From Pseudomonadota bacterium (lineage in GTDB: Bacteria > Pseudomonadota > Gammaproteobacteria > Burkholderiales > JAKAFK01): a stretch of DNA of 64,000 nt. A program made the translations under genes and the position numbers. The stretch lies in contig JAJYKK010000011.1 in the NCBI GenBank assembly GCA_021788645.1, positions 3,167 through 67,166 on the forward strand, read 5' to 3'. The number at the start of each line of letters is the position of its first letter. Within the stretch, counting starts at the first letter, position 1. The notes under the pieces were generated by a model. The model saw only the letters and a list, made by a program, of their open reading frames with translations. It searched no databases and had not been told where the DNA came from. Shown here one piece after another: positions 1 to 64,000 of the stretch.

Positions 1-983
1 ACCACCTGGAAGGCCACCCCGAAGCTCGCCAAGGTCTCGATCTCCTCCCCGCCGCGGCCGAAGATGAAGGGATCGCCCCCCTTGAGGCGCAAGACGCGCT
101 TGCCCTCCTTGGCCAGACGCACCAGGAGATGGTTGATGTCCTCCTGCGGCATGGTATGGTTCGCCGATTCCTTGCCAACATAGATGCGCGCCGCATCGCG
201 GCGAGCCATTTCCAGGACGGGCGCGGCCACCAGATGATCGTACACGACCACGTCCGCCTGCTGCATGAGCCGCAGCGCCCGGAACGTGAGCAGATCCGGG
301 TTGCCGGGTCCGGCCCCCACCAGATACACCTCGCCCGGGGGCGCCGCGTCGTCTGAGGCCTCCAGCATCGCGTCGAGCAGCGCCGACGCCTCCCGCTCCT
401 TGCCCGCAAACACGAACTCGGAAACCGGCCCTTGCAGGGCCTTCTCCCAGAAGATCCGCCGGCTGGCCGGTGCGGAGAACTTCGCTTTTACCTTGTCCCG
501 GAAGGCGGCGGCCAATCCGGCCAGGCGCCCATAGGCACCCGGGATCAATGTCTCCAGCCGCGCCCGCAGGAGCCGGGCGAGCACGGGAGACGCCCCCCCC
601 GTGGAAACCGCCACAAGCACCGGCGAGCGATCGATGATGGAGGGCATGATGAACGTGCAAAGCTTCGGCTCGTCGACGACATTCACCGGAAGATTCGCCG
701 CGCGCGCGGCTTCCGACACCTGGGCGTTGACCCCCTCCTCGTGGCTTGCCGCGAAGACGAGCGACATACCGTCCATGGCCTGTCTCGAAAACGGCTGGGT
801 TTCGTGGGCCAGCCGGTCCTCCTCGAGAAGGTGGTCGAACGATGCGCACAGCGATGGCGCCACCACGCTCACCCAGGCGCCGGCCTTGAGCAGCAGCGCC
901 GCTTTCGCCGCCGCCGCCTCGCCGCCACCGACCACGAGACAGTTCTTGCCCCGCACATCCATGAATATCGGCAAAAATTCCAT
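1..983 (-). CDS. cysG: Siroheme synthase CysG (precorrin-2 dehydrogenase/ferrochelatase plus uroporphyrinogen-III C-methyltransferase); first ~327 codons only, 3' end runs off the window
   Basis: Absent from the ORF track because its stop lies outside the window. Own translation from ATG at 983: MEFLPIFMDVRGKNCLVVGGGEAAAAKAALLLKAG (CysG N-terminal Rossmann motif), then VYLVGAGPGNPDLLTFRALRLMQQADVVVYD and LKGGDPFIFGRGGEE (SUMT motifs). Confidence 0.8.
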   Translation of the reverse strand, partial: MEFLPIFMDVRGKNCLVVGGGEAAAAKAALLLKAGAWVSVVAPSLCASFDHLLEEDRLAHETQPFSRQAMDGMSLVFAASHEEGVNAQVSEAARAANLPVNVVDEPKLCTFIMPSIIDRSPVLVAVSTGGASPVLARLLRARLETLIPGAYGRLAGLAAAFRDKVKAKFSAPASRRIFWEKALQGPVSEFVFAGKEREASALLDAMLEASDDAAPPGEVYLVGAGPGNPDLLTFRALRLMQQADVVVYDHLVAAPVLEMARRDAARIYVGKESANHTMPQEDINHLLVRLAKEGKRVLRLKGGDPFIFGRGGEEIETLASFGVAFQV

Positions 984-1013
984 GACTTCCCCCTTGTTCA
1001 ATATCCGCCTGCG

Positions 1014-2489
1014 TCAGCCCCCGAGCTTCGGCGCATAGATGCCGGGACGCATGAGCCCCTTCTCGCATTTGCCGAACGCCGAGGTGCACGGGTCGATCGC
1101 CGTTTCCAGCTCTTCGCACCAGGAAGGATGGCTGTAGCTAAGGTCTTTGAAAAACCACAAGCCGCGCGTCGACTGGCAGGCCGCCGTCAACATGTGGATC
1201 TGCTCGCCCGCTTCGGGGCCCACGATGCACCCGCCCAGGAGTTGCCCCGTCTGAGCGTCATGGACTACCTCCACAAACCCTTCGAAATCGTGGTGCGCAC
1301 GGGCCTTCCCGGATCCCCCATAGCTCGCGCGCGCCACGTCGGGGTCGAACCCCGCATCGTCCGCCTGGTCCTCGGTCAGTCCCACCGCCGCAATTTCGAA
1401 CGCGGAGTGGATCACGAAGGGCACTCTGAAGTAGTTCGTTTGCACCTTGTTGCCGTGCACCGCATTGGCCGCGGCAATCTTGGCGTCATGCAGCGCCGCG
1501 TTGGCCGTCATCGGGCCAGGCTTCATGTCGCCCACGGCATAGATGCCCGGGATGCTGGTCTCGAGGTACTCGTTGGTGCGCACGAACCCACCCTCTATGA
1601 GCTCGATGCCGATTTCCTCCAGCCCAAGCCCGCCCGTGCGGGGCACCCGCCCAGTAGCCACCAGCACCTGGGCAAACCGTCCCTCGACGCCGTCGGAGAG
1701 GCGCACATCGACCCCGGCAGGCCCCGGCCGCGCCCACTCGACCGTCGTGTTCTTGCGAACGTCGACGCCCAGGCGCTTGAACTTGCGCTCCAGGCTATCG
1801 GCCGCCCGCTCAGGAATGCGCGGGGTATTGAGGAGCCGGTCGGAAGCCTCGGCGATGCACACCCGGCTGCCAAACTGATGCAGCAGGAAACCCAGTTCGA
1901 CGCCGATCGCACCGCCGCCGACGCACAGCACTGACTCCGGCAGATCCTTCGACCTGAACATGAAATCGCGCGAGGTGAGGATGCGGCTGCCATCCGGCCG
2001 GCAAGCCTCGAGGACCGCCGGCTCCGACCCAACCGCCAGAATGATGCGCGGCGCCTGAAGCCGCTGAATGCCTGGCGCCCCCGTCTGCGCGCCTGGCCCC
2101 GCCTCGGGGGCACGCACCCCCGGGTCCACCTCGATCGTCCGCGCGCCGCTGAAACGCGCGGTGCCGTAGAAGACCTGGATGCCCAACCGTTTCAGCCAGA
2201 CGCCGAAATTGTCGCGAATGCCCTCGATGACCGCATTCTTGTGGGCAATGGCCGCGCCGAAATCGCCTTGCAGCCGCCCAACCAAGCCCCGCCCCTGCAG
2301 GGCGTTCACGTCGTGGATGAGCCCGGCCAGGTGCAGCAAGGTCTTCTTGGGAATGCAGCCCTGATTCAGGCAGGTCCCCCCGGCCAAGCCCTTCTCCACG
2401 AGGGCCACTTTCGCCCCCAGGTGCGCGGCGGTGATGGCCGACCGGTAGCCGCCGGGGCCGCTGCCCACCACAATGACATCAAACTGCAT
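1014..2489 (-). CDS. Class-I pyridine nucleotide-disulfide oxidoreductase, dihydrolipoyl dehydrogenase-like
   Basis: ORF 1014..2507. Start moved to ATG 2489 (MQFDVIVVGSGPGGY, FAD GxGxxG). Redox-active disulfide motif GGTCLNQGCIPKK. C-terminal interface motif SYSHPSWCEE. Confidence 0.8.
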   Translation of the reverse strand: MQFDVIVVGSGPGGYRSAITAAHLGAKVALVEKGLAGGTCLNQGCIPKKTLLHLAGLIHDVNALQGRGLVGRLQGDFGAAIAHKNAVIEGIRDNFGVWLKRLGIQVFYGTARFSGARTIEVDPGVRAPEAGPGAQTGAPGIQRLQAPRIILAVGSEPAVLEACRPDGSRILTSRDFMFRSKDLPESVLCVGGGAIGVELGFLLHQFGSRVCIAEASDRLLNTPRIPERAADSLERKFKRLGVDVRKNTTVEWARPGPAGVDVRLSDGVEGRFAQVLVATGRVPRTGGLGLEEIGIELIEGGFVRTNEYLETSIPGIYAVGDMKPGPMTANAALHDAKIAAANAVHGNKVQTNYFRVPFVIHSAFEIAAVGLTEDQADDAGFDPDVARASYGGSGKARAHHDFEGFVEVVHDAQTGQLLGGCIVGPEAGEQIHMLTAACQSTRGLWFFKDLSYSHPSWCEELETAIDPCTSAFGKCEKGLMRPGIYAPKLGG

Positions 2490-2507
2490 GGCCGGATCCT
2501 CGGGCAA

Positions 2508-2858
2508 TCAGCTGCCGCAACCGCCGCCGCACCCACTGCCGCAACCGGAAGAGCCGCAGCCGCCCGTGTCGGCCCCTTGCGGCGGGATGAACACGAACGA
2601 GCGATCGCCGGAGTCCATCTCGACGAGATCAAGCGTCGCGCCCGCAAGAAAGGGCTGACTCGGCTGCGCGATCAAGACGACAAACCCTTCCAATTCGACC
2701 ACGGCATCGCCCTCGCGCGCCTCGTCGAAGCCCATGCCAAATTGCAGCTCGCCATCGTCCATTTCCTTCGCGGCCACCCGCAACGCCACATCGGCAACGC
2801 CGGTACGGCTGGCTGCCTGGCGGATCTCTTCAGCCGCGCGACTCGTTACTGTGATCAT
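2508..2858 (-). CDS. dsrR: IscA/HesB-like protein DsrR with an unusual Cys/Gly-rich C-terminal tail
   Basis: MITVTSRAAEEIRQ...LRVAAKEMDDGELQFGMGFDE...FVVLIAQPSQPFLAGATLDLVE is the IscA fold pattern. It sits directly after dsrN. The tail reads GGCGSSGCGSGCGGGCGS. Confidence 0.7.
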   Translation of the reverse strand: MITVTSRAAEEIRQAASRTGVADVALRVAAKEMDDGELQFGMGFDEAREGDAVVELEGFVVLIAQPSQPFLAGATLDLVEMDSGDRSFVFIPPQGADTGGCGSSGCGSGCGGGCGS

Positions 2859-2903
2859 CCGATCGTCCTCTTCCTCAAGTGCCTGGGAATCATCCCACAG
2901 CGG

Positions 2904-4328
2904 TTAGCGCGTTGCCGACCCTGCGGCGGCCTGCGTCGTAAAGCTTGCCCCCACGCGCGTCCGTTCGACGAACGAGAGGAAGGATTGCGTCCAATGCACC
3001 CCGCCGACGCTGCGCAAATGGGCATAAGACGCGAAAACGTTGTGGACCAGCACGCCGTCATGCCGGCCGTCGACGCCGAAGCCTCGCTCGACGTCATAGG
3101 CGAAGCCCACCTCGCCAAGGTTCTCGAGGCCGGAGTAATGAAACTCGTGGCCACACACCACCCCCTGCGCGTCCGGATCGACGCTCGACCACGGGCCTTG
3201 CCCTGTCTCGCGCAGGCGCACGTAACCGCGCCCTTGCGGCTTGTCGTGCATGACCACATCCCCGGGAATCACGCCGACCATCTCTCCTCGGTTATCCCGC
3301 CAGGTGATGGACCGCGAAAGATACATGAGGCCGCCGCACTCGGCATAGACCGGCAATCCCCCCTCGATCGCACGCTTGAGGGCAGTGCGCAAGGCAACAT
3401 TGGCCTCAAGCTCGCCGATGAACACCTCGGGAAATCCTCCACCGCAAATCAGCCCGTCGATGGCGGGCAGTTCGGCGTCGCACAGCGCGTCGATGGGGAC
3501 CAGCTCGGCACCGCCATCTGTCAGCCGTTCAAGGTCATCCGCATAGTAGAAGCCAAACGCCCGATCCCGCAGGATGCCGATACGCAGCCGAGCGACGGGC
3601 GGGCGCAGCGCGCCTGGCGCAGGCACGCGCGCCATCGGGGGCGCCTCGCGCGCAGCCTCCAGCAGGCGATCCAGATCCACCTGGCTCGCGACCATGTGTC
3701 CGACCTCCTCGACGGTCGCGGCGGCTGTCTCGGCCTCCCCGCTCGGCATGAGGCCCAGATGGCGCTCCTCGATCGCAAGCCGCGCATTCTCATGGACGGC
3801 ACCGAGCACGGGAACATCGGTATAGTGCTCGATCACCGCGCGCAGCTTCTGCTCGTGGCGCGCGCCCCCGACCCGGTTGAGGATCACACCGCCGATGCGG
3901 ATCTCCGGATCGAATGCCTGGTAGCCGAGCACCAGCGGCGCCACCCCGCGGATGGTGCCCCGCGCGTCAAGAACCAGCACGACCGGGGCGCCAAGCAGCC
4001 GCGCCAACGCCGCATTGCTGTTGGAGCCCTTGAGATCGAGCCCGTCGTACAGGCCTTTGTTTCCTTCGATGAGGCTCAGGTCGGCGCCTTCGGCATGCTT
4101 CCCAAAGAGCGCCGCGATCTCGGCGGGCGGCGTGAGATAGAAGTCGAGGTTGAAGCACGGGCGCCCGCTCGCCAGGGACAGCCACATCGGATCGATGTAG
4201 TCCGGCCCCTTCTTGAACGGCTGCACGGCGCAGCCGGCCTTGGACAGGGCGGCGCACAGCCCGATCGAGAGCGTGGTCTTGCCGGAAGACTTGTGAGCCG
4301 CCGAGATCAGGACGCGCGCAGGTGCCAT
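2904..4328 (-). CDS. dsrN: Cobyrinic acid a,c-diamide synthase family protein DsrN (siroheme amidase)
   Basis: CbiA/CobB pattern: N-terminal P-loop-like VLISAAHKSSGKTTLSIGL and a C-terminal glutamine amidotransferase domain (YAECGGLMYL, GHEFHYS). Located in the dsr operon. Confidence 0.85.
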   Translation of the reverse strand: MAPARVLISAAHKSSGKTTLSIGLCAALSKAGCAVQPFKKGPDYIDPMWLSLASGRPCFNLDFYLTPPAEIAALFGKHAEGADLSLIEGNKGLYDGLDLKGSNSNAALARLLGAPVVLVLDARGTIRGVAPLVLGYQAFDPEIRIGGVILNRVGGARHEQKLRAVIEHYTDVPVLGAVHENARLAIEERHLGLMPSGEAETAAATVEEVGHMVASQVDLDRLLEAAREAPPMARVPAPGALRPPVARLRIGILRDRAFGFYYADDLERLTDGGAELVPIDALCDAELPAIDGLICGGGFPEVFIGELEANVALRTALKRAIEGGLPVYAECGGLMYLSRSITWRDNRGEMVGVIPGDVVMHDKPQGRGYVRLRETGQGPWSSVDPDAQGVVCGHEFHYSGLENLGEVGFAYDVERGFGVDGRHDGVLVHNVFASYAHLRSVGGVHWTQSFLSFVERTRVGASFTTQAAAGSATR

Positions 4329-4352
4329 GGTGTCGCCTCAGCGGCCCGGCCG

Positions 4353-5348
4353 TTACGCGGCGTTGAGCCGCGCCGGGACGCGCGCTTTCCACATCTCGGC
4401 CGCCATCTGCTCGGCATTGGCGATCGAACCGGCTCGTCCCAGGGCGCGCAGCGCGATCGCCGCCGTGCCCACCACGGCCGCTTCGCCATACTCGTCCCCG
4501 ACCTCTCCGCGCCACACCGCCGCCAGGCGCTCGACCGCCATCGACTCGTCCTTCATGTGGCGGGCGGGGAACATGGCCGGCCATTCCTCCTCGCTCAGCA
4601 CGCCCTCGTCCACGCGCTTCACGAGGCAGGCACTATCGGGATTGCGCTCGATTTCGCCGCCTTCCCCCTTCAGCACGGCCACATGCGGCTGCCCGAGGAT
4701 GGCCGCCGCGTGCTGGTGGATGTCACGGTATCCGGGATGAAAGATGCCCTGGAGCAAGACCGGGGCACGAAAAGGATTCATCATGCGGGCGAGCGTATGC
4801 ACCGGGGAACGCAGCCCGAGCAGGGGGCGCAGGCGCATGATCTCGTCAAGCCGAGGGCACAGGTCGGAAAGATCCATGAAGGCGAAGCCACGCTCGTTGA
4901 GGCGTGCCGCCGCATCAGCCATCGTCTTGGAAGGCTCGAGCCCAAGCGTGCGCAGCGCGTCCGGGGTGTACACGCGCTCCCCGGGGCCATCCGCCCCGTG
5001 CATGAACACCTTCACCCCATTGGCGGCGAGCAGCAGCGCCGACAGCAGGAACCAGGGCAACTGCCGCCGTTTCCCGGCATACGACGACCAGTCGAGCATC
5101 ACCTCGGGACGCGGGTCGGGCAGAGGAAGCGACGCTTGCACCGCCTGCACGAAGCCGGCCAACTCTTCGGGCGTTTCCTCCTTCATGCGTTCCAAGGTGA
5201 GGAACGCCCCCAGCTGGAGGGGCTCGACATCCCCTCGGAGAATCATCTGCATGGCCGCGCGCGCCTCGTCCTGCGACAGCGAGCGCGACCCTTGCCTGCC
5301 CTTGCCGAGGATCCGGATGTATTGCGCGAACGGATGTTCTGCCGTCAT
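4353..5348 (-). CDS. YbiB/TrpD2-like protein (glycosyl transferase family 3 fold, anthranilate phosphoribosyltransferase paralogue)
   Basis: FAQYIRILGKGRQGSRSLSQDEARAAMQMILRGDVEPLQLGAFLTLERMKEETPEELAGF parallels the E. coli YbiB N-terminus as recalled (IKEIGRGKNHARDL...GEVPDLELGGVLIALRIKGE). Also GLRSPVHTLARMMNP and LKGEGGEIERNP. Confidence 0.65.
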   Translation of the reverse strand: MTAEHPFAQYIRILGKGRQGSRSLSQDEARAAMQMILRGDVEPLQLGAFLTLERMKEETPEELAGFVQAVQASLPLPDPRPEVMLDWSSYAGKRRQLPWFLLSALLLAANGVKVFMHGADGPGERVYTPDALRTLGLEPSKTMADAAARLNERGFAFMDLSDLCPRLDEIMRLRPLLGLRSPVHTLARMMNPFRAPVLLQGIFHPGYRDIHQHAAAILGQPHVAVLKGEGGEIERNPDSACLVKRVDEGVLSEEEWPAMFPARHMKDESMAVERLAAVWRGEVGDEYGEAAVVGTAAIALRALGRAGSIANAEQMAAEMWKARVPARLNAA

Positions 5349-5453
5349 GTTTGGCTCCTGTTGACCGCCGCGGGCCTTCCAGCCCGTGTGCGAGTGTGCG
5401 GGAAAGGAGCCCCTCGAACCGTCTAGACAGCCGTTCGAGACCGCGGGCCCTTC

Positions 5454-6671
5454 CTAATGTCCCTCACCATGATGGGCGCGGACCACGTGATCTTCAAGAC
5501 TCTCGGGCAAAAATCTCAGCACCTTGATGCCGACCGCGACGATGAACAACGCGATCGCGACTCCTCCAAGCCCCAGGAACACCTCATAGCTGCTCGGGTA
5601 GTACGGGTGGACGACGCCGTCATAGAAGGTGCTCGATTCCTTCATTCCGGGGAAGAGCACCAGGGGATAGGCCTGCCCCCCGATGATCGTGACATACATC
5701 TGAATGAGTCCGCCCACGATCACGAGGCCACACGCCGAGGCGATCATCGCCCGAGATTTTCCCCATTTCGGATGAAACAGAATCACCAGCGGCAGGACGC
5801 TTCCCGCGAGGATCTGCCCGAGCCAGAACAGCTCCGTCTGGATCCCGCCGTGCAGCAGCAGCCAGGCCTCGACGGCACGGCGCTCGGCGTAATAGATGTT
5901 GGTGACATGGTAGACCGCGACGAAGTAGAGCATGGCCGCGATGAAGATGGCCAAAAGCTTCTTGAGCCGCATCATGATCACGTCGCCGACCTCCCGCCCG
6001 GTCCAGTTATAGGCCGCCATCAGGACGAGGATGAAGATGGCGAGCCCGTAGGCGAAGGACATCACGATGAAGGTCGGTGCGAGCAGGGCCGAATCGTAGA
6101 GCTGGCGTGCCACCAGGAACCCGAAGATGGAGCCGGTACCGGTCGTGAGCAAGAGGCGCCAGATGAACGCGGCCACCCCCGCCGCCTTGGTATAGGTGTT
6201 CATGCGCCGTTCCATCATGGTCCAAAGATACACCGCCACTATCGTCATGAAGCCGGTGTAGAGGAACACGTTGAGCGCGAAAATGGAGGTGAAGTTGAAG
6301 TGCGTCATCGCCACCGTGACGATGCGGTCCGGCCTTCCCAGGTCGAGCATGAGGACGGTCAAGCCGCCGACCAGCAGCGCGATGGCGAGAAGCCCCGAGA
6401 GGGGCGCGAGCGGCTTGTACATCGATTTTCCGAACACCGAGCCGATCGATGCGACATTGAGCGCACCGGATGCGGCCACGATCATGAACACCGCGAACAC
6501 ATGCGGCAACCCCCAGACGATCTGCTGGTTCATGCCGGTGATGATGTGGCCGCGCGTCTCCATGTTGTAGGCGGCCGCCAACCCCGCCAATATCATCACG
6601 CCCAACGCGGCCAGGATGCCGTAATAGCCCTTGCCCCGACTCTGGATCTCCCGGAATACGACACTGCTCAT
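5454..6671 (-). CDS. dsrP: DsrP, NrfD/PsrC-type integral membrane quinone-interacting subunit
   Basis: 405 aa and highly hydrophobic with multiple TM segments. NrfD-like sequence, immediately downstream of dsrO. Confidence 0.85.
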   Translation of the reverse strand: MSSVVFREIQSRGKGYYGILAALGVMILAGLAAAYNMETRGHIITGMNQQIVWGLPHVFAVFMIVAASGALNVASIGSVFGKSMYKPLAPLSGLLAIALLVGGLTVLMLDLGRPDRIVTVAMTHFNFTSIFALNVFLYTGFMTIVAVYLWTMMERRMNTYTKAAGVAAFIWRLLLTTGTGSIFGFLVARQLYDSALLAPTFIVMSFAYGLAIFILVLMAAYNWTGREVGDVIMMRLKKLLAIFIAAMLYFVAVYHVTNIYYAERRAVEAWLLLHGGIQTELFWLGQILAGSVLPLVILFHPKWGKSRAMIASACGLVIVGGLIQMYVTIIGGQAYPLVLFPGMKESSTFYDGVVHPYYPSSYEVFLGLGGVAIALFIVAVGIKVLRFLPESLEDHVVRAHHGEGH

Positions 6672-6750
6672 ATGACCCTCTCCCGCCTGTCCTCTGGACG
6701 CGCGGCATTGCGCGCGCTCATTCTCGCTTCAAGCTTCCCGCCGGCGCCGC

Positions 6751-7500
6751 CTACAAGATGCCTTCGTAGCGCACGGCCGGCTCCGTGCCCAGATCCGCCC
6801 TGACCTGCAGGGTCGCAATCGTGGCGACCCGCTGCGAGATCTCGCTCTTCGGATCGTTGAGGTCGCCGAACAGGAGCGCGCCGCCCCCGGTGGATCCGCA
6901 TGCTTCCACGCACGCGGGAATCTGTCCTTCGTCGATCCGGTGCTTGCAGAAATCGCAGCTCTCGGCGCACCCTTGGCCGCGCGGCACGTCGGGATTCTGA
7001 TCCGTCACCGGATGATGGACGAACGAGCGCGCCTTATACGGACACGCCATCAGGCAATAACGGCAGCCGATGCACAGATGGCGATCGACCGACACGATGC
7101 CGTCCCACCGCTTGAACGACGCCCCGGTGGGGCACACGTCGACGCACGGCGGGTTGTCGCAGTGCTGGCACATCATGGGCAGGGAATAGTTCTTTCCGGT
7201 CTCCCGGTCGGTGAGTTCCATCTTGCGGATCCACTGAGAGGAGGTGGGCAGCGTCTCCCCGGACAGATGGTTCTCCTTGTCGCAGGCGCTCACGCACTGC
7301 GTGCACCCGCTTGAGCATTTGGCCGTGTCGACCAGCATGCCCCAGCGCACCTTGCCCCATTGGGGACCCGACTCGCCCGCTTCCTCGTCCGCCCGTCCCT
7401 TGCCGGCCGTCACCAGAAACACGCCCGGCGCCACCACGAGGCCCGCCACGGCGGCCCCGGCCCCCAGCAGGTGCCTGCGCTCCTTATTGACTTCGCTCAT
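6751..7500 (-). CDS. dsrO: DsrO, periplasmic 4Fe-4S ferredoxin subunit with Tat signal
   Basis: ORF 6751..7701 trimmed to ATG 7500 (MSEVNKERRHLLGAGAAVAG, twin-arginine). Cys clusters CTQCVSAC, CQHCDNPPCVDVCP, CIGCRYCLMACP, CDFCKHR..CVEAC. The start overlaps the dsrJ stop (ATGA). Confidence 0.85.
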   Translation of the reverse strand: MSEVNKERRHLLGAGAAVAGLVVAPGVFLVTAGKGRADEEAGESGPQWGKVRWGMLVDTAKCSSGCTQCVSACDKENHLSGETLPTSSQWIRKMELTDRETGKNYSLPMMCQHCDNPPCVDVCPTGASFKRWDGIVSVDRHLCIGCRYCLMACPYKARSFVHHPVTDQNPDVPRGQGCAESCDFCKHRIDEGQIPACVEACGSTGGGALLFGDLNDPKSEISQRVATIATLQVRADLGTEPAVRYEGIL

Positions 7501-8027
7501 TTGCTCGCTCCCAGTCCAAGCCGCCCCGTCGAGGCGGATTCGCGCATCATCAAGGAAAGCCCGTGCGCATTCGCCCCCTCTCCGTGAGGTCCCATCGGCC
7601 CGTACAAGGGATGAAACGCGGGAACCTTGCCCTTCGGCGTCGCGGAGTGGCATTCGAAGCAGGTAATCTTGACTGCCGCATAGCGGTGGCAACTCACGCA
7701 AAAATCCTGCTTAGCCCCGAACACGGCGCCATTTGGCGCATCGGCCGCATGGCATTTCACGCAATTCTCGAGACTGTCCTTGCGGTCGCGTATGCCCTCC
7801 CGCACCCACTCGGTCCGCTCCTGCAGCAGAAGCTTCATGTGATTGTGCCGCATCCACTCGGTGGGCCGCACGCAATGGCCCGGCGCCTTCAGGATGGTCG
7901 GGCCCAGGTTTCCACTGGAAAAGACAGCGCCCTGGTTCGCCCCACACACGCTCGCCGCCGCCATGAGGGCGACAAACCCCAACACTCTCGGCCCCAGACA
8001 CCGAGTGATTCGACCCAGAACACTCAT
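7497..8027 (-). CDS. dsrJ: DsrJ, periplasmic triheme cytochrome c
   Basis: ORF 7497..8153 trimmed to ATG 8027 (MSVLGRITR..., signal peptide). Three haem motifs: CVKCH, CVSCH, CFECH. Confidence 0.85.
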   Translation of the reverse strand: MSVLGRITRCLGPRVLGFVALMAAASVCGANQGAVFSSGNLGPTILKAPGHCVRPTEWMRHNHMKLLLQERTEWVREGIRDRKDSLENCVKCHAADAPNGAVFGAKQDFCVSCHRYAAVKITCFECHSATPKGKVPAFHPLYGPMGPHGEGANAHGLSLMMRESASTGRLGLGASK

Positions 8028-8285
8028 ACAATCTCCGCAAGGAAAACCTCGATTTTGCTCGAGGGGCAAGTGCGCTTGCTCTACACGCCGGTCTTTCTCC
8101 CTGAAGGACGTCCTCCGGGCGCCGGCATCGGCCCGCGAGGACCCATCACGCACTCACGCGACCGCCGTCGGCGCCGCGCACCGGTCCGGACGGCCCGTCG
8201 CGAGCGCCGCCGCGGCGCAGGAACCCGACGCCCTCGGCGGGCGGCCAACCAGGCCCTGCGCTGCGCCGCGAGGCCCGCCTCGACG

Positions 8286-10238
8286 CTAGTCCCCCATGCC
8301 CATTTGAATGTAACCCGTGGGGCACACATCGGCGCAAATATGGCAGCCGACGCACTTGCTGTAGTCGGTGTCCACATAGCGCCCGGTGCTCGACTTGTCG
8401 CGCTTGACCTTGAACACGGCGGTCTGCGGGCAATAGATGACGCAGTTGTCGCACTCGAAGCACAGGCCGCAACTCATGCAGCGCTTGGCCTCCCCGATGG
8501 CTTGCTTCTCGTCGAGCGCCTCCAGGCGTTCCGCAAAGTGCCCCAGCACCTCTTCGGGCGTCAGGTTGTCCATGCGGCGCTTGTTGCGCTCCGAGTAGGT
8601 GAAGTGCCCGAGGAACAGTTCGTCGGCGGGAATCACATACTTGTCGGCGCGGTTTTCGAAGTTGTGCATGGCGCAGTTCGTCGAATCGGTGCCGCGCAGC
8701 GGCTCCGTGCACTCGGCCGGCTGCAGCCCCTTCTCCGCCATCTTGCGTATCATGTCGAAGCTGTGCACGTCGACCTTCGGGCGTTTCTCCTGCCCCTCGC
8801 CCTTGAGGAAGCGGTCGATGCCGTCCGCCGCGATCGAGCCGTGGCCGATGGCCGTGGTGAGCAAGTGCGGCCGCAGCACGTCGCCGCCGACGAAGACGTT
8901 TTCCTTGCCGGGCACGCGGTAGTTCTTGTCCGCGGCCATCAGGCCCTTGCCGTTGTCGAACTGCTCGAGGCCGGTGAAGTCGACGGCCTGACCGATGGCG
9001 GACACGATGAGGTCGGCCGGCAGATCCTGTTCGGTGCCGGGCTTGACGACGACCTGGTTCTTCACCACTTCGCATTCGGCGACGCGCAATGCCGTCGCAC
9101 GTCCGTCCGGGCCGACGACCACGGCGATCGGGGTAAGGCTGCCGCGGATCTCGATCCCTTCGGACAGGGCATGCTCGATTTCGTGCTTGTTCGCGTGCAT
9201 CTTGTCGATCGTCGAGCGCGTGATCAGCACCACGTCCGCCCCTTCCTTGGCGGAAACGGCCGCCACGTCATGGGCCACCTGCCCCATGATCACGAACTCG
9301 GGACGATCCGTTTCGTTCTCTTTGGTGATGTGCCCAAGACGACGGGCAACCGTCGCCACGTCGATCGAGGTGTCGCCACCGCCGACCACCACGATCCGCT
9401 TTCCGACATGCTGCAGGCGGCCTTCGTTGAAGGCGCGCAGGAAGGCCACTGCATGGACGCAGTTGGGGGCCTCCGCGCCGGGGACCGGCAACGCCCGTCC
9501 GCCTTGCGCCCCGAGGCCCATGAACACCGCATCGAACTCCTGCTCGATCTGCGCCATGGTCACGTCACGGCCGACGCGCGTGTTCAGGCGTGCTTCGACC
9601 CCCATGTCGAGGATCCGCTTGATCTCGGTATCGAGGACATCGCGCGGCGTGCGGAAACCGGGAATGCCGTAGCGCATCATGCCGCCCAGTTCGGCGTGCT
9701 CGTCGAAGATCGTGCACTCGTGCCCCTTCTTGCGCAGCTGATAGGCGCACGACAAGCCGGCAGGACCGCCGCCGATGATCGCGACCTTCTTGCCCGTGGA
9801 ATGCTCCGGCTTGGCAAAACCCAGGTTGTTGGCACGCCCCCACTCGCCGATATAGTGCTCGACCGAGTTGATCCCGACGTGATCTTCCACCTGGTTGCGG
9901 TTGCAGCCGCTCTCGCACGGTGCCGGGCACACCCGTCCCATCACGGAGGGGAAAGGGTTGGCTTCGGTCAGCCGATGGAAGGCATAGGATTGCCAGTTCA
10001 CGCCCGCGGGCGGCTTTTCCATGCCGCGCACGATGTTGAGGTAGCCCCGGATGTCTTCGCCGGCCGGGCAGCTGGCCTGGCAGGGCGGAGCGCTCAGCAC
10101 ATATTCCGGGCATTTGTGCGTATGATCCCCATCGACGAAGATCTTCTCCTGCATCGACTCCCACTCATTGTCGCCGTTCTTGAAGCGCCGGAAATTCAGG
10201 GCAGATTGCTTCTTCACGTCGTCGGATGTAACTGACAT
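8286..10238 (-). CDS. dsrL: DsrL, NAD(P)H-dependent iron-sulfur flavoprotein (GltD-like)
   Basis: Start at ATG 10238, preceded by AAGGAG. GltD-like body (VAIIGGGPAGLSCAYQLRKKGH, VVVGGGDTSID). C-terminal ferredoxin domain CMSCGLCFECDNCVIYCP and CVGCHICADVCP. Confidence 0.85.
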   Translation of the reverse strand: MSVTSDDVKKQSALNFRRFKNGDNEWESMQEKIFVDGDHTHKCPEYVLSAPPCQASCPAGEDIRGYLNIVRGMEKPPAGVNWQSYAFHRLTEANPFPSVMGRVCPAPCESGCNRNQVEDHVGINSVEHYIGEWGRANNLGFAKPEHSTGKKVAIIGGGPAGLSCAYQLRKKGHECTIFDEHAELGGMMRYGIPGFRTPRDVLDTEIKRILDMGVEARLNTRVGRDVTMAQIEQEFDAVFMGLGAQGGRALPVPGAEAPNCVHAVAFLRAFNEGRLQHVGKRIVVVGGGDTSIDVATVARRLGHITKENETDRPEFVIMGQVAHDVAAVSAKEGADVVLITRSTIDKMHANKHEIEHALSEGIEIRGSLTPIAVVVGPDGRATALRVAECEVVKNQVVVKPGTEQDLPADLIVSAIGQAVDFTGLEQFDNGKGLMAADKNYRVPGKENVFVGGDVLRPHLLTTAIGHGSIAADGIDRFLKGEGQEKRPKVDVHSFDMIRKMAEKGLQPAECTEPLRGTDSTNCAMHNFENRADKYVIPADELFLGHFTYSERNKRRMDNLTPEEVLGHFAERLEALDEKQAIGEAKRCMSCGLCFECDNCVIYCPQTAVFKVKRDKSSTGRYVDTDYSKCVGCHICADVCPTGYIQMGMGD

Positions 10239-10305
10239 CTCGCTGGTCTCCTTGAAAACGTTCCCTGCGGGAAGCTCGAGGGCCGGAGGCCCCCGCATCG
10301 CCGCC

Positions 10306-11802
10306 CTATTGTTTCGTACCCAACTGAATCGCCGTGCTCACCAACTGGTGCACGCCGCCAATCATGCTCATGTCGAACCCGTAATACGGGACCACCTTGG
10401 TGAACTGCGACTTGCAAATGGCGCAGATCAGGGCCATGAAGTTCACGCCATGGTCATCGACCACCTGCTTGAGCGCTTCCATCCGGGGCAAGGCACCCTT
10501 CACCCGGACCTCCATCAGGTCATCCGTGAGCAGGCCGCCGCCGCCCCCGCAGCAGAAGGTCTTCTCCTCGATCGTGTCCGGTGCCATGTCATGGAAATGG
10601 TTCGCGACCGACTTGATGATCGCGCGCGGGATAAAGAACTGGCCGCCGGGCATATTGCCCATGCGCGAGGCGCGCGCCACGTTGCACGAGTCATGGAAGG
10701 TGATGATGCGATGATCGTTGGCTTCCTTGTCGAGCGTCAGCGCACCGCGCTGAATGAGGTCCCAGGTCACTTCGCAGACATGCTGCGGCCATGGATAGCG
10801 CTTGTCGAGGAAATCGAGCGGGCCGATCAGGGTATTCCAGAAGCTATACGCCACCCGCCAGGCATGGCCGCACTCGCCGACGACGATCCGCTTGACGCCG
10901 AGATCGAGCGCGGCCTCGCGGATGCGCATCGCCACCTTGCGCATCTGCTCATAATTCCCGATGAACAGGCCGAAGTTGCCCGCCTCCGAGGCATGCGAGC
11001 TCAGCGTCCAGCTGATCCCCGCCTGATGGAACACCTTCGCATAGCCGATCAGGCTGTCGACGTGCGGTTCGGCAAAGAAGTCCGCCGATGGCGTAATCAA
11101 CAGCACTTCCGCGCCCTTGACGTCGATCGGCAGGCGAACGTCCACGCCGGTGTCCGCCTTGATGTCCTCCTCCAGGCCGGTGAGCGTGTCTTCCAGCGCC
11201 GGACCGGGAAGGCCCAGGTTGTTGCCGATCTTGTGAACCTTGCCGATGATCTCGTTGGTGTACTTGGTGCCCACGCTGACGGTGTCGAGGATCTCGCGCG
11301 CCGCCATGGTGACCTCGGCGGTGTCGATCCCATACGGACAGAATACCGAACACCGGCGGCATTCCGAACACTGGTGGAAGTAGGTGTACCACTGGTCCAG
11401 CACGTCGCGCGTGAGGTCCTCGGCACCCACCAGCTTCGGAAAGTATTTGCCCGCGAACGTGAAGTAGCGCCGATACACCTTGCGCAGCAGATCCTGGCGC
11501 GCCACCGGCATGTTGTTGGGATCCGAGGTGCCCAGGAAATAATGGCATTTGTCGGTACAGGCACCGCAGTGGACGCAGGTGTCCATGTACACGCGGAAGG
11601 AGCGGTACTTGTCCAACAGTTCGCCCATCTTGGCGATCGCCACATCGTGCCAGTCCTCCGGCAGCTCGCCCGGGAATCCCAACGCCTGCTGGATGCCCGC
11701 ATTGGCCGGAAAGGACTTCACCTCGGCCATCGCGTTCTCTTTGAGAACCGGGATGACGGGATAGGGCTTCAGTTTAGGTACTTCGAATTTGGCTTGGGCC
11801 AC
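10306..11802 (-). CDS. dsrK: DsrK, HdrD-like catalytic Fe-S subunit
   Basis: CVHCGACTDKCH and CSECRRCSVFCP ferredoxin motifs. CCG-domain signature FCCGGGGG. Follows dsrM. Confidence 0.9.
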   Translation of the reverse strand: MAQAKFEVPKLKPYPVIPVLKENAMAEVKSFPANAGIQQALGFPGELPEDWHDVAIAKMGELLDKYRSFRVYMDTCVHCGACTDKCHYFLGTSDPNNMPVARQDLLRKVYRRYFTFAGKYFPKLVGAEDLTRDVLDQWYTYFHQCSECRRCSVFCPYGIDTAEVTMAAREILDTVSVGTKYTNEIIGKVHKIGNNLGLPGPALEDTLTGLEEDIKADTGVDVRLPIDVKGAEVLLITPSADFFAEPHVDSLIGYAKVFHQAGISWTLSSHASEAGNFGLFIGNYEQMRKVAMRIREAALDLGVKRIVVGECGHAWRVAYSFWNTLIGPLDFLDKRYPWPQHVCEVTWDLIQRGALTLDKEANDHRIITFHDSCNVARASRMGNMPGGQFFIPRAIIKSVANHFHDMAPDTIEEKTFCCGGGGGLLTDDLMEVRVKGALPRMEALKQVVDDHGVNFMALICAICKSQFTKVVPYYGFDMSMIGGVHQLVSTAIQLGTKQ

Positions 11803-11851
11803 GGGTATCCCCTTACGAATCTATCGCTTGTCCTGTGCCGTCTGGCTCTAC

Positions 11852-12580
11852 TCAAGGTTCCAGCTTGGGTGCCCACGGCGTCACATGCTGCTGCTCGCGG
11901 GCGTTGTCCGCCTGGTTGCGCGTGGGGCTGAAGAACACGCCGGGCGCATGGAGCAGCTTGCTGATGGGAAAGATCGCGAGCAAGGTCGCCACGAGAAACA
12001 GGTGCACGAGCAGCGGCGGATCGGCGGGCAGCGGCTGCCAGTCGAAGTACACGAGCCCCAGGGCGAATTCCTTCAAGGAAATGATGTCGGTGTGCGAGAC
12101 GAAATCCATGCTCATGCCGCTCAAGCCGATCCCGAGCAGCAAGACCAGCATCAGGTGATCGGAGGGGGTCGAGATGTAGCGAATGCGCGGCACGAGGAAG
12201 CGGCGCGCCCACAAGCCCGCGAGCCCGCCCACCATCAGGAACGAGGCATACTTCCCGAACGGCTGGAGGAGCACGACCCAGGTCCACACCGGCTCGGTGA
12301 AGTAGCGCAGGTGGCGCAGCAGGACCAGCAGGAGTCCGAAATGGAACATCGCGCCGAAGAGCCAGATCCACTTGTTGGATTTGAACAGGCTCTCGAACAG
12401 CACGACCTCGCGTGCGACGCGAAAACCGGCGCCGGCGGGCGTCAGCGGCGCCGGCGTGGTGGGAATCTTGAGGGGCGCGGGCGTGCGCGCATAGCTGTAA
12501 ATGCGAAATCCGACGCCGAACACGAACATCGCCGTCGCGGCGTAAAACAAACAAGCGTACGTCACCGTCAGCCAAGACAT
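11852..12580 (-). CDS. dsrM: DsrM, NarI-like dihaem cytochrome b membrane subunit
   Basis: 242 aa with about 5 TM helices. FGAMFHFGLLLVLLRHLRYF and the downstream His residues are typical of NarI/HdrE-like proteins. Confidence 0.9.
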   Translation of the reverse strand: MSWLTVTYACLFYAATAMFVFGVGFRIYSYARTPAPLKIPTTPAPLTPAGAGFRVAREVVLFESLFKSNKWIWLFGAMFHFGLLLVLLRHLRYFTEPVWTWVVLLQPFGKYASFLMVGGLAGLWARRFLVPRIRYISTPSDHLMLVLLLGIGLSGMSMDFVSHTDIISLKEFALGLVYFDWQPLPADPPLLVHLFLVATLLAIFPISKLLHAPGVFFSPTRNQADNAREQQHVTPWAPKLEP

Positions 12581-12684
12581 CAGTCAGTCTCCAGTTTCCC
12601 GGTCCGGTTGCGGAGTCGAGCGAGGGGGGCGCCCGCCGAAGCTTGACGCCTTTCCCCGCCCTCCGCGCTTTGCTTCTTCGCTTC

Positions 12685-13017
12685 TTAGATGCAGCCCGTG
12701 GGCTTGGGCAGGCCGGCGATCTTGCATGCCTGCTTGGCCGGGCCGTAAGGGAAAAGCTCGTACAGGTACTTGTTGCTGCCCTTTTCCGGGCCCAGCTTCT
12801 TGCCGATCGCCTTGGTCAGCACGCGGATGGCCGGCGCGATCTGGTAGTCGTTGTAGTACTCACGCAGGAAGTTGATGACTTCCCAGTGATTGTCGGTCAT
12901 GTCGACCTTCTCTTCCTTCGCCAGATACTTGGCAGCCTCTTCATCCCATTCGCTCAGGTTGATGAGGTAGCCCTCTTCATCCGTCTCGTAGGTCTTGCCA
13001 TTGATTTCGAAGCTCAT
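12685..13017 (-). CDS. dsrC: DsrC, sulfur-transfer substrate protein of DsrAB with both conserved C-terminal cysteines
   Basis: 110 aa. HWEVINFLREYY, YLYELFPYGPAKQACKIAGLPKPTGCI. CysB lies in QACK and the penultimate CysA in TGCI. Confidence 0.95.
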   Translation of the reverse strand: MSFEINGKTYETDEEGYLINLSEWDEEAAKYLAKEEKVDMTDNHWEVINFLREYYNDYQIAPAIRVLTKAIGKKLGPEKGSNKYLYELFPYGPAKQACKIAGLPKPTGCI

Positions 13018-13061
13018 CGCTTACTCCTCTGCGCCAAATAAAAAATCAAGAACAGCCTTTA

Positions 13062-13361
13062 TTACAGCCAGGACTGCGTGTTGGCGTGTTCGGCCACGAG
13101 ATCGACGAAGCCGCCGTAGTCCACGAGCTTGACGCCGTCCAACAGCAGGTTGTTGACACCCCTCGCTTCCACATCGGGCGATAAGGCGTAAACGCTTACG
13201 GAACCTAGGGCCGCCTTGACGCCCGCGGCGGCAATGTTGTCGCGCGTTGCGGCATAGACGCCATCTTCGATCAGCAGGATTGCCGATCCCGCCTTCGCGA
13301 GCCGCAGACAGCTCTCAAGGTTGCGGGTTTGGTACGGCGATTTATTCACGATATGCAGCAT
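13062..13361 (-). CDS. dsrH: DsrH sulfur relay protein
   Basis: 99 aa. MLHIVNKSPY...SCLRLAKAGSAILLIEDGVYAA matches the DsrH/TusB pattern. Last gene of dsrEFH. Confidence 0.85.
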   Translation of the reverse strand: MLHIVNKSPYQTRNLESCLRLAKAGSAILLIEDGVYAATRDNIAAAGVKAALGSVSVYALSPDVEARGVNNLLLDGVKLVDYGGFVDLVAEHANTQSWL

Positions 13362-13377
13362 GTCACCACCTTGAGTG

Positions 13378-13785
13378 TTAGAAGCTAATGACCACGTCTT
13401 GCGCAGCCATCAGATCCGCCATTTCCTCATTGCTGAGCACCTCAACCGGGACGATCAGGTTCTCCTCGGTCAGGCCACGCGCCTTCAGCGACTCGGCGTC
13501 GACATAAAGCTTTTCGATGTCGTAGCCTTCAAGCGCCCGGTAGGTGGGCGAGAAATTCTTGACGTCGATGCCCTTGGTCGCTTGGCCCTTGACCAGCTCG
13601 TAGACGCCGTCGTCCACGAACGCAAGGCTCACGTCCTGGTCAAACGCCGCGCTGATCAGCACCACTTCCAGCCCTTCAAGGGCATAGATCGTGCCATAAG
13701 GCGCCTTGCGGTTGACGAACATGAACTTCTTGACGCGGCCGGCGGTCTCTTCCTCAACCTCGATGCCGCCCGTACTTTCCGTCAT
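13378..13785 (-). CDS. dsrF: DsrF sulfur relay protein
   Basis: ORF 13378..13842 trimmed to ATG 13785, preceded by GAGGAGAAGG. KKFMFVNRKAPYGTIYALEGLEVVLISAAFDQDVSLAFVDDGVYEL matches the DsrF/TusC pattern. Confidence 0.85.
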   Translation of the reverse strand: MTESTGGIEVEEETAGRVKKFMFVNRKAPYGTIYALEGLEVVLISAAFDQDVSLAFVDDGVYELVKGQATKGIDVKNFSPTYRALEGYDIEKLYVDAESLKARGLTEENLIVPVEVLSNEEMADLMAAQDVVISF

Positions 13786-13795
13786 AACCTTCTCC

Positions 13796-14155
13796 TCAAT
13801 CACCGAATACCACCAGGCGGTCCGCCTGGATGCCGGACTCAACCAACTGCCCGAGCCCCGAGATCCGGAAACCCTTCGCCAGGTTCTCTTCCAGGATGCC
13901 GCGGCGCAACGCCGCCGCCACGCACACCACCAGATCGATGCCGTGCTCCTCCGCGAGCTTCGACCAGCGATTCACGATATTCCGGTCGTCCTGCGGGGGT
14001 TCGGTCAGACGCGTTGCGTTGTTGACGCCGTCGTGATAGAAGAACACGCGGTGAATCTGATGCCCCTTCGCCAAAGCCGCCTTGACGAACTGATAGGCGG
14101 TGTCCGTCGCCTGATGCGTGTACGGACCTTCGCTGATCATTATTCCGAATTTCAT
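13796..14155 (-). CDS. dsrE: DsrE sulfur relay protein (active-site Cys present)
   Basis: MKFGIMISEGPYTHQATDTAYQFVKAALAKGHQIHRVFFYHDGVNNATRL...DLVVCVAAALRRGI...FRISGLGQLVESGIQADRLVVFGD is near-colinear with Allochromatium DsrE as recalled. Confidence 0.9.
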   Translation of the reverse strand: MKFGIMISEGPYTHQATDTAYQFVKAALAKGHQIHRVFFYHDGVNNATRLTEPPQDDRNIVNRWSKLAEEHGIDLVVCVAAALRRGILEENLAKGFRISGLGQLVESGIQADRLVVFGD

Positions 14156-14216
14156 ACCCAGTAGTCTCTTTCAAGCCGCCGCGCCCAACACTGCGCCTTG
14201 GGCGCGGACGGGCCGA

Positions 14217-15287
14217 TTAGAAGCGGATGTGTGCCGATGCGTTGAGGGTAGCCCGCGCACCACGCCAATTGTCGATGTGGTACTTGGTGAACGGCAATCC
14301 GGTCTTCTCGAAGAAGCGCGGCCAGCCAATGCGGTCGATCCAGTCGGCCATGCGCTCCCACGGCTGCGCGTCATTCTTGTAGGTGTTGAGGATGTTCTTC
14401 ACCACCGCCGCCGTTTCCGGCCAACGCGGCGCGCTATTGGGCAGGCCCGCGGCCACCAGCTTGTGGAAGGTCGGGCGCGTACGCGCATTGGAGTTCTTGC
14501 CCCCCACCCAGATCGCGATCTTGGAGTGCTCGGGATCGTTGATCTGCATCGGCGGGCAGGGCGGGAAGCAGGCGCCGCAGCACACGCACTTGCGCTCGTC
14601 GACTTCCAGCGACGGCTTGCCGTTGACCAGCGCGGGGCGGATCGCCGCCACCGGGCAACGCGCCACGACCGACGGACGCTCGCACACGTTCGCGACGAGG
14701 TCATGGTTGATCTTGGGCGGCTTGGTATGCTGGATCACGATGGCGATGTCCGCCTGGCCGCCGCAGTTGATCTCGCAGCAGGACGTGGACAGCTTCACCC
14801 GGTTGGGCATCTCGCACTTGACGAACTCGTCATAGAGCTCGTCCATCAGCGCCTTGACCACGCCCGACGCATCGGTGCCGGGAATGTCGCAGTGGAGCCA
14901 TCCCTGGGTGTGCGCAATCATGCTCACGGAGTTGGCGGTGCCGCCGACCGGGAAGCCGTTCTTGGTGAGCGCATCGATCAGCGGGTTCACCTTGGCTTCG
15001 CTCGACACCATGAACTCGATGTTGGATCGCGCGGTGAAGCGCACGTGCCCGTCGCCGAACTGGTCGGCGATGTCGCACAGCTTGCGAATGGTGTAGTGGT
15101 CCATCTGACGCTGCGTCCCGGCCTTCACCGTCCATACCTCGTCGCCGCCGTCGGCGCGATGGTACAACACCCCGGGGCGCGGGTGGCTGTGATATACCCA
15201 ATGACCATAATTCTTGCGCATCACGGGATGCATGTACTGCATCGGATCCGGTGCACCGCTCTCAATTGGTTGACGCATTTCAGCCAT
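14217..15287 (-). CDS. dsrB: Reverse dissimilatory sulfite reductase beta subunit DsrB
   Basis: 356 aa. Ferredoxin insert CVCCGACFPPCP. Sirohaem/Fe-S Cys pattern STSCCEINCGGQAD. Follows dsrA. Confidence 0.9.
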   Translation of the reverse strand: MAEMRQPIESGAPDPMQYMHPVMRKNYGHWVYHSHPRPGVLYHRADGGDEVWTVKAGTQRQMDHYTIRKLCDIADQFGDGHVRFTARSNIEFMVSSEAKVNPLIDALTKNGFPVGGTANSVSMIAHTQGWLHCDIPGTDASGVVKALMDELYDEFVKCEMPNRVKLSTSCCEINCGGQADIAIVIQHTKPPKINHDLVANVCERPSVVARCPVAAIRPALVNGKPSLEVDERKCVCCGACFPPCPPMQINDPEHSKIAIWVGGKNSNARTRPTFHKLVAAGLPNSAPRWPETAAVVKNILNTYKNDAQPWERMADWIDRIGWPRFFEKTGLPFTKYHIDNWRGARATLNASAHIRF

Positions 15288-15363
15288 TATTCATTCTCCA
15301 GCAAACTATAGATGCGGACAGCGGGCTGGGCACCCGCCATCCGCGCCCCACACGATAAGCCGG

Positions 15364-16662
15364 CTAGCCGCCCGACGCCTTGCGTTCCGTGGCCTTCTCG
15401 ACCTCCTCGTCCCAACCATCCATCCGAATATACGGATTGGCGCGAGGCTGCAGGATCATGTTCGCATCGACTTCGAGGCCCATGCCTTCCAGGAAGTTCG
15501 ACAGGCCGATGCGATCGATCATCTCGCCGGTCCGCTCGTGGTCCAGCGCATTCTCGGCAAAGAAGTCGAGCATGTTGCGCGAAAGCTCGTTCAGCTTGTC
15601 GAAGTCCTCGTCCGACTCGAGCTTCATGAAGGGAATGACGACCGTTCCCATGGTCGCGCCGATCTTCAGCACGCTCTTGCCGCCCACCAGGATGGTCACG
15701 CCCTTGTCCTTGCCCGGCAACAGCGCGCCCGGCATCACGTTGAGGCAGTGCATGCAGCGCACGCAGTTGTGGTTGTCGATTTCCAGGGCCGTCGCATCGT
15801 CCAGCGCGACCGCGCTGAAGCCGTCGGTCGTGCGCGCCTCGCCCGCCTTCTTCACGGCCAGGGCCTTGCTCGGGCAGCGGGTCACGACGTTGTTGACCAG
15901 GCCTTCCATGCCGTTGGCGGCGAACCATTCGCGGGCAAGCTTCTCGTCGGTCCGGATGTTGTCGCGCCAGGTGCCGATGACCGCCATGTCGGAACGCTGA
16001 ATCGAGTTCACGCAGTCATTGGGGCAGCCGGCAAACTTGAACTTGAACTTGTACGGCAGCGCCGGGCGGTGCATGTCGTCGATGTTGTTGTTGATGACCG
16101 TCTGCAGGGCGCGCGACTCGTCGTAGCAGGACATTTCGCACCGGGCGGCGCCGACGCAGGACATCGAGGTCCGCAGGGCCGGTCCTGCACCCCCGAGGTC
16201 GAAGCCCATTTCGTTGAACTCGTCGAAGGCCGGCTGCACGTTCGCGGTGCTCACCCCCTGGAACATGATGTCGCCGCTTTGCCCGTGGAAGGCGATCAGG
16301 CCGGAACCGTGCTTCTGCCATACGTCGCACATCTTGCGCAGCAGATCGGTGCTGTAATGCATGCCGGCGGGCGGCTGGATACGCAGGGTATGGAACTCGG
16401 CCGCATCCGGGAACACGGGCTTCTCGTTCGCGTCCTTGAGCTCCGTGAAACGGGGGATGACGCCGCCGCCATAACCGAAGACCCCCACGGTACCGCCTTT
16501 CCAGTAACCTTTCTTGGTCTCGTAGGAGGTCTCGAGCTGACCCAACAGATCAACCATCATGTCGTTTTCTTGGGCGAGGCGCTTGAGCCCGGTCACAAAG
16601 CTCGGCCACGGCCCGCTTTCCAGTTGGTCAAGCATGGGCGTGTCGTGCATTTTCTTGGCCAT
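15364..16662 (-). CDS. dsrA: Reverse dissimilatory sulfite reductase alpha subunit DsrA
   Basis: ORF 15364..16794 trimmed to ATG 16662 (MAKKMHDTPMLDQLESGPWPSFVTGLKRLA). CVGAARCEMSCYD, FAGCPNDCV and ferredoxin insert CVRCMHCLNVMP. Confidence 0.9.
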   Translation of the reverse strand: MAKKMHDTPMLDQLESGPWPSFVTGLKRLAQENDMMVDLLGQLETSYETKKGYWKGGTVGVFGYGGGVIPRFTELKDANEKPVFPDAAEFHTLRIQPPAGMHYSTDLLRKMCDVWQKHGSGLIAFHGQSGDIMFQGVSTANVQPAFDEFNEMGFDLGGAGPALRTSMSCVGAARCEMSCYDESRALQTVINNNIDDMHRPALPYKFKFKFAGCPNDCVNSIQRSDMAVIGTWRDNIRTDEKLAREWFAANGMEGLVNNVVTRCPSKALAVKKAGEARTTDGFSAVALDDATALEIDNHNCVRCMHCLNVMPGALLPGKDKGVTILVGGKSVLKIGATMGTVVIPFMKLESDEDFDKLNELSRNMLDFFAENALDHERTGEMIDRIGLSNFLEGMGLEVDANMILQPRANPYIRMDGWDEEVEKATERKASGG

Positions 16663-16883
16663 GGTCAATCTCCGTAGGAAGTCTGCAGCAGTTTTATGAG
16701 ACGCTTGGATGCGCGCACTTCGCCGCGCACCCCCGCAAAACGAAAATCGGTGCCTAGGCGGCGACCGCGTCCCCGGCACTTCCGGGAACACCACCGCCGA
16801 TCAGGCCCGTCCACAACTCACCGATGGGCTGCATGTTACAGCCGTTCGCCGTTCAGCCCAATCACCCCGAGTGGTGCCTTCAA

Positions 16884-16901
16884 CCTACCCGCATGGGTAG
16901 G
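16884..16901. promoter_or_regulatory. Perfect 7-bp inverted repeat CCTACCC-GCAT-GGGTAGG in the dsrA-divergent intergenic region
   Basis: Read directly: cctaccc (16884-16890), gcat, gggtagg (16895-16901). It lies between dsrA (start 16662) and the plus-strand operon (first start 17043). Confidence 0.3.
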
Positions 16902-17042
16902 TTATGGCTCCTCCCCTAGGATGGTCGGTCTCTTCGTCTATTGATTCAGCCCAGGGGAGTCCCCATACTTGGGGGGCAGGTCAAAGCGGGATCAAGTCGC
17001 ATTCGTTCACCCCTTAATATTTTGCGTCTGGGAAGGATCGGC

Positions 17043-17267
17043 GTGGAAGAAATCACTCGCCTTCAAAAATTTGCCGCCACTCCCTTCAAGCAGGAGATCG
17101 AGCTCCAGCGCGTGGATCACGCGGCGGGGTTCACCACGTTGCGCATCCGCATCCGGGAAGGCAAGCGATTTACCATCTTCGACATCGACGAGGCCACCGC
17201 CCTCCACTGGGGAGAGGCGCTGACCGACTGGGCGCGCTCGCGAGCCCAGACAGGAGAGACAAAATAG
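17043..17267 (+). CDS. Hypothetical 74-aa protein, first gene of the dsrA-divergent operon
   Basis: Part of ORF 16941..17267. GTG at 17043 is preceded by GGAAGGA 5 nt upstream. Sequence VEEITRLQKFAATPFKQEIELQRVDHAAGFTTLRIRIREGKRFTIFDIDEATALHWGEAL. No family recognised. Confidence 0.4.
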   Translation: MEEITRLQKFAATPFKQEIELQRVDHAAGFTTLRIRIREGKRFTIFDIDEATALHWGEALTDWARSRAQTGETK

Positions 17268-17326
17268 GCTGGCCAGCAGAAGAGGGCGCCGCGCTCGCCG
17301 CGCGCGAGCCCGCCGTTACCGACCTC

Positions 17327-17902
17327 GTGTTCGACCTCAAGGGCACGCTTGTGCCCGAGGATCACGCCTACGCGCTCTTTTGCGCGCTCGAACGCGCGCT
17401 GCCCTGGCTCGGTTCCGAGGGGCAGGCGGGCGTGCATCCCATCGGCGGGGCCGAGACCGGGACCGGGGAGCTTATCTTGAATCGGCGCGCCAAACTCGCG
17501 CTACGCCTTCCGCTGCACCGCGTGGAGGACGCGAAGGCCTTGTGCGGGCGCGAGCTCGCGCTGGGCACGCATCGCGTGGGCGTGGGGCCGGCCAAAGAGA
17601 AGCCCCTGACACGGCACACCCCCCTGTATGCGCACTGCGTGGTCACGGGCAACCGGGACGAGGCGCAGTTCGCCCGCGACATCATGAAGGCGCTCGACGA
17701 CCGAGGCATCGATACCCGCTTCATCTGCGGACGCGCGCGCTCGCTTGCGACGCCGGACGGGACCGCGTGGGGCTTCAGCCTGCTCCTCCACGGATTGCCG
17801 GTGGAGCATGCGATCGCCGTTCAGGAGACGGGGATCGGGGAGTATCACCTGCTGGGATGCGGCCTGTTCATTCCGCACAAGTCCATCGCCGCCTTGGAGT
17901 AG
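17327..17902 (+). CDS. Orphan Cas6/Cmx6-like (RAMP-fold) protein
   Basis: GTG start. The N-terminus FDLKGTLVPEDHAYALFCALERALPWL and the C-terminus GIGEYHLLGCGLFIPHK fit my recollection of the subtype I-MYXAN Cas6/Cmx6 family pattern (D-x-F-x-L-x-G-x-x-L-P-x-D-H-x-Y-x-L ... G-x-G-x-x-x-x-x-G-C-G-x-F-x-P). Not verified by search. Confidence 0.45.
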   Translation: MFDLKGTLVPEDHAYALFCALERALPWLGSEGQAGVHPIGGAETGTGELILNRRAKLALRLPLHRVEDAKALCGRELALGTHRVGVGPAKEKPLTRHTPLYAHCVVTGNRDEAQFARDIMKALDDRGIDTRFICGRARSLATPDGTAWGFSLLLHGLPVEHAIAVQETGIGEYHLLGCGLFIPHKSIAALE

Positions 17903-17997
17903 GAAAGATACCCGCGCCCTCGGTCGGCCGCTGAATTTTTATCTAAACTATCGAAGATTCCCAACCCAACTATCGAAAAACAGGAGGACCACGCATC

Positions 17998-18327
17998 ATG
18001 GTGTACGTCGTTAACGGCCAAGAACTCGAAACGGACAAGGACGGCTACCTGCTGGAACCGGATTACAGCGAGGAAGTGGTTTCGGTGATCGCCGCTGCCG
18101 AAGGCATCGCCCTCACCGACCAGCACTGGGAGGTCGTCAACTTCATGCGCGACCAGTACCGCGACAATGGCCATACGCCGAATTTCCGCGTCATGCTGAA
18201 GGAGTTTTCGGAGATCAATCCGGCGGCAGACAAGAAATACCTTTATGACCTGTTCCCGATGGGACCGGCCAAACAGGCGGCAAAGGTCGCAGGACTTCCC
18301 CAGCCCTATGGCAAAGGCGGGTACTGA
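17998..18327 (+). CDS. DsrC/TusE-family paralogue lacking both functional cysteines
   Basis: Aligns by eye end-to-end with the window's own DsrC: HWEVVNFMRDQY / HWEVINFLREYY and YLYDLFPMGPAKQAAKVAGLPQPYGKGGY / [27 protein letters not shown]. CysB is replaced by Ala, and the CysA arm by GKGGY. Confidence 0.85.
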   Translation: MVYVVNGQELETDKDGYLLEPDYSEEVVSVIAAAEGIALTDQHWEVVNFMRDQYRDNGHTPNFRVMLKEFSEINPAADKKYLYDLFPMGPAKQAAKVAGLPQPYGKGGY

Positions 18328-18376
18328 ACGCGCGGCCCGGGGGCACCCCGGGCCCGGCCACAAGATTGTATCGCCC

Positions 18377-19222
18377 ATGCCCTATACGACGCTCGTCACC
18401 ACCGACGACCTCTCGGCCCATCTTCACTCGGCCGAATGGGTCGTCTTCGACTGCCGATTCACCCTGACCGATCCGGCCGCCGGACGCAGGGCCTATGACA
18501 AGGCCCACATTCCGAATGCGCGCTACGCCCATCTCGACGACGATCTGGCCGCGCCCCTGAGCGGCACGAACGGCCGCCACCCCTTGCCGGATCCGGCGCG
18601 CCTGGCGGCCAAGCTGGGCGCCTGGGGCGTGGGGCCGACGACCCAGGTCGTGGTCTACGACGACAGCTTCGGCGCCATGGCCGGCCGGCTGTGGTGGTTG
18701 CTTCGCTGGCTGGGCCACGGGCAGGTGGCGCTCCTGGACGGCGGCTGGCAGAAATGGGTGCGCGAAGGCCATGCCATCACCCTCGAGCCGCCCGCCATCA
18801 CGCCCGCCCGCTTCGAGGCGCGCGCTCGCCCCGAACTCCTGCTGGACGCCCAGGCGGTTCTGGCGGCCCTGGAGCAGGACGCCCTCATCATCGACGCGCG
18901 CGCCGATGTGCGTTTTACCGGCGAGCACGAAACCCTCGATCCGGTCGGGGGCCACGTCCCGGGCGCGGTCAACTGGCCGTACGAGGACAACCTGGACCTC
19001 GACGGCACCTTCCTCCCGGCCGACGAGCTGCGCGAACTGTATCTGGGCGTGCTCGCGGGACGACCGGCGAGCGGGGCCATCCATATGTGCGGCTCCGGCG
19101 TCACCGCGTGCCACAACCTGATTGCGATGGAAGTGGCGGGACTGCCGGGCGGGAAGCTCTATCCCGGATCGTGGAGCGAATGGGTCGCCGACCCGACAAG
19201 ACCGGTGGCGACCGGAGGCTGA
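18377..19222 (+). CDS. Two-domain rhodanese, 3-mercaptopyruvate/thiosulfate sulfurtransferase (SseA-like)
   Basis: ORF 18245..19222 trimmed to ATG 18377 (MPYTTLVTTDDL). Tandem rhodanese domains. Active-site loop HMCGSGVTACH (CGSGVTA type). Confidence 0.85.
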   Translation: MPYTTLVTTDDLSAHLHSAEWVVFDCRFTLTDPAAGRRAYDKAHIPNARYAHLDDDLAAPLSGTNGRHPLPDPARLAAKLGAWGVGPTTQVVVYDDSFGAMAGRLWWLLRWLGHGQVALLDGGWQKWVREGHAITLEPPAITPARFEARARPELLLDAQAVLAALEQDALIIDARADVRFTGEHETLDPVGGHVPGAVNWPYEDNLDLDGTFLPADELRELYLGVLAGRPASGAIHMCGSGVTACHNLIAMEVAGLPGGKLYPGSWSEWVADPTRPVATGG

Positions 19223-19228
19223 AGACCC

Positions 19229-19786
19229 ATGCGTGTCAAGACTTCTTGGTTCAACGAGGGGGGCGAGCGCGATGCCAGCGAGACGGCAAGCGTGCTCGCC
19301 TCCACCATCTGGCGGCTCGCCGATGCCGCCATCATCGACCTGTCCAAGGCGAACTACGACATCGTGACCCCCGAACGGGGCATCACGCTGATGGCCGAGT
19401 TCATCGCCTTCCTCGCCCACGTGAGCGATCGCTTGAGCGCGCAACATCTCGACGACGAGGCGCGCGCCGCCCTCATCCAGGCCCTGGGCCTGCGCCTGGG
19501 CGAGATCATGGAGGACAACGTGCGCACCCTGGTGCAGGATGACGGACGCGACTTCCGGGCAGAGTTCATCGACATGCTCAACCGGCGCGCAGCCGACTAT
19601 GCCACCTTCGCGCTGGCCTCGGAACCCAGCTTCCCGATGCTGCGCTTCCTGGGGCTCAAGATCCGTGAACGAATGGAAAGCCATGACCAGCCCTGGATCA
19701 TGGATCAGATCGCCGACATTGAAGCCCCCAAGGCCTTCGAGACCGTCAAGCGGACGGTCGACGGCCTATTGGGGGGCGTTTCCTGA
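19229..19786 (+). CDS. Hypothetical 185-aa cytoplasmic protein
   Basis: Starts 6 nt after the rhodanese stop. Codon usage matches its neighbours. Predicted helical, no signal peptide. No family recognised. Confidence 0.55.
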   Translation: MRVKTSWFNEGGERDASETASVLASTIWRLADAAIIDLSKANYDIVTPERGITLMAEFIAFLAHVSDRLSAQHLDDEARAALIQALGLRLGEIMEDNVRTLVQDDGRDFRAEFIDMLNRRAADYATFALASEPSFPMLRFLGLKIRERMESHDQPWIMDQIADIEAPKAFETVKRTVDGLLGGVS

Positions 19787-19821
19787 AGCAGGACGCCCGA
19801 TTTCAAAGGTGAGGACACGGC

Positions 19822-20730
19822 ATGGTCTTAGCAACGCACTCCGGCCTGAAAGCCGCCACGAGCCCCTTCTCGCTGGACGCCGAAGCGGAATACGATCGGT
19901 GGCGCGCCGACAAGCTGCGCCATTACCCGAGCAGCATCGAAGCGCTGATCGTGGAGATCCGAGATCCGATGACGCTCCAGCCCGCCGAGCACGATGCCAT
20001 CGTGTCCCGGATTCGCCGCGCCAACATGGCCATTTATGCCGCCCCCGCCGCCCTCGGGGAGAACAAGGCCGTCCCCAGGGAGCTCGGGCGCCAGTTCGGA
20101 CTGACCCATCTCGACGGCAACCTTCTGGCCGACGATGACGCCATCAGTTCGCTCACCGTGGCGAATGGCGCGCCGCGTCGCGATTTCATTCCCTACACCA
20201 ATTCCGCCATCAAATGGCATACCGACGGCTACTACAACCCGCCGGAGAACAGGGTGCAGGCCATGGTGCTGCACTGCGTGCGCCCCGCCTTGCAGGGGGG
20301 CGCGAACCAGCTGCTGGACCACGAAATGGCCTATCTCCTCATCCGCGAGCATGAGCCGGAGTACATCCGCGCCTTGATGGCGCCCGACGTCATGACCATT
20401 CCCGCGCGCGCTGAGGACGCAGGCATCGCCCGCCCGGCGCAGGCAGGGCCGGTATTTTCCGTCACCCCGGAGGGCCGCCTGCACATGCGCTACACGGCAC
20501 GCACGAAAAGCATCGAATGGAAGGACGACGCCCTCACGAAAGCCGCCGTGGCCTTTCTGGAGGCGCTGCTCGCCAGCGACCTGCCGTATATTTTCCGGGG
20601 GCGCCTGGAAGCCGGCCAGGGACTCATCTGCAACAATGTGCTGCATGACCGCTCCGGCTTCAAAGACGACGAGGCCCGCCCGCGACTGCTGTACCGCGCG
20701 CGTTACCACGAGCGGATTGCAGGCTCCTGA
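19822..20730 (+). CDS. TauD/TfdA-family Fe(II)/2-oxoglutarate-dependent dioxygenase
   Basis: 302 aa. HxD iron ligands in AIKWHTDGYYN. C-terminal CNNVLHDRSGF...RLLYRARY fits the distal His and the 2OG-binding Arg. Confidence 0.7.
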   Translation: MVLATHSGLKAATSPFSLDAEAEYDRWRADKLRHYPSSIEALIVEIRDPMTLQPAEHDAIVSRIRRANMAIYAAPAALGENKAVPRELGRQFGLTHLDGNLLADDDAISSLTVANGAPRRDFIPYTNSAIKWHTDGYYNPPENRVQAMVLHCVRPALQGGANQLLDHEMAYLLIREHEPEYIRALMAPDVMTIPARAEDAGIARPAQAGPVFSVTPEGRLHMRYTARTKSIEWKDDALTKAAVAFLEALLASDLPYIFRGRLEAGQGLICNNVLHDRSGFKDDEARPRLLYRARYHERIAGS

Positions 20731-20760
20731 CGAGAAGGCGCGCTTCGGCCCGCAGACCCC

Positions 20761-21842
<1,082 letters not shown>

Positions 21843-21846
<4 letters not shown>

Positions 21847-22481
21847 GCGATACGCCGTTGCGCGAGGCCCTCCTCGACGCCGCACGACGCATGGCGGCCG
21901 ACGGACTCAACCGGGGCGCCTCGGGCAACTTGAGCGTGCGCGTCGCGCACGGTTTCCTCATTACCCCAAGCGGGCTCGACTACGATGAGATGACCCCGGA
22001 CGACCTGGTGCAGATGAATCTGGACGGCACGTGGCGCGGGCCGCGCCCCCCTTCGAGCGAATGGCGCTTCCACCGCGACATCCTGGCCACGCATCCGGAG
22101 TTGGGGGCCGTGGTCCACACCCATTCGACCTTTGCCACGACCCTTGCATGCTTGAGCATCACCGTTCCCGCCTTCCACTACATGATCGCGGTCGCCGGGG
22201 GCAAGGACATCCGTTGCGCGCCCTATGCGACATTCGGCACGCAGCGACTCTCCGACCATGCGCTGGCGGCCCTCCAGGGGCGCCATGCCTGCCTGCTCGC
22301 CCACCACGGCATGATCGCGACCGGGCCGACGCTCAAGGCGGCCGCGGACCTCGCCTATGAAGTGGAAGCGCTCTGCGAGCAATACTGGCGAGCGTATCAG
22401 TTGGGCACGCCACCCTGCCTGTCGGATGAGGAAATGGACATCGTGCTGGAAAAATTCAAGGATTACCGGCGCCGCGCCTAG
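21843..22481 (+). CDS. Class II (zinc) aldolase/adducin-family protein, MtnB/Ald2/FucA-like
   Basis: Start overlaps the mtnA stop (ATGA). GASGNLSVRV...ITPSG...PSSEWRFHRDIL...AVVHTHSTFATTLA carries the metal-ligand His residues. Confidence 0.8.
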
Positions 22482-22662
22482 GCGTCGGCCCCAACACTTT
22501 TTATCGAGCGAATGCAAGACGGCTCGTATGCTTCAAACACGGGTGACGGCAGCCTAGGGACCCCAAGCAGGGCAAACAAGAATGCAGCAAAGCCGGCCGG
22601 AGGAGCCGCCCGCCTGGCGTGAGCGCAGGCTGCTCCACATCGCGGCGGGAAGGCGCTGCCGG

Positions 22663-23295
<633 letters not shown>

Positions 23296-23321
23296 GGTTC
23301 CTCCCTCCCCGGATCAAGGCG

Positions 23322-23858
23322 TCACTGGCCGTCCTCGTAGACGCCGGGCCGCCCTTCGTACCAATGGGTTCGCACCTTGCATCTCTTGATACCATCGTCG
23401 GCGTAGCAACCCCGTTTAGCCATCTGGTCAGCCCCGTTCAAGGTTTTGTATCCGAAGGCGCCAGTGACGGACGCTTTGTTCACGTTCGTATCCCAGCCGA
23501 CGGCCACGGCGCCGTACCCTCCCTCGGCCTTTGCGCTTTCGGCTGTTCGGCAGGCGACGCCTCCTTGTCGAGTGCAGGCGCCCAAGGCGCAAAGCTCCGT
23601 CTTGACCAGGTTCAGCCCATTGATACAAATGCCGAACTTCAGCGTGGCGTCGTCGACGGCGATCGCGTCATACAACGTCTTCGCCTGAAGCTGTTGGGGT
23701 GAAGGGTGGCCGCGCAATACGGGCAGCGAACCATCCGGGCAGGTTCCCGGGTAACGGGAGTAGGTCTGATTTCCGCAGGCAAAATCGGCACGAGCCTGGG
23801 CGTGTCCGGCCATCGCTGATAGCAGCGCCGCGGCCAGGCACAGGACTTTTCGTATCAT
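23322..23858 (-). CDS. Secreted Cys-rich protein, DUF4189-like
   Basis: Signal peptide MIRKVLCLAAALLSAMAGHAQA. GYGAVAVGWD...TGAFGYKTLNGADQMAKRGC...CKV resembles the DUF4189 pattern as recalled. Confidence 0.5.
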   Translation of the reverse strand: MIRKVLCLAAALLSAMAGHAQARADFACGNQTYSRYPGTCPDGSLPVLRGHPSPQQLQAKTLYDAIAVDDATLKFGICINGLNLVKTELCALGACTRQGGVACRTAESAKAEGGYGAVAVGWDTNVNKASVTGAFGYKTLNGADQMAKRGCYADDGIKRCKVRTHWYEGRPGVYEDGQ

Positions 23859-24603
23859 GGCTCCCCCCTGTGAACCGCCATGTTTTCGTTGATCGCCAAT
23901 CGCGCGCGCACGAGGCCGCCTCGCGCCATGAGAAAAAACGCCGACTTGACGAGAAGTAACAGGTGCGCCGCGGGGCCCTATGATGAACCGCTAAAGCCGG
24001 CCGAACGCTGCCGGCTAAGCACGCGCAGACCGCGTTCGACCCGTGCGCGTCCGTTGCGTCACCGAACAGCTGCTTCGGCGTGTCGGCGGCGCGCTCATGT
24101 TGCAACCTTCCGCCGCCGATCAGGCTTCCGATCACCGGCGGGAGGGACGTGCGGCACGCCCCTCCCGCCTGGATCCCGCTTCTTATCTTCTCCCTATGGG
24201 TAGCAGGAGTATCTCCTTAGCATTTACGGATTGTCAAGATATCGCGACCGTTAATTCGGCATTATCGACAATCTTGCGCCATTCTCTATCCCAATTCAGG
24301 AAGAGCCCAGGTAAAGACCAACGCCTGCGAATTGCCCACATATACCCCGGAAGTCTCCACGACGACGCCAACGCGGCATGAGCGAGGACGACTGTCTGAC
24401 GATCTGCCGCGGGACACGGCATGGCGCGGCTTCCGGCGATAAAGGGACTGAGCGAAGCCGCCTTCCCGTGTGCGGGCGCTGATCTGCTCAGTTATCCCCT
24501 TCTCGAAAGACGCGTCGCGGTCAGCCCCGTCGCGCAACTGGCCTCAACCAGGCATTTTCCGGCGCTCCGCTCGGCGCCGACATAGCACGCCACGGGCGGC
24601 CTC

Positions 24604-25020
24604 TCACTTCGGGGTGCACTCGCCGAGCCGCTTCCCGCTGATGTGGGAGACCATTTTCCGCCCTTCCGCCTCGGTGGTCATCGTGCCGTCATAGGCGGTG
24701 CCCGTCATGGTGAACGTGCCTATCATGGTCTGGACCGAACCATTGGTGTGGCAGGTCATTTTCCAGGACACGGTGCTGCCGCTGACATGGTAATACTCCC
24801 GGGTGCAGTTAGGCCTCTGGGCAGGCACCGTCGCATGTTCCTGGACCTCCTGCTTGGAATAGCAGAACCGCTGCGTCATGGGCGGCATGGTCATGGGCAT
24901 GCCGGCAATCTCCATCCGGGTCGTGATGGCCCACTCGCCCGGCTGCATCGCAACGGGGGCGGCCTGGACGGACGGTACGACGGCGCAAAGGACGAAGAGG
25001 GTAATGAAGGCTCGCTGCAT
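24604..25020 (-). CDS. Secreted DUF3617-like protein
   Basis: Signal peptide MQRAFITLFVLCAVVPSVQA. PGEWAITTRMEIAGMPMTMPP...C...C...W.MTC...G.FTMTGTAYDGTM is typical of DUF3617. Confidence 0.6.
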   Translation of the reverse strand: MQRAFITLFVLCAVVPSVQAAPVAMQPGEWAITTRMEIAGMPMTMPPMTQRFCYSKQEVQEHATVPAQRPNCTREYYHVSGSTVSWKMTCHTNGSVQTMIGTFTMTGTAYDGTMTTEAEGRKMVSHISGKRLGECTPK

Positions 25021-25341
25021 ATTTATGCTCCCTAATACTTTTTAGCGTGACATGCCCTCTCCAGCAGCGCTGGGGGGGACCTCGCGGTCCAGGGTTGTTC
25101 CCCCATAAAGTTGCCGCAAGATCACGAATAGTATAGGCGCATTTGCGTCAGCTGACACCGGACGGCACCATCGTTCCATGACTATGCGCTCCCGTCCGGT
25201 CACAGGCATCGGCCTGCCGCGACCGGACGAGAGCGGGTGTCCGGTAGCGCATGCCTCGTTCCCTGGAAGGAGGGGTCGACGGACGTCGTCACGTGGCGTC
25301 TTTGGATCTCGCCTTAGGTGGTAAGCGCGCGAGAGGTCCGT

Positions 25342-25600
25342 ATGGCAACGTGGGAGTTTCAGCCCCCGCACACGGGGGTCGAGCTCAGCGTTCGGCACGC
25401 GAGGGCGCGCGCCGTGCGGGGATATTTCAAGAACGTCCACGGGCCATTGTCGTTCGACCACCTAGGGTCCCGCCACCGCCTCGGTACAAGTCCAGATCGA
25501 TGCCCACGCGGTCCGGAGCGGCGTCCCTGAACTCGACGCCCATCTGCGCAGCGCCGACTGCTTGGACGTTGCTCTCGTCCCCTTTCTCCATCCTCGTCGA
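25342..25600 (+). pseudogene. Possible frameshifted YceI-family gene remnant
   Basis: Frame 1: ATWEFQPPHTGVELSVRHARARAVRGYFKNVHGPLSFD (YceI N-terminal pattern W-x-x-D-x-x-H-[ST]-x-x-x-F-x-V-x-H...V-x-G-x-F...G-x-L-x-F-D). After a frame change: VQVQIDAHAVRSGVPELDAHLRSADCLDV (cf. I-D-x-x-S-x-x-T...R-D-x-H-L-x-S-x-D-F-F-D). No intact ORF. Confidence 0.3.
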
Positions 25601-25830
25601 CCCATACATCCCGCGATCTGGGGCTCGCCATCTTCCTGGACGGCGAGGCCGGAGAAAATGTCGATGCGACACCCGATACGCCGCGCGGCATCTACAGCAT
25701 CGGGTTAGGCTTCCTATGGGATCCCACTCGGCGCCTCCACGCCGAGCTGTATGTCGGCAAAGCCTTGCAGTCGATCCCCAGTCCCCGCCCGCAGGAAGCT
25801 CGGTAGGGCGTGTGCTATCCTGACTAGAAA

Positions 25831-26733
25831 ATGCAAAACTCCCACCGTGCGTTGCGCGGCGAAGCCCTGCGCGTCGACCGCTTCCTGTTGCGCACGCTCA
25901 AGCGATTCAACGCCAACCAAGGATTTCTCCTGGCTGGGGCTCTGGCCTATTACATCCTGCTCTCGCTCATTCCTCTGGTCACCTTTCTGGCCGTCGTGTT
26001 GTCCAAGTTCGTCGATCAGCGCCTGCTGCTCACGACGGCGGCCCGCTATCTCCGACTTCTGGTCCCCGGCGAAGCGGGCCCCCTGCTCACACAGATCCGA
26101 ACCTTCCTCGCGCAGCGAACGGCCATCGGCTTCGTCCTGCTCGCCGATATGCTCTTTTTCAGCGCCATGGCCATCAGTACGCTGGAAAGTTCGATGCGCC
26201 TCATCTTCCGGGACAGCGCCCATGTGCGCCCCCGAAGCGTCCTGGCCTCGATCCTGATGCCCTATCTGTACGTCCCGCTGCTGGGTCTCGGCCTGCTCGT
26301 CGCCACCCTCGCGGTCGGCACCCTGCAGGCCATTCAGCAGACCCAGATCACCCTCTTCGGCCATGTCCTTCCCTTGACGCGGCTATCGATTGGCCTTGCC
26401 TATTCCGTCAGCTTTCTGGGCGAGGTGATCATCCTGACCTTCATCTACTTCGCCATGCCCTTTCGCAACCTGCCGCTGCGGCGCGCGTTCATCGGTGGCC
26501 TGACCGCAGCCGTCTTATGGGACGTCACGCGCTATATCCTGGTCTGGTATTTCGCCCATATCTCCCCGGTCAATGTCCTGTATGGGTCCCTGTCCACGGT
26601 GGTCGTCGGGCTGTTCACGCTGGAAGTCGCGAGCATCATCCTCCTCTTTGGCGCCCAAGTGATCGCCGAATACGAGCGCACGGTGCGCGTCAAGACACTC
26701 ACCCGTCGGCCACCGCAACCGCCTCCGCAATGA
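25831..26733 (+). CDS. YihY/BrkB-family inner membrane protein
   Basis: RFNANQGFLLAGALAYYILLSLIPLVTFL, then about 6 TM segments. YihY/virulence factor BrkB pattern. Confidence 0.8.
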   Translation: MQNSHRALRGEALRVDRFLLRTLKRFNANQGFLLAGALAYYILLSLIPLVTFLAVVLSKFVDQRLLLTTAARYLRLLVPGEAGPLLTQIRTFLAQRTAIGFVLLADMLFFSAMAISTLESSMRLIFRDSAHVRPRSVLASILMPYLYVPLLGLGLLVATLAVGTLQAIQQTQITLFGHVLPLTRLSIGLAYSVSFLGEVIILTFIYFAMPFRNLPLRRAFIGGLTAAVLWDVTRYILVWYFAHISPVNVLYGSLSTVVVGLFTLEVASIILLFGAQVIAEYERTVRVKTLTRRPPQPPPQ

Positions 26734-26740
26734 GGCCGGC

Positions 26741-27649
26741 TCAGACCGGCTGCGCCTCGCCGCCCATAGCCGCCAGCAAGGCTGGCAGCAGGCGGCCGAA
26801 TTCGGCGCTCATGAGGGCAAAATCGCCATCGAACTGCTCGGCCGCACTCTCCCCAGCCTGCCGCTCCGATGCTTCCTGTACGACATCGAGAAACGCCAGC
26901 CGCTTGAGCTGGAAATCCTCGGTCAGCACGAAGGAAATCCGGTCGTCCCAGGTGAGGGCGAGCCGGGTGGCACACTTGCCGGCCTCGATGTGCGCCCTGA
27001 TCTCCGCGCTGTCCAGATTGTGCCGTGAGAAACGGGCCGTCGCCCCCTCGTCGGTCGGCGCGACGAGCTCGCAGTCGGTATCGATGGTGAAGCCGCCGGC
27101 CGCATCGCCTTCCCGCAGCCACTGGGTCATCACCGACGACGGGCTCTCCTGGGTCCTCACCGGGCGCAACTGAAGGCCCTCCACCGACTTGATGAGCAGC
27201 TCCGCCAATTCATCGGCCTTCTTGGGCGTCGCGGCGTCGACAACGAGCCACCCGTTGGGGAGATCCCAATAGGCATACGTCGTTCGCAGGCGACTGAAGG
27301 CCCGCGGCAGGAGTTCGTCGACCACCTGATCCTTGATCTCGCGGCGGCGCTTCGCGCCCAGCCTGTGCGCCTCCTCGGCCTCGATGCTTGCGATCTTCTC
27401 GGCAGCCGCTTGCCGCACCACCGAGGCCGGCAGCAGCTTCTCCTCGACGCGGGCGCTCACCATCACGCAGCGTCCGACCCCATGCGCCAGGTCCTCGGCG
27501 TCCGCCCCCAGCGGCGGCACCCAGCCCAGGCTTCGCATGTCCATGCTGGCGCAGGACAGGTAAGGGTGCGCCCGGAGGCTAGCCTCAAGGGCGGCAGGAA
27601 AAGCATCAGGGGCAACGAAACGAAACAGCTGAACATTCTTGAACCACAT
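26741..27649 (-). CDS. rdgC: Recombination-associated protein RdgC
   Basis: MWFKNVQLFRF N-terminus, 302 aa length and overall pattern are typical of RdgC. Confidence 0.85.
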   Translation of the reverse strand: MWFKNVQLFRFVAPDAFPAALEASLRAHPYLSCASMDMRSLGWVPPLGADAEDLAHGVGRCVMVSARVEEKLLPASVVRQAAAEKIASIEAEEAHRLGAKRRREIKDQVVDELLPRAFSRLRTTYAYWDLPNGWLVVDAATPKKADELAELLIKSVEGLQLRPVRTQESPSSVMTQWLREGDAAGGFTIDTDCELVAPTDEGATARFSRHNLDSAEIRAHIEAGKCATRLALTWDDRISFVLTEDFQLKRLAFLDVVQEASERQAGESAAEQFDGDFALMSAEFGRLLPALLAAMGGEAQPV

Positions 27650-27846
27650 GGAGATCGACCTTTTGCTGAACTTTGGGAATGGAACCGGCGACGAACGAGC
27701 GGGCCATTGTAACGCATCGGAGCCTCGCGCTGCGCGCGCCGACCGGGTGCCCGCCTGCGCCGGTGCCGGCCCGCCGAGGCAACAAGGGGCGCCTGTGCTA
27801 TAAAGGCAGCAGAGAAACGCATGGGCTTGACCCGTTGCGCGACAAG

Positions 27847-27866
27847 CCCCGCCGTTCAGGGCGGGG
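27847..27866. repeat. Left-end subterminal hairpin of the IS
   Basis: ccccgcc (27847-53), gttcag, ggcgggg (27860-66). A second hairpin ggacgg-cgcag-ccgtcc lies at 27878-27894. Confidence 0.6.
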
Positions 27867-27901
27867 AAGGATAGCGCGGACGGCGCAGCCGTCCTTGGGT
27901 T

Positions 27902-28315
27902 TCAGTGTGGTGTCTGCTGCTGTTCGATGTACTGTCGCACGATGGAGATGGGAGCGCCGCCGCAGCTTGAAGCGAAGTACGACGGCGACCACAGGACACC
28001 GCGCCAGTAGCGTTTCTGGATGTCGGGCCGTTCCTCGCGCAGCAGGCGGCTGGACACGCCTTTGAGGCTGTTCACGAGGTTGGAGACGGCGACCTTCGGC
28101 GGATATCCCACCAGCAGGTGGACGTGATCGTCCTCGCCGTCCATTTCGATCAGTTGCGCCTCGAAGTCGGCGCAGGTCTTGGCGAAGATGATGCGCAGCC
28201 GGTCGATAGTGTCGCCGTCGAACACTTTGCGGCGGTACTTCGCCACAAAGACCAAGTTAACGTGCATCTTGAAAATGCAGTGCCTTCCATGCCTAATATC
28301 GTTGTCATTGCTCAT
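27902..28315 (-). CDS. tnpA: IS200/IS605 Y1 (HUH) transposase TnpA
   Basis: 137 aa. HUH motif DDHVHLLVGYPP. C-terminal LWSPSYFASSCGGAPISIVRQYIEQQ carries the catalytic Tyr. Confidence 0.9.
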   Translation of the reverse strand: MSNDNDIRHGRHCIFKMHVNLVFVAKYRRKVFDGDTIDRLRIIFAKTCADFEAQLIEMDGEDDHVHLLVGYPPKVAVSNLVNSLKGVSSRLLREERPDIQKRYWRGVLWSPSYFASSCGGAPISIVRQYIEQQQTPH

Positions 28316-28338
28316 AGACCAAGAGTCTAATTCAACAC

Positions 28339-29559
28339 ATGCAGCGACTCCACGCCTTCAAGTTCGAACTGATGCCGACCGGCGAACAGCAGCGCCAGAT
28401 GCGCCGCTTCGCGGGATCGTGCCGCTTCGTGTTCAACAAGGCTTTGGCGCTGCAAAAGGAGCGCTTTGAGCGCGGCGAGAAGAAGCTGGGATACGCGGCG
28501 CTGTGCAAGGAACTCACCGGCTGGCGCAACGGCGTAGAGACGCCCTGGCTCTCCGATGCGCCGATCCACCCGCTGCAACAGACGCTCAAGGACTTGGAGC
28601 GGGCGTATTCCAACTTCTTCGCCAAGCGGGCCGACTTCCCGCGTTTCAAGAAGAAAGGCCAGAGCGACAGTTTCCGGTATCCCGATCCGAAACAGATCAA
28701 ACTCGACCAGGGCAATAACCGCCTGTTCCTGCCCAAGCTCGGCTGGATGCGTTACCGCAACAGCCGGGAAGTGCTGGGGACGGTCAAGAACATCACTGTG
28801 TCGCACAACAGCGGCAAGTGGTTCGTGTCGATCCAGACCGAGCGCGACGTGGAGCAGTCGATCCCCAGCGGCGACGCCGTGGGCATCGACATGGGAGTGG
28901 CGCGGTTCGCCACTCTGTCGGACGGCACGTTCGTTGTCCCGCTCAACAGCTTCAAGCGACACCAGGACAGGTTGCGCCGCGCGCAGCAGTCCATGAGCCG
29001 CAAGACCAAGTTCAGCAACAACTGGAAGAAGGCAAAATCCCGCGTCCAGCGCATTCATTCCCGCATCGGCAACGCCCGCCGCGACTTCCTGCACAAGACC
29101 ACGACCACGATCAGCCAAAACCACGCGATGGTGTGTATCGAGGACTTGCAGGTACGGAACATGTCCAAGTCGGCGGCTGGCATCACCGAGAAACCAGGCA
29201 GGAATGTTCGGGCCAAATCCGGCCTGAACAAGTCCATCCTCGATCAGGGATGGTTCGAGTTCCGTCGCCAGTCGGATTAAAAGCTGGCGTGGAATGGCGG
29301 ATGGCTTGTCGCCGTGCCGCCGCAGTACACCAGCCGGACATGTCCGTGCTGCGGCCATGTCTCGGCAGACAACCGCAAGACGCAGGCGCAATTCCTCTGC
29401 GTCGAATGCGGCTTCGAGGAAAACGCCGATGTAGTCGGCGCGATCAATGTTTTAAGGGCGGGACACGCCCGGTTCGCCCGTGAAGTGAGCGGTGCGGTAA
29501 TGCCGCCAGCAGCAGGAACCCACCGAAGCGATTCAGGTGTGGCTCAATGCCACGCCTGA
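28339..29559 (+). pseudogene. tnpB: TnpB (IS605 OrfB, RuvC-like RNA-guided nuclease) interrupted by an in-frame TAA at 29278-29280
   Basis: ORFs 28339..29280 and 29314..29559 share one frame. Reading through gives FEFRRQSD*KLAWNGGWLVAVPPQYTSRTCPCCGH. The zinc ribbon (CPCCGH...CVECG) and the last RuvC motif (NADVVGAINV) lie after the stop. Confidence 0.85.
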
Positions 29560-29605
29560 GCGCCGTAGGAATCCCCGGCCTTCAGGCCGGGGAGGATGTC
29601 AACAA
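29450..29605 (+). ncRNA. Candidate omega/right-end RNA scaffold of TnpB (inferred by position only)
   Basis: In characterised TnpB elements the guide RNA overlaps the tnpB 3' end and the right end. The terminal hairpin CCCCGGCC-TTCA-GGCCGGGG lies at 29573-29592. Extent not determinable by eye. Confidence 0.3.
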
Positions 29606-29632
29606 ACCGAGCGGCATGGGGAAGGACTCGAG

Positions 29633-29989
29633 ATGACGGCCATCGCTTTGCGCAGATCAGGCATCTTCCTGGGGGTCATGGTCGCCATGTTTCACGCGCC
29701 CCAGGCGCCCGCCGTCGCGTTTCCGGACGCGCACGCCGTCTCCGCAAACGCATTGCAGCGGGATCGGCGGACCGTGAAAAACCTCCTGGCGCGTAGCGAT
29801 GTGCAAACGGCCCTGCGCAGGCTAATCGTTCCTGGGGACATGGGGAAGGCCGGCACCAAGACCTCGGCGGACGGCACCGCCGGCACACCGCGAATCGGGA
29901 TCTCTACGCTCCCGGCGGGAGGCATGTTGGGCGGGATAGATCTCCTCGTCATCCTGCTCATCGCCGTCTTGGTCATCCTCGCGCTGTGA
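29633..29989 (+). CDS. Hypothetical small exported/membrane-anchored protein
   Basis: ATG 29633 inside ORF 29537..29989. N-terminal signal-like MTAIALRRSGIFLGVMVAMFHAPQAPAVA. C-terminal TM GGIDLLVILLIAVLVILAL. Confidence 0.3.
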   Translation: MTAIALRRSGIFLGVMVAMFHAPQAPAVAFPDAHAVSANALQRDRRTVKNLLARSDVQTALRRLIVPGDMGKAGTKTSADGTAGTPRIGISTLPAGGMLGGIDLLVILLIAVLVILAL

Positions 29990-30370
29990 CGCGGGGGCTC
30001 GCCCCCGCCCATGGCCGCGCCCTCAGAAGGGCTGTCGACGTGAGCGAGTCGCGGCGCCGCTCCTCATGAACATTCAAGCGGGTGGTTCCGGACTAGTGCG
30101 CCGGAAACGCGGGATGCCTCTGCCGCGCATGAGTGCTGTGACACTTCGCGCCGGAAGGATCCCGCATCGAGCGCAGCACCACGAAACCCCGTGCGGCCCG
30201 ATCCCATGGCCCCCTTCCCGTTCGGCCGAAGCCCTTCGGCGCCCCGCGCGACAGGTAAGAGCGGGACGCATCCCGCGGATCTTCCTGCTCGCACGCCGCC
30301 TCCGGGATTGTCCGAAGACCGTTCGCGCGCCCCTGCTCGTGCACCGTGGCACGAATCATTGGAGCGCGGC

Positions 30371-30568
30371 TCAGGCCGCCGCACCATGCACGAAGGCCCA
30401 GACGACGACGATCACCATGACCAGCACATACAGGCGCAAGCCCCAGAACAGGGCTTGCTGCCCCCCCGACAGGCGCACGCGCCGGACCTCCGGCAACGGA
30501 TGATCCCACCCCTCTTCCTTAAGGAGCCTGTTGATCGCTTCGCGATCGAATTCACGGAGCGCTTTCAT
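30371..30568 (-). CDS. Hypothetical 65-aa membrane protein, translationally coupled to the Nramp gene
   Basis: ATG 30568 lies 5 nt after the Nramp TAG, with GGGAGG upstream. C-terminal TM LFWGLRLYVLVMVIVVVWAFV. Confidence 0.45.
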   Translation of the reverse strand: MKALREFDREAINRLLKEEGWDHPLPEVRRVRLSGGQQALFWGLRLYVLVMVIVVVWAFVHGAAA

Positions 30569-30573
30569 CGTCT

Positions 30574-31992
30574 CTAGCCTCCCAAGGCATGGGGCAACAG
30601 GACCGCAATGCCATACAGTCCGTTGCACAGGACCAATCCCATCATGATGGCGACCGAGACGGCATTGCGGGCGGGCGAGTTGACATGCACCCCCATGAGC
30701 TCGCGATCATTGAGGAGCATGAGCAGAAAGAGCATGGCCGCCGGCATAAACACGGTGGCAATGACTTGCACGGTCAGGTTCAAGAACCCCAGCGGCAGGC
30801 CCGGAACCATGACCGCCACGGCCGCAATCACCGTACCGATGATGGCCGGGAGATAGAACCAGACCGCCTGCCGCGGCGGCGCATTGATCGACCGGTCGAT
30901 ATCGAAGGCCTCGCCAATGGCCCACGCGCTGCTGGCGGTGATCACAATCGAAGCGATCAGGCCAGCCTCCATAAGCCCAAGGGCAAAAAGCGCCATCATC
31001 CCGCCGCCCAACCTCGTGCGGATGAAGGAGAGGACCTCCGCGGCATCGAGATTTTGCGGATTGGGCACCCCTTTCAAGGTTCTCGCCGCGATGACGATAA
31101 TGGCGATCGCGACCACGACCATGCCCGCCACGCCCAGCATCAGGTCGCGCCGGCCCGCGCGGATGTCGCGGGGCAGCAAGCCCTTGTCGACCACGCATGA
31201 CTGCTGGAAGAACAGCTGCCACGGCGCGATCGTGGTCCCGATGTTGGCCGATATCAGGACCAAGAAAGTAAGCGACAGGAAGCCACCGGACACGGCCCAG
31301 CCGTGCCCTGCGAACGCGCCCGCGACCGCGTGCCAGTCCGGATGCGAGGTCAACGCCAAGGGCACGAAGATCAGGTTGAACGCGGCAATGAACAACGAGA
31401 TCCGCTCCCAGGTCCAGTAGCGCATGAAAACCAGCACATAGGCGATAAACGCCAGGGATGCAGGAACCGTCAACCAGGGGGAAAGGCCCAGGGCCTGGCT
31501 TCCCAGCCGGATACCGATGAACTCGGTGATCAGGGTCAGGACATTCGCAGCGACCAGATCGATGAGCGAAAACCACCCCCAGAAGGCACCATAGCGCTTC
31601 CAGATCAGTTCCGCATGCCCGCGCCGAGTCACCGCGCCCAGCCGGACGGTCATCTCCTGGACGACATACGCCACGACGCCAAGCAAAATCATCGTGGGCA
31701 AGAAAAGCCCCAATCCGTACGTCGCCCCGGTTTGCGCATAGGTAATGACCCCCCCCGCGTCGTTGTCGCCCAGCATCACCAGCACGCCGGGTCCAATCAG
31801 CGCCAGTCCCAACGCGAGCCGACCCCGCCAGCTGTTGGCGTTGCGCCGCAATTCATCGAGGTGCAACCGGTCGCGCAGGCGATGCGCCAGTTCCTCCGGT
31901 ACGGCGCCTCCCGGCGCGGACCGTTCGGCATCAGGCACCGATGCGCCTCCCGCCGGAGTCGCCTCCATGACCACCGCGTGCTTGTACGACAT
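30574..31992 (-). CDS. Nramp-family divalent metal cation transporter
   Basis: 472 aa, about 11 TM. GPGVLVMLGDNDAGGVITYAQTGATYG corresponds to the Nramp DPGN region. Overall MntH-like pattern. Confidence 0.8.
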   Translation of the reverse strand: MSYKHAVVMEATPAGGASVPDAERSAPGGAVPEELAHRLRDRLHLDELRRNANSWRGRLALGLALIGPGVLVMLGDNDAGGVITYAQTGATYGLGLFLPTMILLGVVAYVVQEMTVRLGAVTRRGHAELIWKRYGAFWGWFSLIDLVAANVLTLITEFIGIRLGSQALGLSPWLTVPASLAFIAYVLVFMRYWTWERISLFIAAFNLIFVPLALTSHPDWHAVAGAFAGHGWAVSGGFLSLTFLVLISANIGTTIAPWQLFFQQSCVVDKGLLPRDIRAGRRDLMLGVAGMVVVAIAIIVIAARTLKGVPNPQNLDAAEVLSFIRTRLGGGMMALFALGLMEAGLIASIVITASSAWAIGEAFDIDRSINAPPRQAVWFYLPAIIGTVIAAVAVMVPGLPLGFLNLTVQVIATVFMPAAMLFLLMLLNDRELMGVHVNSPARNAVSVAIMMGLVLCNGLYGIAVLLPHALGG

Positions 31993-32707
31993 GTTGAAGC
32001 CCCTCTCAATCGGTGCTAATCATTGCGCGGCAGCAAGCCGCCCGGGTGAACGGCTTTCAGCGTCCTACCCAGGGGAGCAGCAGTCCATAGGAACCGGCAC
32101 AAGCAGGGCGATCGGCAGGGCGACTCCCAGTCACCGGCTTGTCCGCAGACCCCGCCGGAAAGGCGGGACTGGCGCGCCGTCCCTTGAAGGTCCCGAATAC
32201 CCGGCGAAGCACCCCTTTGCGTTGGCGTTTGAGTGTCATTTTATGCACCCCTGTATTTCAATTTGGCGGTCGCACGACGCGCCGATGGCTCCGAGGCGCG
32301 CCGCCGCCTGTGCACCCGGCAGGCCCAATGGGAGGACCCGGGGGTACAGCGCGCGAAGGCCGTGCCCGAATCGCGAACGACCCGACAACGACTTGATCCA
32401 GCCCAACGACTGGGAGGTGCTTTGAAACTCGCCGAACCGGCGAATGGCGTGTTACTTCGGCACCGTCCCGCTTTCTCAGCGGAACGGCGGAGGAGAAATG
32501 GACTCTGGCCGCGGATCCCGCTGATTACTTGCTACAAGATCGACTAGGGCAACTGTCCATTGCGTGATTCCGCGTTATTGACGACGGTGCGCATGATAGC
32601 GCTGGCGCCATGTGAAGTCAATCACTTGCGAGCATTTTCTTGGGTGCATTCGAGCAACGGATCCTGCGGCGTGGCGCGCCTCGCCATCGACCGCAGGCAG
32701 GCGCGTG

Positions 32708-33076
32708 TCACGCGGCCCCTGCGTCGCGGGAAAGCTTGGCGGCAAGATAATCCTTGAGGACGTTTGCATTGTTGTGAACGGCGTCGTGCGCACTATACAG
32801 CAAGGTCACATTGCCGGCGCGCGCCTGCTGCAGCATCCCCTCCCAGGACGCCGGATGGGCATCAAGCTCGGCTTGATAGCGCCGCCGGAACTCAGCCCAC
32901 TTGACCGGCTCATGGTTGAACCAGCGGCGCAGGCCATCGCTCGGCGCGACGTCCTTCAGCCACAGGGCCGATCCGAGCGCCGCTTTCGTGACGCCGCGCG
33001 GCCAGAGGCGCTCGACCAGATAGCGCGCGCCATCCTCCGCCGCAATCGGTTCGTAGACGCGCTTGGTGCGAATCAT
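32708..33076 (-). CDS. DUF488-family protein
   Basis: RVYEPIAAEDGARYLVERLWPRGVTKAAL...WLKDVAPSDGLRRWFNHEPVKWAEFRRRYQAEL is the classic DUF488 pattern. Confidence 0.7.
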   Translation of the reverse strand: MIRTKRVYEPIAAEDGARYLVERLWPRGVTKAALGSALWLKDVAPSDGLRRWFNHEPVKWAEFRRRYQAELDAHPASWEGMLQQARAGNVTLLYSAHDAVHNNANVLKDYLAAKLSRDAGAA

Positions 33077-33228
33077 GGACGACGGCTCCCAACGACCCCT
33101 TCATTCCATTGTAGCCGCGCCGCGTGCCGCCCGAGCGCATGACCCCGGGTGTCGCGGCGACCCCGCCGCCGGCACGTTGTTGTTGGCACGCCGTTTGCGC
33201 AACCCGGCACTTTTCGGCAGAATGAAGT

Positions 33229-33693
33229 TTGCTGTGCACCCGTGCCGATGACCCCATGCCGCCCGTTCCCGTTTCAGAACAGTTTGGCATCACCTTGGCG
33301 GAGCTCTCGAGGCTCTGGCGCCGGAAGCTCGACGATCGACTGAGGCCGCTGGGCTTGAGCCAGGCCAAATGGATTACGCTGCTCCAGCTTTCTCTGGCGC
33401 CCAAGGGAACGACGCAGAAGGATCTGGCCGAGCGCATCGGCATCGAGGGTCCGACCCTCGTCGGGCTGCTCGACCGCCTGGAAGCCGACGGATGGGTCGA
33501 ACGGCACGAGTCGACCACCGACCGCCGCAGCAAGACGGTCCATCTCTCCGATCGCGCGAACCCGGTCCTGGCCCAGATCCGCACCATTGCGGCCGCGTTG
33601 CGGGGCGAAATATTCGCGGATGTCGCGGACGAAGACCTCGGTGCCTGCTACGAGACGCTCCTCTGCCTCAAAGCCAGGCTGGAGAGACTCTGA
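33229..33693 (+). CDS. MarR-family transcriptional regulator
   Basis: LGLSQAKWITLLQLSLAPKGTTQKDLAERIGIEGPTLVGLLDRLEADGWVERHESTTDRRSKTVHLS is a winged-helix MarR signature. Confidence 0.8.
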   Translation: MLCTRADDPMPPVPVSEQFGITLAELSRLWRRKLDDRLRPLGLSQAKWITLLQLSLAPKGTTQKDLAERIGIEGPTLVGLLDRLEADGWVERHESTTDRRSKTVHLSDRANPVLAQIRTIAAALRGEIFADVADEDLGACYETLLCLKARLERL

Positions 33694-33942
33694 TCGCAGC
33701 CTCGCGGAAGCCCCTAAGCGGCGCGTGAGGCGCACGGGGGAACTCCCGTCACGGCGGCGCAGTCCTATAGCCGTCACGCCAATGCCGCGCGCGGCGGCGC
33801 GACGTCCCGGGCGCCTCGCGCAACGTGTCGGCACCCGCTCTGCCATACTGCGAATGCTCCGTATAATTACGGCCATAACAACGCATCGATCAGGAGAAGA
33901 ATCGCCATGCCGCCCCTCAGCCCCACCCCTGGAAGAAAAACA

Positions 33943-36636
33943 ATGCGGGCGCACCGCGCCTTCGGGTTCTGGCACATGGTTCGGGCGGCGGGAAGGGCGG
34001 CCATGCTGTCGGCCGCCTGTTTGGGCATCGCACACGCCGCAGGGACGCATCCGGGCGCCGTCCTGCGCGCCACGCTGCACAATGGCCTGCGGGTCATCAT
34101 CGTGCGCAACCGCCTCGCCCCCGTCGTCACGACCGAAGTCAATTACCTGGTCGGCTCCGACGAGGCGCCGGCCGGCTTCCCAGGCATGGCCCATGCCCAG
34201 GAGCACATGATGTTCCGGGGCAGCCCCGGCCTTTCCGCAGGCCAACTCGCGGCGATCACCGCCGACATGGGGGGTGAGTTCGACGCCGACACCCAGCAGT
34301 CGGTGACGCAGTACTTTTTCACGGTGCCCGCGAAGGATCTGGATGTCGCGCTGCACGTCGAATCGATCCGCATGCGCGGCGTCCTGGACAGCCAAGCGTT
34401 GTGGCGCAAGGAACGAGGCGCCATCGAGCAGGAAGTGGCGCGAGACCTTTCCAGCCCGACCTACGTGTTCTACAAGCGCCTCCTGAGGACCATGTTCGCG
34501 GGGACACCCTACGCACACGACGCCCTCGGCACCAAGGCGTCCTTCGACAAGACCACCGGGGCCATGCTTCAGCGCTTCCATCAGACTTGGTATGCGCCCA
34601 ACAACGCCATCCTGGTCGTGGTGGGGGATGTCGACCCTGACCAGACGCTCCGGAAAATCAAGGCACTCTTCGGTGATCTTCCCGCCAAACGCCTGCCTGC
34701 GCGCCCGAGCATCGCGCTACAACCGGTCGCGCCGCAAACGCTGCGGCTGAAGACCGACCAGCCGTATGGCATGGCAATCGTTTCCTTCCGCATGCCAGGC
34801 TACACCAGCCCCGATTACCCCGCGGCGGAGGTGCTCGCGGACGTTCTAGGCAGCCAGCGGGGTAATCTCTATGCCCTGGTTCCGGCGGGCAAGGCGCTGT
34901 TCACCGACTTCTCCCTGGATCCCCTGAAGGAAGCGGGGCTGGGCTTCGGCATCGCCGGGTTTCCCAAGGGGGCGGACCCCGATGCGCTGGTCGAGGAGAT
35001 TCGCCGCGTGCTGGCAGACTACCGGGACCATGGCGTGCCTGCGGATCTGGTGGCGGCCGCCAAGCGTCATGAGGTCGCCCAGGCGGAATTCGAGAAGAAT
35101 TCCATTCCGGGTCTTGCCGATGCCTGGTCGCAAGCCGTCGCCGTCGAAAACCAGCATTCGCCCGAGGCGGCCGTGCGCGCGATCTCCGCGGTCACCGTGG
35201 CCGACGTCGACCGCGTCGCGCACCGCTATCTGGACCTCGACCATGCCATCACCGCTGTGCTGACGCCGCAGGTCTCCGGCAAGCCGATCGCGTCCAGCGG
35301 CTTCGGCGGAAAGGAATCCTTCGCGCCGCGGGAAGTGAAACGCGTGGCCCTGCCGTCCTGGGCCAAGCAGGACCTCTCGCGCCTCAGCATCCCCGCATCA
35401 ACCCTGCACCCCGTGGTCTCCATCCTGCCCAATGGGCTGAAGCTCATCGTGCAGCCGGAATCCATCAGCCAAACGGTCAGCGTCATGGGCCACATCAGGA
35501 ACAACGCCGACCTGGAGGCACCGGCCGGGCAAGAAGGCGTCGCCGACGTGCTGGGCCAGCTGTTTTCGTACGGCACGACGCATCTCGGCCGCCTTGCCTT
35601 CCAGAAGGCCCTGGACGACATCGGCGCCGTCGAAAGTGCGGGGACGGGCTTCAGCCTGCAGGTCCTCGCATCCCACTTCGATCGCGGCGTCTCCCTGCTG
35701 GCCGCCAACGAGCTCCATCCGGCCCTGCCACAGGCGGCGTTTGCCGTGGTGCGCCAACAGGTCGCGGCGACGGCCGCGGGCCGGCTCGAAAGCCCCGACT
35801 ATCTGGCTGAACGCGCGCTGAAGAAGTCGTTGTTCCCGAAGCAGGATCCCACGCTGCGGCAGGTCACGCCGGGCAGCGTTTCCCATCTGACGCTGCGGGC
35901 AGTTCGGCGCTATTACCGGCACGTCTTCCGGCCCGATCTCACGACCATCGTCGTCATCGGGGACATCACGCCGCAAGAGGCCCGTCGCGAGATCGAGAAA
36001 TACTTCGGCGGCTGGAAGGCGAGCGGCCCCAAACCGGAAACCAGCCTGGCCGCGGTTCCGCTCAACAAGCCCTCCGTCATCCATGTCCCTGATGCCAGCC
36101 GCGTTCAGGACAAGGTGGTGCTCGCCGAGACGCTCGGCATCAACCGTTTCAGCCCGGACTACTATGCGCTGGAACTCGGCAATCACGTCCTGGGCGGCGC
36201 CTTCTATGCAACGCGTTTGTACCGGGACCTGAGGGAAAACACCGGACTCGTCTACTACGTGACGTCCGACTTCGATGTGGGCAAGGCGCGTGGGGTCTAT
36301 ATGGTCGATTATGGCTGCGACCCCGGAAACGTCCTCAAGGCCCGCGCGATCGTGGCTCACAACCTCGCCCAGATGCGCGCCACCCCCGTCTCGGCGGGCG
36401 AACTCACTCGGGCCAAGGCGCTCCTTCTGCGGGAGATTCCCTTGTCCGAATCAAGCGTCGGCCGCATTGCCGGGGGGTACCTCTCGCGCAGCGATCTGGG
36501 GCTGCCGCTCGATGAGCCCGTGCGCGCGGCTCGCCGGTATGTGGCATTGAACGCCCACCAAGTCCAGCAAGCCTATGCCAAATGGATCAACCCGAAACGG
36601 CTTGTGCTGTTGACGCAGGGCCCTCAGCCGCACTGA
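33943..36636 (+). CDS. Secreted tandem M16 (pitrilysin-family) zinc peptidase
   Basis: ORF 33907..36636. ATG 33943 gives a signal peptide (MRAHRAFGFWHMVRAAGRAAMLSAACLGIAHA); 33907 is also possible. Inverted zincin motif HAQEH in GMAHAQEHMMFRG. Two M16 units. Confidence 0.85.
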   Translation: MRAHRAFGFWHMVRAAGRAAMLSAACLGIAHAAGTHPGAVLRATLHNGLRVIIVRNRLAPVVTTEVNYLVGSDEAPAGFPGMAHAQEHMMFRGSPGLSAGQLAAITADMGGEFDADTQQSVTQYFFTVPAKDLDVALHVESIRMRGVLDSQALWRKERGAIEQEVARDLSSPTYVFYKRLLRTMFAGTPYAHDALGTKASFDKTTGAMLQRFHQTWYAPNNAILVVVGDVDPDQTLRKIKALFGDLPAKRLPARPSIALQPVAPQTLRLKTDQPYGMAIVSFRMPGYTSPDYPAAEVLADVLGSQRGNLYALVPAGKALFTDFSLDPLKEAGLGFGIAGFPKGADPDALVEEIRRVLADYRDHGVPADLVAAAKRHEVAQAEFEKNSIPGLADAWSQAVAVENQHSPEAAVRAISAVTVADVDRVAHRYLDLDHAITAVLTPQVSGKPIASSGFGGKESFAPREVKRVALPSWAKQDLSRLSIPASTLHPVVSILPNGLKLIVQPESISQTVSVMGHIRNNADLEAPAGQEGVADVLGQLFSYGTTHLGRLAFQKALDDIGAVESAGTGFSLQVLASHFDRGVSLLAANELHPALPQAAFAVVRQQVAATAAGRLESPDYLAERALKKSLFPKQDPTLRQVTPGSVSHLTLRAVRRYYRHVFRPDLTTIVVIGDITPQEARREIEKYFGGWKASGPKPETSLAAVPLNKPSVIHVPDASRVQDKVVLAETLGINRFSPDYYALELGNHVLGGAFYATRLYRDLRENTGLVYYVTSDFDVGKARGVYMVDYGCDPGNVLKARAIVAHNLAQMRATPVSAGELTRAKALLLREIPLSESSVGRIAGGYLSRSDLGLPLDEPVRAARRYVALNAHQVQQAYAKWINPKRLVLLTQGPQPH

Positions 36637-36969
36637 CGGCACGCACCCGCCGCCTGCGCCGCTCGTCCGAGCGGATGCAGGCGCGAGGGTCCCGCGCCAC
36701 GCAAAGCGCCACCCATGGCGCGAAACCCGAAAATCCCGTAACATAGGGCGGTAGCCTTCAGTTGACCCGGCCGGCAGGGCATCATGCCGCCTTCGGCGGA
36801 CCGCTCCGGCGTGCATCTGTTAGGACAGTCAGGTAATCAGCGCATGCCCGGTTCAGGCACCTCGCGGCGACACACCGTCTCCAGGCATCGCATTGGGAGA
36901 AATCAAGCCGTCACGCCTGCGGCCGCGAGGCCTTGTGGCCCCCTGCCCTTCGTGCACGGCTTTCCGCAG

Positions 36970-38043
36970 ATGATCATGAAATTGTCACGTCGATTTGTCA
37001 CCACACCCCACGTACTGGCGCTCACCGCCGCGCTCTTGCTCGCGGCCCTGAAGCCCGCCGTTGCCGACACCTTTGTCTTGCCGACGGACGGCAGCACTGT
37101 GGTCGGGAAAATCCGGGCGGTCATCGCAACCCACAAGGACACCCTGTCCGGCATCGCGCGCCGCTATGACCTGGGCTATCGGGAAATCACCCAGGCCAAT
37201 CCGCACGTGGACCCCTGGCTGCCGGGGAAAGGCACGCGCGTCGTGTTGCCCACGCGGTTCATACTCCCCAATGTCCCCTACAAAGGCATCGTCGTCGACA
37301 TTGGGGAAATGCGCCTCTTCTATTTCCCAAAACCCAAGCCAGGCCAACGCGCGGTAGTCATCACCCATCCCATTGGAATCGGGCGCATGAACTGGGAAAC
37401 GCCCATCGGCACCACGCAAGTGATCCGGAAAATCCCCAACCCCGTCTGGCACGTTCCCCCGTCAATCCAGGCGGAGCATGCGAAAGAGGGCTTCCCTCTG
37501 CCGGACATCGTTCCCGCGGGACCCAACAACCCGCTCGGGCAGTTCGCATTGCAGCTCGGCATCCCCGGCTACCTGATTCATGGGACCAACAAGCCCTATG
37601 GCGTCGGCATGCGCGTCAGCCACGGCTGCATGCATCTGTATCCCGAAGACATCGCCGCCCTATTCAAGGAAGTGCCGGTTGGCACGCAGGTGCGCCTCAT
37701 CAATGCACCCTATCTCGCCGGTTGGTCCCACGGCAAGATCTACTTGGCCGCTCATCTGCCGCTGGAAGAGCAGAGGAAAGCCTGGGCGGGCGATATGACG
37801 CCCATGGTCGAGGCCGTGATGGAGGCGCCTCATACGGCCGGGACGCCGATCGACTGGAACAAGGCCATTCGGGTGACCAAGGCCGCGCTGGGCATCCCCA
37901 TTCCCATTTCGCCGAACACCCCGGACACCAGGGCCGTTATTGCGGCCGCACCGGTCATTGGGGCCGGGCCGACCGGAAAGCAGGCGGCGCCCGAGGCCCA
38001 AAAGACGCCCGGGCCTTATCTGGCGAGGAACTCAGCCCGCTGA
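36970..38043 (+). CDS. L,D-transpeptidase (YkuD/ErfK family) with LysM domain
   Basis: ATG 36970 (MIMKLSRRF...signal) inside ORF 36784..38043. LysM DTLSGIARRYDLGYREITQANP. Catalytic YLIHGTNKPYGVGMRVSHGCMHLYPEDI. Confidence 0.85.
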   Translation: MIMKLSRRFVTTPHVLALTAALLLAALKPAVADTFVLPTDGSTVVGKIRAVIATHKDTLSGIARRYDLGYREITQANPHVDPWLPGKGTRVVLPTRFILPNVPYKGIVVDIGEMRLFYFPKPKPGQRAVVITHPIGIGRMNWETPIGTTQVIRKIPNPVWHVPPSIQAEHAKEGFPLPDIVPAGPNNPLGQFALQLGIPGYLIHGTNKPYGVGMRVSHGCMHLYPEDIAALFKEVPVGTQVRLINAPYLAGWSHGKIYLAAHLPLEEQRKAWAGDMTPMVEAVMEAPHTAGTPIDWNKAIRVTKAALGIPIPISPNTPDTRAVIAAAPVIGAGPTGKQAAPEAQKTPGPYLARNSAR

Positions 38044-38069
38044 GCGCTCCTGCGCGAGAGGGGACGCCG

Positions 38070-38106
38070 AAAAGCAAAGGGCCCCGCATTCAACGGGGCC
38101 CTTTGC
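38070..38106 (-). terminator. Rho-independent terminator downstream of the lpp-like gene; hairpin shared with the convergent ldt gene
   Basis: 13-bp stem GCAAAGGGCCCCG (38074-86) / CGGGGCCCTTTGC (38094-106), loop cattcaa. On the minus strand the stem is followed by TTTT (38070-73). Confidence 0.6.
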
Positions 38107-38124
38107 CGTTGCGGAAAGCCGTGA

Positions 38125-38433
38125 TTACTTTTCCATGGCCTTCTTGAACATGCGGCTAGCTTTTTCGTTCGCTTCATTCGCGGCCGTTTTCGCTTGATCC
38201 GCTGCGGTCATCGCTTCATCCGCCTTGTTCATGGCGTCATTGGCTTTGCTCAGCGCATCGTTGGCCGTCGATTGGGCGGCATTGGCTTTGCTCAGCGCGT
38301 CGTCGGCGGTCGTTTGCGCCTTGTCCGCCTTGGCGGAAACCGCGCTCAGATCGCCCGTGCTAGCGCATGCGCTCAGGGCCAGGGGCAACGCAATCGCGGC
38401 CATCTTCAAGAGACTGGTCAATTTTTGATTCAC
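38125..38433 (-). CDS. Lpp/OprI-like alanine-zipper outer-membrane lipoprotein with C-terminal Lys
   Basis: Lipobox LALSAC. Repetitive coiled coil (ADDALSKANAAQSTANDALSKANDAMNKADEAM). Ends ...FKKAMEK. Confidence 0.7.
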   Translation of the reverse strand: MNQKLTSLLKMAAIALPLALSACASTGDLSAVSAKADKAQTTADDALSKANAAQSTANDALSKANDAMNKADEAMTAADQAKTAANEANEKASRMFKKAMEK

Positions 38434-38556
38434 GGTATTTCTCCTTTTCTTCTTTTGTCACACGGAGCGAAACAACATTAGCAGGATAGTCGAAGTGGCA
38501 CGACATTTCCAGGGCATAGCGGCGCATACCGGCTTTCCGCCTAGCATTCGCGCCCG

Positions 38557-39306
38557 TTATCGTATCACGACTTTCGTACCGACCCCAATCCATTTCGACA
38601 AAGACGCGATCTGGCGATTCGTCAGCGCCACGCACCCTTCGGTCCAATTGTACGCCTCATGGATCAGCAAGCTGCCCCCGCCCAGGCCATGAATGCCGAT
38701 CTGCCCGCCCAGGGGCGTGTCCTGCGGGGGTATGCGGTGCGCGGCCAGGCTAGCAATGATTTCGTCATAGACCTGCTTGTCGATCAGATGCGCGCCATAA
38801 GCCCGGTCGGCTTCCGCCATGTTGGGGAAATCCAGTCCATAGAAAATGCGGAAGCGGCTGTCGCGGTCGATCCATGCGATATGGAATGTGCCCAGAGGGG
38901 TCTTGCCGTCGCCTCGGAGATGCGTTTTCCCCACGCCTCCACGCCCAAGGGAGACGTCGTCATACCGGGCCAGCACATGATGATCCTGCGCCGTCCCCTC
39001 CATGACATAAACGGTCTCCGTTCGGGTGTCGACCAGGACCCAAGGGGCACGGCCCCGTGCCATCGCCGGCGCAGCCGATCCCAGTAACACTCCCAAAGCC
39101 CCGAGCAGGCCCAAAGCGGCACCCCAGCGACGCCTCCGAGCCCCCCCCTGGCGACGGCGCGTGAAGATTCCCGCCACGCAATGCAGCAGTCCAGCGGCCC
39201 GTGCCGGCCTGTGAGCCGGATGTCGAACGGTCTCCACCACCCCACGACCAGACATTTCCGAGAGCCTCGTTCCGATGACGTAAGCTTGGACGCCATGCCT
39301 CCCCAT
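38557..39306 (-). CDS. L,D-transpeptidase-family (YkuD fold) protein; start uncertain
   Basis: GKTPLGTFHIAW...GGQIGIHGLGGG...YNWTEGCVALTNRQIASL carries the His/Cys catalytic pair of YkuD/YafK-like enzymes. A signal-like segment ends AAPAMA. Confidence 0.7.
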   Translation of the reverse strand: MGRHGVQAYVIGTRLSEMSGRGVVETVRHPAHRPARAAGLLHCVAGIFTRRRQGGARRRRWGAALGLLGALGVLLGSAAPAMARGRAPWVLVDTRTETVYVMEGTAQDHHVLARYDDVSLGRGGVGKTHLRGDGKTPLGTFHIAWIDRDSRFRIFYGLDFPNMAEADRAYGAHLIDKQVYDEIIASLAAHRIPPQDTPLGGQIGIHGLGGGSLLIHEAYNWTEGCVALTNRQIASLSKWIGVGTKVVIR

Positions 39307-39727
39307 GAGGAGGCGCCCCCAAACAAAAAGGTGAGACAGTGCGCGCCGGAGCCCAGGCTACGAGCGCCGCTACAATCGTACCACATCGTGTGCTCATGCC
39401 CTATAGGTACACAGTCGGTTGCAGGGAACGAATCATCTGTCCGCCCCGGCCATCGATGTCCGGTCCCGCTTGAGCAGGCGGCGAGGACCGGGCCGCGTGC
39501 AGTCGCTGTCTCAGCCTATACTCAGAGCGACGGGCGCGATTGCGGATAGCGCGGCGCGATGTGGAGGGTGCCGACGTTGCCTGAAGCCCCGCCCCGTCCC
39601 CGCCAAGCGGCCTTGCCTACGCCTGACGCATCCCGTCGCTGCCACAAGTTTCAGGGTTTGTGGCCACGCGCGAGCCGACGGAGCGCTATACGACCGACTC
39701 GCGCGCCTCGCATGAGACCTGCCAACC

Positions 39728-41497
39728 ATGGTCGAGGTTATCCCGCTCCCGTATTTCCGGGCTCATGGCCCCGTGCGCTTCCTTTTGCACCACGTCCGGA
39801 AACGCTTGACCGGTCACCTTGTCGTCCTCGTCGGCCTGATCACGGCGGTGGGCTCTGCCATCGGTGCCCAATACGCGGTCAAGGATCTCGTCGATGTGCT
39901 CGGGGGACACCCCAGCGACAGGGCTTTGTGGCGAGCGGTGGCGCTCCTGCTCGTGCTGGTCGGAAGCGACAATCTGGCGTGGCGGCTGGCCGGGTGGGGG
40001 GCCACCCAGGCCTTTGTGGCGGTGGGAGGCGACATTCAGCGGGAATTGTTCCGGCACCTGTCCGGGCACAGCTCCCAATACTTTACCGAACAGTTGCCGG
40101 GGGCGCTCGCCGGTCGCATCACGACGGCGGCGTCGGCGGCCTGGATCATCGAGAATCTGGTGGCCTTCAACGCCCTGCCCCCGGCGTTGGCGGTGGTGAG
40201 CAGCATCGCCGTACTCAGCCTCATCAGCTGGCGCCTGACCACCATTCTGGTGGCCATCGTGGTGGCGCTCGGGGCTCTCATCGGCTGGTTCGCCGCCCGC
40301 GGTCATCACCTGCACGAGCGCTTCGCGGGCCAAGCGGCTGCCGTGGCCGGAGATTTGGCCGATATTGTGAGCAATATCGCCGTCGTGCGCGCGTTTGGCG
40401 CGGAACGGCGGGAACAGGCACGGCTGTCGCACAAGATCGAGTTCGAGATGACGGCGCAGCGTGCCAGCCTCCGCTTCCTGGAGCGGATCCGGCTCTTGCA
40501 CGCCGTCTCGGTCTTCGCGGTGACCGCCGGCGTGTTGGTCTGGTCGGTAAGGTTATGGCAGGAGCATCGTATCACGACAGGCGATGTCGTCCTGGCGACA
40601 ACCCTCGGATTTACCGTGCTGCATGCATCACGGGATTTGGCTATGGCGCTGGTGGAGTTGGTCCAGCATATGGCCAAGCTGGGCGAGGCGATCCAAGTCC
40701 TGGGACTTCCCCACGAGATGGAGGATGCCCCGGATGCCATAGCGCTCGCGGTTCGGCGTGGCGGCATATCCATCGACGATGTGCATTTCAGCTATCCAAA
40801 CGGCCAGCAGGTGCTTTTGGGCATCACCTTACAGATCGAGCCTGGGAGCAAGGTGGGTTTGGTCGGCCCGTCGGGTGCCGGCAAATCGACGCTGTTTGCC
40901 CTGCTTCAGCGCCACTACGACCCGGACCACGGACAGATACGAATCGACGGGCAGGACATCGCGCGGGTGACTCAGGCAAGCTTGCGCCGTTCCATCGCGG
41001 TGGTCGAGCAGAATATCTCCCTGTTCAATCGCACGGTATTGGAAAATCTGCGCTACGGCCGCCTGGATGCCACCGACGAGGAGGTCTACCAAGCGGTCGA
41101 GGCGGCCCGTTGCACAGAGTTCATCCTCCGACTGCCGAGCGGTTTCCGCACGGTCGTGGGGGATCGGGGGACGAAGCTTTCGGGAGGACAGCGGCAGCGG
41201 CTCGCGATTGTGCGCGCTTTCCTGAAGGACGCGCCGATCATCCTGCTCGACGAAGCCACTTCTGAACTGGACAGTGAATCCGAAGAAGCGATTCAAGAAG
41301 CATTGGCCCGCCTGTTCAAGGGGCGCACGGTAGTCGCCATTGCCCATCGCCTGTCTACGCTCAACGCATTCGAACGCATCGTCGTTCTCGATCGAGGCCG
41401 TGTTGTCGAGGACGGCTCGTTGAGCGCACTGCTCGGGCGCAGAAGCATATACAGCCGCATGTACGAGCGCCAGTTCGGCGGGGTGAAGGCGCGATGA
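39728..41497 (+). CDS. ABC exporter, fused permease/ATPase (MsbA-like type I exporter)
   Basis: N-terminal 6-TM domain. Walker A GPSGAGKST, signature LSGGQRQR, Walker B IILLDEATS. Confidence 0.85.
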   Translation: MVEVIPLPYFRAHGPVRFLLHHVRKRLTGHLVVLVGLITAVGSAIGAQYAVKDLVDVLGGHPSDRALWRAVALLLVLVGSDNLAWRLAGWGATQAFVAVGGDIQRELFRHLSGHSSQYFTEQLPGALAGRITTAASAAWIIENLVAFNALPPALAVVSSIAVLSLISWRLTTILVAIVVALGALIGWFAARGHHLHERFAGQAAAVAGDLADIVSNIAVVRAFGAERREQARLSHKIEFEMTAQRASLRFLERIRLLHAVSVFAVTAGVLVWSVRLWQEHRITTGDVVLATTLGFTVLHASRDLAMALVELVQHMAKLGEAIQVLGLPHEMEDAPDAIALAVRRGGISIDDVHFSYPNGQQVLLGITLQIEPGSKVGLVGPSGAGKSTLFALLQRHYDPDHGQIRIDGQDIARVTQASLRRSIAVVEQNISLFNRTVLENLRYGRLDATDEEVYQAVEAARCTEFILRLPSGFRTVVGDRGTKLSGGQRQRLAIVRAFLKDAPIILLDEATSELDSESEEAIQEALARLFKGRTVVAIAHRLSTLNAFERIVVLDRGRVVEDGSLSALLGRRSIYSRMYERQFGGVKAR

Positions 41498-41907
41498 GAA
41501 AAGCTTTGCCGCTCATTTTCCTGCTGTTGGCCGCCACTTCCGCACCGACTGCCGGGCACAGCGTCAAGCCGCCGATCGAGCGCATGCGGCCTGGCCAACT
41601 GCAGGGCGTGCTCGGCCGCAGAGTCGAAGGGATGGATGGAAAAGTGATGGGCCCGGTGGTCGATGTCTTGGTCGACGTGCGGGGCCGCCCGCGAGCGGCC
41701 GTGATCGATTTCGGCGGCTATCTCGGCGTTGGCACCCGAAAAATTGCCATTGACTGGCGACTGTTGCGCCACTGGCGAGGCCCCCGTGGGGCGCCTTTGC
41801 GGCTTCGCTTGCCGCGGGCGGACATTCAGGCGGCGCCTCAATACCTGCCGAATAACGGAAAAGCCATCGAGATCGTCGGGTCGACGCATGACATGTCCCC
41901 AAGGTGA
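41494..41907 (+). CDS. PRC-barrel domain protein with signal peptide
   Basis: Start overlaps the ABC gene stop (ATGA). MRKALPLIFLLLAATSAPTAG. GRRVEGMDGKVMGPVVDVLVDVRGRPRAAVIDFGGYLGVGTRKIAIDW. Confidence 0.6.
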   Translation: MRKALPLIFLLLAATSAPTAGHSVKPPIERMRPGQLQGVLGRRVEGMDGKVMGPVVDVLVDVRGRPRAAVIDFGGYLGVGTRKIAIDWRLLRHWRGPRGAPLRLRLPRADIQAAPQYLPNNGKAIEIVGSTHDMSPR

Positions 41908-43102
41908 GCCCGAATCACGGCGCTTGGCGCAACGCGGGCTGGACGCGCTCAACCTGTTTGTGGCCAACATCCAGACAGGCTTCGGCCCTTTCATCGCCAT
42001 CTATCTCGCGACGCGGCATTGGACCCAGGCGGCGATCGGATTTGCCCTAAGCGTGGGTACCGTAACCTCGATGGTGAGCCAGATCCCTGCCGGCGTCCTG
42101 GTGGATCTCGCACCCATCAAGAGCGGGGTCGGCTTGGCGAGTCTCGCTGCCTTCGGGGTGAGCGCGCTGCTGCTGGCGATCGCGCCAACCCCGTTTTTCG
42201 TTTATCTCGCGGAACTGTTGCACGGCTTTTCGAGCTGCACCCTAGGACCGGCGGTCGCGGCGATCAGCCTAGGCCTCGCGGGACGTTCGGTATTGGGCTT
42301 GCGCCTAGGGCGCAACACGCGCTTCGCCGCGTTGGGGAATGCTATGGGAGCCGCTGCCATGGGGGCAGCGGGATATTTCGTATCGGAACGGTCGGTGTTC
42401 TTCCTCACGGCCATTTTGACCGTTCCCGCACTGGTCGCGGTGCTGCCGATGCTTCGGATCGAGCGTCCGGGCGAATGGAACCGGGTCGATCCGGACGCAA
42501 GCCGCACCACGCATGCCCATGGCATTATACCGATACTGCTGGATAGGCGTTTCTTCACCTTTGCGCTGGCTATCGCCCTCTTTACCTTGGGGGACAGTGC
42601 CATGCTTCCGCTGGCGGGGACGGTGCTGGCCAAACGCAGCGGCAGCGACGCCGATCTCCTGATCGCGGCAGGCATCCTCCTGCCACAGGCGGTCGCCGCA
42701 GCCCTCTCGCCCAAGCTGGGGCGTCTGGCGGAATCGCGCGGGCGCCGCCGTGTCTTGCTGCTTGGATTCGGTGCGCTGCCTTTGCGCGGTTTGTTGTTGG
42801 CCTTGGCCGCTCATTCAGCCTGGATCGTTCCGATCCAGGCCATCGACGGCATTGCGGCCGCCTGCCTAGGGACCATGATCCCGCTCGTGACCGCCGATCT
42901 TGCGGCGGGCTCGGGCCATTACAACATGTCTCTCGGTGTCATCGGGCTTGCCATGGGGGTGGGGGCGACGCTCAGCACGTCCTTGGCGGGAGAAGTAGCG
43001 GATCGGTTCGGAGATCCGTGGGCCTTCGCTTTGCTCGCGATCTCGGGTCTTACGGCGCTCATCCTGGTCGGTGTTGTGATGCCGGAGACCATGCCGCGCT
43101 GA
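41888..43102 (+). CDS. MFS transporter
   Basis: ORF 41729..43102 trimmed to ATG 41888; overlaps the PRC-barrel gene by 20 nt. 12-TM-like hydrophobic pattern. Confidence 0.75.
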   Translation: MTCPQGEPESRRLAQRGLDALNLFVANIQTGFGPFIAIYLATRHWTQAAIGFALSVGTVTSMVSQIPAGVLVDLAPIKSGVGLASLAAFGVSALLLAIAPTPFFVYLAELLHGFSSCTLGPAVAAISLGLAGRSVLGLRLGRNTRFAALGNAMGAAAMGAAGYFVSERSVFFLTAILTVPALVAVLPMLRIERPGEWNRVDPDASRTTHAHGIIPILLDRRFFTFALAIALFTLGDSAMLPLAGTVLAKRSGSDADLLIAAGILLPQAVAAALSPKLGRLAESRGRRRVLLLGFGALPLRGLLLALAAHSAWIVPIQAIDGIAAACLGTMIPLVTADLAAGSGHYNMSLGVIGLAMGVGATLSTSLAGEVADRFGDPWAFALLAISGLTALILVGVVMPETMPR

Positions 43103-43114
43103 ACATTCCCTGGC

Positions 43115-45280
43115 CTAGACGATCATGGCGACCTCGACGTCGGGATCCTTCCGAAGGACGTTGATCCCGACATGCTCCGCGTGGCGTTCAAGGAGGATGT
43201 CGACGAAGCCCGTTCCGACCCGCAGGCCGGTGATGGCGACGCGATCGAGGAAGTCGGGCAACACGGGATGGACAAAGGTCAGTTGCGGCGCGCTGTTACG
43301 GAACGTGAGGCCGAGGCATGCCTGCAGCAGCCAGAAGGGTGCGCCGCTCACCCAGGCTTGGGGGCTGCAGGCCGTCGGATAGATGGTCGGCGATTCGTCG
43401 GGTCGCCGACGGAATCCGCAGAACAGTTCAGGGAGGCGGTGCAAGTCCACCTGCAGGCTCGATTCGAACTGGGCAGTCAACAGGCGCAGGGCGTGCGCCT
43501 TGAGTCCATAGCGCGCGAACCCCATGGCGATCATTGCATTATCGTGAGGCCACACCGAGCCATTGTGGTAGGACATGGGATTGTACCGGGCCTCGGAAGC
43601 CGCCACGGTGCGGATTCCCCACCCGGAAAACGACGTTTCCGGGTCGAGCAGGGTATCCGCGGTGCGCCGCCCATATTCCCTGCACGCAATTCCGCTGAAC
43701 AGGCAATGCCCGGCGTTGGAGGTGCGCACGCGGCAAGGGCGCTTGTCGCCGTCCAGGGCGAGCGCGAAAGTGGACAGATCGTCGCACCAGAACACCTGAT
43801 TGAAGCGCGTCTTGAGTTCGTCCGCCTGCCGCGCGAGGGTCTGCGCAAGCGCGGACTCGCCGAGTTCCTCAGCCAGTTCCGCGGCCGCGAGCTTGGCGGC
43901 GTACACATAGCCTTGCACCTCGCACAGCGCGATGTGTCCGCTGGCCAATGTGCCGTCCGCATGGAAGACGGCGTCGTCGGAGTCCTTCCAGCCTTGGTTG
44001 ATCAGGCCCCGCGGGTTATGGCGCTCATATTCCACGAAGCCATCGCGGTCCGCATCGCCATACTGGTCGATCCACTGGATGGCGGCGACCACGTTGCGCC
44101 AGATGGAGGCAATGAATCCCCGGTCGCCGGTGCGGCGGAAGTAGTCACCGGCCAGCATGATAAACAGAGGAGTCGCATCCACCGTGCCGTAGTATTGACC
44201 GAATGGGATTTCCCCCAGTGCGGCCAATTCCCCGTCGCGCGACTCATGGAGGATTTTGCCCGGCTCGGCTTCGCGGCGCGTGTCGAGTACTTGGGCCTGG
44301 GTGGCCGACAGGAAGCTCAGCACGCCTTTGGCGATGCCGGGATTCACCCAGAGGCATTCCATTGCGGTGATGAGACCATCGCGGCCGAAAGGCGTGCAAA
44401 ACCAGGGAATCCCCGCGAAGGGATAGGGGCCGTGGCGGGTCTCGGTGACCAGCATGTGCAGATCGGCCTGAGAACGATTGAGCCAATCGTTGAACTGTCC
44501 ATTGGAACTCTCGATGCCGCAATCGTCCCCGTGGGCCCTGGCCAGGGCACTGGCGCCGGCCTTCACGGCAGCTTCGAACGTGGCGATCTGCGGCGGGGAC
44601 TCGTCCTTATAACAGCGTATCGAAATAGACAGCGCCCATTCCGCTTGGGGTTCGAGGCGCAGGGAGAATGATGCCCCTTCCCGGGAGAGCGACGAGGGCG
44701 CGGGCAGGAAGGCGACTGCCGTGTGGCGGACAATGCCATCGAGCCCGCGGTAGCCGTAGACCATCCTGTCCGCCTCGACCAATGGCTCGAGCGCTTCGCC
44801 GCGCCTGTGCCGCTTCAAACCGCGCACCTCGAAGACGTCGGCATAGTCGGCCGCCAACTCAATCGCCAGCGTCAGATCGATCGCGCCACGGGCATGGTTG
44901 GTCACCCGCAGGTATTCATAGCAGGTCGCGTCCCACAACAGCTTCGCCCGGAATAGGTGGATGCTTCCGCTTCGCAGCTGGATGCGCCCCCCGGCGCGGA
45001 TGTCCGGGTTTGTCATGTCCACGACGAGCAAAGTGTTCTGTGGCACCACTGACGAATTGAGCAGGAATGGTCGTACCCCGTTGAGCCGCAAGGCCAGGCA
45101 CGAAAGGTGGCGTGTTCCCTGATGGAATAGCCCCTGCTCGCAATTGATTTCGCAGCGGATGTCCGCATGGCGGTCAAATACGGCAAAACACTCGCCTTGC
45201 TTGATGATGCGGTTGCGATCATCGATGGACGATGCCATGGTCCCTATGCCGTAGGCTGCTACGGTTTCGTCATTCTCCAT
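43115..45280 (-). CDS. Amylo-alpha-1,6-glucosidase / bacterial-archaeal glycogen-debranching-enzyme family protein
   Basis: ORF 43115..45289 (GTG); ATG at 45280. About 720 aa. GDE N-terminal domain plus (alpha/alpha)6 C-domain pattern (FGRDGLITA, GKILHE, YYGTVDATPLFIML, GWKDS, SYHNGSVWPHDN). Confidence 0.8.
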   Translation of the reverse strand: MENDETVAAYGIGTMASSIDDRNRIIKQGECFAVFDRHADIRCEINCEQGLFHQGTRHLSCLALRLNGVRPFLLNSSVVPQNTLLVVDMTNPDIRAGGRIQLRSGSIHLFRAKLLWDATCYEYLRVTNHARGAIDLTLAIELAADYADVFEVRGLKRHRRGEALEPLVEADRMVYGYRGLDGIVRHTAVAFLPAPSSLSREGASFSLRLEPQAEWALSISIRCYKDESPPQIATFEAAVKAGASALARAHGDDCGIESSNGQFNDWLNRSQADLHMLVTETRHGPYPFAGIPWFCTPFGRDGLITAMECLWVNPGIAKGVLSFLSATQAQVLDTRREAEPGKILHESRDGELAALGEIPFGQYYGTVDATPLFIMLAGDYFRRTGDRGFIASIWRNVVAAIQWIDQYGDADRDGFVEYERHNPRGLINQGWKDSDDAVFHADGTLASGHIALCEVQGYVYAAKLAAAELAEELGESALAQTLARQADELKTRFNQVFWCDDLSTFALALDGDKRPCRVRTSNAGHCLFSGIACREYGRRTADTLLDPETSFSGWGIRTVAASEARYNPMSYHNGSVWPHDNAMIAMGFARYGLKAHALRLLTAQFESSLQVDLHRLPELFCGFRRRPDESPTIYPTACSPQAWVSGAPFWLLQACLGLTFRNSAPQLTFVHPVLPDFLDRVAITGLRVGTGFVDILLERHAEHVGINVLRKDPDVEVAMIV

Positions 45281-46332
45281 GGGGCGCACGCCAGTTTCGA
45301 TTCGGGTCCAAGCGCGAGCAGTCGCTCATAGAGCGCCACATACTCCCGCGCCATGCGTTCAACCGAGAAACGCCGTTCGAAGAGGGCGCGGCATGCGCGG
45401 CGATCGAGGTGGCTCGCCTGCCGGATCGCCGCCACCGCCTCCGCCGCGCTGTCGACCACAAAGCCTGACACCCCCTCCTCTATGATCTCTGGGATCGAGC
45501 CCCGCCGGAAGGCGATGACCGGCGTGCCGCACGCGTTGGCCTCGATGACCGCCAACCCGAAGGGTTCGGGCCAATCGATCGGAAACAGCAGGGCGAGCGC
45601 TTGGCCAAGGAACGCGCTCTTGGCACGCTCGCCGAGCTCACCGATGAACTCGATACCCGGCTGCGCAAGAAGCGGCTTGATTGTCTCCTCGAAGTAATCC
45701 CTGTCAACGCGGTCGACCTTCGCCGCGATCTTGAGTGGAACCGCTGCGCGCCGGGCGATCTCGATGGCCCGGTCGATGCCTTTCTCGGGCGAGATCCTCC
45801 CTAGGAACGCCAGGTAGCGTCCTGGCTGGAACTGCGGCGTATACAAGTCTAGCGGCAGGCCGTGATAGATCGTCGCTTGCCAGTTCGCCCAACTCAGAGG
45901 GGTCCGCTGCGCGTTGGAGATGGACACCACGGGGACATCGGAAAACTCTCGGTAAAGAGGAACCAGTTCGGGCAGATCGAGGCGTCCGTGCAAGGTGGTT
46001 ACATGGCACCAGCCCATCGCCCGGCTCAATGGAAAGTGGAGATAGTCGACGTGAAAGTGAAGAATGTCGAAGCCGTCGCACTGGTTGCATACCTGCTGGA
46101 GCATGAGGATATGGGGCGCGAAAGGGTCCTGCGCCTGTGGATTCAGTCGCAAGGCGCGCTCGGTGCCGGGTCGCAGACGCGCGCGCGTCTGCGAATCACC
46201 GCTTGCGAACAACGTGACCTCATGCCCCAGCATCACCAGCGTTTCCGTGAGATAGGAGACGACGCGCTCCGTGCCTCCGTATAACTTTGGCGGGATGCTC
46301 TCGTGAAGGGGGGCGATTTGGGCAATTCTCAC
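45259..46332 (-). CDS. GT4-family glycosyltransferase
   Basis: ORF 45259..46380 trimmed to GTG 46332, preceded by AGGAGA 5 nt upstream (VRIAQIAPLHESIPPKLYGGTERVV). C-terminal EPFGLAVIEANACGTPVIA motif. Its 3' end overlaps the downstream gene's start by 22 nt. Confidence 0.8.
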   Translation of the reverse strand: MRIAQIAPLHESIPPKLYGGTERVVSYLTETLVMLGHEVTLFASGDSQTRARLRPGTERALRLNPQAQDPFAPHILMLQQVCNQCDGFDILHFHVDYLHFPLSRAMGWCHVTTLHGRLDLPELVPLYREFSDVPVVSISNAQRTPLSWANWQATIYHGLPLDLYTPQFQPGRYLAFLGRISPEKGIDRAIEIARRAAVPLKIAAKVDRVDRDYFEETIKPLLAQPGIEFIGELGERAKSAFLGQALALLFPIDWPEPFGLAVIEANACGTPVIAFRRGSIPEIIEEGVSGFVVDSAAEAVAAIRQASHLDRRACRALFERRFSVERMAREYVALYERLLALGPESKLACAPWRMTKP

Positions 46333-46747
46333 ACTTGTCTCCTGCCCCCCGTCTTGACCGCTTCCCGATCTGCCGGACACGCGGCGGGCCTAGCGTCCGC
46401 CCGAAGAACGAGACCCTTGAACATGGCGAGAGGTTTGAACGTGTCGCCTGCGTCGTGAACCCGCCGCCGGAACGGCGGGCGGCTTCCGGGCTGAAGCCGT
46501 TCGGTTGTGGAGGGGACCGATTCCTGCGGGAGCGGGTGTCTGAGCCATTCCGGCGAGGGGTGGTGCTGAAACCGAGCGCAGCCACGAAGAGGAGAGGTGG
46601 CTGCTGCGCTTGGCTGCCGATGCGGCGCCCTCGCCGGGGCTGCGCGCCCGGCCCTTTGGACCCTCTGTTTTTGTTATAGCATGAGCGCGCCTGGCACGGC
46701 ACCGCTTTCCCACAGGATCGCGAGCGAAAAGAAACGCGCCGCCGGTG

Positions 46748-47827
46748 CTAGCCGCTGCGGTGCCGCAATCCCAGCGGATCGTCGGGATCGATGCCCGCCA
46801 TGAAGGGGACGGAACGCTCGTGGTTGGTGATCTGGTAAATCTTTCCGACCCAATTGCTGAGCACGGCTTCGGCCGTATCGTGCCACGTGTTGTCCAGGCG
46901 CTCCGCGATGATCGCCTCGGGCATGTCCGGTAGAGGGCGTCCGGCGGCCGAGGCGGCGAGCAGCCGATCCTTGTATTCCTCGAGCACCGCCTCGAGGGTC
47001 ATGTCGAAGTAGTTCTCCGGGAAGGGCGGATAGTCTCGTCGCAGGCCGTGCGCAAAGCGGAGCACCTCGCGTTTGTATTCCTTCAGCAGGCTGATGGTGT
47101 CGTATTCGGGATGGCCTTGGAACAAGACCAGTCGGAACAGGTCCTCACTGACCGCCAGGTGAACGCCGGCTTGCGGGCTCTCGGCCAGAATGCGCACGCC
47201 GGCTTCCTCGAACTGTAACCGACTGATGTCGTTGAAGCGCGAGTGCGGGACATCGAAGCGCGTATTCACGCCGGTGACCAGAGGATGGTGATGGTCGACC
47301 ACGCGGTGCGTGAACACCCCCCATCGCTTGGCCCCGAGAGGGCGCCGCTTTTGGCCGTAGCGAAACTGCATGACCGCATGCGTGGCGAGGCATGAACAGA
47401 GCGTGGAGGTCACGTTCCGATAGGCCCAGTCGACCACCTCGATGAGCGGTTCCCAGAAGGGCTCCAAAGACAGGTCGGGCTGACTGACGTTCGCGCCGGT
47501 GATGATGAGTCCATCGAGCCCTTGTGCCTTGATGTCCTCGAACGTCTCGTAATAGCGGGCGACATGGTCCGCGCCCTCGGAGCCGCGGGTGAGTGCCTTG
47601 AGCGTGAAAGGGTGCATGTAGAACTGGGCGATCTGGTTGCTCTCGCCCACGAGGCGGAAGAATTGGCGCTCCGTGGCCGCCAGGGCCGCATCGGGCATCA
47701 TGTTGAGCAGACCGATGTGGAGTTCGCGGATGTCTTGGCGCAAGGCGGCGTCGCGCGACACGACGGTCTCGCCTTCCTGCCTTAGGCGCTCGAAGGCGGG
47801 GAGATCGGAATTGGCAACCAGAGGCAT
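46748..47827 (-). CDS. metA: MetA-family homoserine O-acyltransferase (long form, 359 aa)
   Basis: IGLLNMMPD...GLIITGANV...STLCSCLATHAV (nucleophile Cys)...FQGHPEYD (His/Glu). Confidence 0.75.
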   Translation of the reverse strand: MPLVANSDLPAFERLRQEGETVVSRDAALRQDIRELHIGLLNMMPDAALAATERQFFRLVGESNQIAQFYMHPFTLKALTRGSEGADHVARYYETFEDIKAQGLDGLIITGANVSQPDLSLEPFWEPLIEVVDWAYRNVTSTLCSCLATHAVMQFRYGQKRRPLGAKRWGVFTHRVVDHHHPLVTGVNTRFDVPHSRFNDISRLQFEEAGVRILAESPQAGVHLAVSEDLFRLVLFQGHPEYDTISLLKEYKREVLRFAHGLRRDYPPFPENYFDMTLEAVLEEYKDRLLAASAAGRPLPDMPEAIIAERLDNTWHDTAEAVLSNWVGKIYQITNHERSVPFMAGIDPDDPLGLRHRSG

Positions 47828-47875
47828 GATGAAATCTCGTCAGGGGGTTCCGTGGCTGAAAGGAAAGCCGTCCTG

Positions 47876-48721
47876 CTAGGCCTGCGATGCGACGACCCGC
47901 TCCAGCAAGCGCAGGAAGTCCGCTTCGCACTGGACGGCCGACAGATCGCTTGTGGTCACGATATAGCCGTGCGCTGCCGCGATCGCCTCGTAGCGGGGAA
48001 TGCGCGAATAGAACAGCGGCCGGAAGATCCAGCGGACGAAGGCATCCGGGTCGATCAAGGCGACATAGGGAATGTCGTGTTCGCGCATGTAGCGCTCGAG
48101 CTGCTCTTCCAGAAAGGCTTCCCGGTAATAGAGGGGCTTGGGGTCCTCTTCCGCGCGCCGGATGAGCGCATGCTCGTCCTGATCGCTCGCCTTGATGTAG
48201 AGGATCAGCGTATGCTCGCTCAAGACCTGCAGCACGTCGGGGTCATCCAGCTCGCAAACGCTGCCACCCGCATCGTTGACGAAGTGCCGATAGCCATAGA
48301 TCGCGCGCGCCTTGCGGATGAATTCGGGCACATCGCGCATGGCCGAAATCTCCCCCTGCCGGTGCAGTTCCTGGCGTCGCTTGAATTCGTGCAGCCCGAG
48401 CCCCCCCCGCGCAGGGTCACCGACCTTGCCGAGAAAACTGGACACAGGTTTCAGGTTGTCGACTGTGATATTGTTGCTGATGTAGATCGAATCCGTGCGC
48501 AGCAGGTCGCGCAGAAAGGGAATCTGCATGGCCTGGAGCTTGATGTTGTCGAGAATGGGCTCGTCGAGGTAACGGGTACCGATGCGATAGTCGCCCGAGT
48601 AGTGGAACCAATGGCGTCGGCGCAGCATATGGGCCAGTCGCGTCTTGCCCACGCCGGACATTCCCAGCAGGGTGATGCACTTATTGTCCCATGCTATAAA
48701 ATCCTTAAGGCTGAGTTTCAC
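47876..48721 (-). CDS. P-loop NTPase/kinase-like protein of unknown function, co-operonic with metA
   Basis: ORF 47876..48802; GTG 48721 is suggested as the start. Walker A GMSGVGKT near the N-terminus. 48 nt upstream of metA on the same strand. Confidence 0.55.
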   Translation of the reverse strand: MKLSLKDFIAWDNKCITLLGMSGVGKTRLAHMLRRRHWFHYSGDYRIGTRYLDEPILDNIKLQAMQIPFLRDLLRTDSIYISNNITVDNLKPVSSFLGKVGDPARGGLGLHEFKRRQELHRQGEISAMRDVPEFIRKARAIYGYRHFVNDAGGSVCELDDPDVLQVLSEHTLILYIKASDQDEHALIRRAEEDPKPLYYREAFLEEQLERYMREHDIPYVALIDPDAFVRWIFRPLFYSRIPRYEAIAAAHGYIVTTSDLSAVQCEADFLRLLERVVASQA

Positions 48722-48925
48722 CGCCGTGCTCCGTCCAATCGGTTGTCGAGTGCGGCAACGCGAGGGGCCAGGCCGCAGGGTGGCGATGCTCCGGTTGCGC
48801 AAGGATGCCTATTGTATTCCACTTTGGCGACGGCGCGGAGACGTGCGCTTGAAGGCCGCGCGCGCCATTTTGTGAGGGGGTGACACGTGTCTGAGCCGGA
48901 CGGCGAGCGGCAAGGCGGGGCTGCC

Positions 48926-49459
48926 ATGGAAGAGGCGGCCACCTTCGGGGGAGGATGCTTCTGGTGCCTGGAGGCGGCGTTTCGCGAACTGCGCGGCGTC
49001 ATCCGGGTCGTTTCGGGCTATGCCGGCGGATCCGTAGCGAATCCGACCTACCAGCAGGTGTGTACGGGGCACAGTGGTCACGCGGAAGTCGTCCAGGTGA
49101 CGTTCGACCCGCGCGCGATCGGCTATGCGCAACTGCTGGAGGTCTTCTTCGCGCTGCACGATCCGACGACGCTCAATCGCCAGGGCAATGATGTCGGCAC
49201 CCAGTACCGCTCGGTCATTTTCTATCACTCGGCCGCCCAGCACGAAACGGCGCGCCGCGTGATGGACGAGTTGGCGGCGGCCGGCGCATGGGCGGCGCCG
49301 CTGGTGACCGAACTGTCGCCCGCGACAGCCTTCTATCCGGCAGAAGACGACCATCAGGACTATTTTCGCAAGAATCCCGACCAGCGTTACTGTCAATGGG
49401 TGGTTGGCCCGAAGGTGGCCAAGCTGCGTGCCAGGTTCTCGGCATGGCTTCGCCCATGA
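48926..49459 (+). CDS. msrA: Peptide-methionine (S)-S-oxide reductase MsrA
   Basis: ATG 48926 inside ORF 48887..49459. ATFGGGCFWCLEAAF...GYAGG...NPTYQQVCTG.SGHAEVVQVTFDP. Confidence 0.9.
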   Translation: MEEAATFGGGCFWCLEAAFRELRGVIRVVSGYAGGSVANPTYQQVCTGHSGHAEVVQVTFDPRAIGYAQLLEVFFALHDPTTLNRQGNDVGTQYRSVIFYHSAAQHETARRVMDELAAAGAWAAPLVTELSPATAFYPAEDDHQDYFRKNPDQRYCQWVVGPKVAKLRARFSAWLRP

Positions 49460-49474
49460 CGGAGGCCCACCGGC

Positions 49475-50698
49475 TCAATGGTGCAGGGGCAGCAGGGTTT
49501 CTTCGATCCAGTCGTGGACGCGTTGATGAAACCGGGTCTGTCCCGCGCCTTCGCAAGGTCCATCAGCCCCTTCCGCGGCGGTGAACCGGAGAAACGACTT
49601 CTCGCAGCGAAGGGCTTCGAACACCTCGAGCGACTGCGTGGATAGCGGATCGTGGTCGGCTGCGACGATCAGCGTGGGGCATTGAATCTGCCCGAGGGCC
49701 CCGTCAAGGCGGTAGCGCGCCAGTCCGTGCAGGTATTCGGCCGCCCGCTGGGCGCCATGGGCGATCGTTGCGGACTGGATGCGGGAGGCGAGTGCCGGCG
49801 CTTGTGCGAGAATGGACTCAAGCACGTCATTCGCCTCCAGGTCTTCCCGGGCGGCCAATTCCAGGACGCTCTTGGGGAGCAGGGCACAGATGTCGGCATC
49901 CAGCGCGAGCAGGCCGGGATCGGCCACCAGAGCGGCCACATGGGCACCCATGGCCGCCGCGCGCAAGGCCAAATAGCCGCCTTCGCCGCGCCCCACCAAC
50001 ACGACACGCGAAGGATCGACGTCAGGGCGGGCACCGAGCCATGCAACGGCGCCTTCCAGGACGGCTTCGTAATCGGGCCGCAGAAAAAGGCCCTTCTGGA
50101 ACAGACTGCTGCCTTGACCGGGCCCGTCAAATACCAATGCATGGAAGCCGCGACGCACGGCGGGTTGTGCAATCAGGCAAAACCCCTCCTCCGCGGTCGC
50201 GTCGATCCCCGTCAAGCCGATGAGGGTGGCGCTGCTGCCACCATCTTGGGGCGGCGAGAAAAAATAGCCGTCGAGCGAGCTCTCCCCATAAGGGATCTCG
50301 ACCAATTCGCAATGCCAGGGGCCGAGGGCCACGGACTTCCGGAAGCAGTCGCGGTGGGCCAGCCAGTTTTCTATGAGACAGGCGGAGGAAGGATCGCTGC
50401 GGCAAAAATAGAACGCGGCGCGATAGTATTCCGATGCGCGCAGATAGGCCTCAGAGGCGCTCAATGCATGTCCGCGCGCATGAGCCGCCTGGGCAATCCG
50501 CTCGACTTCCCGTGCGCTCGCTTGCCATTGTCGCTGCCAACTGCTGATGTCCGCCGGCGTCATCCGATGTCGCGCCGCGAGGCATTCGCCGAGGTCCGAG
50601 GCGCCGCAGCTGGCTTTGGAGACAATGCGCAGGTACTGCGCATCAAGGCCGAGATCCGAAAAGAATTCCGTCATGGCGAGGCTCGCATCGAAGAACAA
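49475..50698 (-). CDS. Alpha/beta-hydrolase-fold protein, apparently lacking the catalytic Ser and His
   Basis: Fold pattern HALVFDGPGQG...VVLVGRGEGGYLALRAAA...LIVAADHDPL...FTAAEGADGPCEG. The nucleophile elbow reads G-R-G-E-G-G where G-x-S-x-G-G is expected. Confidence 0.6.
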   Translation of the reverse strand: MFFDASLAMTEFFSDLGLDAQYLRIVSKASCGASDLGECLAARHRMTPADISSWQRQWQASAREVERIAQAAHARGHALSASEAYLRASEYYRAAFYFCRSDPSSACLIENWLAHRDCFRKSVALGPWHCELVEIPYGESSLDGYFFSPPQDGGSSATLIGLTGIDATAEEGFCLIAQPAVRRGFHALVFDGPGQGSSLFQKGLFLRPDYEAVLEGAVAWLGARPDVDPSRVVLVGRGEGGYLALRAAAMGAHVAALVADPGLLALDADICALLPKSVLELAAREDLEANDVLESILAQAPALASRIQSATIAHGAQRAAEYLHGLARYRLDGALGQIQCPTLIVAADHDPLSTQSLEVFEALRCEKSFLRFTAAEGADGPCEGAGQTRFHQRVHDWIEETLLPLHH

Positions 50699-50819
50699 AC
50701 GACGGGCAGTGCTGTGGTGCCCACAACTTCTTTCAGCTTAGTGCATTGGGCGGCGCGCAGGGGTGAGTCCGGGAGAGTGTGCGCGCGCGCACGGAGATCC
50801 GAAGCGCGTGCGAGCGGGT

Positions 50820-50849
50820 TTAGACTAAAAAGAATTCTCGCGGTATAAT
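50820..50849 (+). promoter_or_regulatory. Candidate sigma70 promoter for tRNA-Lys
   Basis: TTAGAC (50820-25), 18 nt spacer, TATAAT (50844-49), about 50 nt upstream of the tRNA. Confidence 0.4.
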
Positions 50850-50900
50850 TGCACCCACTCCGGAAGGTTGGCTTGGGCGACCGTCGGGGCGATTCATCGT

Positions 50901-50976
50901 GGGCCGTTAGCTCAGTTGGTAGAGCAGTGGACTCTTAATCCATTGGTCGAGTGTTCGAGTCACTCACGGCCCACCA
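50901..50976 (+). tRNA. tRNA-Lys (anticodon CUU), CCA encoded
   Basis: Folded by hand. Acceptor GGGCCGT/ACGGCCC, D-arm GCTC-AGTTGGTA-GAGC, anticodon arm GTGGA-CTCTTAA-TCCAT (CTT), T-arm GAGTG-TTCGAGT-CACTC, discriminator A, CCA. Confidence 0.92.
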
Positions 50977-51033
50977 CAGAAACCACGTCCAGCAATGCTT
51001 TCAGAGCAGTTCACAGGACCGATACATCCGAAT

Positions 51034-51058
51034 AAAGGCCCGATTCCGGGCTTTTTTT
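51034..51058 (+). terminator. Rho-independent terminator after tRNA-Lys
   Basis: GCCCG (51038-42), attc, CGGGC (51047-51), followed by seven T (51052-58). Confidence 0.55.
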
Positions 51059-51132
51059 GTGCCCGAGTGTGACCGTTTTGTGCCCGAATTGTACCCGCCC
51101 CATACCCACCCCGTTCGTGCCCGTTTTGTGAC
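51055..51132. repeat. Direct repeats TTTTGTGCCCGA (x2, 21 bp apart) plus a third GTGCCCG-TTTTGTGAC copy; candidate recombinase/excisionase arm sites
   Basis: ttttgtgcccga at 51055-66 and 51076-87. gtgcccg at 51117-23, followed by ttttgtgac. Confidence 0.5.
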
Positions 51133-51183
51133 GGATCTCCGCTCCGGGGGGCGTTGACGCTCACTGCTTCCCGATGCCCATCT

Positions 51184-51200
51184 TTCCGAGCAGCTCGGAA
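51184..51200. promoter_or_regulatory. Palindromic operator TTCCGAGC-A-GCTCGGAA, copy 1 (upstream of the alpA-like gene)
   Basis: Perfect 8-bp arms. An identical 18-mer tttccgagcagctcggaa recurs at 54128-54145. Both copies are followed by a GTGCTATAYGC motif. Confidence 0.5.
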
Positions 51201-51345
51201 TTTTTCGTATCCACATCCGGATCTCGTCGAGTCCGAATCCATTGATCGGCCACCAAAACCACCTGCAAGAGATATAGCGCTCTGGGCTGTGCTATACGCT
51301 TGAACTGGCCATTTGTCGGTCAGGGCGTAGAACAAGGAGTCCCAG

Positions 51346-51681
51346 ATGGCTGCTCATTTTTCCGACACACCTGCGGCATTCGTCCACCCTCTGCAATTTG
51401 TGGGCTGGGAAACGGCGTGTGTGTTGACTTCAACCAGCTTCGCGGTGCTACGGAAGCACCTCTACCGGCAAGTTCTCAGTCCCAGCCTGGAAGGGTTCCC
51501 CTCCCCAGCCGTGCAGGGCGGAAAAGTCTTGTGGGTTTTGCAGGACATCCTCGACTGGCTTGAGACGAAACGCACCTTTCGGCCACCCACCACAAAAATA
51601 GCCGTGCCCGTCGCAGAGTCGCAGCCCGTTCCTCCCGCGCGCGGCCGGGGCCGCCCGAGGAAAATGGCGGGGGACAAGTGA
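51346..51681 (+). CDS. AlpA/excisionase-type HTH protein with C-terminal AT-hook
   Basis: AAGGAG 6 nt upstream of the ATG. FPSPAVQGGKVLWVLQDILDWLETK fits the AlpA pattern (FP.P...G....W...ev..Wl). Tail ARGRGRPRK. Confidence 0.6.
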   Translation: MAAHFSDTPAAFVHPLQFVGWETACVLTSTSFAVLRKHLYRQVLSPSLEGFPSPAVQGGKVLWVLQDILDWLETKRTFRPPTTKIAVPVAESQPVPPARGRGRPRKMAGDK

Positions 51682-52601
51682 TGGCGAGCATTGCGCATGA
51701 AGGCGAGATCTGCTACGCCAAACCACTGGCCCGCGCCCTACTCAGGGACGGCCGCCTGACCTTCGGCGCGCGCGGGTTATTTGCGTTTTTATGGGATTTG
51801 CCGCGGGGCTGGCGTGTAACCGTCGCGCACTTGGTCAACATGGGGCCGGAGGGTCGCGACGCAATCCGCAGTCGCATCGACGAGTTGCAGAAGATCGGCG
51901 CCATGAGAATCGAAGAGATCCGGAAGGACGACGGCAGTGGTCACATCGTCGGGACCCGCTGGATTTTGGTCACGCCTGACCGGTGGGCCGTCGAGTGGCC
52001 CCTGAAAGCCTTGGCGGACGCGGACTCCACCGAGTTACGGGTTTCCCGAAACTCGGTGATTCCGAAACTCGGTGATTCCGAAACTCGGCTTACCCGAACT
52101 TCGGGCAAGCCGACACTAAGGGTCTCCAAGGGAAAAGGTTCTCCCAGGGTTGAAGGTTCTCCAAATACCACCACCCCTCCACCGAAGGACGTAGACGCCC
52201 AGCCTAGTCGCGTGCCGGACGGTGGTGGGGGGGTGGATTCTGGAATGGTCGACGACTTGGTCGAGGCGGCAATTTGGGGTGCACGCATGGCCGGGGCGAT
52301 CCGAAACGAGCCCGGACTGCGTCGCACGGTGCGCAAGCGCGTCGAGTCGCGGCCCTCGGCCGATGACTTGGCCACCCTCGCGGCGTGGCGGTCCTGGAAG
52401 GTTGGGCAGGCTGCTCAGGATTTGCCGCCCGGCCGCTGGCGAGGAGAGGATGGCGCGGAGATCAAGATTCCGCAGGATGGCGACATCATCACAATCCTCC
52501 CTCCCGGGAGCGACCGCTTCAACCCGCGTTCGGTCCCGCGTGCGGTTTTTGCGCGTGCCCTCGCCGCAGGCTCAGTGCGTCTGGTGGAGCGGCTGGCGTG
52601 A
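51678..52601 (+). CDS. Hypothetical winged-helix protein, possible replication initiator of the element
   Basis: Overlaps the alpA-like stop (GTGATG). N-terminal LTFGARGLFAFLWDLPRGWRVTVAHLVNMGPEGRDAIRSRIDELQKIGAMRIEE resembles helix-turn-helix Rep/DnaD-like N-domains. Function not established. Confidence 0.45.
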   Translation: MMASIAHEGEICYAKPLARALLRDGRLTFGARGLFAFLWDLPRGWRVTVAHLVNMGPEGRDAIRSRIDELQKIGAMRIEEIRKDDGSGHIVGTRWILVTPDRWAVEWPLKALADADSTELRVSRNSVIPKLGDSETRLTRTSGKPTLRVSKGKGSPRVEGSPNTTTPPPKDVDAQPSRVPDGGGGVDSGMVDDLVEAAIWGARMAGAIRNEPGLRRTVRKRVESRPSADDLATLAAWRSWKVGQAAQDLPPGRWRGEDGAEIKIPQDGDIITILPPGSDRFNPRSVPRAVFARALAAGSVRLVERLA

Positions 52602-52650
52602 GGGAGCAAAAACACGGCGTCTGCAGCTACAGGTTCAAATACATGCATCA

Positions 52651-52680
52651 GGGGCCGGGGGCTTTGAGAGCCCCGGCCCT
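52651..52680. terminator. GC-rich hairpin between convergent genes (possible bidirectional terminator)
   Basis: ggggccgggggct / agccccggccc with loop ttgag and one bulged G. Followed on the plus strand by ttggtgtt. Confidence 0.35.
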
Positions 52681-52685
52681 TGGTG

Positions 52686-53189
52686 TTAAAAATCGCGGTG
52701 GAGCTCCTCGGGGGTCGAGCTGAGCATTTGCCAGAAATGCGGCCTGTTGCTCTCAATCAGCGGCTTTGTCGGGATCGACGCAAGGGCATCAGCAGCGGCG
52801 TACGCATCCATCCCGGCGGTAAACGGTGCCCGCGCCTCCTCGCCGTATGCGACGAGCACTTTCCCTTCAGGCTGTCGCATCGCCATATCCAGCACAGCCT
52901 GGATCTCTCTGGCACGTGGAGCCCGAGCGGCGGTCAACAGCATGCCGTCCATGACTATCGCAAAGCGAGCGATCCCCGGCAGAAGGTCCTCCGTGGCCAG
53001 TGCTGCGAGCAGGGGAAAGTTCGTCGACGGTCCGCTGCATCTTTCGTCTTCTGGCGTACCCTGCGTCGGGCTCGCGTACAGACGAACTGTCCAACCCGGG
53101 CGCGCGACGAGATTGCACAGGTTAGTTTCGTTATCGCCGGTGTCGCCGCCTTGGTAGCGCCAGGCTTGGATGATCTGTAGCTTCGACAT
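52686..53189 (-). CDS. Hypothetical 167-aa protein (island cargo)
   Basis: ORF 52686..53243 trimmed to ATG 53189, preceded by AAGGAGA 5 nt upstream. No family recognised. Confidence 0.5.
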   Translation of the reverse strand: MSKLQIIQAWRYQGGDTGDNETNLCNLVARPGWTVRLYASPTQGTPEDERCSGPSTNFPLLAALATEDLLPGIARFAIVMDGMLLTAARAPRAREIQAVLDMAMRQPEGKVLVAYGEEARAPFTAGMDAYAAADALASIPTKPLIESNRPHFWQMLSSTPEELHRDF

Positions 53190-53386
53190 CAAGTCTCCTT
53201 TCGATTGGCTGTGTTCGCGAATCATGTTGTTAGCCTCTGACATATGCAGCCACCGCCCCAGGCCGCTTCATCGCCGTCCCCATCGACCGCCAAGGCATCG
53301 CGCTGCCCCCATCACCATCCGCCGTGCGCCAGAAGCGTGCGTCCACCTGCTCGAATGCCTCGCCACAATCGGCGTCGATACGCTCG

Positions 53387-54049
53387 CTACCACGGCTTCG
53401 CCTCTGACAACCGAACCTCGCGTAGGTAGACCAGGAACTCGTGACCGAACGTCGTAGGTTTAAGTCTATCCCCATCGACTGCTACCAATCCGCCGCTCGT
53501 CATGAAGCCCAGCCATCCTTCGAAGCCGTGCTTCGCATAGATCTGCGGGAATTGTTTTGCATAAGGCGTAAAAAACTCTCTTGCCTGCTCTACCGTGACT
53601 TCACCAAGTACATCGAGTTGTTTCAGCCCCAGGATCTGGCTTCCGAAAATTCGGTTGTAGGTAAATTCGAAGCCTGCTTGCAGGCGCGCTATGGCCAAAT
53701 TACGGAGCAGAACCTCGTCTCTGTTGTCAATTTGTACCCCAGCCAGTTCTGCCTGTATCCTTTGCTCCATTTCCGCGACTGCCGGTCGTGGCGGGCCTCC
53801 CGCCAACGGCGGTGCACTCTTTTCCAAAGTCTGAGCAGCAGGGTTTTTCTCGCTCGCTTGCGACTGCCCCGGCGGTTCGAATGTCGCTCTAACCCCCGCC
53901 CCCTCCAGTTGTACCTTTCGCCCTTCGAGGAACGGCATAAGCCGAGGGCCAAGGCGCCAAACGACACCGCTTGCAACGATCGGCCACGCGATCGCCTTCG
54001 TGAATTCCACCCAGAACCATAGCCAGCCTTCTGAGAATTGTTGTTGCAC
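53387..54049 (-). CDS. Hypothetical 220-aa protein: N-terminal TM helix, Pro/Ala-rich linker, helical C-domain
   Basis: ORF 53387..54178 trimmed to GTG 54049, preceded by GGAGGG 6 nt upstream. TM segment GWLWFWVEFTKAIAWPIVASGVVW. No family recognised. Confidence 0.5.
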   Translation of the reverse strand: MQQQFSEGWLWFWVEFTKAIAWPIVASGVVWRLGPRLMPFLEGRKVQLEGAGVRATFEPPGQSQASEKNPAAQTLEKSAPPLAGGPPRPAVAEMEQRIQAELAGVQIDNRDEVLLRNLAIARLQAGFEFTYNRIFGSQILGLKQLDVLGEVTVEQAREFFTPYAKQFPQIYAKHGFEGWLGFMTSGGLVAVDGDRLKPTTFGHEFLVYLREVRLSEAKPW

Positions 54050-54128
54050 TATCGTCCCTCCGTGGCGCTTCGCTAATACCGTCGACAGTATACCCCCGGT
54101 CTCCCTCTGCCCACTCTGATCTGACGAT

Positions 54129-54145
54129 TTCCGAGCAGCTCGGAA
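54129..54145. promoter_or_regulatory. Palindromic operator TTCCGAGC-A-GCTCGGAA, copy 2 (between the divergent 220-aa gene and traJ-like gene)
   Basis: Identical to copy 1 at 51184-51200. Located 80 nt upstream of GTG 54049 and about 250 nt upstream of the traJ-like ATG. Confidence 0.5.
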
Positions 54146-54254
54146 CTCCTGTGCATGCCCGCCGAGAGAGCTATACACCTTTGTGCAGTGCTATATGCGT
54201 GTGTGGAACAGGAAACCGCAGCCCCGGCATGGGTACGAAACATATCCGTAGCAA

Positions 54255-54355
54255 CATTGAACAGGATGGGGCTGGTCACACCGCTACGCTAGGTGACCAG
54301 CCACGCCGGGCCCGTTCGGCGCTTCGCTTCTCCCAGGCCGGCTCATCCTGCCCAG
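54255..54355. other. Candidate oriT (IncP/MOBP-type)
   Basis: 8-bp perfect inverted repeat CTGGTCAC (54272-79) / GTGACCAG (54293-300). On the minus strand the repeat is followed after 4 nt by ATCCTG (complement of 54262-67). The plus strand has ATCCTGCCC at 54345-53. The RP4 nic site is recalled as YATCCTG|Y. Confidence 0.5.
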
Positions 54356-54395
54356 GACTGGCGCCCCGGAGAGACACGCTGACGCGTAGGGAGGA

Positions 54396-54686
54396 TTGAT
54401 GGCTCGCGAACTGGATACGGTCGTGAATGTGCGACTCACCATGGAGGAGAAGAATCACTTGCGCGCGGACGCGGACCTGGCGGCACTCAGTGTTTCGGAG
54501 TTGGCGCGGCGGCGCCTCATGGGATACCCCATTGTCGCCCACGCGGACGCAATATTGATCAAGGAGCTTCGACGGATCGGCGGCCTCCTAAAGTTGGTCC
54601 ACAGCGAGAGCGGCGGGGCATACAGTGATGCGACCGCCGCCGCGCTGCGCGAGGTCCGCAATGCCATTGAGCGGGTCGCCAGATGA
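54396..54686 (+). CDS. TraJ(RP4)/MobC-family relaxosome accessory protein
   Basis: VNVRLTMEEKNHLRADADLAALSVSELARRRLMG...IKELRRIGGLLKLVHSES parallels RP4 TraJ as recalled (IKVYCLPDERRAIEEKAAAAGMSLSAYLL...GDLGRLGGLLKLWL). Confidence 0.8.
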   Translation: MMARELDTVVNVRLTMEEKNHLRADADLAALSVSELARRRLMGYPIVAHADAILIKELRRIGGLLKLVHSESGGAYSDATAAALREVRNAIERVAR

Positions 54687-56953
54687 TCATCAAGAAGATC
54701 CGGGCGAAAGCCGGGGCGCGAGCAAAAAGGAAGAGCAAGGCGGCTCACATTCGTGATCTGGTGGATTACATGCGCGAGCCGCACAACCGGAATCCGGCCG
54801 AGAAAGTTTTGTACGCGGGCGGCCGTGGGTTTATCGCCGACGGGCACGAGGCGCAGCGAGAAGAGATGGTTGCGCTGGCTTCCGAGGTCGTGCGCAGCGC
54901 GAATCCGGTCAACCACTATGTTATTAGCTGGCGCGAAGGGGAGCAGCCGACTCCGGAACAGATCGAACAGGCGGTCGAGATCGTGCTGGACGAGTTTGGC
55001 ATGCAGGGCCACCAGGTGGTCTATGCCCTCCATCACAATACCGACAACCTGCATCTCCACGTTGCCATCAATCGGGTGCATCCGGAAACGCTCAAGTGCG
55101 TCGAGATCAACAAGGGTTTTGACATCGAAGCTGCGCACCGCGCGATTGCAAGAATCGAACACGAGCAGGGATGGGAGCGTGAGCGGAACGGGCGGTATCA
55201 GGTGTCGGATGTTGGCAAGCTTGGACGTGAACATGTCGACACCGATACGCGGCGCAAGCCCAGCCAGCAACGGCGGGACATGGAGAACCAGACGGGCGAG
55301 AAATCGGCGGAGCGTGTCGCCATCGAAAATGCTGCCCCGATCATCAAACAAGCGCGGACGTGGGAGCAACTGCACCGCGAGCTTGCGGCGAAGGGGCTGC
55401 GGTATGAGCGGAAAGGCAGCGGCGCACTGATCTATGTCGGGGACGTTGCCGTGAAGGCTAGTGCAGCGGATCGAAGTGCCAGCCTGTCGGCACTGCAAAA
55501 GCGCCTGGGGCCGTTCGAGGCCGCGCACAACCATCAGCCGATTGCCGTCCGCGAGCCCGAGCCTTTGACCGGCGGCGAGGCCTCGCCGCCCGGATGGCAG
55601 GATTATATTGCTGGGCGGAAGGAGCACTATGCGAACAAGGCACAAGCAAAGCTCGAACTCGACTTGCGCATCGAGCATGAACGGGGCGAGCTTGCCGCGA
55701 GGCAGAAACAAGAGAGGCAAAGCACATTCGCGGGAAGTTGGAAAGGGCACGGCGCCGAGCTCAACGCCATGCGCAGCATCATGGCGGCCCAGCACGCAGC
55801 GGCGAAAGCCGAACTTCGCGAACGGCATGCACGCGAACGTGCCCAGCACCGGCAGCGGTTTCGTCCTTGGCCTGGTTTCGAAGAGTGGCAGCGAAGCCAC
55901 GGAAACCCCGAGTTGGCCGATGCCTGGCGTCATCGCGCGTCGGAACCGCAACATATGGAAGGTGAAGGCGAGCCACGGCCGAAGCTACGCGATATTCGCG
56001 CATTTACCGCCGAGGTGGTTGGCGCCAACGTCCACTATACCCGGCAGGACACCACGGGCCGCAATGTGCCGGCCTCATTCATTGATCGCGGCCGGCGTAT
56101 CGATATTCATGATTGGCGCGACCACGACTCCTTGCTTGCGGCGCTACAAGTCGCGAGCCAAAAATGGCCCAAAGGGATCACGCTTACCGGTAGCGATGAA
56201 TATAAAGCTGCCTGCGTGAAGTTGGCTGTCGCCAACGGGTTCCGGATCGCCAACGAGGAGCTGCAGGATGCGATCGCAGCTGAGCGCGAACGCTTGCAAA
56301 AAGAGCGGTTCGCAGGGCGCGGTCTGGATCTCTCACGGTCGATCGCCACGCCGGAGATCTCGGTGCCCGTCGAAAAGGTTACGCCTCCCGCCGCACCACT
56401 GTCACCACACGCGGCTTACAAGGTTCACTGTCAGGACATTATTCGGCGACAGAAAAAGGGGAGGCTCGATCCATCCAGGATCGACAGCATGGTCGCGTTG
56501 CGCATGCGAATGACCGGCCACAGCCGTGAGGAAGTTGAAGCCACGATCCGCCAATGTGCTGCCGAGCGCCAAAGCGAGGGTCGGGACTGGGATCGCTACG
56601 CGCAGCGTACAACCGCTTACGCCTTCGGCGCCGCGGGGAATAAGCAGACTGAGAGACTTGCACGCTATACAACTTTGTGGCGCCGCATGGAAGGCTGCGA
56701 GGTCATAATGATTGAGCAGGAACGGCGAGTGACTGGGCGATTTCTCGGGATTGAATCCGGCGCTGCGCCCGACCGCGCGATCTTGCGCATCGCGCGTGCC
56801 GGGCAGGAAATACGTGTCGACGTTGCTGCCGCCGCCACGCCGAGCGGTCTTCGCCCCGGCGATCCGGTCAAGCTCAGCTTCGATCCGAGAGTCGGTACGC
56901 AGGTTGAATTCGGCCGGGCGCCACGGTCGGAACGTGACAAAAGTTTGCAGTGA
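54683..56953 (+). CDS. MOBP-type relaxase (TraI_RP4-like) with extended C-terminal region
   Basis: Start overlaps the traJ-like stop (ATGA). IRDLVDYMRE (catalytic Tyr context) and the His triad HHNTDNLHLHVAINRVHP (RP4 TraI recalled as HHDTDNLHIHIAINKIHP). Confidence 0.9.
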   Translation: MIIKKIRAKAGARAKRKSKAAHIRDLVDYMREPHNRNPAEKVLYAGGRGFIADGHEAQREEMVALASEVVRSANPVNHYVISWREGEQPTPEQIEQAVEIVLDEFGMQGHQVVYALHHNTDNLHLHVAINRVHPETLKCVEINKGFDIEAAHRAIARIEHEQGWERERNGRYQVSDVGKLGREHVDTDTRRKPSQQRRDMENQTGEKSAERVAIENAAPIIKQARTWEQLHRELAAKGLRYERKGSGALIYVGDVAVKASAADRSASLSALQKRLGPFEAAHNHQPIAVREPEPLTGGEASPPGWQDYIAGRKEHYANKAQAKLELDLRIEHERGELAARQKQERQSTFAGSWKGHGAELNAMRSIMAAQHAAAKAELRERHARERAQHRQRFRPWPGFEEWQRSHGNPELADAWRHRASEPQHMEGEGEPRPKLRDIRAFTAEVVGANVHYTRQDTTGRNVPASFIDRGRRIDIHDWRDHDSLLAALQVASQKWPKGITLTGSDEYKAACVKLAVANGFRIANEELQDAIAAERERLQKERFAGRGLDLSRSIATPEISVPVEKVTPPAAPLSPHAAYKVHCQDIIRRQKKGRLDPSRIDSMVALRMRMTGHSREEVEATIRQCAAERQSEGRDWDRYAQRTTAYAFGAAGNKQTERLARYTTLWRRMEGCEVIMIEQERRVTGRFLGIESGAAPDRAILRIARAGQEIRVDVAAAATPSGLRPGDPVKLSFDPRVGTQVEFGRAPRSERDKSLQ

Positions 56954-56976
56954 CCCAACCCACCAGTAGGAGACAA

Positions 56977-57330
56977 ATGATGAGCATGCAACGCAGTTTC
57001 GACATCGCCGATTATGTCACTCGTGTAAAAGCTGGGCTCGAGGAGATGAGGCGATCGCAGCAGCCGGGACAGGCAGCGCGGGGGGGCAAAACCGACGTCA
57101 TACATGCCGCCAAGGCGGAGATCCTCGAAGCGCTACGCGAAGGTTACACGGCGCAGCAAATTGCCCTGGCTATTCGCAGTGCCGCCTTCCCCGTCCAACC
57201 AAAAACGATTACCGAGCTGGTGGGCTCCGGAACTAAGAAGCGCAAACCTGCTTCGCCCAGGGTGGTTTCGTCCACGCCGACCACGGGCGCGTCCCCAGGT
57301 GTTTTCGATCCAGGCGAAGCTGAGGTGTGA
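56977..57330 (+). CDS. Hypothetical 117-aa protein, possible small HTH protein
   Basis: ATG 56977 with AGGAG upstream, inside ORF 56950..57330. ILEALREGYTAQQIALAIRS resembles a short HTH. Confidence 0.45.
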   Translation: MMSMQRSFDIADYVTRVKAGLEEMRRSQQPGQAARGGKTDVIHAAKAEILEALREGYTAQQIALAIRSAAFPVQPKTITELVGSGTKKRKPASPRVVSSTPTTGASPGVFDPGEAEV

Positions 57331-57357
57331 TCGCTAAACGAAACAAGGGAGAACATC

Positions 57358-58101
57358 ATGAAAATAACGGTATTTTGCTTGCTCGCGGTCGGCATGGTCG
57401 CGGTCGTCTCTCCACCTGCTTGCGCCTCCGGCATGATCGACGGCGCCACTCTGCCCGAGCAGATTGTGCAGGAGGCGACCGCCGTCCAGCGGTACGAGCA
57501 GAGTGTTCAGCAGACCTACCAAGGGTTCCAATCCTTGTACAACCAAGCGAGGAACCTGGAAAGTCTGGCTCAGAACCCCGTGCAAAATCTGGGTCCCCTC
57601 ATGGGGCAACTGATCTCTGCGGTACAGACAGGGACAAACCTCACCTATGCTGGTCAAAACATCACCGGCATGTTTCAGAACCTCTACCAGAACTGGAAAC
57701 CTGGAGAAAATTTTGGCCAGGAATACAGCAATTGGCGCAACACGACGCTTGCCAATCTCCAGAACGAGCTTACGGCTGCCGGCCTGCAGGCGGCGGATTT
57801 TACCAATGAAACCAATGCCATTAACCAAGCCACTAAGTTGAGCCAAAGCGCCACGGGGCGGTTGCAAGCAATCCAAGCAGGCACGGCAGTATCCGCGATG
57901 CTCGCCCAGCAAGTGCAGGAACTGCGCCAACTCGTGATGAATGAGCAGCAGAGCCAAGTGGCGTACCGCGAGCAACAGATTCAAGGAGAAGCGCATGCAG
58001 ACGCCGCATCGGCGCAGGCAATTTCCACCTTTATAAGCGCGCCACCGGCCAGCGTGGGGAACGCAACCATCTCCCCAAGCAGCTTCTCCAACGTCCACTA
58101 A
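57358..58101 (+). CDS. trbJ: TrbJ/VirB5-like P-type T4SS protein
   Basis: Signal peptide. Gln-rich coiled coils (VQRYEQSVQQTYQGFQSLYNQARNLESL; GRLQAIQAGTAVSAMLAQQVQELRQLVMNEQQSQ). Size and position before trbL. Confidence 0.7.
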   Translation: MKITVFCLLAVGMVAVVSPPACASGMIDGATLPEQIVQEATAVQRYEQSVQQTYQGFQSLYNQARNLESLAQNPVQNLGPLMGQLISAVQTGTNLTYAGQNITGMFQNLYQNWKPGENFGQEYSNWRNTTLANLQNELTAAGLQAADFTNETNAINQATKLSQSATGRLQAIQAGTAVSAMLAQQVQELRQLVMNEQQSQVAYREQQIQGEAHADAASAQAISTFISAPPASVGNATISPSSFSNVH

Positions 58102-58117
58102 AAATCCAGGAGAAATT

Positions 58118-59596
58118 ATGAAAAAGACAAATCTGCGCCTTCTCGCCCTCGCCACCCTGTTCTTTTTGCCGGCGGTCGCCTCAGCAGCAGGAATCTTTGA
58201 CACGTTCCAAAGCTCGTTCGCGGTCGCATCCAGCGGCTGGTTTGCAAAAGCCCAAGGGTATGGCAGGGACCTCTTTGCCGCCCTTGCCGGCATCGAAGTC
58301 ATTTACATGTCTCTCCAGTGGGTACTCGATCGGAAGACGTTCGATGAGTTGTTGCCGATCCTCCTCCGAAAGATCCTCACGCTTGGTTTTTTCGCCTACC
58401 TGCTCCTCAATGCCGGTACGATTTTTCCCACCATCATCCGCACATTTGCAACGGTTGGTGCGAATGTCGCCGGCGTCCAGCAACTCACGCCGTCGACCTT
58501 GGTTGACGAAGGCGATGCGGTGGCATACGGGATCATGACAGGCGACTACAGCCCGCTCGCGCGGTTCAATGTGACTGTTCCGAATCTTGGCGGCGGAGGT
58601 GGAGGCAGTTCGGGCGCCAGCCAAAATACCTGTTCCATCTTGAACGTATACTGTAAATTTTCGAATACTGCCAATGCGTTAAAAGATTCCGTCACATCGG
58701 CGTTGAACAAGCTCGTATGGTTTCTCACCACTCTTGGGTTCGCCGCCCTCACCTGGTTTTGTTTCCTCATGATCGCCATTGAGCTCCTCGTGACGACGAT
58801 CGAGGCGGCGATCGTCGTCGGCCTAGCACCGTTCTTTCTTGGTTTCGGCGGGTCGCGATGGACCACGCAATTTGCCCAGGGGCCACTAAACTATGCTGTC
58901 AGTGTCGGCGTTAAATTAATGATCTTATATATGATTATTGGTGTCCTCATGGCGTCGGTCATCCCTTCTGTTGTCACTCAACTTGTCGCTGGCGGCGCCA
59001 GTAATTCGCTTCAGGGCGGATTGTCAGCTCTCCTTTCGGGCTCCACCGGCATCGTTTTAATGTTTATGCTTGCCAAGGCGATTCCGTCGAAAGCGCAAAG
59101 CTTGCTGTCGGGCGGATCGTTCTTGGGCGGAGCCCACGCGATCAAAGAAGCGACGGGAGGTGGCGGCGCGCTCGCTGGTCAGGCGGCGCTCGGGGCCGCC
59201 AGCGCAGTGGCTGTTGCTGCGACGGGTGGCGCGGGGCTTGCGGCGCGCGCCGCCGGCGGAAGCATTTCCGGAGGCGTTGGAAATGGCGGCGAATCATCAC
59301 CGATTCCAGTACCGGCAGGTAATTTAGCGCGAAGCGCGGCAAGCGCCGTCCAGGCTGGCGCGGGAGCACCTGGCGCGGCAGGGCCCGCCATTCCCGTCCC
59401 AGGAGCCCAACAGTCGGGAGGCGCGCCATCGATGGGGGGCACCGAGTCGGCAACCGCCCTTTCCCCTATCGGGCCGCCGTCTTCCGGCCGTATCGGTTCC
59501 CCACTAGGACAAAAGGTGAGTGGAGCAATCGAAGGTCAGCACGGCGCGGGACAGGTCCAGGCAAACCACATCAATTTATCGCACGGCAAGGAGTAA
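58118..59596 (+). CDS. trbL: TrbL/VirB6-like polytopic T4SS membrane protein
   Basis: 492 aa. Signal peptide, multiple TM helices, Gly/Ala-rich C-terminal tail. Typical TrbL organisation. Confidence 0.8.
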   Translation: MKKTNLRLLALATLFFLPAVASAAGIFDTFQSSFAVASSGWFAKAQGYGRDLFAALAGIEVIYMSLQWVLDRKTFDELLPILLRKILTLGFFAYLLLNAGTIFPTIIRTFATVGANVAGVQQLTPSTLVDEGDAVAYGIMTGDYSPLARFNVTVPNLGGGGGGSSGASQNTCSILNVYCKFSNTANALKDSVTSALNKLVWFLTTLGFAALTWFCFLMIAIELLVTTIEAAIVVGLAPFFLGFGGSRWTTQFAQGPLNYAVSVGVKLMILYMIIGVLMASVIPSVVTQLVAGGASNSLQGGLSALLSGSTGIVLMFMLAKAIPSKAQSLLSGGSFLGGAHAIKEATGGGGALAGQAALGAASAVAVAATGGAGLAARAAGGSISGGVGNGGESSPIPVPAGNLARSAASAVQAGAGAPGAAGPAIPVPGAQQSGGAPSMGGTESATALSPIGPPSSGRIGSPLGQKVSGAIEGQHGAGQVQANHINLSHGKE

Positions 59597-59597
59597 G

Positions 59598-59864
59598 ATG
59601 ATGTTTTCTTTGTTTGATCAAGAGCTTCAGGCGCAACGCAAACAGGCCCTCGCTGATTTCATGGCATTCGCAGCCCACATGAAGCTCGAATGCCCTCGCG
59701 AGTGGTTTGCACAGAAAGTCATGTTTGCAGCCGCAGTCGTCGGCGTCCTCGTCCTGCGTAGTCCGTGGGCCGCGTTACTTGGTTTCCCGATCGCGCTCAT
59801 CGGAGCGGCATACGTGCATGCGGACAAGCTGAGAGCGAAGTGGCAGATTTGGCAGCGACGTTAG
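59598..59864 (+). CDS. Hypothetical 88-aa membrane protein
   Basis: ATG 59598 one nt after the trbL stop, AAGGAG upstream. TM segments VMFAAAVVGVLVL and LLGFPIALIGAAYV. Confidence 0.4.
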   Translation: MMFSLFDQELQAQRKQALADFMAFAAHMKLECPREWFAQKVMFAAAVVGVLVLRSPWAALLGFPIALIGAAYVHADKLRAKWQIWQRR

Positions 59865-59905
59865 CAGCCCCGGCGCCGGTCTCCAACCCCCTGTGAGCGG
59901 TTGGT

Positions 59906-60079
59906 CTACCGCGCCGCAAGGCGGCGCGAGCCGGTGCGAACGATCCACTTTATGCCGCGAATCGAGCGCGAGATTGCGATGAGCGTGAAGCCAATCACGT
60001 AGGCGAGGATCTTCACGATGAGTTGACCAACCGCCCCGCCAATCTTCCAGGCGATGTAGAAGTTGAAGAGCGTCCTCAT
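59906..60079 (-). CDS. Unlisted 57-aa membrane protein (below the ORF-track size cut-off)
   Basis: Own translation: MRTLFNFYIAWKIGGAVGQLIVKILAYVIGFTLIAISRSIRGIKWIVRTGSRRLAAR, stop TAG at 59906-08. GGGAGGAAAG lies 6 nt upstream of the ATG. Directly downstream of the eex-like lipoprotein gene. Confidence 0.4.
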   Translation of the reverse strand: MRTLFNFYIAWKIGGAVGQLIVKILAYVIGFTLIAISRSIRGIKWIVRTGSRRLAAR

Positions 60080-60139
60080 GTTGTCTTTCCTCCCTTCGGG
60101 ATCCTGTCACCTACAGCGGCGGCTTTCAGGCGAAATGAA

Positions 60140-60538
60140 TTACTGGACGTTGCCGAAGGTGGCCGGGCTTATGCCGACATGCTGCACAGCCTGAGTTTTG
60201 GTTTTGTGCGCTTCGGTCCTCTTTGACGCTTCGGCAGCAACGGCCACCTTTGCGTCCTGGGCGGCGCGGCAGGTGGGCGTGAAGTTGTATGCCGTTCCCT
60301 CGGTGTTATAACACCAGAGCAACTCCTGCCTGCGCGCGGAGGCGTTGGCGGCAAACCACGCCTGCGTCTTGCCCGTGTACGTGCTCTGATTGGTCGGGGC
60401 TGTGCTGTTGGTAGGGCCATTGCCTGCGGAGCTGCTGGGACTAGTGGTGCCTGTGTTGTCACTGCCGTTGTGACATCCTGCGAAGAGGCCCATGAAAAAG
60501 ATCGACGTGGCCAGGAGGAGGTTCTTCATATTCTTCAA
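60140..60538 (-). CDS. EexN/TrbK-like entry-exclusion lipoprotein
   Basis: Lipobox LFAGC. AWFAANASARRQELLWCYNTEG...TPTCRAAQDA fits the recalled EexN pattern (W...N...r...L..C......p.C.nA). Confidence 0.55.
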   Translation of the reverse strand: MKNMKNLLLATSIFFMGLFAGCHNGSDNTGTTSPSSSAGNGPTNSTAPTNQSTYTGKTQAWFAANASARRQELLWCYNTEGTAYNFTPTCRAAQDAKVAVAAEASKRTEAHKTKTQAVQHVGISPATFGNVQ

Positions 60539-60587
60539 TCTCCCTCATTCACTGAGAAAACTCCGATTATGTCCCAAGCGCAATCTT

Positions 60588-60803
60588 TCAAGCGGAATGG
60601 ACCATGTGTGACCATGTGCCGATCAAAACTTCTTGCTCCAGTGCCGAACCTTCATCGTTTTGACGATCGAGGGCGGGGATAAAGAACATCGACTCTTGAG
60701 TGCGCTGGCCGCTACGAACCAGGTCGCGCTTTTCTTTCCAAAGCCCCGTCGAATCGTCGTCGACTTCAGACACTTCATGTTCGGTTCGTTTTTTCGTCGT
60801 CAT
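60588..60803 (-). CDS. Hypothetical 71-aa acidic protein
   Basis: ORF 60588..60860 trimmed to ATG 60803, preceded by AAGGAGG 6 nt upstream. No family recognised. Confidence 0.4.
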   Translation of the reverse strand: MTTKKRTEHEVSEVDDDSTGLWKEKRDLVRSGQRTQESMFFIPALDRQNDEGSALEQEVLIGTWSHMVHSA

Positions 60804-60872
60804 GAGAATCCTCCTTGCTCTTTGCCGGAAGCCTACAGCATTTAGCGTTCCTTCGGTCACCCACGGCGTAGA

Positions 60873-61397
60873 TCATAAGCCTACTCGTGCCGCCCAGGCC
60901 TGAAACGCTGGAAGATGCTTGGCCATAACCCACATCTGCCGCAACGCTTTTGCATCGTGCAGCGCATGATGCGGGGGGCGGTCAGGGCCGAAATACGCGT
61001 GTTTGTGCTCACCTAGCTGTGCCTGATAGTCACTCCCGAGGCTGTAGCTATCGAATCGAAGGGGCACGGGGGCAACGCTTGCGGGCCACGGATCCAATAT
61101 GCCTCTCAGGAACGTGAAATCGCACTCAGGCGAATCGGTCACGATCCGAACATTCCCGAGCTCCGAGATCCAGTTCTGTAACCGCATCTTCAGCTCTCCT
61201 GGCGGCAGGGTATGATGCCCGTCGAGAAGTGCCAGAATATGCTTGAAGACCCAGGGATCGCAGCACGCCAAGTAATCGCTTTCCGGCAACTCGGCATAGA
61301 ACTCGCGCCCACCGTCCTCTGTCACCAGACCGATCGATATGAGCGAAGGTGAGCGCTGGTCCAGGCCAGTGAATTCCGTGTCGAGAAAGATCAGCAT
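60873..61397 (-). CDS. DEDDh 3'-5' exonuclease (RNase T / DnaQ-like)
   Basis: ExoI MLIFLDTEFTG. ExoIII HHALHDAKAL (H-x4-D). 174 aa stand-alone domain. Confidence 0.8.
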   Translation of the reverse strand: MLIFLDTEFTGLDQRSPSLISIGLVTEDGGREFYAELPESDYLACCDPWVFKHILALLDGHHTLPPGELKMRLQNWISELGNVRIVTDSPECDFTFLRGILDPWPASVAPVPLRFDSYSLGSDYQAQLGEHKHAYFGPDRPPHHALHDAKALRQMWVMAKHLPAFQAWAARVGL

Positions 61398-61501
61398 CCC
61401 TGAAGTGCCTTAAGGCGTGCCTGCGCCTCCGGATCCGAAAGGCCACAGCTCGGATCTGTCTGCACGAACCTATCCCCGTCGTAATCGAGGAACAGCCACA
61501 T
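61391..61501 (-). CDS. Unlisted 36-codon micro-ORF coupled to the exonuclease gene
   Basis: Own translation: MWLFLDYDGDRFVQTDPSCGLSDPEAQARLKALQGC. The ATG lies 3 nt after the upstream gene's TGA, with AGGAAGG upstream. Its TGA overlaps the exonuclease ATG (ATGCTGA). Confidence 0.3.
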   Translation of the reverse strand: MWLFLDYDGDRFVQTDPSCGLSDPEAQARLKALQGC

Positions 61502-61504
61502 GGC

Positions 61505-61765
61505 TCAACCTTCCTGATGGCCTTGGCAACCCACTTCGTCGGCCAGGTTCTCAAGGTCGTTTTCAGCCGCTGTCGCTGTGTTGCGGATGAACCGCAACGC
61601 CACTGCGACATCCTCGATGTGCAGCGCCGCCTCCGGGGCACTCAGGACGGACAACGACAACGTTGCAAGCGCAAGGATCTCGACGAATCCCTTCCGTTGC
61701 CGCTCGTCCATTTCCCGGATTGTCCCACACAGGGTCTCGACTGTTTGCGGGCGTGGTGTAGTCAT
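61505..61765 (-). CDS. Hypothetical 86-aa protein
   Basis: Start overlaps the stop of the 124-aa gene (ATGA). No family recognised. Confidence 0.45.
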   Translation of the reverse strand: MTTPRPQTVETLCGTIREMDERQRKGFVEILALATLSLSVLSAPEAALHIEDVAVALRFIRNTATAAENDLENLADEVGCQGHQEG

Positions 61766-62136
61766 GCTATCACCTCCGCGCCCTTGTTGGACTGAAGGAG
61801 CGCCCGGAGAGTGTCCTGATGGCCGCGCACAAACATCCGTGCGTTCTCTTCGAGCATCTGCGCCAGGGCTTCATAGAAGGCCGTAGAGCCGTCCTCTCTG
61901 TCGAGGGCAAGGGTTACTTCCTCTCCGACGCTGATCGTGCCGTCTCGACCCATCTTGACGCGGAACTCGGCGGTCCACCCGTCGCCCCCAATCTCATACC
62001 ATGCGCCGAGCAGGACGCCCTCTACCCCGGGACGTCGAATAAGCATCGCCCCCGTCGAGACGTTTCCCTCAGCCCAGCCCAAGACAGGGCTACCCTGCAT
62101 TACGTTGAAATCTGTGCTACCTTCTGCAACAGCCAT
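61762..62136 (-). CDS. Hypothetical 124-aa protein
   Basis: AAGGAGG 6 nt upstream of ATG 62136. No family recognised. Confidence 0.5.
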   Translation of the reverse strand: MAVAEGSTDFNVMQGSPVLGWAEGNVSTGAMLIRRPGVEGVLLGAWYEIGGDGWTAEFRVKMGRDGTISVGEEVTLALDREDGSTAFYEALAQMLEENARMFVRGHQDTLRALLQSNKGAEVIA

Positions 62137-62167
62137 GACGCACCTCCTTGTAGGTGGGTTGTGGTTA

Positions 62168-62202
62168 GGCGTGAGCCGGGGCTGTAATCTCCGGCTTACG
62201 CC
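62168..62202 (-). promoter_or_regulatory. 12-bp-stem hairpin between the parG-like gene and the downstream operon
   Basis: ggcgtgagccgg (62168-79) / ccggcttacgcc (62191-202), one mismatch, 11-nt loop. No U-tract on either strand. Confidence 0.3.
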
Positions 62203-62209
62203 GCTTACT

Positions 62210-62458
62210 TCACTCCTTCAGCAATCCATGCTCAACCGCCCGGTAGATCGCCAAATTGATGATCGCCGCGCGGGACTGGCCAAGCTCCTTCGCGAGCTCG
62301 TCGACGCGCTTCAAAAGCTCAGGCGAGATCGTCAGGCTGATTTGCTGCTTGCTGCCTTTCCGCACACCACGCCGTTCCGCGTCCGGCGCCTTGGCCATGA
62401 AATCGTCGGCCGCCTTGTCCGGTAGGGGATTCTTGGCCTTCGGTTTCGTGATCGCCAT
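62210..62458 (-). CDS. Ribbon-helix-helix (CopG/ParG-like) partition/repressor protein
   Basis: ORF 62210..62485 trimmed to ATG 62458. KQQISLTISPELLKRVDELAKELGQSRAAIINLAIYRAVE is an RHH motif. Directly downstream of parA. Confidence 0.7.
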   Translation of the reverse strand: MAITKPKAKNPLPDKAADDFMAKAPDAERRGVRKGSKQQISLTISPELLKRVDELAKELGQSRAAIINLAIYRAVEHGLLKE

Positions 62459-62497
62459 TATGAGTGTCTCCGCAATGTTCCGCACATAATCTTAATA

Positions 62498-63139
62498 TTA
62501 ACGCAATGCGTCAACAAGTGCGCGCAGCTCCTCGACGGCTTTCCTGTCCGCCGGCTTCTGCTCGAGCACCGACAGGCCGGCCCCGGCCGCGTTCGCGAAG
62601 GCCTTGCGGCGCCGGATCGGCGTCGGCAGGTACTCGAATTGCGGGACGTCGGCGACAGCGGCAGCCGCCTCCAGGTTGTCGCTCGATGTCTCCCCCGGGT
62701 CGGCGCAGTTGAGTATGGCCAGAGCCCGCAGCCCGTCGCGCACGCTGCGCGCCTCGTCCACCAGCGCGGCGATGTGATCGAGCGCCCACACGTCGTAGCT
62801 TCTGGGCTGGAAGGGCACGAGCAGTATGTCGGAGAGCACCAGCGCCGCACGCAGGGCCGTCGAGTCGCGTCCGCCGGCATCGATGATCACGTCCTCGAAT
62901 TTCCCTTTCTGCTGCAGGACCTGGGCGCGCAGGGTTGGCCCGTCGGGATAGGTCGCGCACGCGATCCCGGGTTCCTGCCCCGCCTCGGCCCGGATGCCGA
63001 TCGCGGTTTGCGCGGTGCCTTGCCGATCCGCGTCGACCAGCCACACGTCGCGCCCCTGCATCGCTCGCGCGATGGCGAGGTTGACCGCCAGCGTGGTCTT
63101 GCCCACGCCCCCCTTGGTGTTGCCAACTGTGATAATCAC
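62498..63139 (-). CDS. parA: ParA-family partition ATPase (small, type Ib)
   Basis: GTG start. Deviant Walker A VGNTKGGVGKTT. 213 aa with no N-terminal HTH extension. Confidence 0.9.
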   Translation of the reverse strand: MIITVGNTKGGVGKTTLAVNLAIARAMQGRDVWLVDADRQGTAQTAIGIRAEAGQEPGIACATYPDGPTLRAQVLQQKGKFEDVIIDAGGRDSTALRAALVLSDILLVPFQPRSYDVWALDHIAALVDEARSVRDGLRALAILNCADPGETSSDNLEAAAAVADVPQFEYLPTPIRRRKAFANAAGAGLSVLEQKPADRKAVEELRALVDALR

Positions 63140-63243
63140 GCCGTATGCCTTTCATCCGTGGTGCGGTCAATACGCGATGCGCACTAATATTAACACGATA
63201 TGCTTAATGCACAACAGCAGGACGCGCTGTCAATGTATTTCTC

Positions 63244-63273
63244 TTGACGTGACTGACTCACATATTGTATTAT
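63244..63273 (+). promoter_or_regulatory. Candidate sigma70 promoter for the 151-aa gene, overlapping GTGACT repeats
   Basis: TTGACG (63244-49), 18 nt spacer, TATTAT (63268-73). GTGACT occurs at 63249-54 and 63274-79. Confidence 0.4.
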
Positions 63274-63308
63274 GTGACTCAGTAGCGTTATTAAAGGAGC
63301 ACGTAAGC

Positions 63309-63764
63309 ATGGCACGCCCCGCATACTTGATCACTGAAAGAGACCTGGTCGCCGCGAAGAACTGGCTTGCCGAGAAAAACCGCCAGTTTAAGCTCTTTCA
63401 AATGGATGGCTCCGGCGAGGCGGAGTACCTGGCCAGGCGGGCCCTCGATGAGGCGATGCAGGCTTGCACGAACGCGTATATTCGGAATGATGAAGGACGC
63501 GGGGAGGCGTTGCAGGGAGCTATCGCCCAACTGAACACGGCGATCGAGCCGCTTACTCCCATGCTCCGCAAGCAGATGCATGCGGCGGTACGCGCGAATC
63601 GCGTGCGCTCGCGCCGGCGCTTGGGCGACAAGAGGGTCGGGATTCAGCTGACCTCGCGGGCGCACCACATCTTGGCGGGCATCGCCGAGGCGGAGGGGGT
63701 CACGCTATCGGATGTGATCGAGAAGCATCTCGAGCAACGGTATCACGCAATCATCGATGCGTGA
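63309..63764 (+). CDS. Hypothetical 151-aa protein with C-terminal RHH-like motif (possible repressor)
   Basis: ATG 63309 inside ORF 62994..63764, AAAGGAG upstream. C-terminus RVGIQLTSRAHHILAGIAEAEGVTLSDVIEKHLEQ resembles an RHH. Divergent from parA. Confidence 0.5.
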   Translation: MARPAYLITERDLVAAKNWLAEKNRQFKLFQMDGSGEAEYLARRALDEAMQACTNAYIRNDEGRGEALQGAIAQLNTAIEPLTPMLRKQMHAAVRANRVRSRRRLGDKRVGIQLTSRAHHILAGIAEAEGVTLSDVIEKHLEQRYHAIIDA

Positions 63765-63816
63765 TTAAGTCACGTATTTGGCGACCGGAGGAGGAACGCT
63801 CGCTTGCCCACCCCCT

Positions 63817-63907
63817 GACTTGTCCACCGCCGCTGACGCGACCGTGGACAAGTCACCCGGCCTCTTTGGCGTGTTGAGCGCCGGGCCGGGCAAGGGGCGT
63901 GGACAAG
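63817..63907. repeat. DnaA-box-like repeats: an 11-bp inverted pair GACTTGTCCAC / GTGGACAAGTC plus a third GTGGACAAG
   Basis: gacttgtccac 63817-27; gtggacaagtc 63844-54 (16-bp spacer); gtggacaag 63899-907. The core TTGTCCAC equals the first 8 nt of the high-GC DnaA box TTGTCCACA. Confidence 0.6.
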
Positions 63908-64000
63908 ACGAGCGAGCCGCGCCCTGTTCTGCTAAACAAGGCAGTGCTGGAACGGTCACAGGCGCAGGAGGCGCCGCCGGCCCGAGAGGGCGGCGGGGTT

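Follow-up and report, generated by a model that had tools for sequence, protein, structure and literature searches.

A DUF6967–Cas6 gene pair is the fixed core of a conserved gene cluster facing dsrA in betaproteobacterial sulfur oxidisers

Described systems related to the locus

Cas6/Cmx6 proteins are the crRNA-processing endoribonucleases of type I-MYXAN and I-B CRISPR-Cas systems. A genuine I-MYXAN locus, that of pSYLB in Synechocystis 6714, combines the genes cas3-cmx8-cas7-cas5-cas4/1-cas2 with an array of 12 repeats. On the side of sulfur metabolism, DsrAB has DsrC as its sulfur-carrying substrate protein, and in sulfur oxidisers the cytoplasmic Rhd-TusA-DsrE2 relay described by the Dahl laboratory supplies DsrEFH and DsrC. 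In Allochromatium vinosum, the last part of the dsr operon encodes the IscA-like DsrR and the large, unrelated DsrS, which are implicated in post-transcriptional control of dsr and are proposed to adjust its expression instead of catalysing sulfur oxidation.

We analysed a six-gene cluster located head-to-head with dsrA in a 64-kb window (the whole stretch of DNA under study). The cluster does not resemble the I-MYXAN locus: its Cas6/Cmx6 homologue is instead paired with a DUF6967 protein beside dsrA. Like DsrR and DsrS, it is dsr-linked and is proposed here to tune dsr expression, but its proteins are unrelated to these two in sequence and are encoded in a divergent operon. Shared with the Rhd-TusA-DsrE2 relay are the dsr linkage and a rhodanese, to which some genomes add TusA with active cysteines. 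In contrast to the relay, DsrE2 is not within the operon, the rhodanese is of the two-domain MST type and the genes resembling the relay make up the variable, dispensable portion, while the core is a pair with predicted nucleic-acid-binding folds, which the relay does not possess. No description of the module was found in the literature searched, and the operon is apparently undescribed.

Gene content of the cluster

The cluster is real: all six genes that a first-pass annotation had claimed (g1–g6, 17043-20730) are present at their coordinates on the plus strand, divergent from dsrA. The latter leads a leftward operon whose gene content was read from Pfam matches and open reading frames. Because dsrA starts at 16662 on the minus strand, the shared spacer measures 380 bp, in agreement with the earlier figure. 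The features are as follows.

15364..16662, minus strand: dsrA (open reading frame and translation), leading the operon dsrABEFHCMKLJOP...N
16663..17042, no strand: shared control region of dsrA and g1, 380 bp, from sequence
17043-17267, plus strand: g1, 74-aa DUF6967 protein, GTG start (PF22295, E 4e-29, Pfam)
17264..17902, plus strand: g2, solo Cas6/Cmx6-family RAMP protein (Pfam, NCBIfam and PADLOC Cas6 models; junction analysis)
17998..18327, plus strand: g3, DsrC paralogue of the RspA type (PF04358 DsrC, E 2e-35, Pfam)
18377..19222, plus strand: g4, two-domain rhodanese (Pfam and NCBIfam)
19229..19786, plus strand: g5, 185-aa protein, family unnamed, predicted six-helix bundle
19822..20730, plus strand: g6, TauD-family Fe(II)/2-oxoglutarate dioxygenase (PF02668 TauD, E 1e-21, Pfam)

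The family assignments proposed earlier were upheld, by Pfam for five of the proteins; g5 gave no Pfam, NCBIfam or PADLOC match. The intergenic distances of 59, 95, 49, 6 and 35 nt are arithmetically right, except that the 59 nt between g1 and g2 are probably no gap, as judged by the 74-source comparison given below.

Conservation in related loci

We compared 80 betaproteobacterial sulfur-oxidiser loci out of 591 matches. Five further, more distant loci were located via DUF6967, bringing the total to 85. The module was found at the same position beside dsr genes in all 85, and a divergent dsrA (70–99% identity by tblastn) was counted in 79 of the 80. Conservation of gene order next to dsrA had been named as a check on the cluster; the order recurs in the related loci examined, and such an arrangement lies far beyond chance.

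Individual genes were retained to different extents. Cas6 and the DsrC-like gene were each present in 80/80 loci, g5 in 77/80 and the rhodanese in 74/80 (missing from 6), whereas TauD occurred in 52/80 (missing from 28); DUF6967 was located directly 5′ of Cas6 in 73/80. Among the distant loci, the DUF6967–Cas6 pair adjoined dsrAB in 5/5 and TauD was present in 4/5, and tandem TusA, hemerythrin or HD genes were swapped in. Loci L083 and L085 carry tandem TusA instead of g3, with both CPGP cysteines kept there and in L087. Genes for tusA-dsrE2 adjoin the module in L085 and L087, hemerythrin and HD proteins take the place of TauD in L086, and in L085 the g5 and TauD genes share 4 nt.

The fixed core is DUF6967 plus Cas6. 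After it comes, nearly always, a sulfur-carrier-like protein (Cys-less DsrC, tandem TusA or both), and the 185-aa protein usually follows as well; g4 and g6 are frequent yet dispensable. The first-pass notion of a six-gene module therefore has to be revised: the conserved unit is the pair, with rhodanese and TauD optional.

A solo Cas6 apparently coupled to DUF6967

By its profile matches, g2 is a bona fide member of the Cas6 family. It matched PF09559 Cas6 (E 1e-55, Pfam), TIGR02807 cas6_cmx6 (137 bits, cutoff 98.85) and the solved type I-B Cas6 8fcj_B (E 3e-26), with homology to Cas6/Cmx6 over the full length. As in these proteins, it carries a RAMP G-rich loop (GIGEYHLLGCG) and a conserved histidine (H37, invariant) in the GxHPI motif common to solved Cas6, and its size is near theirs (about 190–215 aa). 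In contrast to CRISPR-linked Cas6, the dsr-linked clade has invariant residues of its own, including two cysteines, in RFICG and GCG, and g2 is only 24–31% identical to CRISPR-linked Cmx6 proteins. Within the clade, Cas6 is 42–57% identical between genera and an alignment of 20 sequences has 47 invariant columns. No CRISPR-like array was detected in 81 sequences (the window and 80 related loci), Rfam returned neither a CRISPR-repeat match nor any other, and dsr and module genes were the only ones seen immediately beside Cas6. The protein had been called an 'orphan', and on these loci the term is apt.

Counted from the first canonical start (GTG 17327), g2 would span 17327-17902. However, comparison of the g1–g2 junction in 74 sources suggests an earlier start. 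In 65/74 sources the Cas6 reading frame, which is conserved there, is already open at the codon that overlaps the stop of g1; in the window this codon reads ATA (17264; ATAG with the g1 stop), in Thiobacillus ATG or GTG. Indels in the linker are multiples of three only, and a GGAG is located 7 nt 5′ of ATA 17264 in the window. ATA 17264 is thus the probable true start of Cas6, which appears to be translationally coupled to g1.

The AlphaFold model of g1 (pLDDT 93) consists of four strands and a helix. The top Foldseek matches were PURA, Pur-alpha, SP_0782 and YdbC (probability about 1, TM 0.5–0.67, E 0.08–1), the best structural neighbours all being single-strand DNA/RNA binders, and the g1 model is that of a single-strand nucleic-acid binder of PUR/PC4-like fold. 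The predicted beta-beta-beta-beta-alpha order over about 65–70 residues is that of the PUR repeat of Pur-alpha and of the bacterial PC4-like proteins SP_0782 and YdbC. By contrast, identity to these proteins is 7–19%, with no detectable sequence similarity; the likeness is one of fold, with weak E-values (0.08 or worse).

The downstream proteins

g3 shares fold and length with the DsrC/TusE/RspA family (PF04358). We aligned it to A. vinosum DsrC (1yx3); its identity to the DsrC encoded in the window, whose terminus reads PKPTGCI, is 45%. g3 contains no cysteine, and its C-terminal arm reads AGLPQPYGKGGY. It keeps the LFPxGPAKQA...AGLPxP arm region of DsrC, including the AGLPKP motif, but both cysteines are replaced and the arm is two residues longer, with a conserved [YF]GKGGY end in which GKGGY is almost invariant. 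The arm AGLPKP[YF]GKGGY was found in 79/80 loci and never contained a cysteine. Since both functional cysteines are missing, none of the Dsr-cycle forms (persulfide, trisulfide, disulfide) is open to g3, and sulfur carriage on its arm is ruled out. Loss of the cysteines and the altered arm place g3 in the Cys-less (RspA-type) class. This class is already recognised, the family name DsrC/TusE/RspA being in use (PMC8477390).

The MST-type active site of g4 is intact (CGSGVTA, at residue 238). The g5 model (pLDDT 85.6) had no fold match in the PDB. Homologues of g5 comprise 378 cluster representatives, the best 150 of which are all short (85–234 aa), each matched over a single stretch without a sign of domain fusion; distant homologues are present in L083. 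In g6 the full Fe/2OG motif set HxD...H...R is present (HTD at 133, distal His in LHDRS at 274, RLLYRAR at 288), and its similarity to TmpA, TMLH and BBOX is weak.

A palindrome in the dsrA-g1 spacer

The spacer between dsrA and g1 measures 262–619 bp in 72 related loci, and alignment of 73 spacers revealed several conserved boxes. In the window, the following features were located.

16833-16839, no strand: box ATGTTAC (alignment of 73 spacers)
16858-16866, no strand: box CCAATCACC (CCATCATTC in relatives; alignment of 73 spacers)
16883..16902, no strand: perfect palindrome AACCTACCC-GCAT-GGGTAGGTT, core TACCC-N4-GGGTA at 16886-16899

The palindrome has a single match in the whole window. Across the related loci, the strict element matched 35 times in 27.5 kb of dsrA-g1 spacers versus 0 in the remaining 1.16 Mb; a relaxed version matched 54 times in spacers versus once elsewhere. 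TACCC-N4-GGGTA is kept in 5/5 distant loci, and within a clade the element keeps a fixed distance from the dsrA ATG. Half-sites differ between clades in number, spacing and orientation, and in most lineages conservation of the palindrome is limited to about 4 bp. We regard it as a candidate operator or hairpin. Its arms show sequence conservation instead of covariation, its strand asymmetry in folding derives from one inherited variant, and covariation in a second conserved leader hairpin of Thiobacillus was not significant. The boxes within 16833..16866 may possibly represent back-to-back promoter elements; a consensus promoter scan of the spacer gave no canonical sigma-70 site.

Possible functions of the cluster

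Most likely, the cluster controls or services the Dsr pathway. We tentatively favour, at somewhat less than an even chance, the view that this conserved operon is an accessory to the oxidative (reverse) Dsr pathway of betaproteobacterial sulfur oxidisers and adds nucleic-acid-level control of dsr, coupled to sensing of the sulfur state. We infer that DUF6967 and Cas6, through coupled synthesis, would form a sequence-specific nucleic-acid-binding unit on TACCC-N4-GGGTA, an element that would act either as a leader-RNA hairpin or as promoter DNA in melted or cruciform shape. The bound pair would set expression of dsr and of its own operon, and the downstream proteins would tie this regulation to the cell's sulfur and redox state. 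g3 would act as a look-alike of DsrC, with the docking arm retained but unable to carry sulfur; the other sensor-side parts would be the rhodanese or tandem TusA, the new helical protein and the O2-dependent TauD (hemerythrin/HD in one variant).

A nucleic-acid control layer had been suggested by the first-pass annotation. The PUR/PC4-like model of g1, the apparent g1–Cas6 coupling and the spacer-specific element lend it some support, but no significant covariation indicative of RNA structure was found. In addition, four of the six genes have the look of enzyme or carrier genes and not of regulatory ones, and tandem TusA with active cysteines in the place of g3 suits sulfur transfer better than sensing.

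The main alternative, somewhat less probable, is an accessory sulfur-handling or repair route; a route feeding sulfur into the Dsr proteins was the other reading offered by the first-pass annotation. Rhodanese, tandem TusA, the DsrC-like protein, the helical protein and TauD would mobilise sulfur, deliver it or salvage it on behalf of DsrEFH, DsrC or DsrAB, for example by persulfide loading or by sulfite release from over-oxidised or organic sulfonate. The Cas6-fold protein and DUF6967 would then serve as protein scaffolds or carriers instead of nucleic-acid binders. The intact g4 site, the retained TusA cysteines, the adjoining tusA-dsrE2, the complete g6 motifs, the g5/TauD overlap and the invariant cysteines of the Cas6 clade are all in line with such a route. 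However, it is precisely the two proteins with nucleic-acid-binding folds that are invariant, the dispensable genes are those resembling enzymes, g3 can hold no sulfur on its arm and the spacer-specific element demands a binding partner. TauD is moreover O2-dependent, whereas many hosts, such as T. denitrificans and Sulfuricella, also oxidise sulfur anaerobically.

Ordinary DNA-level regulation by g3 alone is improbable. Here g3, through the helix-turn-helix-like motif of the DsrC fold, would bind the palindrome between the divergent promoters, and DUF6967–Cas6 would have a separate, unrelated role. The element indeed resembles an operator, being an imperfect palindrome with sequence-conserved half-sites, and its position between both genes fits an upstream one; Cys-less DsrC relatives are named 'RspA', and A. 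vinosum DsrC reportedly bound DNA upstream of dsrA in work by Grimm and colleagues from 2010. Yet L083 and L085 retain the element without g3, the clade-dependent half-site arrangement would be unusual for a fixed dimeric operator, and the invariant pair is left without a role. A decaying CRISPR-Cas remnant, or adjacency to dsrA by chance or hitch-hiking, is effectively refuted: although g2 scores above the curated I-MYXAN Cas6 cutoff and is so named in public annotation, its dsrA-side position is conserved in the 85 loci despite the sequence divergence between genera, many columns are invariant, arrays are absent from the 81 sequences and identity to CRISPR-linked Cmx6 is low.

Genes downstream of the cluster

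The same-strand gene run extends past g6. A MtnA gene (20761-21846) begins 30 nt beyond g6 and is overlapped by 4 nt by a class II aldolase gene (21843-22481). Both lie outside the module: they were found beside it in 1 of the 80 related loci only.

A conserved operon divergent from dsrA

A major sulfur-oxidation route of freshwater, soil and groundwater Betaproteobacteria is the oxidative Dsr pathway, about whose regulation in these organisms almost nothing is, to our knowledge, known. In the window, the reverse-type dsr operon faces six plus-strand genes (g1 to g6), which, as the first-pass annotation had described, are divergent from dsrA across a 380-bp shared control region, hereafter the spacer. 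The features are as follows.

Features of the dsr operon, the spacer and the divergent genes in the window
1-16662, minus strand: reverse-type dsr operon, starting with dsrA
15364-16662, minus strand: dsrA
14217-15287, minus strand: dsrB
Between dsrB and dsrC, minus strand: dsrEFH
12685-13017, minus strand: canonical DsrC, ending PKPTGCI, both cysteines present
Beyond DsrC in the dsr operon, minus strand: DsrM-, K-, L-, O- and P-like genes
4353-5348, minus strand: family-3 glycosyltransferase-like (anthranilate phosphoribosyltransferase-like) gene, between the DsrP-like and DsrN-like genes
After the glycosyltransferase-like gene, in the dsr operon: DsrN-like amidase
1014-2507, beyond DsrN: pyridine-nucleotide-disulfide oxidoreductase
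16883-16902, spacer: perfect palindrome AACCTACCC-GCAT-GGGTAGGTT
17043-17267, plus strand: g1, DUF6967, 74 aa
17327-17902 (from the first canonical start), plus strand: g2, Cas6/Cmx6
17998-18327, plus strand: g3, DsrC family, cysteine-free
18377-19222, plus strand: g4, two-domain rhodanese, CGSGVTA
19229-19786, plus strand: g5, without family
19822-20730, plus strand: g6, TauD family, HxD...H...R motif set intact
20761-21846, plus strand: MtnA (S-methyl-5-thioribose-1-phosphate isomerase), 30 nt after g6
21843-22481, plus strand: class II aldolase, overlapping MtnA

With an alignment of g2 relatives as query, we searched a genome set with a single representative of each species. Among the 591 loci found, the best 80 were kept, and genes were counted in these by tblastn with the window's proteins.

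Occurrence of genes in the 80 best g2-related loci (tblastn)
g2: 80/80
g3: 80/80
Divergent dsrA: 79/80
g5: 77/80
g4: 74/80
g1: 73/80
g6: 52/80
MtnA and aldolase: 1/80

By record title, most of these loci belong to betaproteobacterial sulfur oxidisers or related lineages, including Sulfuricella, Sulfurimicrobium, Sulfurirhabdus, Sulfuriferula and Thiobacillus (with T. denitrificans DSM 12475), as well as Gallionellaceae and Hydrogenophilales. The rest are labelled only as Proteobacteria, Pseudomonadota or Gammaproteobacteria bacterium, plus one Rhizobium sp. The last (L071), a MAG by label, nevertheless carries a Thiobacillus-like dsr region with the module, and its contig is probably mis-binned. 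In Sulfuricella sp. T08 the operon stops after g5.

Five more distant loci were reached via DUF6967 homologues. In all five, the DUF6967-Cas6 pair lies head-to-head with dsrAB and the genes downstream differ.

Genes downstream of the DUF6967-Cas6 pair in the five distant loci
L081: DsrC-like, g5, TauD
L083 and L085: tandem TusA (both CPGP cysteines), then g5, TauD
L087: DsrC-like, 71-aa protein, tandem TusA, g5, TauD
L086 (metagenomic variant, 1966-7064, full order): DUF5619, DUF6967, Cas6, DsrC-like, hemerythrin, rhodanese, HD-domain (HD/HD_5), hemerythrin

In L086, g5 and TauD are thus replaced by two hemerythrins and an HD/HD_5 protein, a content that hints at an oxygen- or signal-sensing input; its terminal 182-aa protein was considered as a g5 candidate and is not a homologue.

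The module is therefore a conserved dsr-linked operon: conservation next to dsrA had been put forward as a check, and a divergent dsrA adjoins the module in 79 of the 80 related loci and in 5/5 of the distant ones. Since the distant loci keep DUF6967-Cas6 while downstream genes vary, the invariant unit is DUF6967 plus Cas6 beside dsrA. A sulfur-carrier-like protein nearly always comes next, and rhodanese and TauD are frequent but dispensable. Of the six-gene set first proposed as a unit, the DUF6967 and Cas6 core is thus retained, but not the rhodanese (74/80) and TauD (52/80) as fixed members.

g2 is a solo Cas6 homologue

g2 is a genuine Cas6 homologue that is not CRISPR-associated. It matches PF09559 (E 1e-55), the I-MYXAN Cas6 equivalog TIGR02807 (137 bits, cutoff 98.85) and six PADLOC Cas6 models; the matches to Pfam, NCBIfam and PADLOC Cas6 models are full length. 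A profile of 20 g2 relatives also hits the solved type I-B Cas6 8fcj_B (E 3e-26), the match taking in the G-rich loop and a GxHPI histidine. The C-terminal G-rich loop of RAMPs (GhGxxxxxGhG) is present as GIGEYHLLGCG, followed by FIPHK, and its flanking glycines are invariant in the 20-sequence alignment. The invariant H37 (GVHPIGG) aligns with GIHPI of 8fcj_B and is a candidate catalytic histidine. The dsr-linked Cas6 proteins show 42-57% identity to the copy in the window (90% for the exception, L001) and share 47 invariant columns in the 20-sequence alignment; they are under constraint and not decaying.

Tandem Repeats Finder and a scan for regularly spaced k-mers detected no CRISPR-like array in the window or the 80 loci. 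The 'orphan Cas6/Cmx6-like' description of g2 was therefore upheld and a CRISPR remnant rejected; together with chance adjacency, the latter is effectively excluded as an explanation of the module. Membership in a defence system was likewise rejected, the PADLOC matches being limited to Cas6 models. The neighbours seen beside dsr-linked Cas6 are dsr and module genes, further flanks having been annotated unsystematically. By contrast, CRISPR-linked Cmx6 proteins of cyanobacterial plasmids share only 24-31% identity with g2 and, unlike g2, that of Synechocystis 6714 pSYLB belongs to a genuine I-MYXAN locus, with a complete cas operon and a 12-repeat array of GTGTCCAAACCATTGATGCCGTAAGGCGTTGAGCAC.

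The closest plasmid Cas6/Cmx6 homologue (31% identity) is found on Gloeobacter morelensis plasmid pGMOR1 (L088, locus 8962-9753). It lies outside CRISPR-Cas, among hypothetical genes, two PAPS-reductase-family genes, a cupin and DNA methyltransferases, and may represent a second, independent non-CRISPR use of this family.

Public genomes label the dsr-linked proteins 'type I-MYXAN CRISPR-associated protein Cas6/Cmx6', which is misleading and could inflate CRISPR-Cas counts in sulfur oxidisers. A Cas6 kept so strictly among metabolic genes, no array having been found near it, would be a clear case of RAMP recruitment to a non-defence role; a review of CRISPR exaptation (PMC8730458) lists no case of Cas6 recruited to a metabolic context. 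In agreement with the module having been called undescribed, we found no account of it, nor of a Cas6 homologue or DUF6967 beside dsr, in the literature searched, whose scope left out most subscription-journal papers; an earlier mention is possible. No described system has this combination in this context. Individually, the proteins other than g5 and DUF6967 are new members of known families.

g1 and its probable coupling to g2

The structure prediction suggested for the 74-aa protein gave a confident model: in an AlphaFold prediction, g1 would form four antiparallel strands and then a long helix (pLDDT 93). Foldseek places it closest to PUR repeats (those of human and fly Pur-alpha and of the Borrelia homologue) and to the bacterial PC4-like ssDNA binders SP_0782 and YdbC, with probability ~1, TM 0.5-0.67 and weak E-values (0.08-1). 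The four-stranded sheet and C-terminal helix predicted for g1 are also the topology of these binders, a likeness that we take as a fold-level lead and not as family membership.

The solo Cas6 has a partner in g1, and the two appear coupled. The spacings between the six genes were computed correctly in the first-pass annotation. By comparison of junctions, the 59-nt g1-g2 'gap' is probably coding sequence. In 65/74 sources, the Cas6 reading frame runs uninterrupted from the codon overlapping the g1 stop. The linkers measure 53, 59, 62, 65 or 71 nt, so every indel is a multiple of three, and they encode a conserved (K)IGW[LP], or MSWxWP in Thiobacillus. The codon overlapping the g1 stop is ATG or GTG in Thiobacillus (ATGA / GTGA) and ATA (ATAG) in 39 sources, including the window, where a GGAG lies 7 nt upstream. 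In 11 loci there is no ATG, GTG or TTG upstream of the conserved N-terminal AVTD motif of Cas6, and L051 has an in-frame TGA two codons ahead of the ATA. The open frame, the triplet indels and the ATA/ATG/GTG at the g1 stop suggest that g2 most likely starts at the non-canonical ATA 17264, overlapping the g1 stop. Such an apparent AUA start would be of interest for translation. Alternatively, a -1 slip on A-AAA-TAG would join g1 and g2 in one fusion protein. Either arrangement points to coupled production of g1 and g2.

Proteins encoded by g3 to g6

g3 is a cysteine-free DsrC with a conserved tail. As first annotated, it belongs to the DsrC family (PF04358, E 2e-35) and contains no cysteine at all. 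It aligns to 1yx3 (A. vinosum DsrC) and 1sau over residues 5-105, and is 45% identical to the window's DsrC. Both DsrC arm cysteines (CysB and the penultimate CysA) are replaced, the arm reading QAAKVAGLPQPYGKGGY where the window's DsrC has its cysteine-bearing arm. The arm ends AGLPKP[YF]GKGGY in 79/80 loci, and no cysteine occurs in the last 12 residues of g3 in any of the 80. This is in contrast to TusE, whose C-terminal cysteine accepts sulfur from TusBCD; g3 scores 95 bits against the TusE equivalog NF008562 (cutoff 191).

The rhodanese and TauD-like assignments of g4 and g6 were also borne out. g4 has two PF00581 stretches and an active-site loop CGSGVTA (CG[ST]GVTA pattern) at residue 238; since its score against the SseA equivalog is 132 (cutoff 250), the rhodanese/MST assignment is at family level only. 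g6 matches PF02668 (E 1e-21) and carries HTD at 133, the histidine of LHDRS at 274 and RLLYRAR at 288 (iron triad and 2OG-binding arginine). Its similarity to TmpA, TMLH and BBOX is remote; among characterised relatives even the best fall far short of their cutoffs, so no substrate can be assigned.

g5 represents a new helical family. Structure prediction of the 185-aa protein yielded a confident six-helix bundle (pLDDT 85.6), with no fold match in the PDB and no known family. The family comprises 378 cluster representatives, of which the best 150 are all 85-234 aa with one matched stretch each and no sign of fused domains. For Dsr biochemistry, this unnamed family is a new lead, as is the cysteine-free DsrC, whose GKGGY tail is invariant.

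A cis element in the spacer

The spacer contains a specific cis element, TACCC-N4-GGGTA, of which the palindrome at 16883-16902 is the sole match in the 64-kb window. In its strict form, it occurs 35 times in the 27.5 kb of 72 related spacers and is absent from the other 1.16 Mb of these loci; in a relaxed form, the counts are 54 and 1. It was found in 5/5 distant loci. Half-sites TAC(T)CC / GG(A)GTA are present in one to five copies per spacer. Within a clade the element keeps a constant spacing from the dsrA ATG, 138 nt in 9 loci of the Thiobacillus clade and 137-140 nt in most other loci; its spacing from g1 is variable.

In most lineages only the inner 4 bp of the palindrome are conserved, the left arm being kept in sequence and the right arm drifting, and neither convincing covariation nor strand bias was observed in it. 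It folds better as dsrA-sense RNA in 57/76 instances, an excess traceable mainly to one inherited variant with true mismatches at its flanks. The spacer's short GC stem and tetraloop resemble the I-MYXAN repeat hairpin GCC-GTAA-GGC in architecture, not in sequence. A consensus scan of the spacer gave no sigma-70 site; manually placed -10-like and -35-like boxes, on which we do not rely, fit two placements of the element, one ahead of the two promoters and the other at the module mRNA's 5' end. At gathering threshold, Rfam returned only a tRNA at 50901; when the control regions of the window and of L078 (a Thiobacillus-clade locus) were scanned permissively, the matches were at chance level only and included no CRISPR-DR family.

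In the Thiobacillus clade (L060, L064-L080), a strongly conserved leader ~115-180 nt upstream of g1 consists of AGAGTATTAAAATATTGTTGCAAACGCAAG, a variable GC hairpin and TTGAAA. Its layout (CAAAC ... hairpin ... GTTGA) recalls a CRISPR repeat, as in the I-MYXAN repeat of locus L090. Covariation in this leader is not significant, with pair counts no higher than shuffles (73-210 of 500).

Possible roles of the module

Our leading reading, held tentatively, is that the DUF6967-Cas6 pair would recognise the spacer element and that this recognition would tune dsr and operon expression, with input from the sulfur-carrier-like and O2-dependent proteins. The operon could instead be an accessory sulfur-handling route, with the Cas6-fold protein in a non-nucleic-acid role. 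In favour of this, the active sites of rhodanese, tandem TusA and TauD are intact and tusA-dsrE2 genes are neighbouring; against it, the rhodanese, TusA and TauD genes are exactly the dispensable ones. We consider this route somewhat unlikely.

A bolder form of control by DUF6967-Cas6, which we regard as quite doubtful, is that a Cas6 taken out of CRISPR immunity has become, with its PUR-like partner, a housekeeping RNA-recognition device for one hairpin, setting dsr expression according to sulfur or O2 status. Cas6 would then bind or cut this hairpin, its sole cognate target, in the control region of dsr, and sulfur/oxygen status would be sensed via the cysteine-free DsrC as a decoy and the O2-dependent dioxygenase. 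A further reading, in which the palindrome is the target of the DsrC-like protein acting by itself as a conventional transcription factor, is improbable and is weakened by genomes that retain the element without g3.

With its defined genes and cis element, a conserved operon at the dsr promoter offers a testable handle on dsr regulation, and cultivable hosts carry it (Thiobacillus denitrificans, Sulfuricella and Sulfuriferula).

Genes flanking the module

MtnA and the aldolase, a pair that we take to resemble the DHAP-shunt salvage route for methylthioadenosine, were rejected as module members, as they accompany it in a single locus. In L085 and L087, tusA, dsrE2 and a FadL-like channel adjoin the module. 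Downstream of it in L081 (10824-13931) and L085 (10553-13534), we observed a recurring set of a 490-aa Fer2-domain protein, a Peptidase_S24 (LexA-like) protein, small ORFs and DUF6866. In the window, a minus-strand ORF at 22663-23295, with no Pfam match, carries a perfect (TGCTGT)n / CAG-type repeat at 22964-23010 that translates into a run of ~20 glutamines; a DUF4189 protein comes next, at 23322-23858.

Follow-up and report, generated by a model that had tools for sequence, protein, structure and literature searches.

The gene at positions 17327 to 17902 (plus strand) of the window, the whole 64-kb stretch of DNA analysed here, encodes a Cas6-fold protein that is independent of CRISPR. It belongs to the dsr-linked GCGxF[IV]PHKS subfamily, a very large group devoted to the oxidative (reverse) dissimilatory sulfite reductase (Dsr) system. 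Read from a GTG start, the 191-aa product matches the Pfam family PF09559 (Cas6 Crispr) over residues 2 to 186 (E = 1.1e-55; the model has 191 positions) and scores 137 bits against the NCBIfam model TIGR02807 (cas6_cmx6), above the curated equivalog cut-off of 98.85 bits. Several PADLOC Cas6 models also match the protein, and its top sequence match in the PDB is 8fcj_B, a type I-B CAST Cas6 (E = 1.9e-13). The AF2 model (pLDDT 91.7, pTM 0.85) and Foldseek, which returned 8fcu_B and 8fcj_B first (TM 0.89, rmsd 1.7 Å) and then Cas6 and Cas6e structures only, place two tandem ferredoxin-like (RRM) domains in the protein, and its G-rich loop, GIGEYHLLGCG, fits the pattern GhGxxxxxGhG. An earlier note on this DNA had assigned the reading frame to the Cas6/Cmx6 family from two peptides, both of which are found in it; the profile matches bear out that assignment, and the model and loop confirm a genuine, full-length, tandem-RRM protein of this family. 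The frame is open 5′ of the GTG and encodes AVTDL there, in agreement with the conserved VTDVQ of homologues, so the real start may lie a few codons farther 5′.

The linkage of this gene to dsr genes was followed through 10 context look-ups and 80 metagenome loci from Beta- and Gammaproteobacteria, spanning 39-62% identity, and was present in every one (10/10 and 80/80). A divergent dsrABEFHCMKL cluster with dsrA upstream of the Cas6-like gene was found at 45 of 46 loci, and a cysteine-less DsrC-like gene lies downstream at 65 of 66, making the two an obligate gene pair. In the window, the sulfur-metabolism neighbours that the earlier note had pointed out form a complete oxidative (reverse) dsr operon on the minus strand, at approximately 2.5-16.7 kb. 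The dsrA gene (15364-16662, ATG at 16662) is divergent from the Cas6-like module, and the remaining genes (2511-15287) comprise dsrB, E, F, H, C (with both Cys), M, K, L, O and P, an ORF in the dsrJ position without a Pfam match, a TrpD-like glycosyltransferase-3 gene, and dsrN- and dsrR-like genes assigned by sequence appearance. The gene set of an oxidative-type cluster, dsrAB, dsrEFH, dsrC, dsrMK(JOP) and dsrL, is thus present, and Pfam analysis of the syntenic loci and tblastn with the proteins of the window agree. Thiohalobacter sp. IOR34, with a complete 2.96-Mb genome, is a sequenced carrier.

No CRISPR array was detected in the 64-kb window by TRF, a direct-repeat search, a k-mer array scan or an Rfam gathering scan, whose sole match is a tRNA at 50901-50973, and no cas genes were found among the genes called by GC3 over its full length and compared with Pfam, in keeping with what the earlier note had stated. 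Likewise, no cas operon or array occurs in the approximately 90 related Cas6-like loci; in the positive controls (L093 and L094) both a cas operon and an array were detected. A displaced or degenerating cas6 of a type I-MYXAN system elsewhere in the genome, or the remnant of a lost one, could also score above the TIGR02807 cut-off, but would not be expected to occupy the same place beside dsrA and the DsrC-like gene at about 90 loci, in subclades down to 40% identity, nor to be under the strong purifying selection indicated by its many invariant residues. The identity to genuine cas-operon members is only 24-31%, the GC3 of 0.87 is typical of host genes, and 737 kb of flanks of related loci contain no arrays. 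Since the dsr linkage is conserved at all loci examined in two proteobacterial classes, a displaced cas6 is very unlikely whatever else the carrier genomes contain; we allow this reading almost no chance and consider it effectively refuted. The same conserved linkage upholds the earlier proposal of recruitment outside CRISPR biology.

The protein nevertheless shares much with the Cas6 (Cmx6) of type I-MYXAN and I-B systems (8fcj/8fcu chain B and the proteins of Nostoc sp. MS1 and the Synechocystis PCC 6714 plasmids), including the Pfam and NCBIfam family, the closely superposable tandem ferredoxin-like fold, the G-rich loop, the DH and GIHPI motifs, and the Cys in the GCG turn. In contrast to these, its gene stands outside any cas6-cas3-cas8-cas7-cas5-cas4/1-cas2 operon, without a 36-nt repeat array, and has dsrAB and the DsrC-like gene as its fixed neighbours. 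The dsr-linked proteins also add invariant residues that are absent from cas-operon members, namely Cys134 of RFICG, His155 of SLMLHGLP, and His184/Lys185 of the C-terminal PHKS. Among 89 diverse members R60, G171, G177 and G179 never vary and R54 and R174 hardly do, and in the alignment of beta- and gammaproteobacterial sequences H13, H37, R54, R60 and R65 are all invariant; a few members of the Cas6-like set have H37 changed to Q or L. H13 and H37 align with the DH and GIHPI of cas-operon members. Candidate catalytic residues, D12-H13-x-Y15, H37 and R54, are kept. The clade consensus of the G-rich loop is GLGxNRKxGCG, and the window protein has an atypical, non-basic loop without the Arg-Lys. 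With pI and net charge as a proxy for an RNA-binding surface, the dsr-linked proteins are not basic: their charge is close to neutral (n = 87: median pI 7.35, net charge 0; for the window protein, pI 6.9 and net charge -1), whereas cas-operon members are strongly basic (pI 9.4-9.6, net charge +7 to +10).

The Cas6-like gene is part of an accessory module, comprising the Cas6-like, cysteine-less DsrC-like, DUF6967, ~190-aa, TauD-like and rhodanese proteins, that is large, conserved and apparently undescribed. Immediately 5′ of the Cas6-like gene is the gene for the small DUF6967 protein (17043-17267, plus strand, 74 aa), which usually precedes it and in other loci overlaps its start by 4 nt, a translational coupling of the two. 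DUF6967 contains an invariant LRIRIRExKRF strand, and the top Foldseek matches of a single-sequence model (pLDDT 69.5) are all PUR repeats with weak scores (E 0.06-0.3, TM 0.5-0.58), weakly suggesting a PUR-repeat-like ββββ-α fold. PUR repeats bind single-stranded nucleic acid. Downstream of the DsrC-like gene are genes for a tandem-rhodanese sulfurtransferase (SseA-like; 18308-19222), a conserved acidic protein of ~190 aa (19229-19786), for which a search for a family or structural relative found none, and a TauD-family Fe(II)/2-oxoglutarate dioxygenase-like protein (19822-20730), all on the plus strand. Profile searches with DUF6967 and the ~190-aa protein against the PDB and NCBIfam gave no match. 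In the gammaproteobacterial version of the module the TauD-like gene comes first, and some loci also carry TusA and an Fer2 protein. The partner proteins of the Cas6-like operon are all acidic.

The DsrC/TusE-family protein of the module (17998-18327, plus strand) is RspA-like in lacking both C-terminal cysteines. DsrC proper has a conserved pair of cysteines at its C-terminus (…C…PTGC[VI]); the canonical DsrC of the window ends in ACKIAGLPKPTGCI, whereas the DsrC-like protein ends in …AAKVAGLPQPYGKGGY, that is, in -PYGKGGY. The C-terminus is -KGGY or -KAGY in 71/71 homologues, and 65 of the 71 have no Cys in their last 25 residues. With a conserved -GKGGY tail in place of the redox cysteines, the protein, judging by its sequence, cannot carry sulfur. 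Members of the DsrC family without cysteines are classed as RspA, with which this protein shares the PF04358/TIGR03342 fold and the loss of the two redox cysteines; it differs in its own strictly conserved C-terminus, -[YF]GKGGY or -RKGGY, and in its constant pairing with a Cas6-like gene, of which no description was found in the literature searched.

The region between dsrA and the Cas6-like operon contains an inverted repeat, E1 (CCTACCC-GCAT-GGGTAGG, 16884-16901; core TACCC-N4-GGGTA at 16886-16899), and a degenerate second inverted repeat, E2 (CACCCCGAGTGGTG, 16863-16876), situated between E1 and the -10-like hexamer TAACAT of dsrA (16833-16838, minus strand), which is 47 nt from E1. A candidate promoter of the Cas6-like operon, TTGATT-N17-CATACT, is located at 16941-16969 on the plus strand. 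A simple sigma-70 scan of the intergenic region of the window returned no promoter, and these promoter assignments are based instead on comparative phasing. E1 was found in 64 of 68 distinct intergenic regions, with one arm invariant, a movable 1-nt bulge in the other, and a loop conserved in length and not in sequence; the window lineage has a bulge-less hairpin. A TAnnAT box lies at quantised distances from E1 (+47-49, +70-72 or +93 nt) at 60 of the 64 loci, and a TTGAT box at a fixed +38-41 nt at only 12 of 64. No covariation was found in E1, the core pairs never varying and the flanking pairs behaving no better than shuffles. The dsrA-sense strand folds slightly better at 46/64 loci, which is near the compositional background of 59%, so that a strand bias is not clear. 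A co-variation of the G-rich loop with the type of promoter element was also considered; there is no clear pattern except in the window lineage, with its odd loop and bulge-less hairpin.

The absence of covariation and the phase-locked distances to the -10-like box suggest that E1 is most likely promoter DNA, an operator or activator site centred near -67 upstream of dsrA, and not an RNA target. The hairpin at 16884-16901 that the earlier note had put forward as an RNA substrate is real and conserved, but the role it was given is unlikely. The operator-like repeats, phased to the dsrA promoter, are directly testable cis elements. Within the operon, no conserved hairpin is present in the transcribed gaps: the gap between the Cas6-like and DsrC-like genes has only a subclade-specific stem and U-tract, many such gaps being 14-30 nt, and the two intra-operon gaps of the window fold no better than shuffles.

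Taken together, we tentatively favour, with somewhat less than even confidence, a regulatory role in which the Cas6-like protein would bind nucleic acid and work jointly with the DsrC-like protein. The Cas6-like protein would retain a putative nucleic-acid apparatus (Arg54/60/65, the Arg of the G-rich loop and His13/His37), and the DsrC-like protein would be a sulfur-carrier mimic unable to carry sulfur, joined by the possibly PUR-like DUF6967. With these proteins as a regulatory module, expression of the dsr operon and of the Cas6-like operon itself would follow the condition of the Dsr pathway. In cis the module would act on a transcript or on promoter DNA, in the latter case on the phased inverted repeats in a structured or unwound form. 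Support comes from the Cas6 family and fold with constant dsr synteny down to ~40% identity, from the invariant R60 and loop glycines and the DH and GIHPI motifs common to cas-operon members, from the loss of the sulfur-carrier cysteines in the partner, from the coupling and weakly PUR-like model of DUF6967, and from the divergent arrangement with shared conserved sites, which is typical of local regulators. It is weakened by the near-neutral charge and acidic partners, by the lack of a conserved hairpin in the transcribed gaps and of covariation in the inverted repeat, by the missing Arg-Lys of the window protein's loop, by the metabolic flavour of the operon's enzymes (TauD-like, rhodanese, and TusA and Fer2 in some loci), and by the precedent of DsrD, a DNA-binding fold in a dsr cluster that acts on the enzyme. 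The factor that binds E1 could also be an unlinked transcription factor. In a fuller scenario, which we consider on balance rather unlikely, a RAMP (Cas6-fold) protein would have been domesticated in sulfur-oxidising Beta- and Gammaproteobacteria and inherited vertically, serving specifically to regulate an operon of core energy metabolism; the cysteine-less DsrC would sense the state of Dsr, the PUR-like partner would separate strands, and the complex would act on the inverted repeats of the dsrA promoter or on a cognate RNA. If true, a housekeeping regulatory role would be new among Cas6 relatives, and might offer a view of the non-CRISPR past of RAMPs.

Several of these same observations suit an accessory that acts at the level of the enzyme. 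The Cas6 fold may have been turned into a protein- or ligand-binding scaffold that docks the cysteine-less DsrC-like protein, whose -GKGGY arm would mimic the DsrC arm that enters DsrAB, and that acts directly on DsrAB or the sulfur relay as a modulator or chaperone, the promoter repeats then being bound by another factor. The near-neutral charge, unlike that of RNA-binding Cas6, the RNA target that was looked for and not found, the obligate pairing with a DsrC-family protein, the wealth of sulfur-relay and redox enzymes in the operon, and the new subfamily invariants absent from cas-operon members all point in this direction. DsrD offers a parallel: this winged-helix protein was long taken for a regulator and was experimentally identified as an allosteric activator of DsrAB that binds DNA only non-specifically. 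Like DsrD, the Cas6-like protein is small, is encoded beside dsrAB, and has a nucleic-acid-binding fold that hints at regulation; it differs in its fold and in belonging to the oxidative type of cluster, whereas DsrD occurs in the reductive clusters of sulfite reducers. Against the scaffold, residues typical of RNA contact in RAMPs (the G-rich loop with its Arg, Arg54/60 and the His of GIHPI) are kept in more than 80 diverse members, and the fold of the coupled DUF6967 may be one that binds single-stranded nucleic acid. We regard this explanation, including the mimicry by the arm, as the main rival, though a rather unlikely one.

The first reading of this DNA had envisaged either a structural mimic with a different ligand, which the protein may be, or a domesticated RNA-binding or RNA-processing protein. 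In the RNA-processing form the protein would be a catalytic Cas6-type endoribonuclease with a housekeeping substrate. It would cut a short G/C stem-loop, carried by the dsrA leader, by the mRNA of its own operon or by a trans RNA, and so set mRNA stability post-transcriptionally. The conserved D12-H13-x-Y15, H37 and R54 are consistent with this, as are the slightly better folding of the dsrA-sense strand and the make-up of E1, with its one invariant arm, movable bulge and constant loop length. Post-transcriptional control of dsr has reportedly been observed in Allochromatium vinosum (DsrR/DsrS). The promoter element also has the architecture of genuine I-MYXAN repeat hairpins, a G/C stem of 4-5 bp capped by a tetraloop (in Synechocystis 6714, UGCC-GUAA-GGCG); its sequence is different, and a comparison of the two is not diagnostic. 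Against cleavage of such a leader, the quantised spacing upstream of the -10-like box would put E1 outside the dsrA transcript, and in the window lineage E1 likewise precedes the divergent promoter candidate. The lack of covariation, the strand bias near background, the lack of a universal hairpin inside the operon, and the neutral charge of the protein further make an endoribonuclease improbable.

CRISPR components exapted outside adaptive immunity have been described, including CRISPR-associated transposons and the Streptomyces I-E-derived cas5-6-7-8 module with a STAND NTPase (PMC8730458). The dsr-linked gene resembles these as a Cas protein outside adaptive immunity, with no adaptation module or array; however, they keep several Cas subunits, usually a guide RNA, and a role in conflict or mobility, whereas here a single Cas6-fold gene lies in a core energy-metabolism locus. 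No mention of such a gene was found in the CRISPR evolution literature searched, nor any earlier description of a dsr-linked Cas6 in the literature searched. The gene offers a clear-cut example of the exaptation of a Cas protein into housekeeping biology, bearing on the evolution of RAMPs and their non-CRISPR abilities, and the module adds to reverse-Dsr sulfur oxidation, a biogeochemically central process whose regulation and accessory factors are poorly understood. All named members examined are labelled in databases as "type I-MYXAN CRISPR-associated protein Cas6/Cmx6" or "CRISPR-associated protein Cas6". This is a systematic annotation error, in which dsr-linked proteins are mislabelled as CRISPR Cas6, inflating CRISPR-Cas counts in sulfur oxidisers and hiding a dsr gene.

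The gene at 17327-17902 on the plus strand encodes a 191-amino-acid protein with a GTG start and contains both peptides quoted in an earlier note, which had placed it in the Cas6/Cmx6 family. Profile searches bear this placement out: PF09559 (Cas6 Crispr, Pfam) matches the protein end to end (E = 1.1e-55), NCBIfam TIGR02807 (type I-MYXAN Cas6/Cmx6) scores 137 bits against a curated cut-off of 98.85, and several PADLOC Cas6 models also match. The sole meaningful sequence match in the PDB is 8fcj_B, a Cas6 from the Cascade complex of a type I-B CRISPR-associated transposon (CAST) (E = 1.9e-13). An AlphaFold2 model built on an alignment of 49 homologues (pLDDT 91.7, pTM 0.85) superposes on Cas6, with 8fcu_B/8fcj_B as top Foldseek matches (TM 0.89, rmsd 1.7 Å) and other Cas6/Cas6e endoribonucleases exclusively below them. 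The profile matches, model and Foldseek search therefore confirm the fold, the family and the proposed C-terminal glycine-rich loop, GIGEYHLLGCG. The reading frame stays open 5′ of the annotated GTG (17268-17326), coding ...AVTDL, which fits the N-terminal VTDVQ kept in homologues; translation may start at a non-canonical codon further upstream, or the N-terminus may be shortened in the window lineage.

The window protein passes the profile threshold for type I-MYXAN Cas6/Cmx6 and lacks the context feature that defines this group. As the earlier note had claimed, the window holds no repeat-spacer array in four independent scans (Tandem Repeats Finder, Rfam, a short-range direct-repeat search and a k-mer array scan), Rfam at gathering threshold returning a tRNA at 50901-50973 alone, and no cas gene, a Pfam screen of genes called from GC3 frame bias over all 64 kb giving zero Cas families. 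The neighbours are indeed sulfur-metabolism genes: a complete oxidative-type dsr operon occupies the minus strand (~2.5-16.7 kb) with dsrABEFHCMKL, dsrOP and TrpD-like, dsrN- and dsrR-like genes, the ORF in the dsrJ position having no Pfam match. Divergent from dsrA, a plus-strand row begins with a DUF6967 gene (17043-17267); a DsrC-family gene (17998-18327) directly follows the Cas6-like gene, and a tandem rhodanese, a 185-aa protein and a TauD-family dioxygenase come after it. The TrpD-like (glycosyltransferase-family-3) gene (366 aa, 4356-5453, minus strand) lies inside the dsr operon between dsrP and dsrN, and the Thiohalobacter locus, too, has a homologue close to the module (L011, 14935-16059).

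An identical protein occurs on at least seven assembled contigs, with the same neighbours in all four contigs compared, and homologues of 52-57% identity (other Betaproteobacteria, Sulfurimicrobium and others) have the same location. Among 1.8 billion proteins, a search clustered at 50% returned 1108 representative clusters, the best 150 of which share the motifs P.DH, GIHPI.G, ICG[KR] and C-terminal GCGxF[IV]PHKS, several of them missing from the solved CAST Cas6. Further sampling of a ~231-aa gammaproteobacterial branch (Thiohalobacter, Thiogranum; ~40% identity) and three "FVPHKS" branches (Burkholderiales/Betaproteobacteria MAGs) found all divergent from dsrABEFHCMKL, with a DsrC-like gene next. 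One metagenome scan added 80 loci (39-62% identity), whose neighbours were placed by tblastn with the window's own proteins. Of the 46 loci whose upstream sequence spans 2.2 kb or more, 45 have a divergent dsrA upstream, and in the remaining one the sequence ends; 65/66 have the DsrC-like gene no more than 900 nt downstream, and rhodanese and TauD are each present in 33/41. No CRISPR-like array was found in the 737 kb of these metagenome loci. In contrast, the positive controls, type I-MYXAN operons on plasmids of Nostoc sp. MS1 and Synechocystis PCC 6714, consist of cas6-cas3-cas8-cas7-cas5-cas4/1-cas2 with arrays, and their Cas6 proteins share only 25-27% identity with the window protein. 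With dsr linkage kept across loci and arrays absent from 737 kb, the suggestion that a Cas6 fold was recruited outside CRISPR holds, a displaced cas6 is effectively excluded, and the dsr-linked proteins constitute a subfamily of the Cas6 fold that is independent of CRISPR and dedicated to dsr.

The dsr-linked proteins have a genuine Cas6-family fold in a conserved energy-metabolism setting outside CRISPR, one that goes undescribed in the searchable literature. Databases mislabel these proteins, all named dsr-linked members looked up being "type I-MYXAN CRISPR-associated protein Cas6/Cmx6" or "CRISPR-associated protein Cas6", and no account of a dsr-linked Cas6 was found in the full-text literature searched; one Thiohalobacter genome paper lists "DsrC1C2A2B2 (FOKN1_1941/1943/1945/1946)" and passes over the intervening genes. 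A 31% identical gene annotated "type I-MYXAN Cas6/Cmx6" on Gloeobacter morelensis plasmid pGMOR1 (NZ_CP063846.1, 79927-80718) lies outside any cas operon, surrounded by hypothetical genes, DNA methyltransferases and two genes of the PAPS-reductase family; it could be a second, unrelated case in which the family was recruited outside CRISPR, in a defence or DNA-modification island.

Across 89 diverse members, four residues are invariant, R60 and three glycines of the loop (G171, G177, G179), and R54, R174, W27, E112, F115 and Q166 nearly so; seven (H13, H37, R54, R60, R65, C178 and H184) do not vary in the beta- and gammaproteobacterial alignment. Members from dsr loci and from cas operons have the DH and GIHPI motifs in common, and the dsr-linked proteins have gained invariant RFICG, SLMLHGLP and PHKS motifs. 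They have also lost net positive charge: cas-operon members have a pI of 9.4-9.6 and a net charge of +7 to +10, whereas 87 dsr-linked proteins are near neutral (median pI 7.35, median net charge 0). The window protein is an outlier in its own clade, with loop EYHLL versus the clade's xNRKx.

The Cas6-like gene forms an obligate pair with a sulfur-carrier mimic. Both redox-active cysteines are gone from the DsrC-family partner, which therefore cannot carry sulfur like DsrC; the canonical DsrC of the window ends ...ACKIAGLPKPTGCI, the partner ...AAKVAGLPQPYGKGGY. The partner tail is -[YF]GKGGY, -xRKGGY or a close variant in 71/71 loci, and its last 25 residues lack cysteine in 65 of the 71. The Gly-Gly one residue from the end recalls ThiS/MoaD/QbsE-type carriers, in which the GG terminus is exposed by trimming; neither an adenylating enzyme nor a JAMM protease was seen in the cluster. 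DUF6967, which in several loci overlaps the Cas6-like start codon by 4 nt, has an invariant strand LRIRIRExKRF, and its single-sequence model (pLDDT 69.5, moderate) has a bbbb-alpha topology whose top Foldseek matches are all PUR repeats, though weak (E 0.06-0.3, TM 0.5-0.58). PUR repeats bind single-stranded nucleic acids, and a PUR-like DUF6967 is a lead only. The ~190-aa protein (185 aa in the window) has no detectable relatives in PDB, Pfam or NCBIfam. In seven loci (L050, L052, L053, L056, L070, L074 and L075) the Cas6-like/DsrC-like gap extends to 550-590 nt and holds an extra ORF, TusA-like by eye (...CGLNCPAPLL), and in locus L096 a Pfam-annotated TusA gene (10083-10565) follows the DsrC-like gene, hinting at a tie to the Rhd-TusA-DsrE sulfur relay.

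The intergenic hairpin at 16884-16901 (CCTACCC-GCAT-GGGTAGG), picked out in the earlier note, is confirmed and folds with high stability from both strands (z about -4.9). Its core, TACCC-N4-GG(n)GTA, recurs in 64 of the 68 distinct intergenic regions next to dsrA, gammaproteobacterial ones included, while the spacer outside it is unalignable between subclades. The decisive comparison anchored all loci on this element: a TAnnAT -10-like hexamer (TAACAT, TAATAT, TAGTAT, TACGAT) lies at fixed distances in 60/64, at +47-49 nt (24 loci), +70-72 nt (33) or +93 nt (3), the chance of a match being ~0.023 per 5-nt window. A conserved gaATGAT(G/A)G box stands 21 nt upstream of the hexamer, and the element lies 90 to 264 nt from the dsrA ATG. 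The spacing classes are ~22-23 bp apart, roughly two helical turns, and the +70 class has a second, inverted copy of the element within the gap. The window's own hexamer is TAACAT (minus strand, 16838-16833), with 47 nt separating it from the element; a candidate Cas6-like operon promoter, TTGATT-N17-CATACT (16941-16969, plus strand), has a geometry seen in only 12/64 loci. The promoter assignment is comparative, because a simple sigma-70 scan of this region of the window found nothing. The divergent promoter region bears phased, conserved inverted repeats, and phasing at about -67, -90 and -113 looks like the pattern of an upstream operator or activator site, unlike that of a transcribed hairpin.

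The element was initially read as an RNA target of the Cas6-like protein, given its 4-5 bp G/C stem and tetraloop, like I-MYXAN repeat hairpins (UGCC-GUAA-GGCG), one invariant arm and another with a movable single-nucleotide bulge, and a loop of kept length and variable sequence. Formal tests give an RNA helix no support: the five core pairs are constant across loci and therefore uninformative, and the flanking pairs do not outperform shuffles (67.7 vs 66.7% paired; covariation 0.134 vs 0.120, reached in 84/500 shuffles). The dsrA-sense strand folds better in 46/64 loci, near the compositional background of 59%. A universal hairpin is absent from the transcribed gaps of the Cas6-like operon, so no RNA substrate was found. 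The dsr-linked protein might still bind and cut hairpin RNA as Cas6 does; that it is a genuine endoribonuclease with dsr or operon transcripts as its substrates seems improbable. A GC-rich imperfect stem (GCGCCC...GGCCGC) at 17913-17941, in the Cas6-like/DsrC-like gap, is followed by UGAAUUUUUAUC, with GCCGG-N5-CCGGC and a U-tract at this position in other subclades; it may be a partial terminator tuning Cas6-like:DsrC-like stoichiometry, and the entire gap in the window folds no better than shuffles.

We tentatively favour, at somewhat short of an even chance, a Cas6-like protein that has stayed a nucleic-acid binder and would form, with the DsrC-like protein and DUF6967, a local regulatory module through which dsr expression is coupled to the state of the pathway. 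Its target would be the repeats at the promoter, perhaps in the form of unwound or hairpin DNA, or else some transcript. The main rival, that the fold has become a protein or ligand scaffold working directly on the DsrC-like protein or DsrAB, draws on the neutral charge of the dsr-linked proteins, the enzyme-rich operon and the precedent of DsrD; we consider it rather unlikely, though likelier than an endoribonuclease.

In the window lineage alone, the TauD-like gene is followed by genes of methylthioribose salvage type (20761-22481) encoding MtnA-like (IF-2B family) and class II aldolase proteins; elsewhere this place is taken by BirA/pantothenate kinase, or by a ~500-aa Fer2 protein and a Peptidase_S24 protein. 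Rightward of the TauD-family gene lie housekeeping genes, an IS200/IS605 copy, a tRNA and a mobilisable element. The IS200/IS605 element (27902-29280) comprises the Y1 transposase TnpA (27902-28315, minus strand) and an OrfB/TnpB-like gene (28339-29280, plus strand; HTH_OrfB_IS605 and OrfB_IS605, 313 aa) whose TnpB appears truncated. From the tRNA at 50901 to 64000, GC3 falls below the rest of the window across an apparent integrated mobilisable or conjugative element with a NikA-like protein and MobA/VirD2 relaxase-primase (54396-56953), TrbL/VirB6 (58118-59596), and a ribbon-helix-helix protein and ParA (62210-63139). The short tandem repeats in this stretch (52046-52164) may be iterons or related to att. 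A perfect (TGCTGT)x7.8 repeat at 22964-23010 codes for a poly-glutamine run in a predicted secreted 210-aa protein (22663-23295, minus strand).
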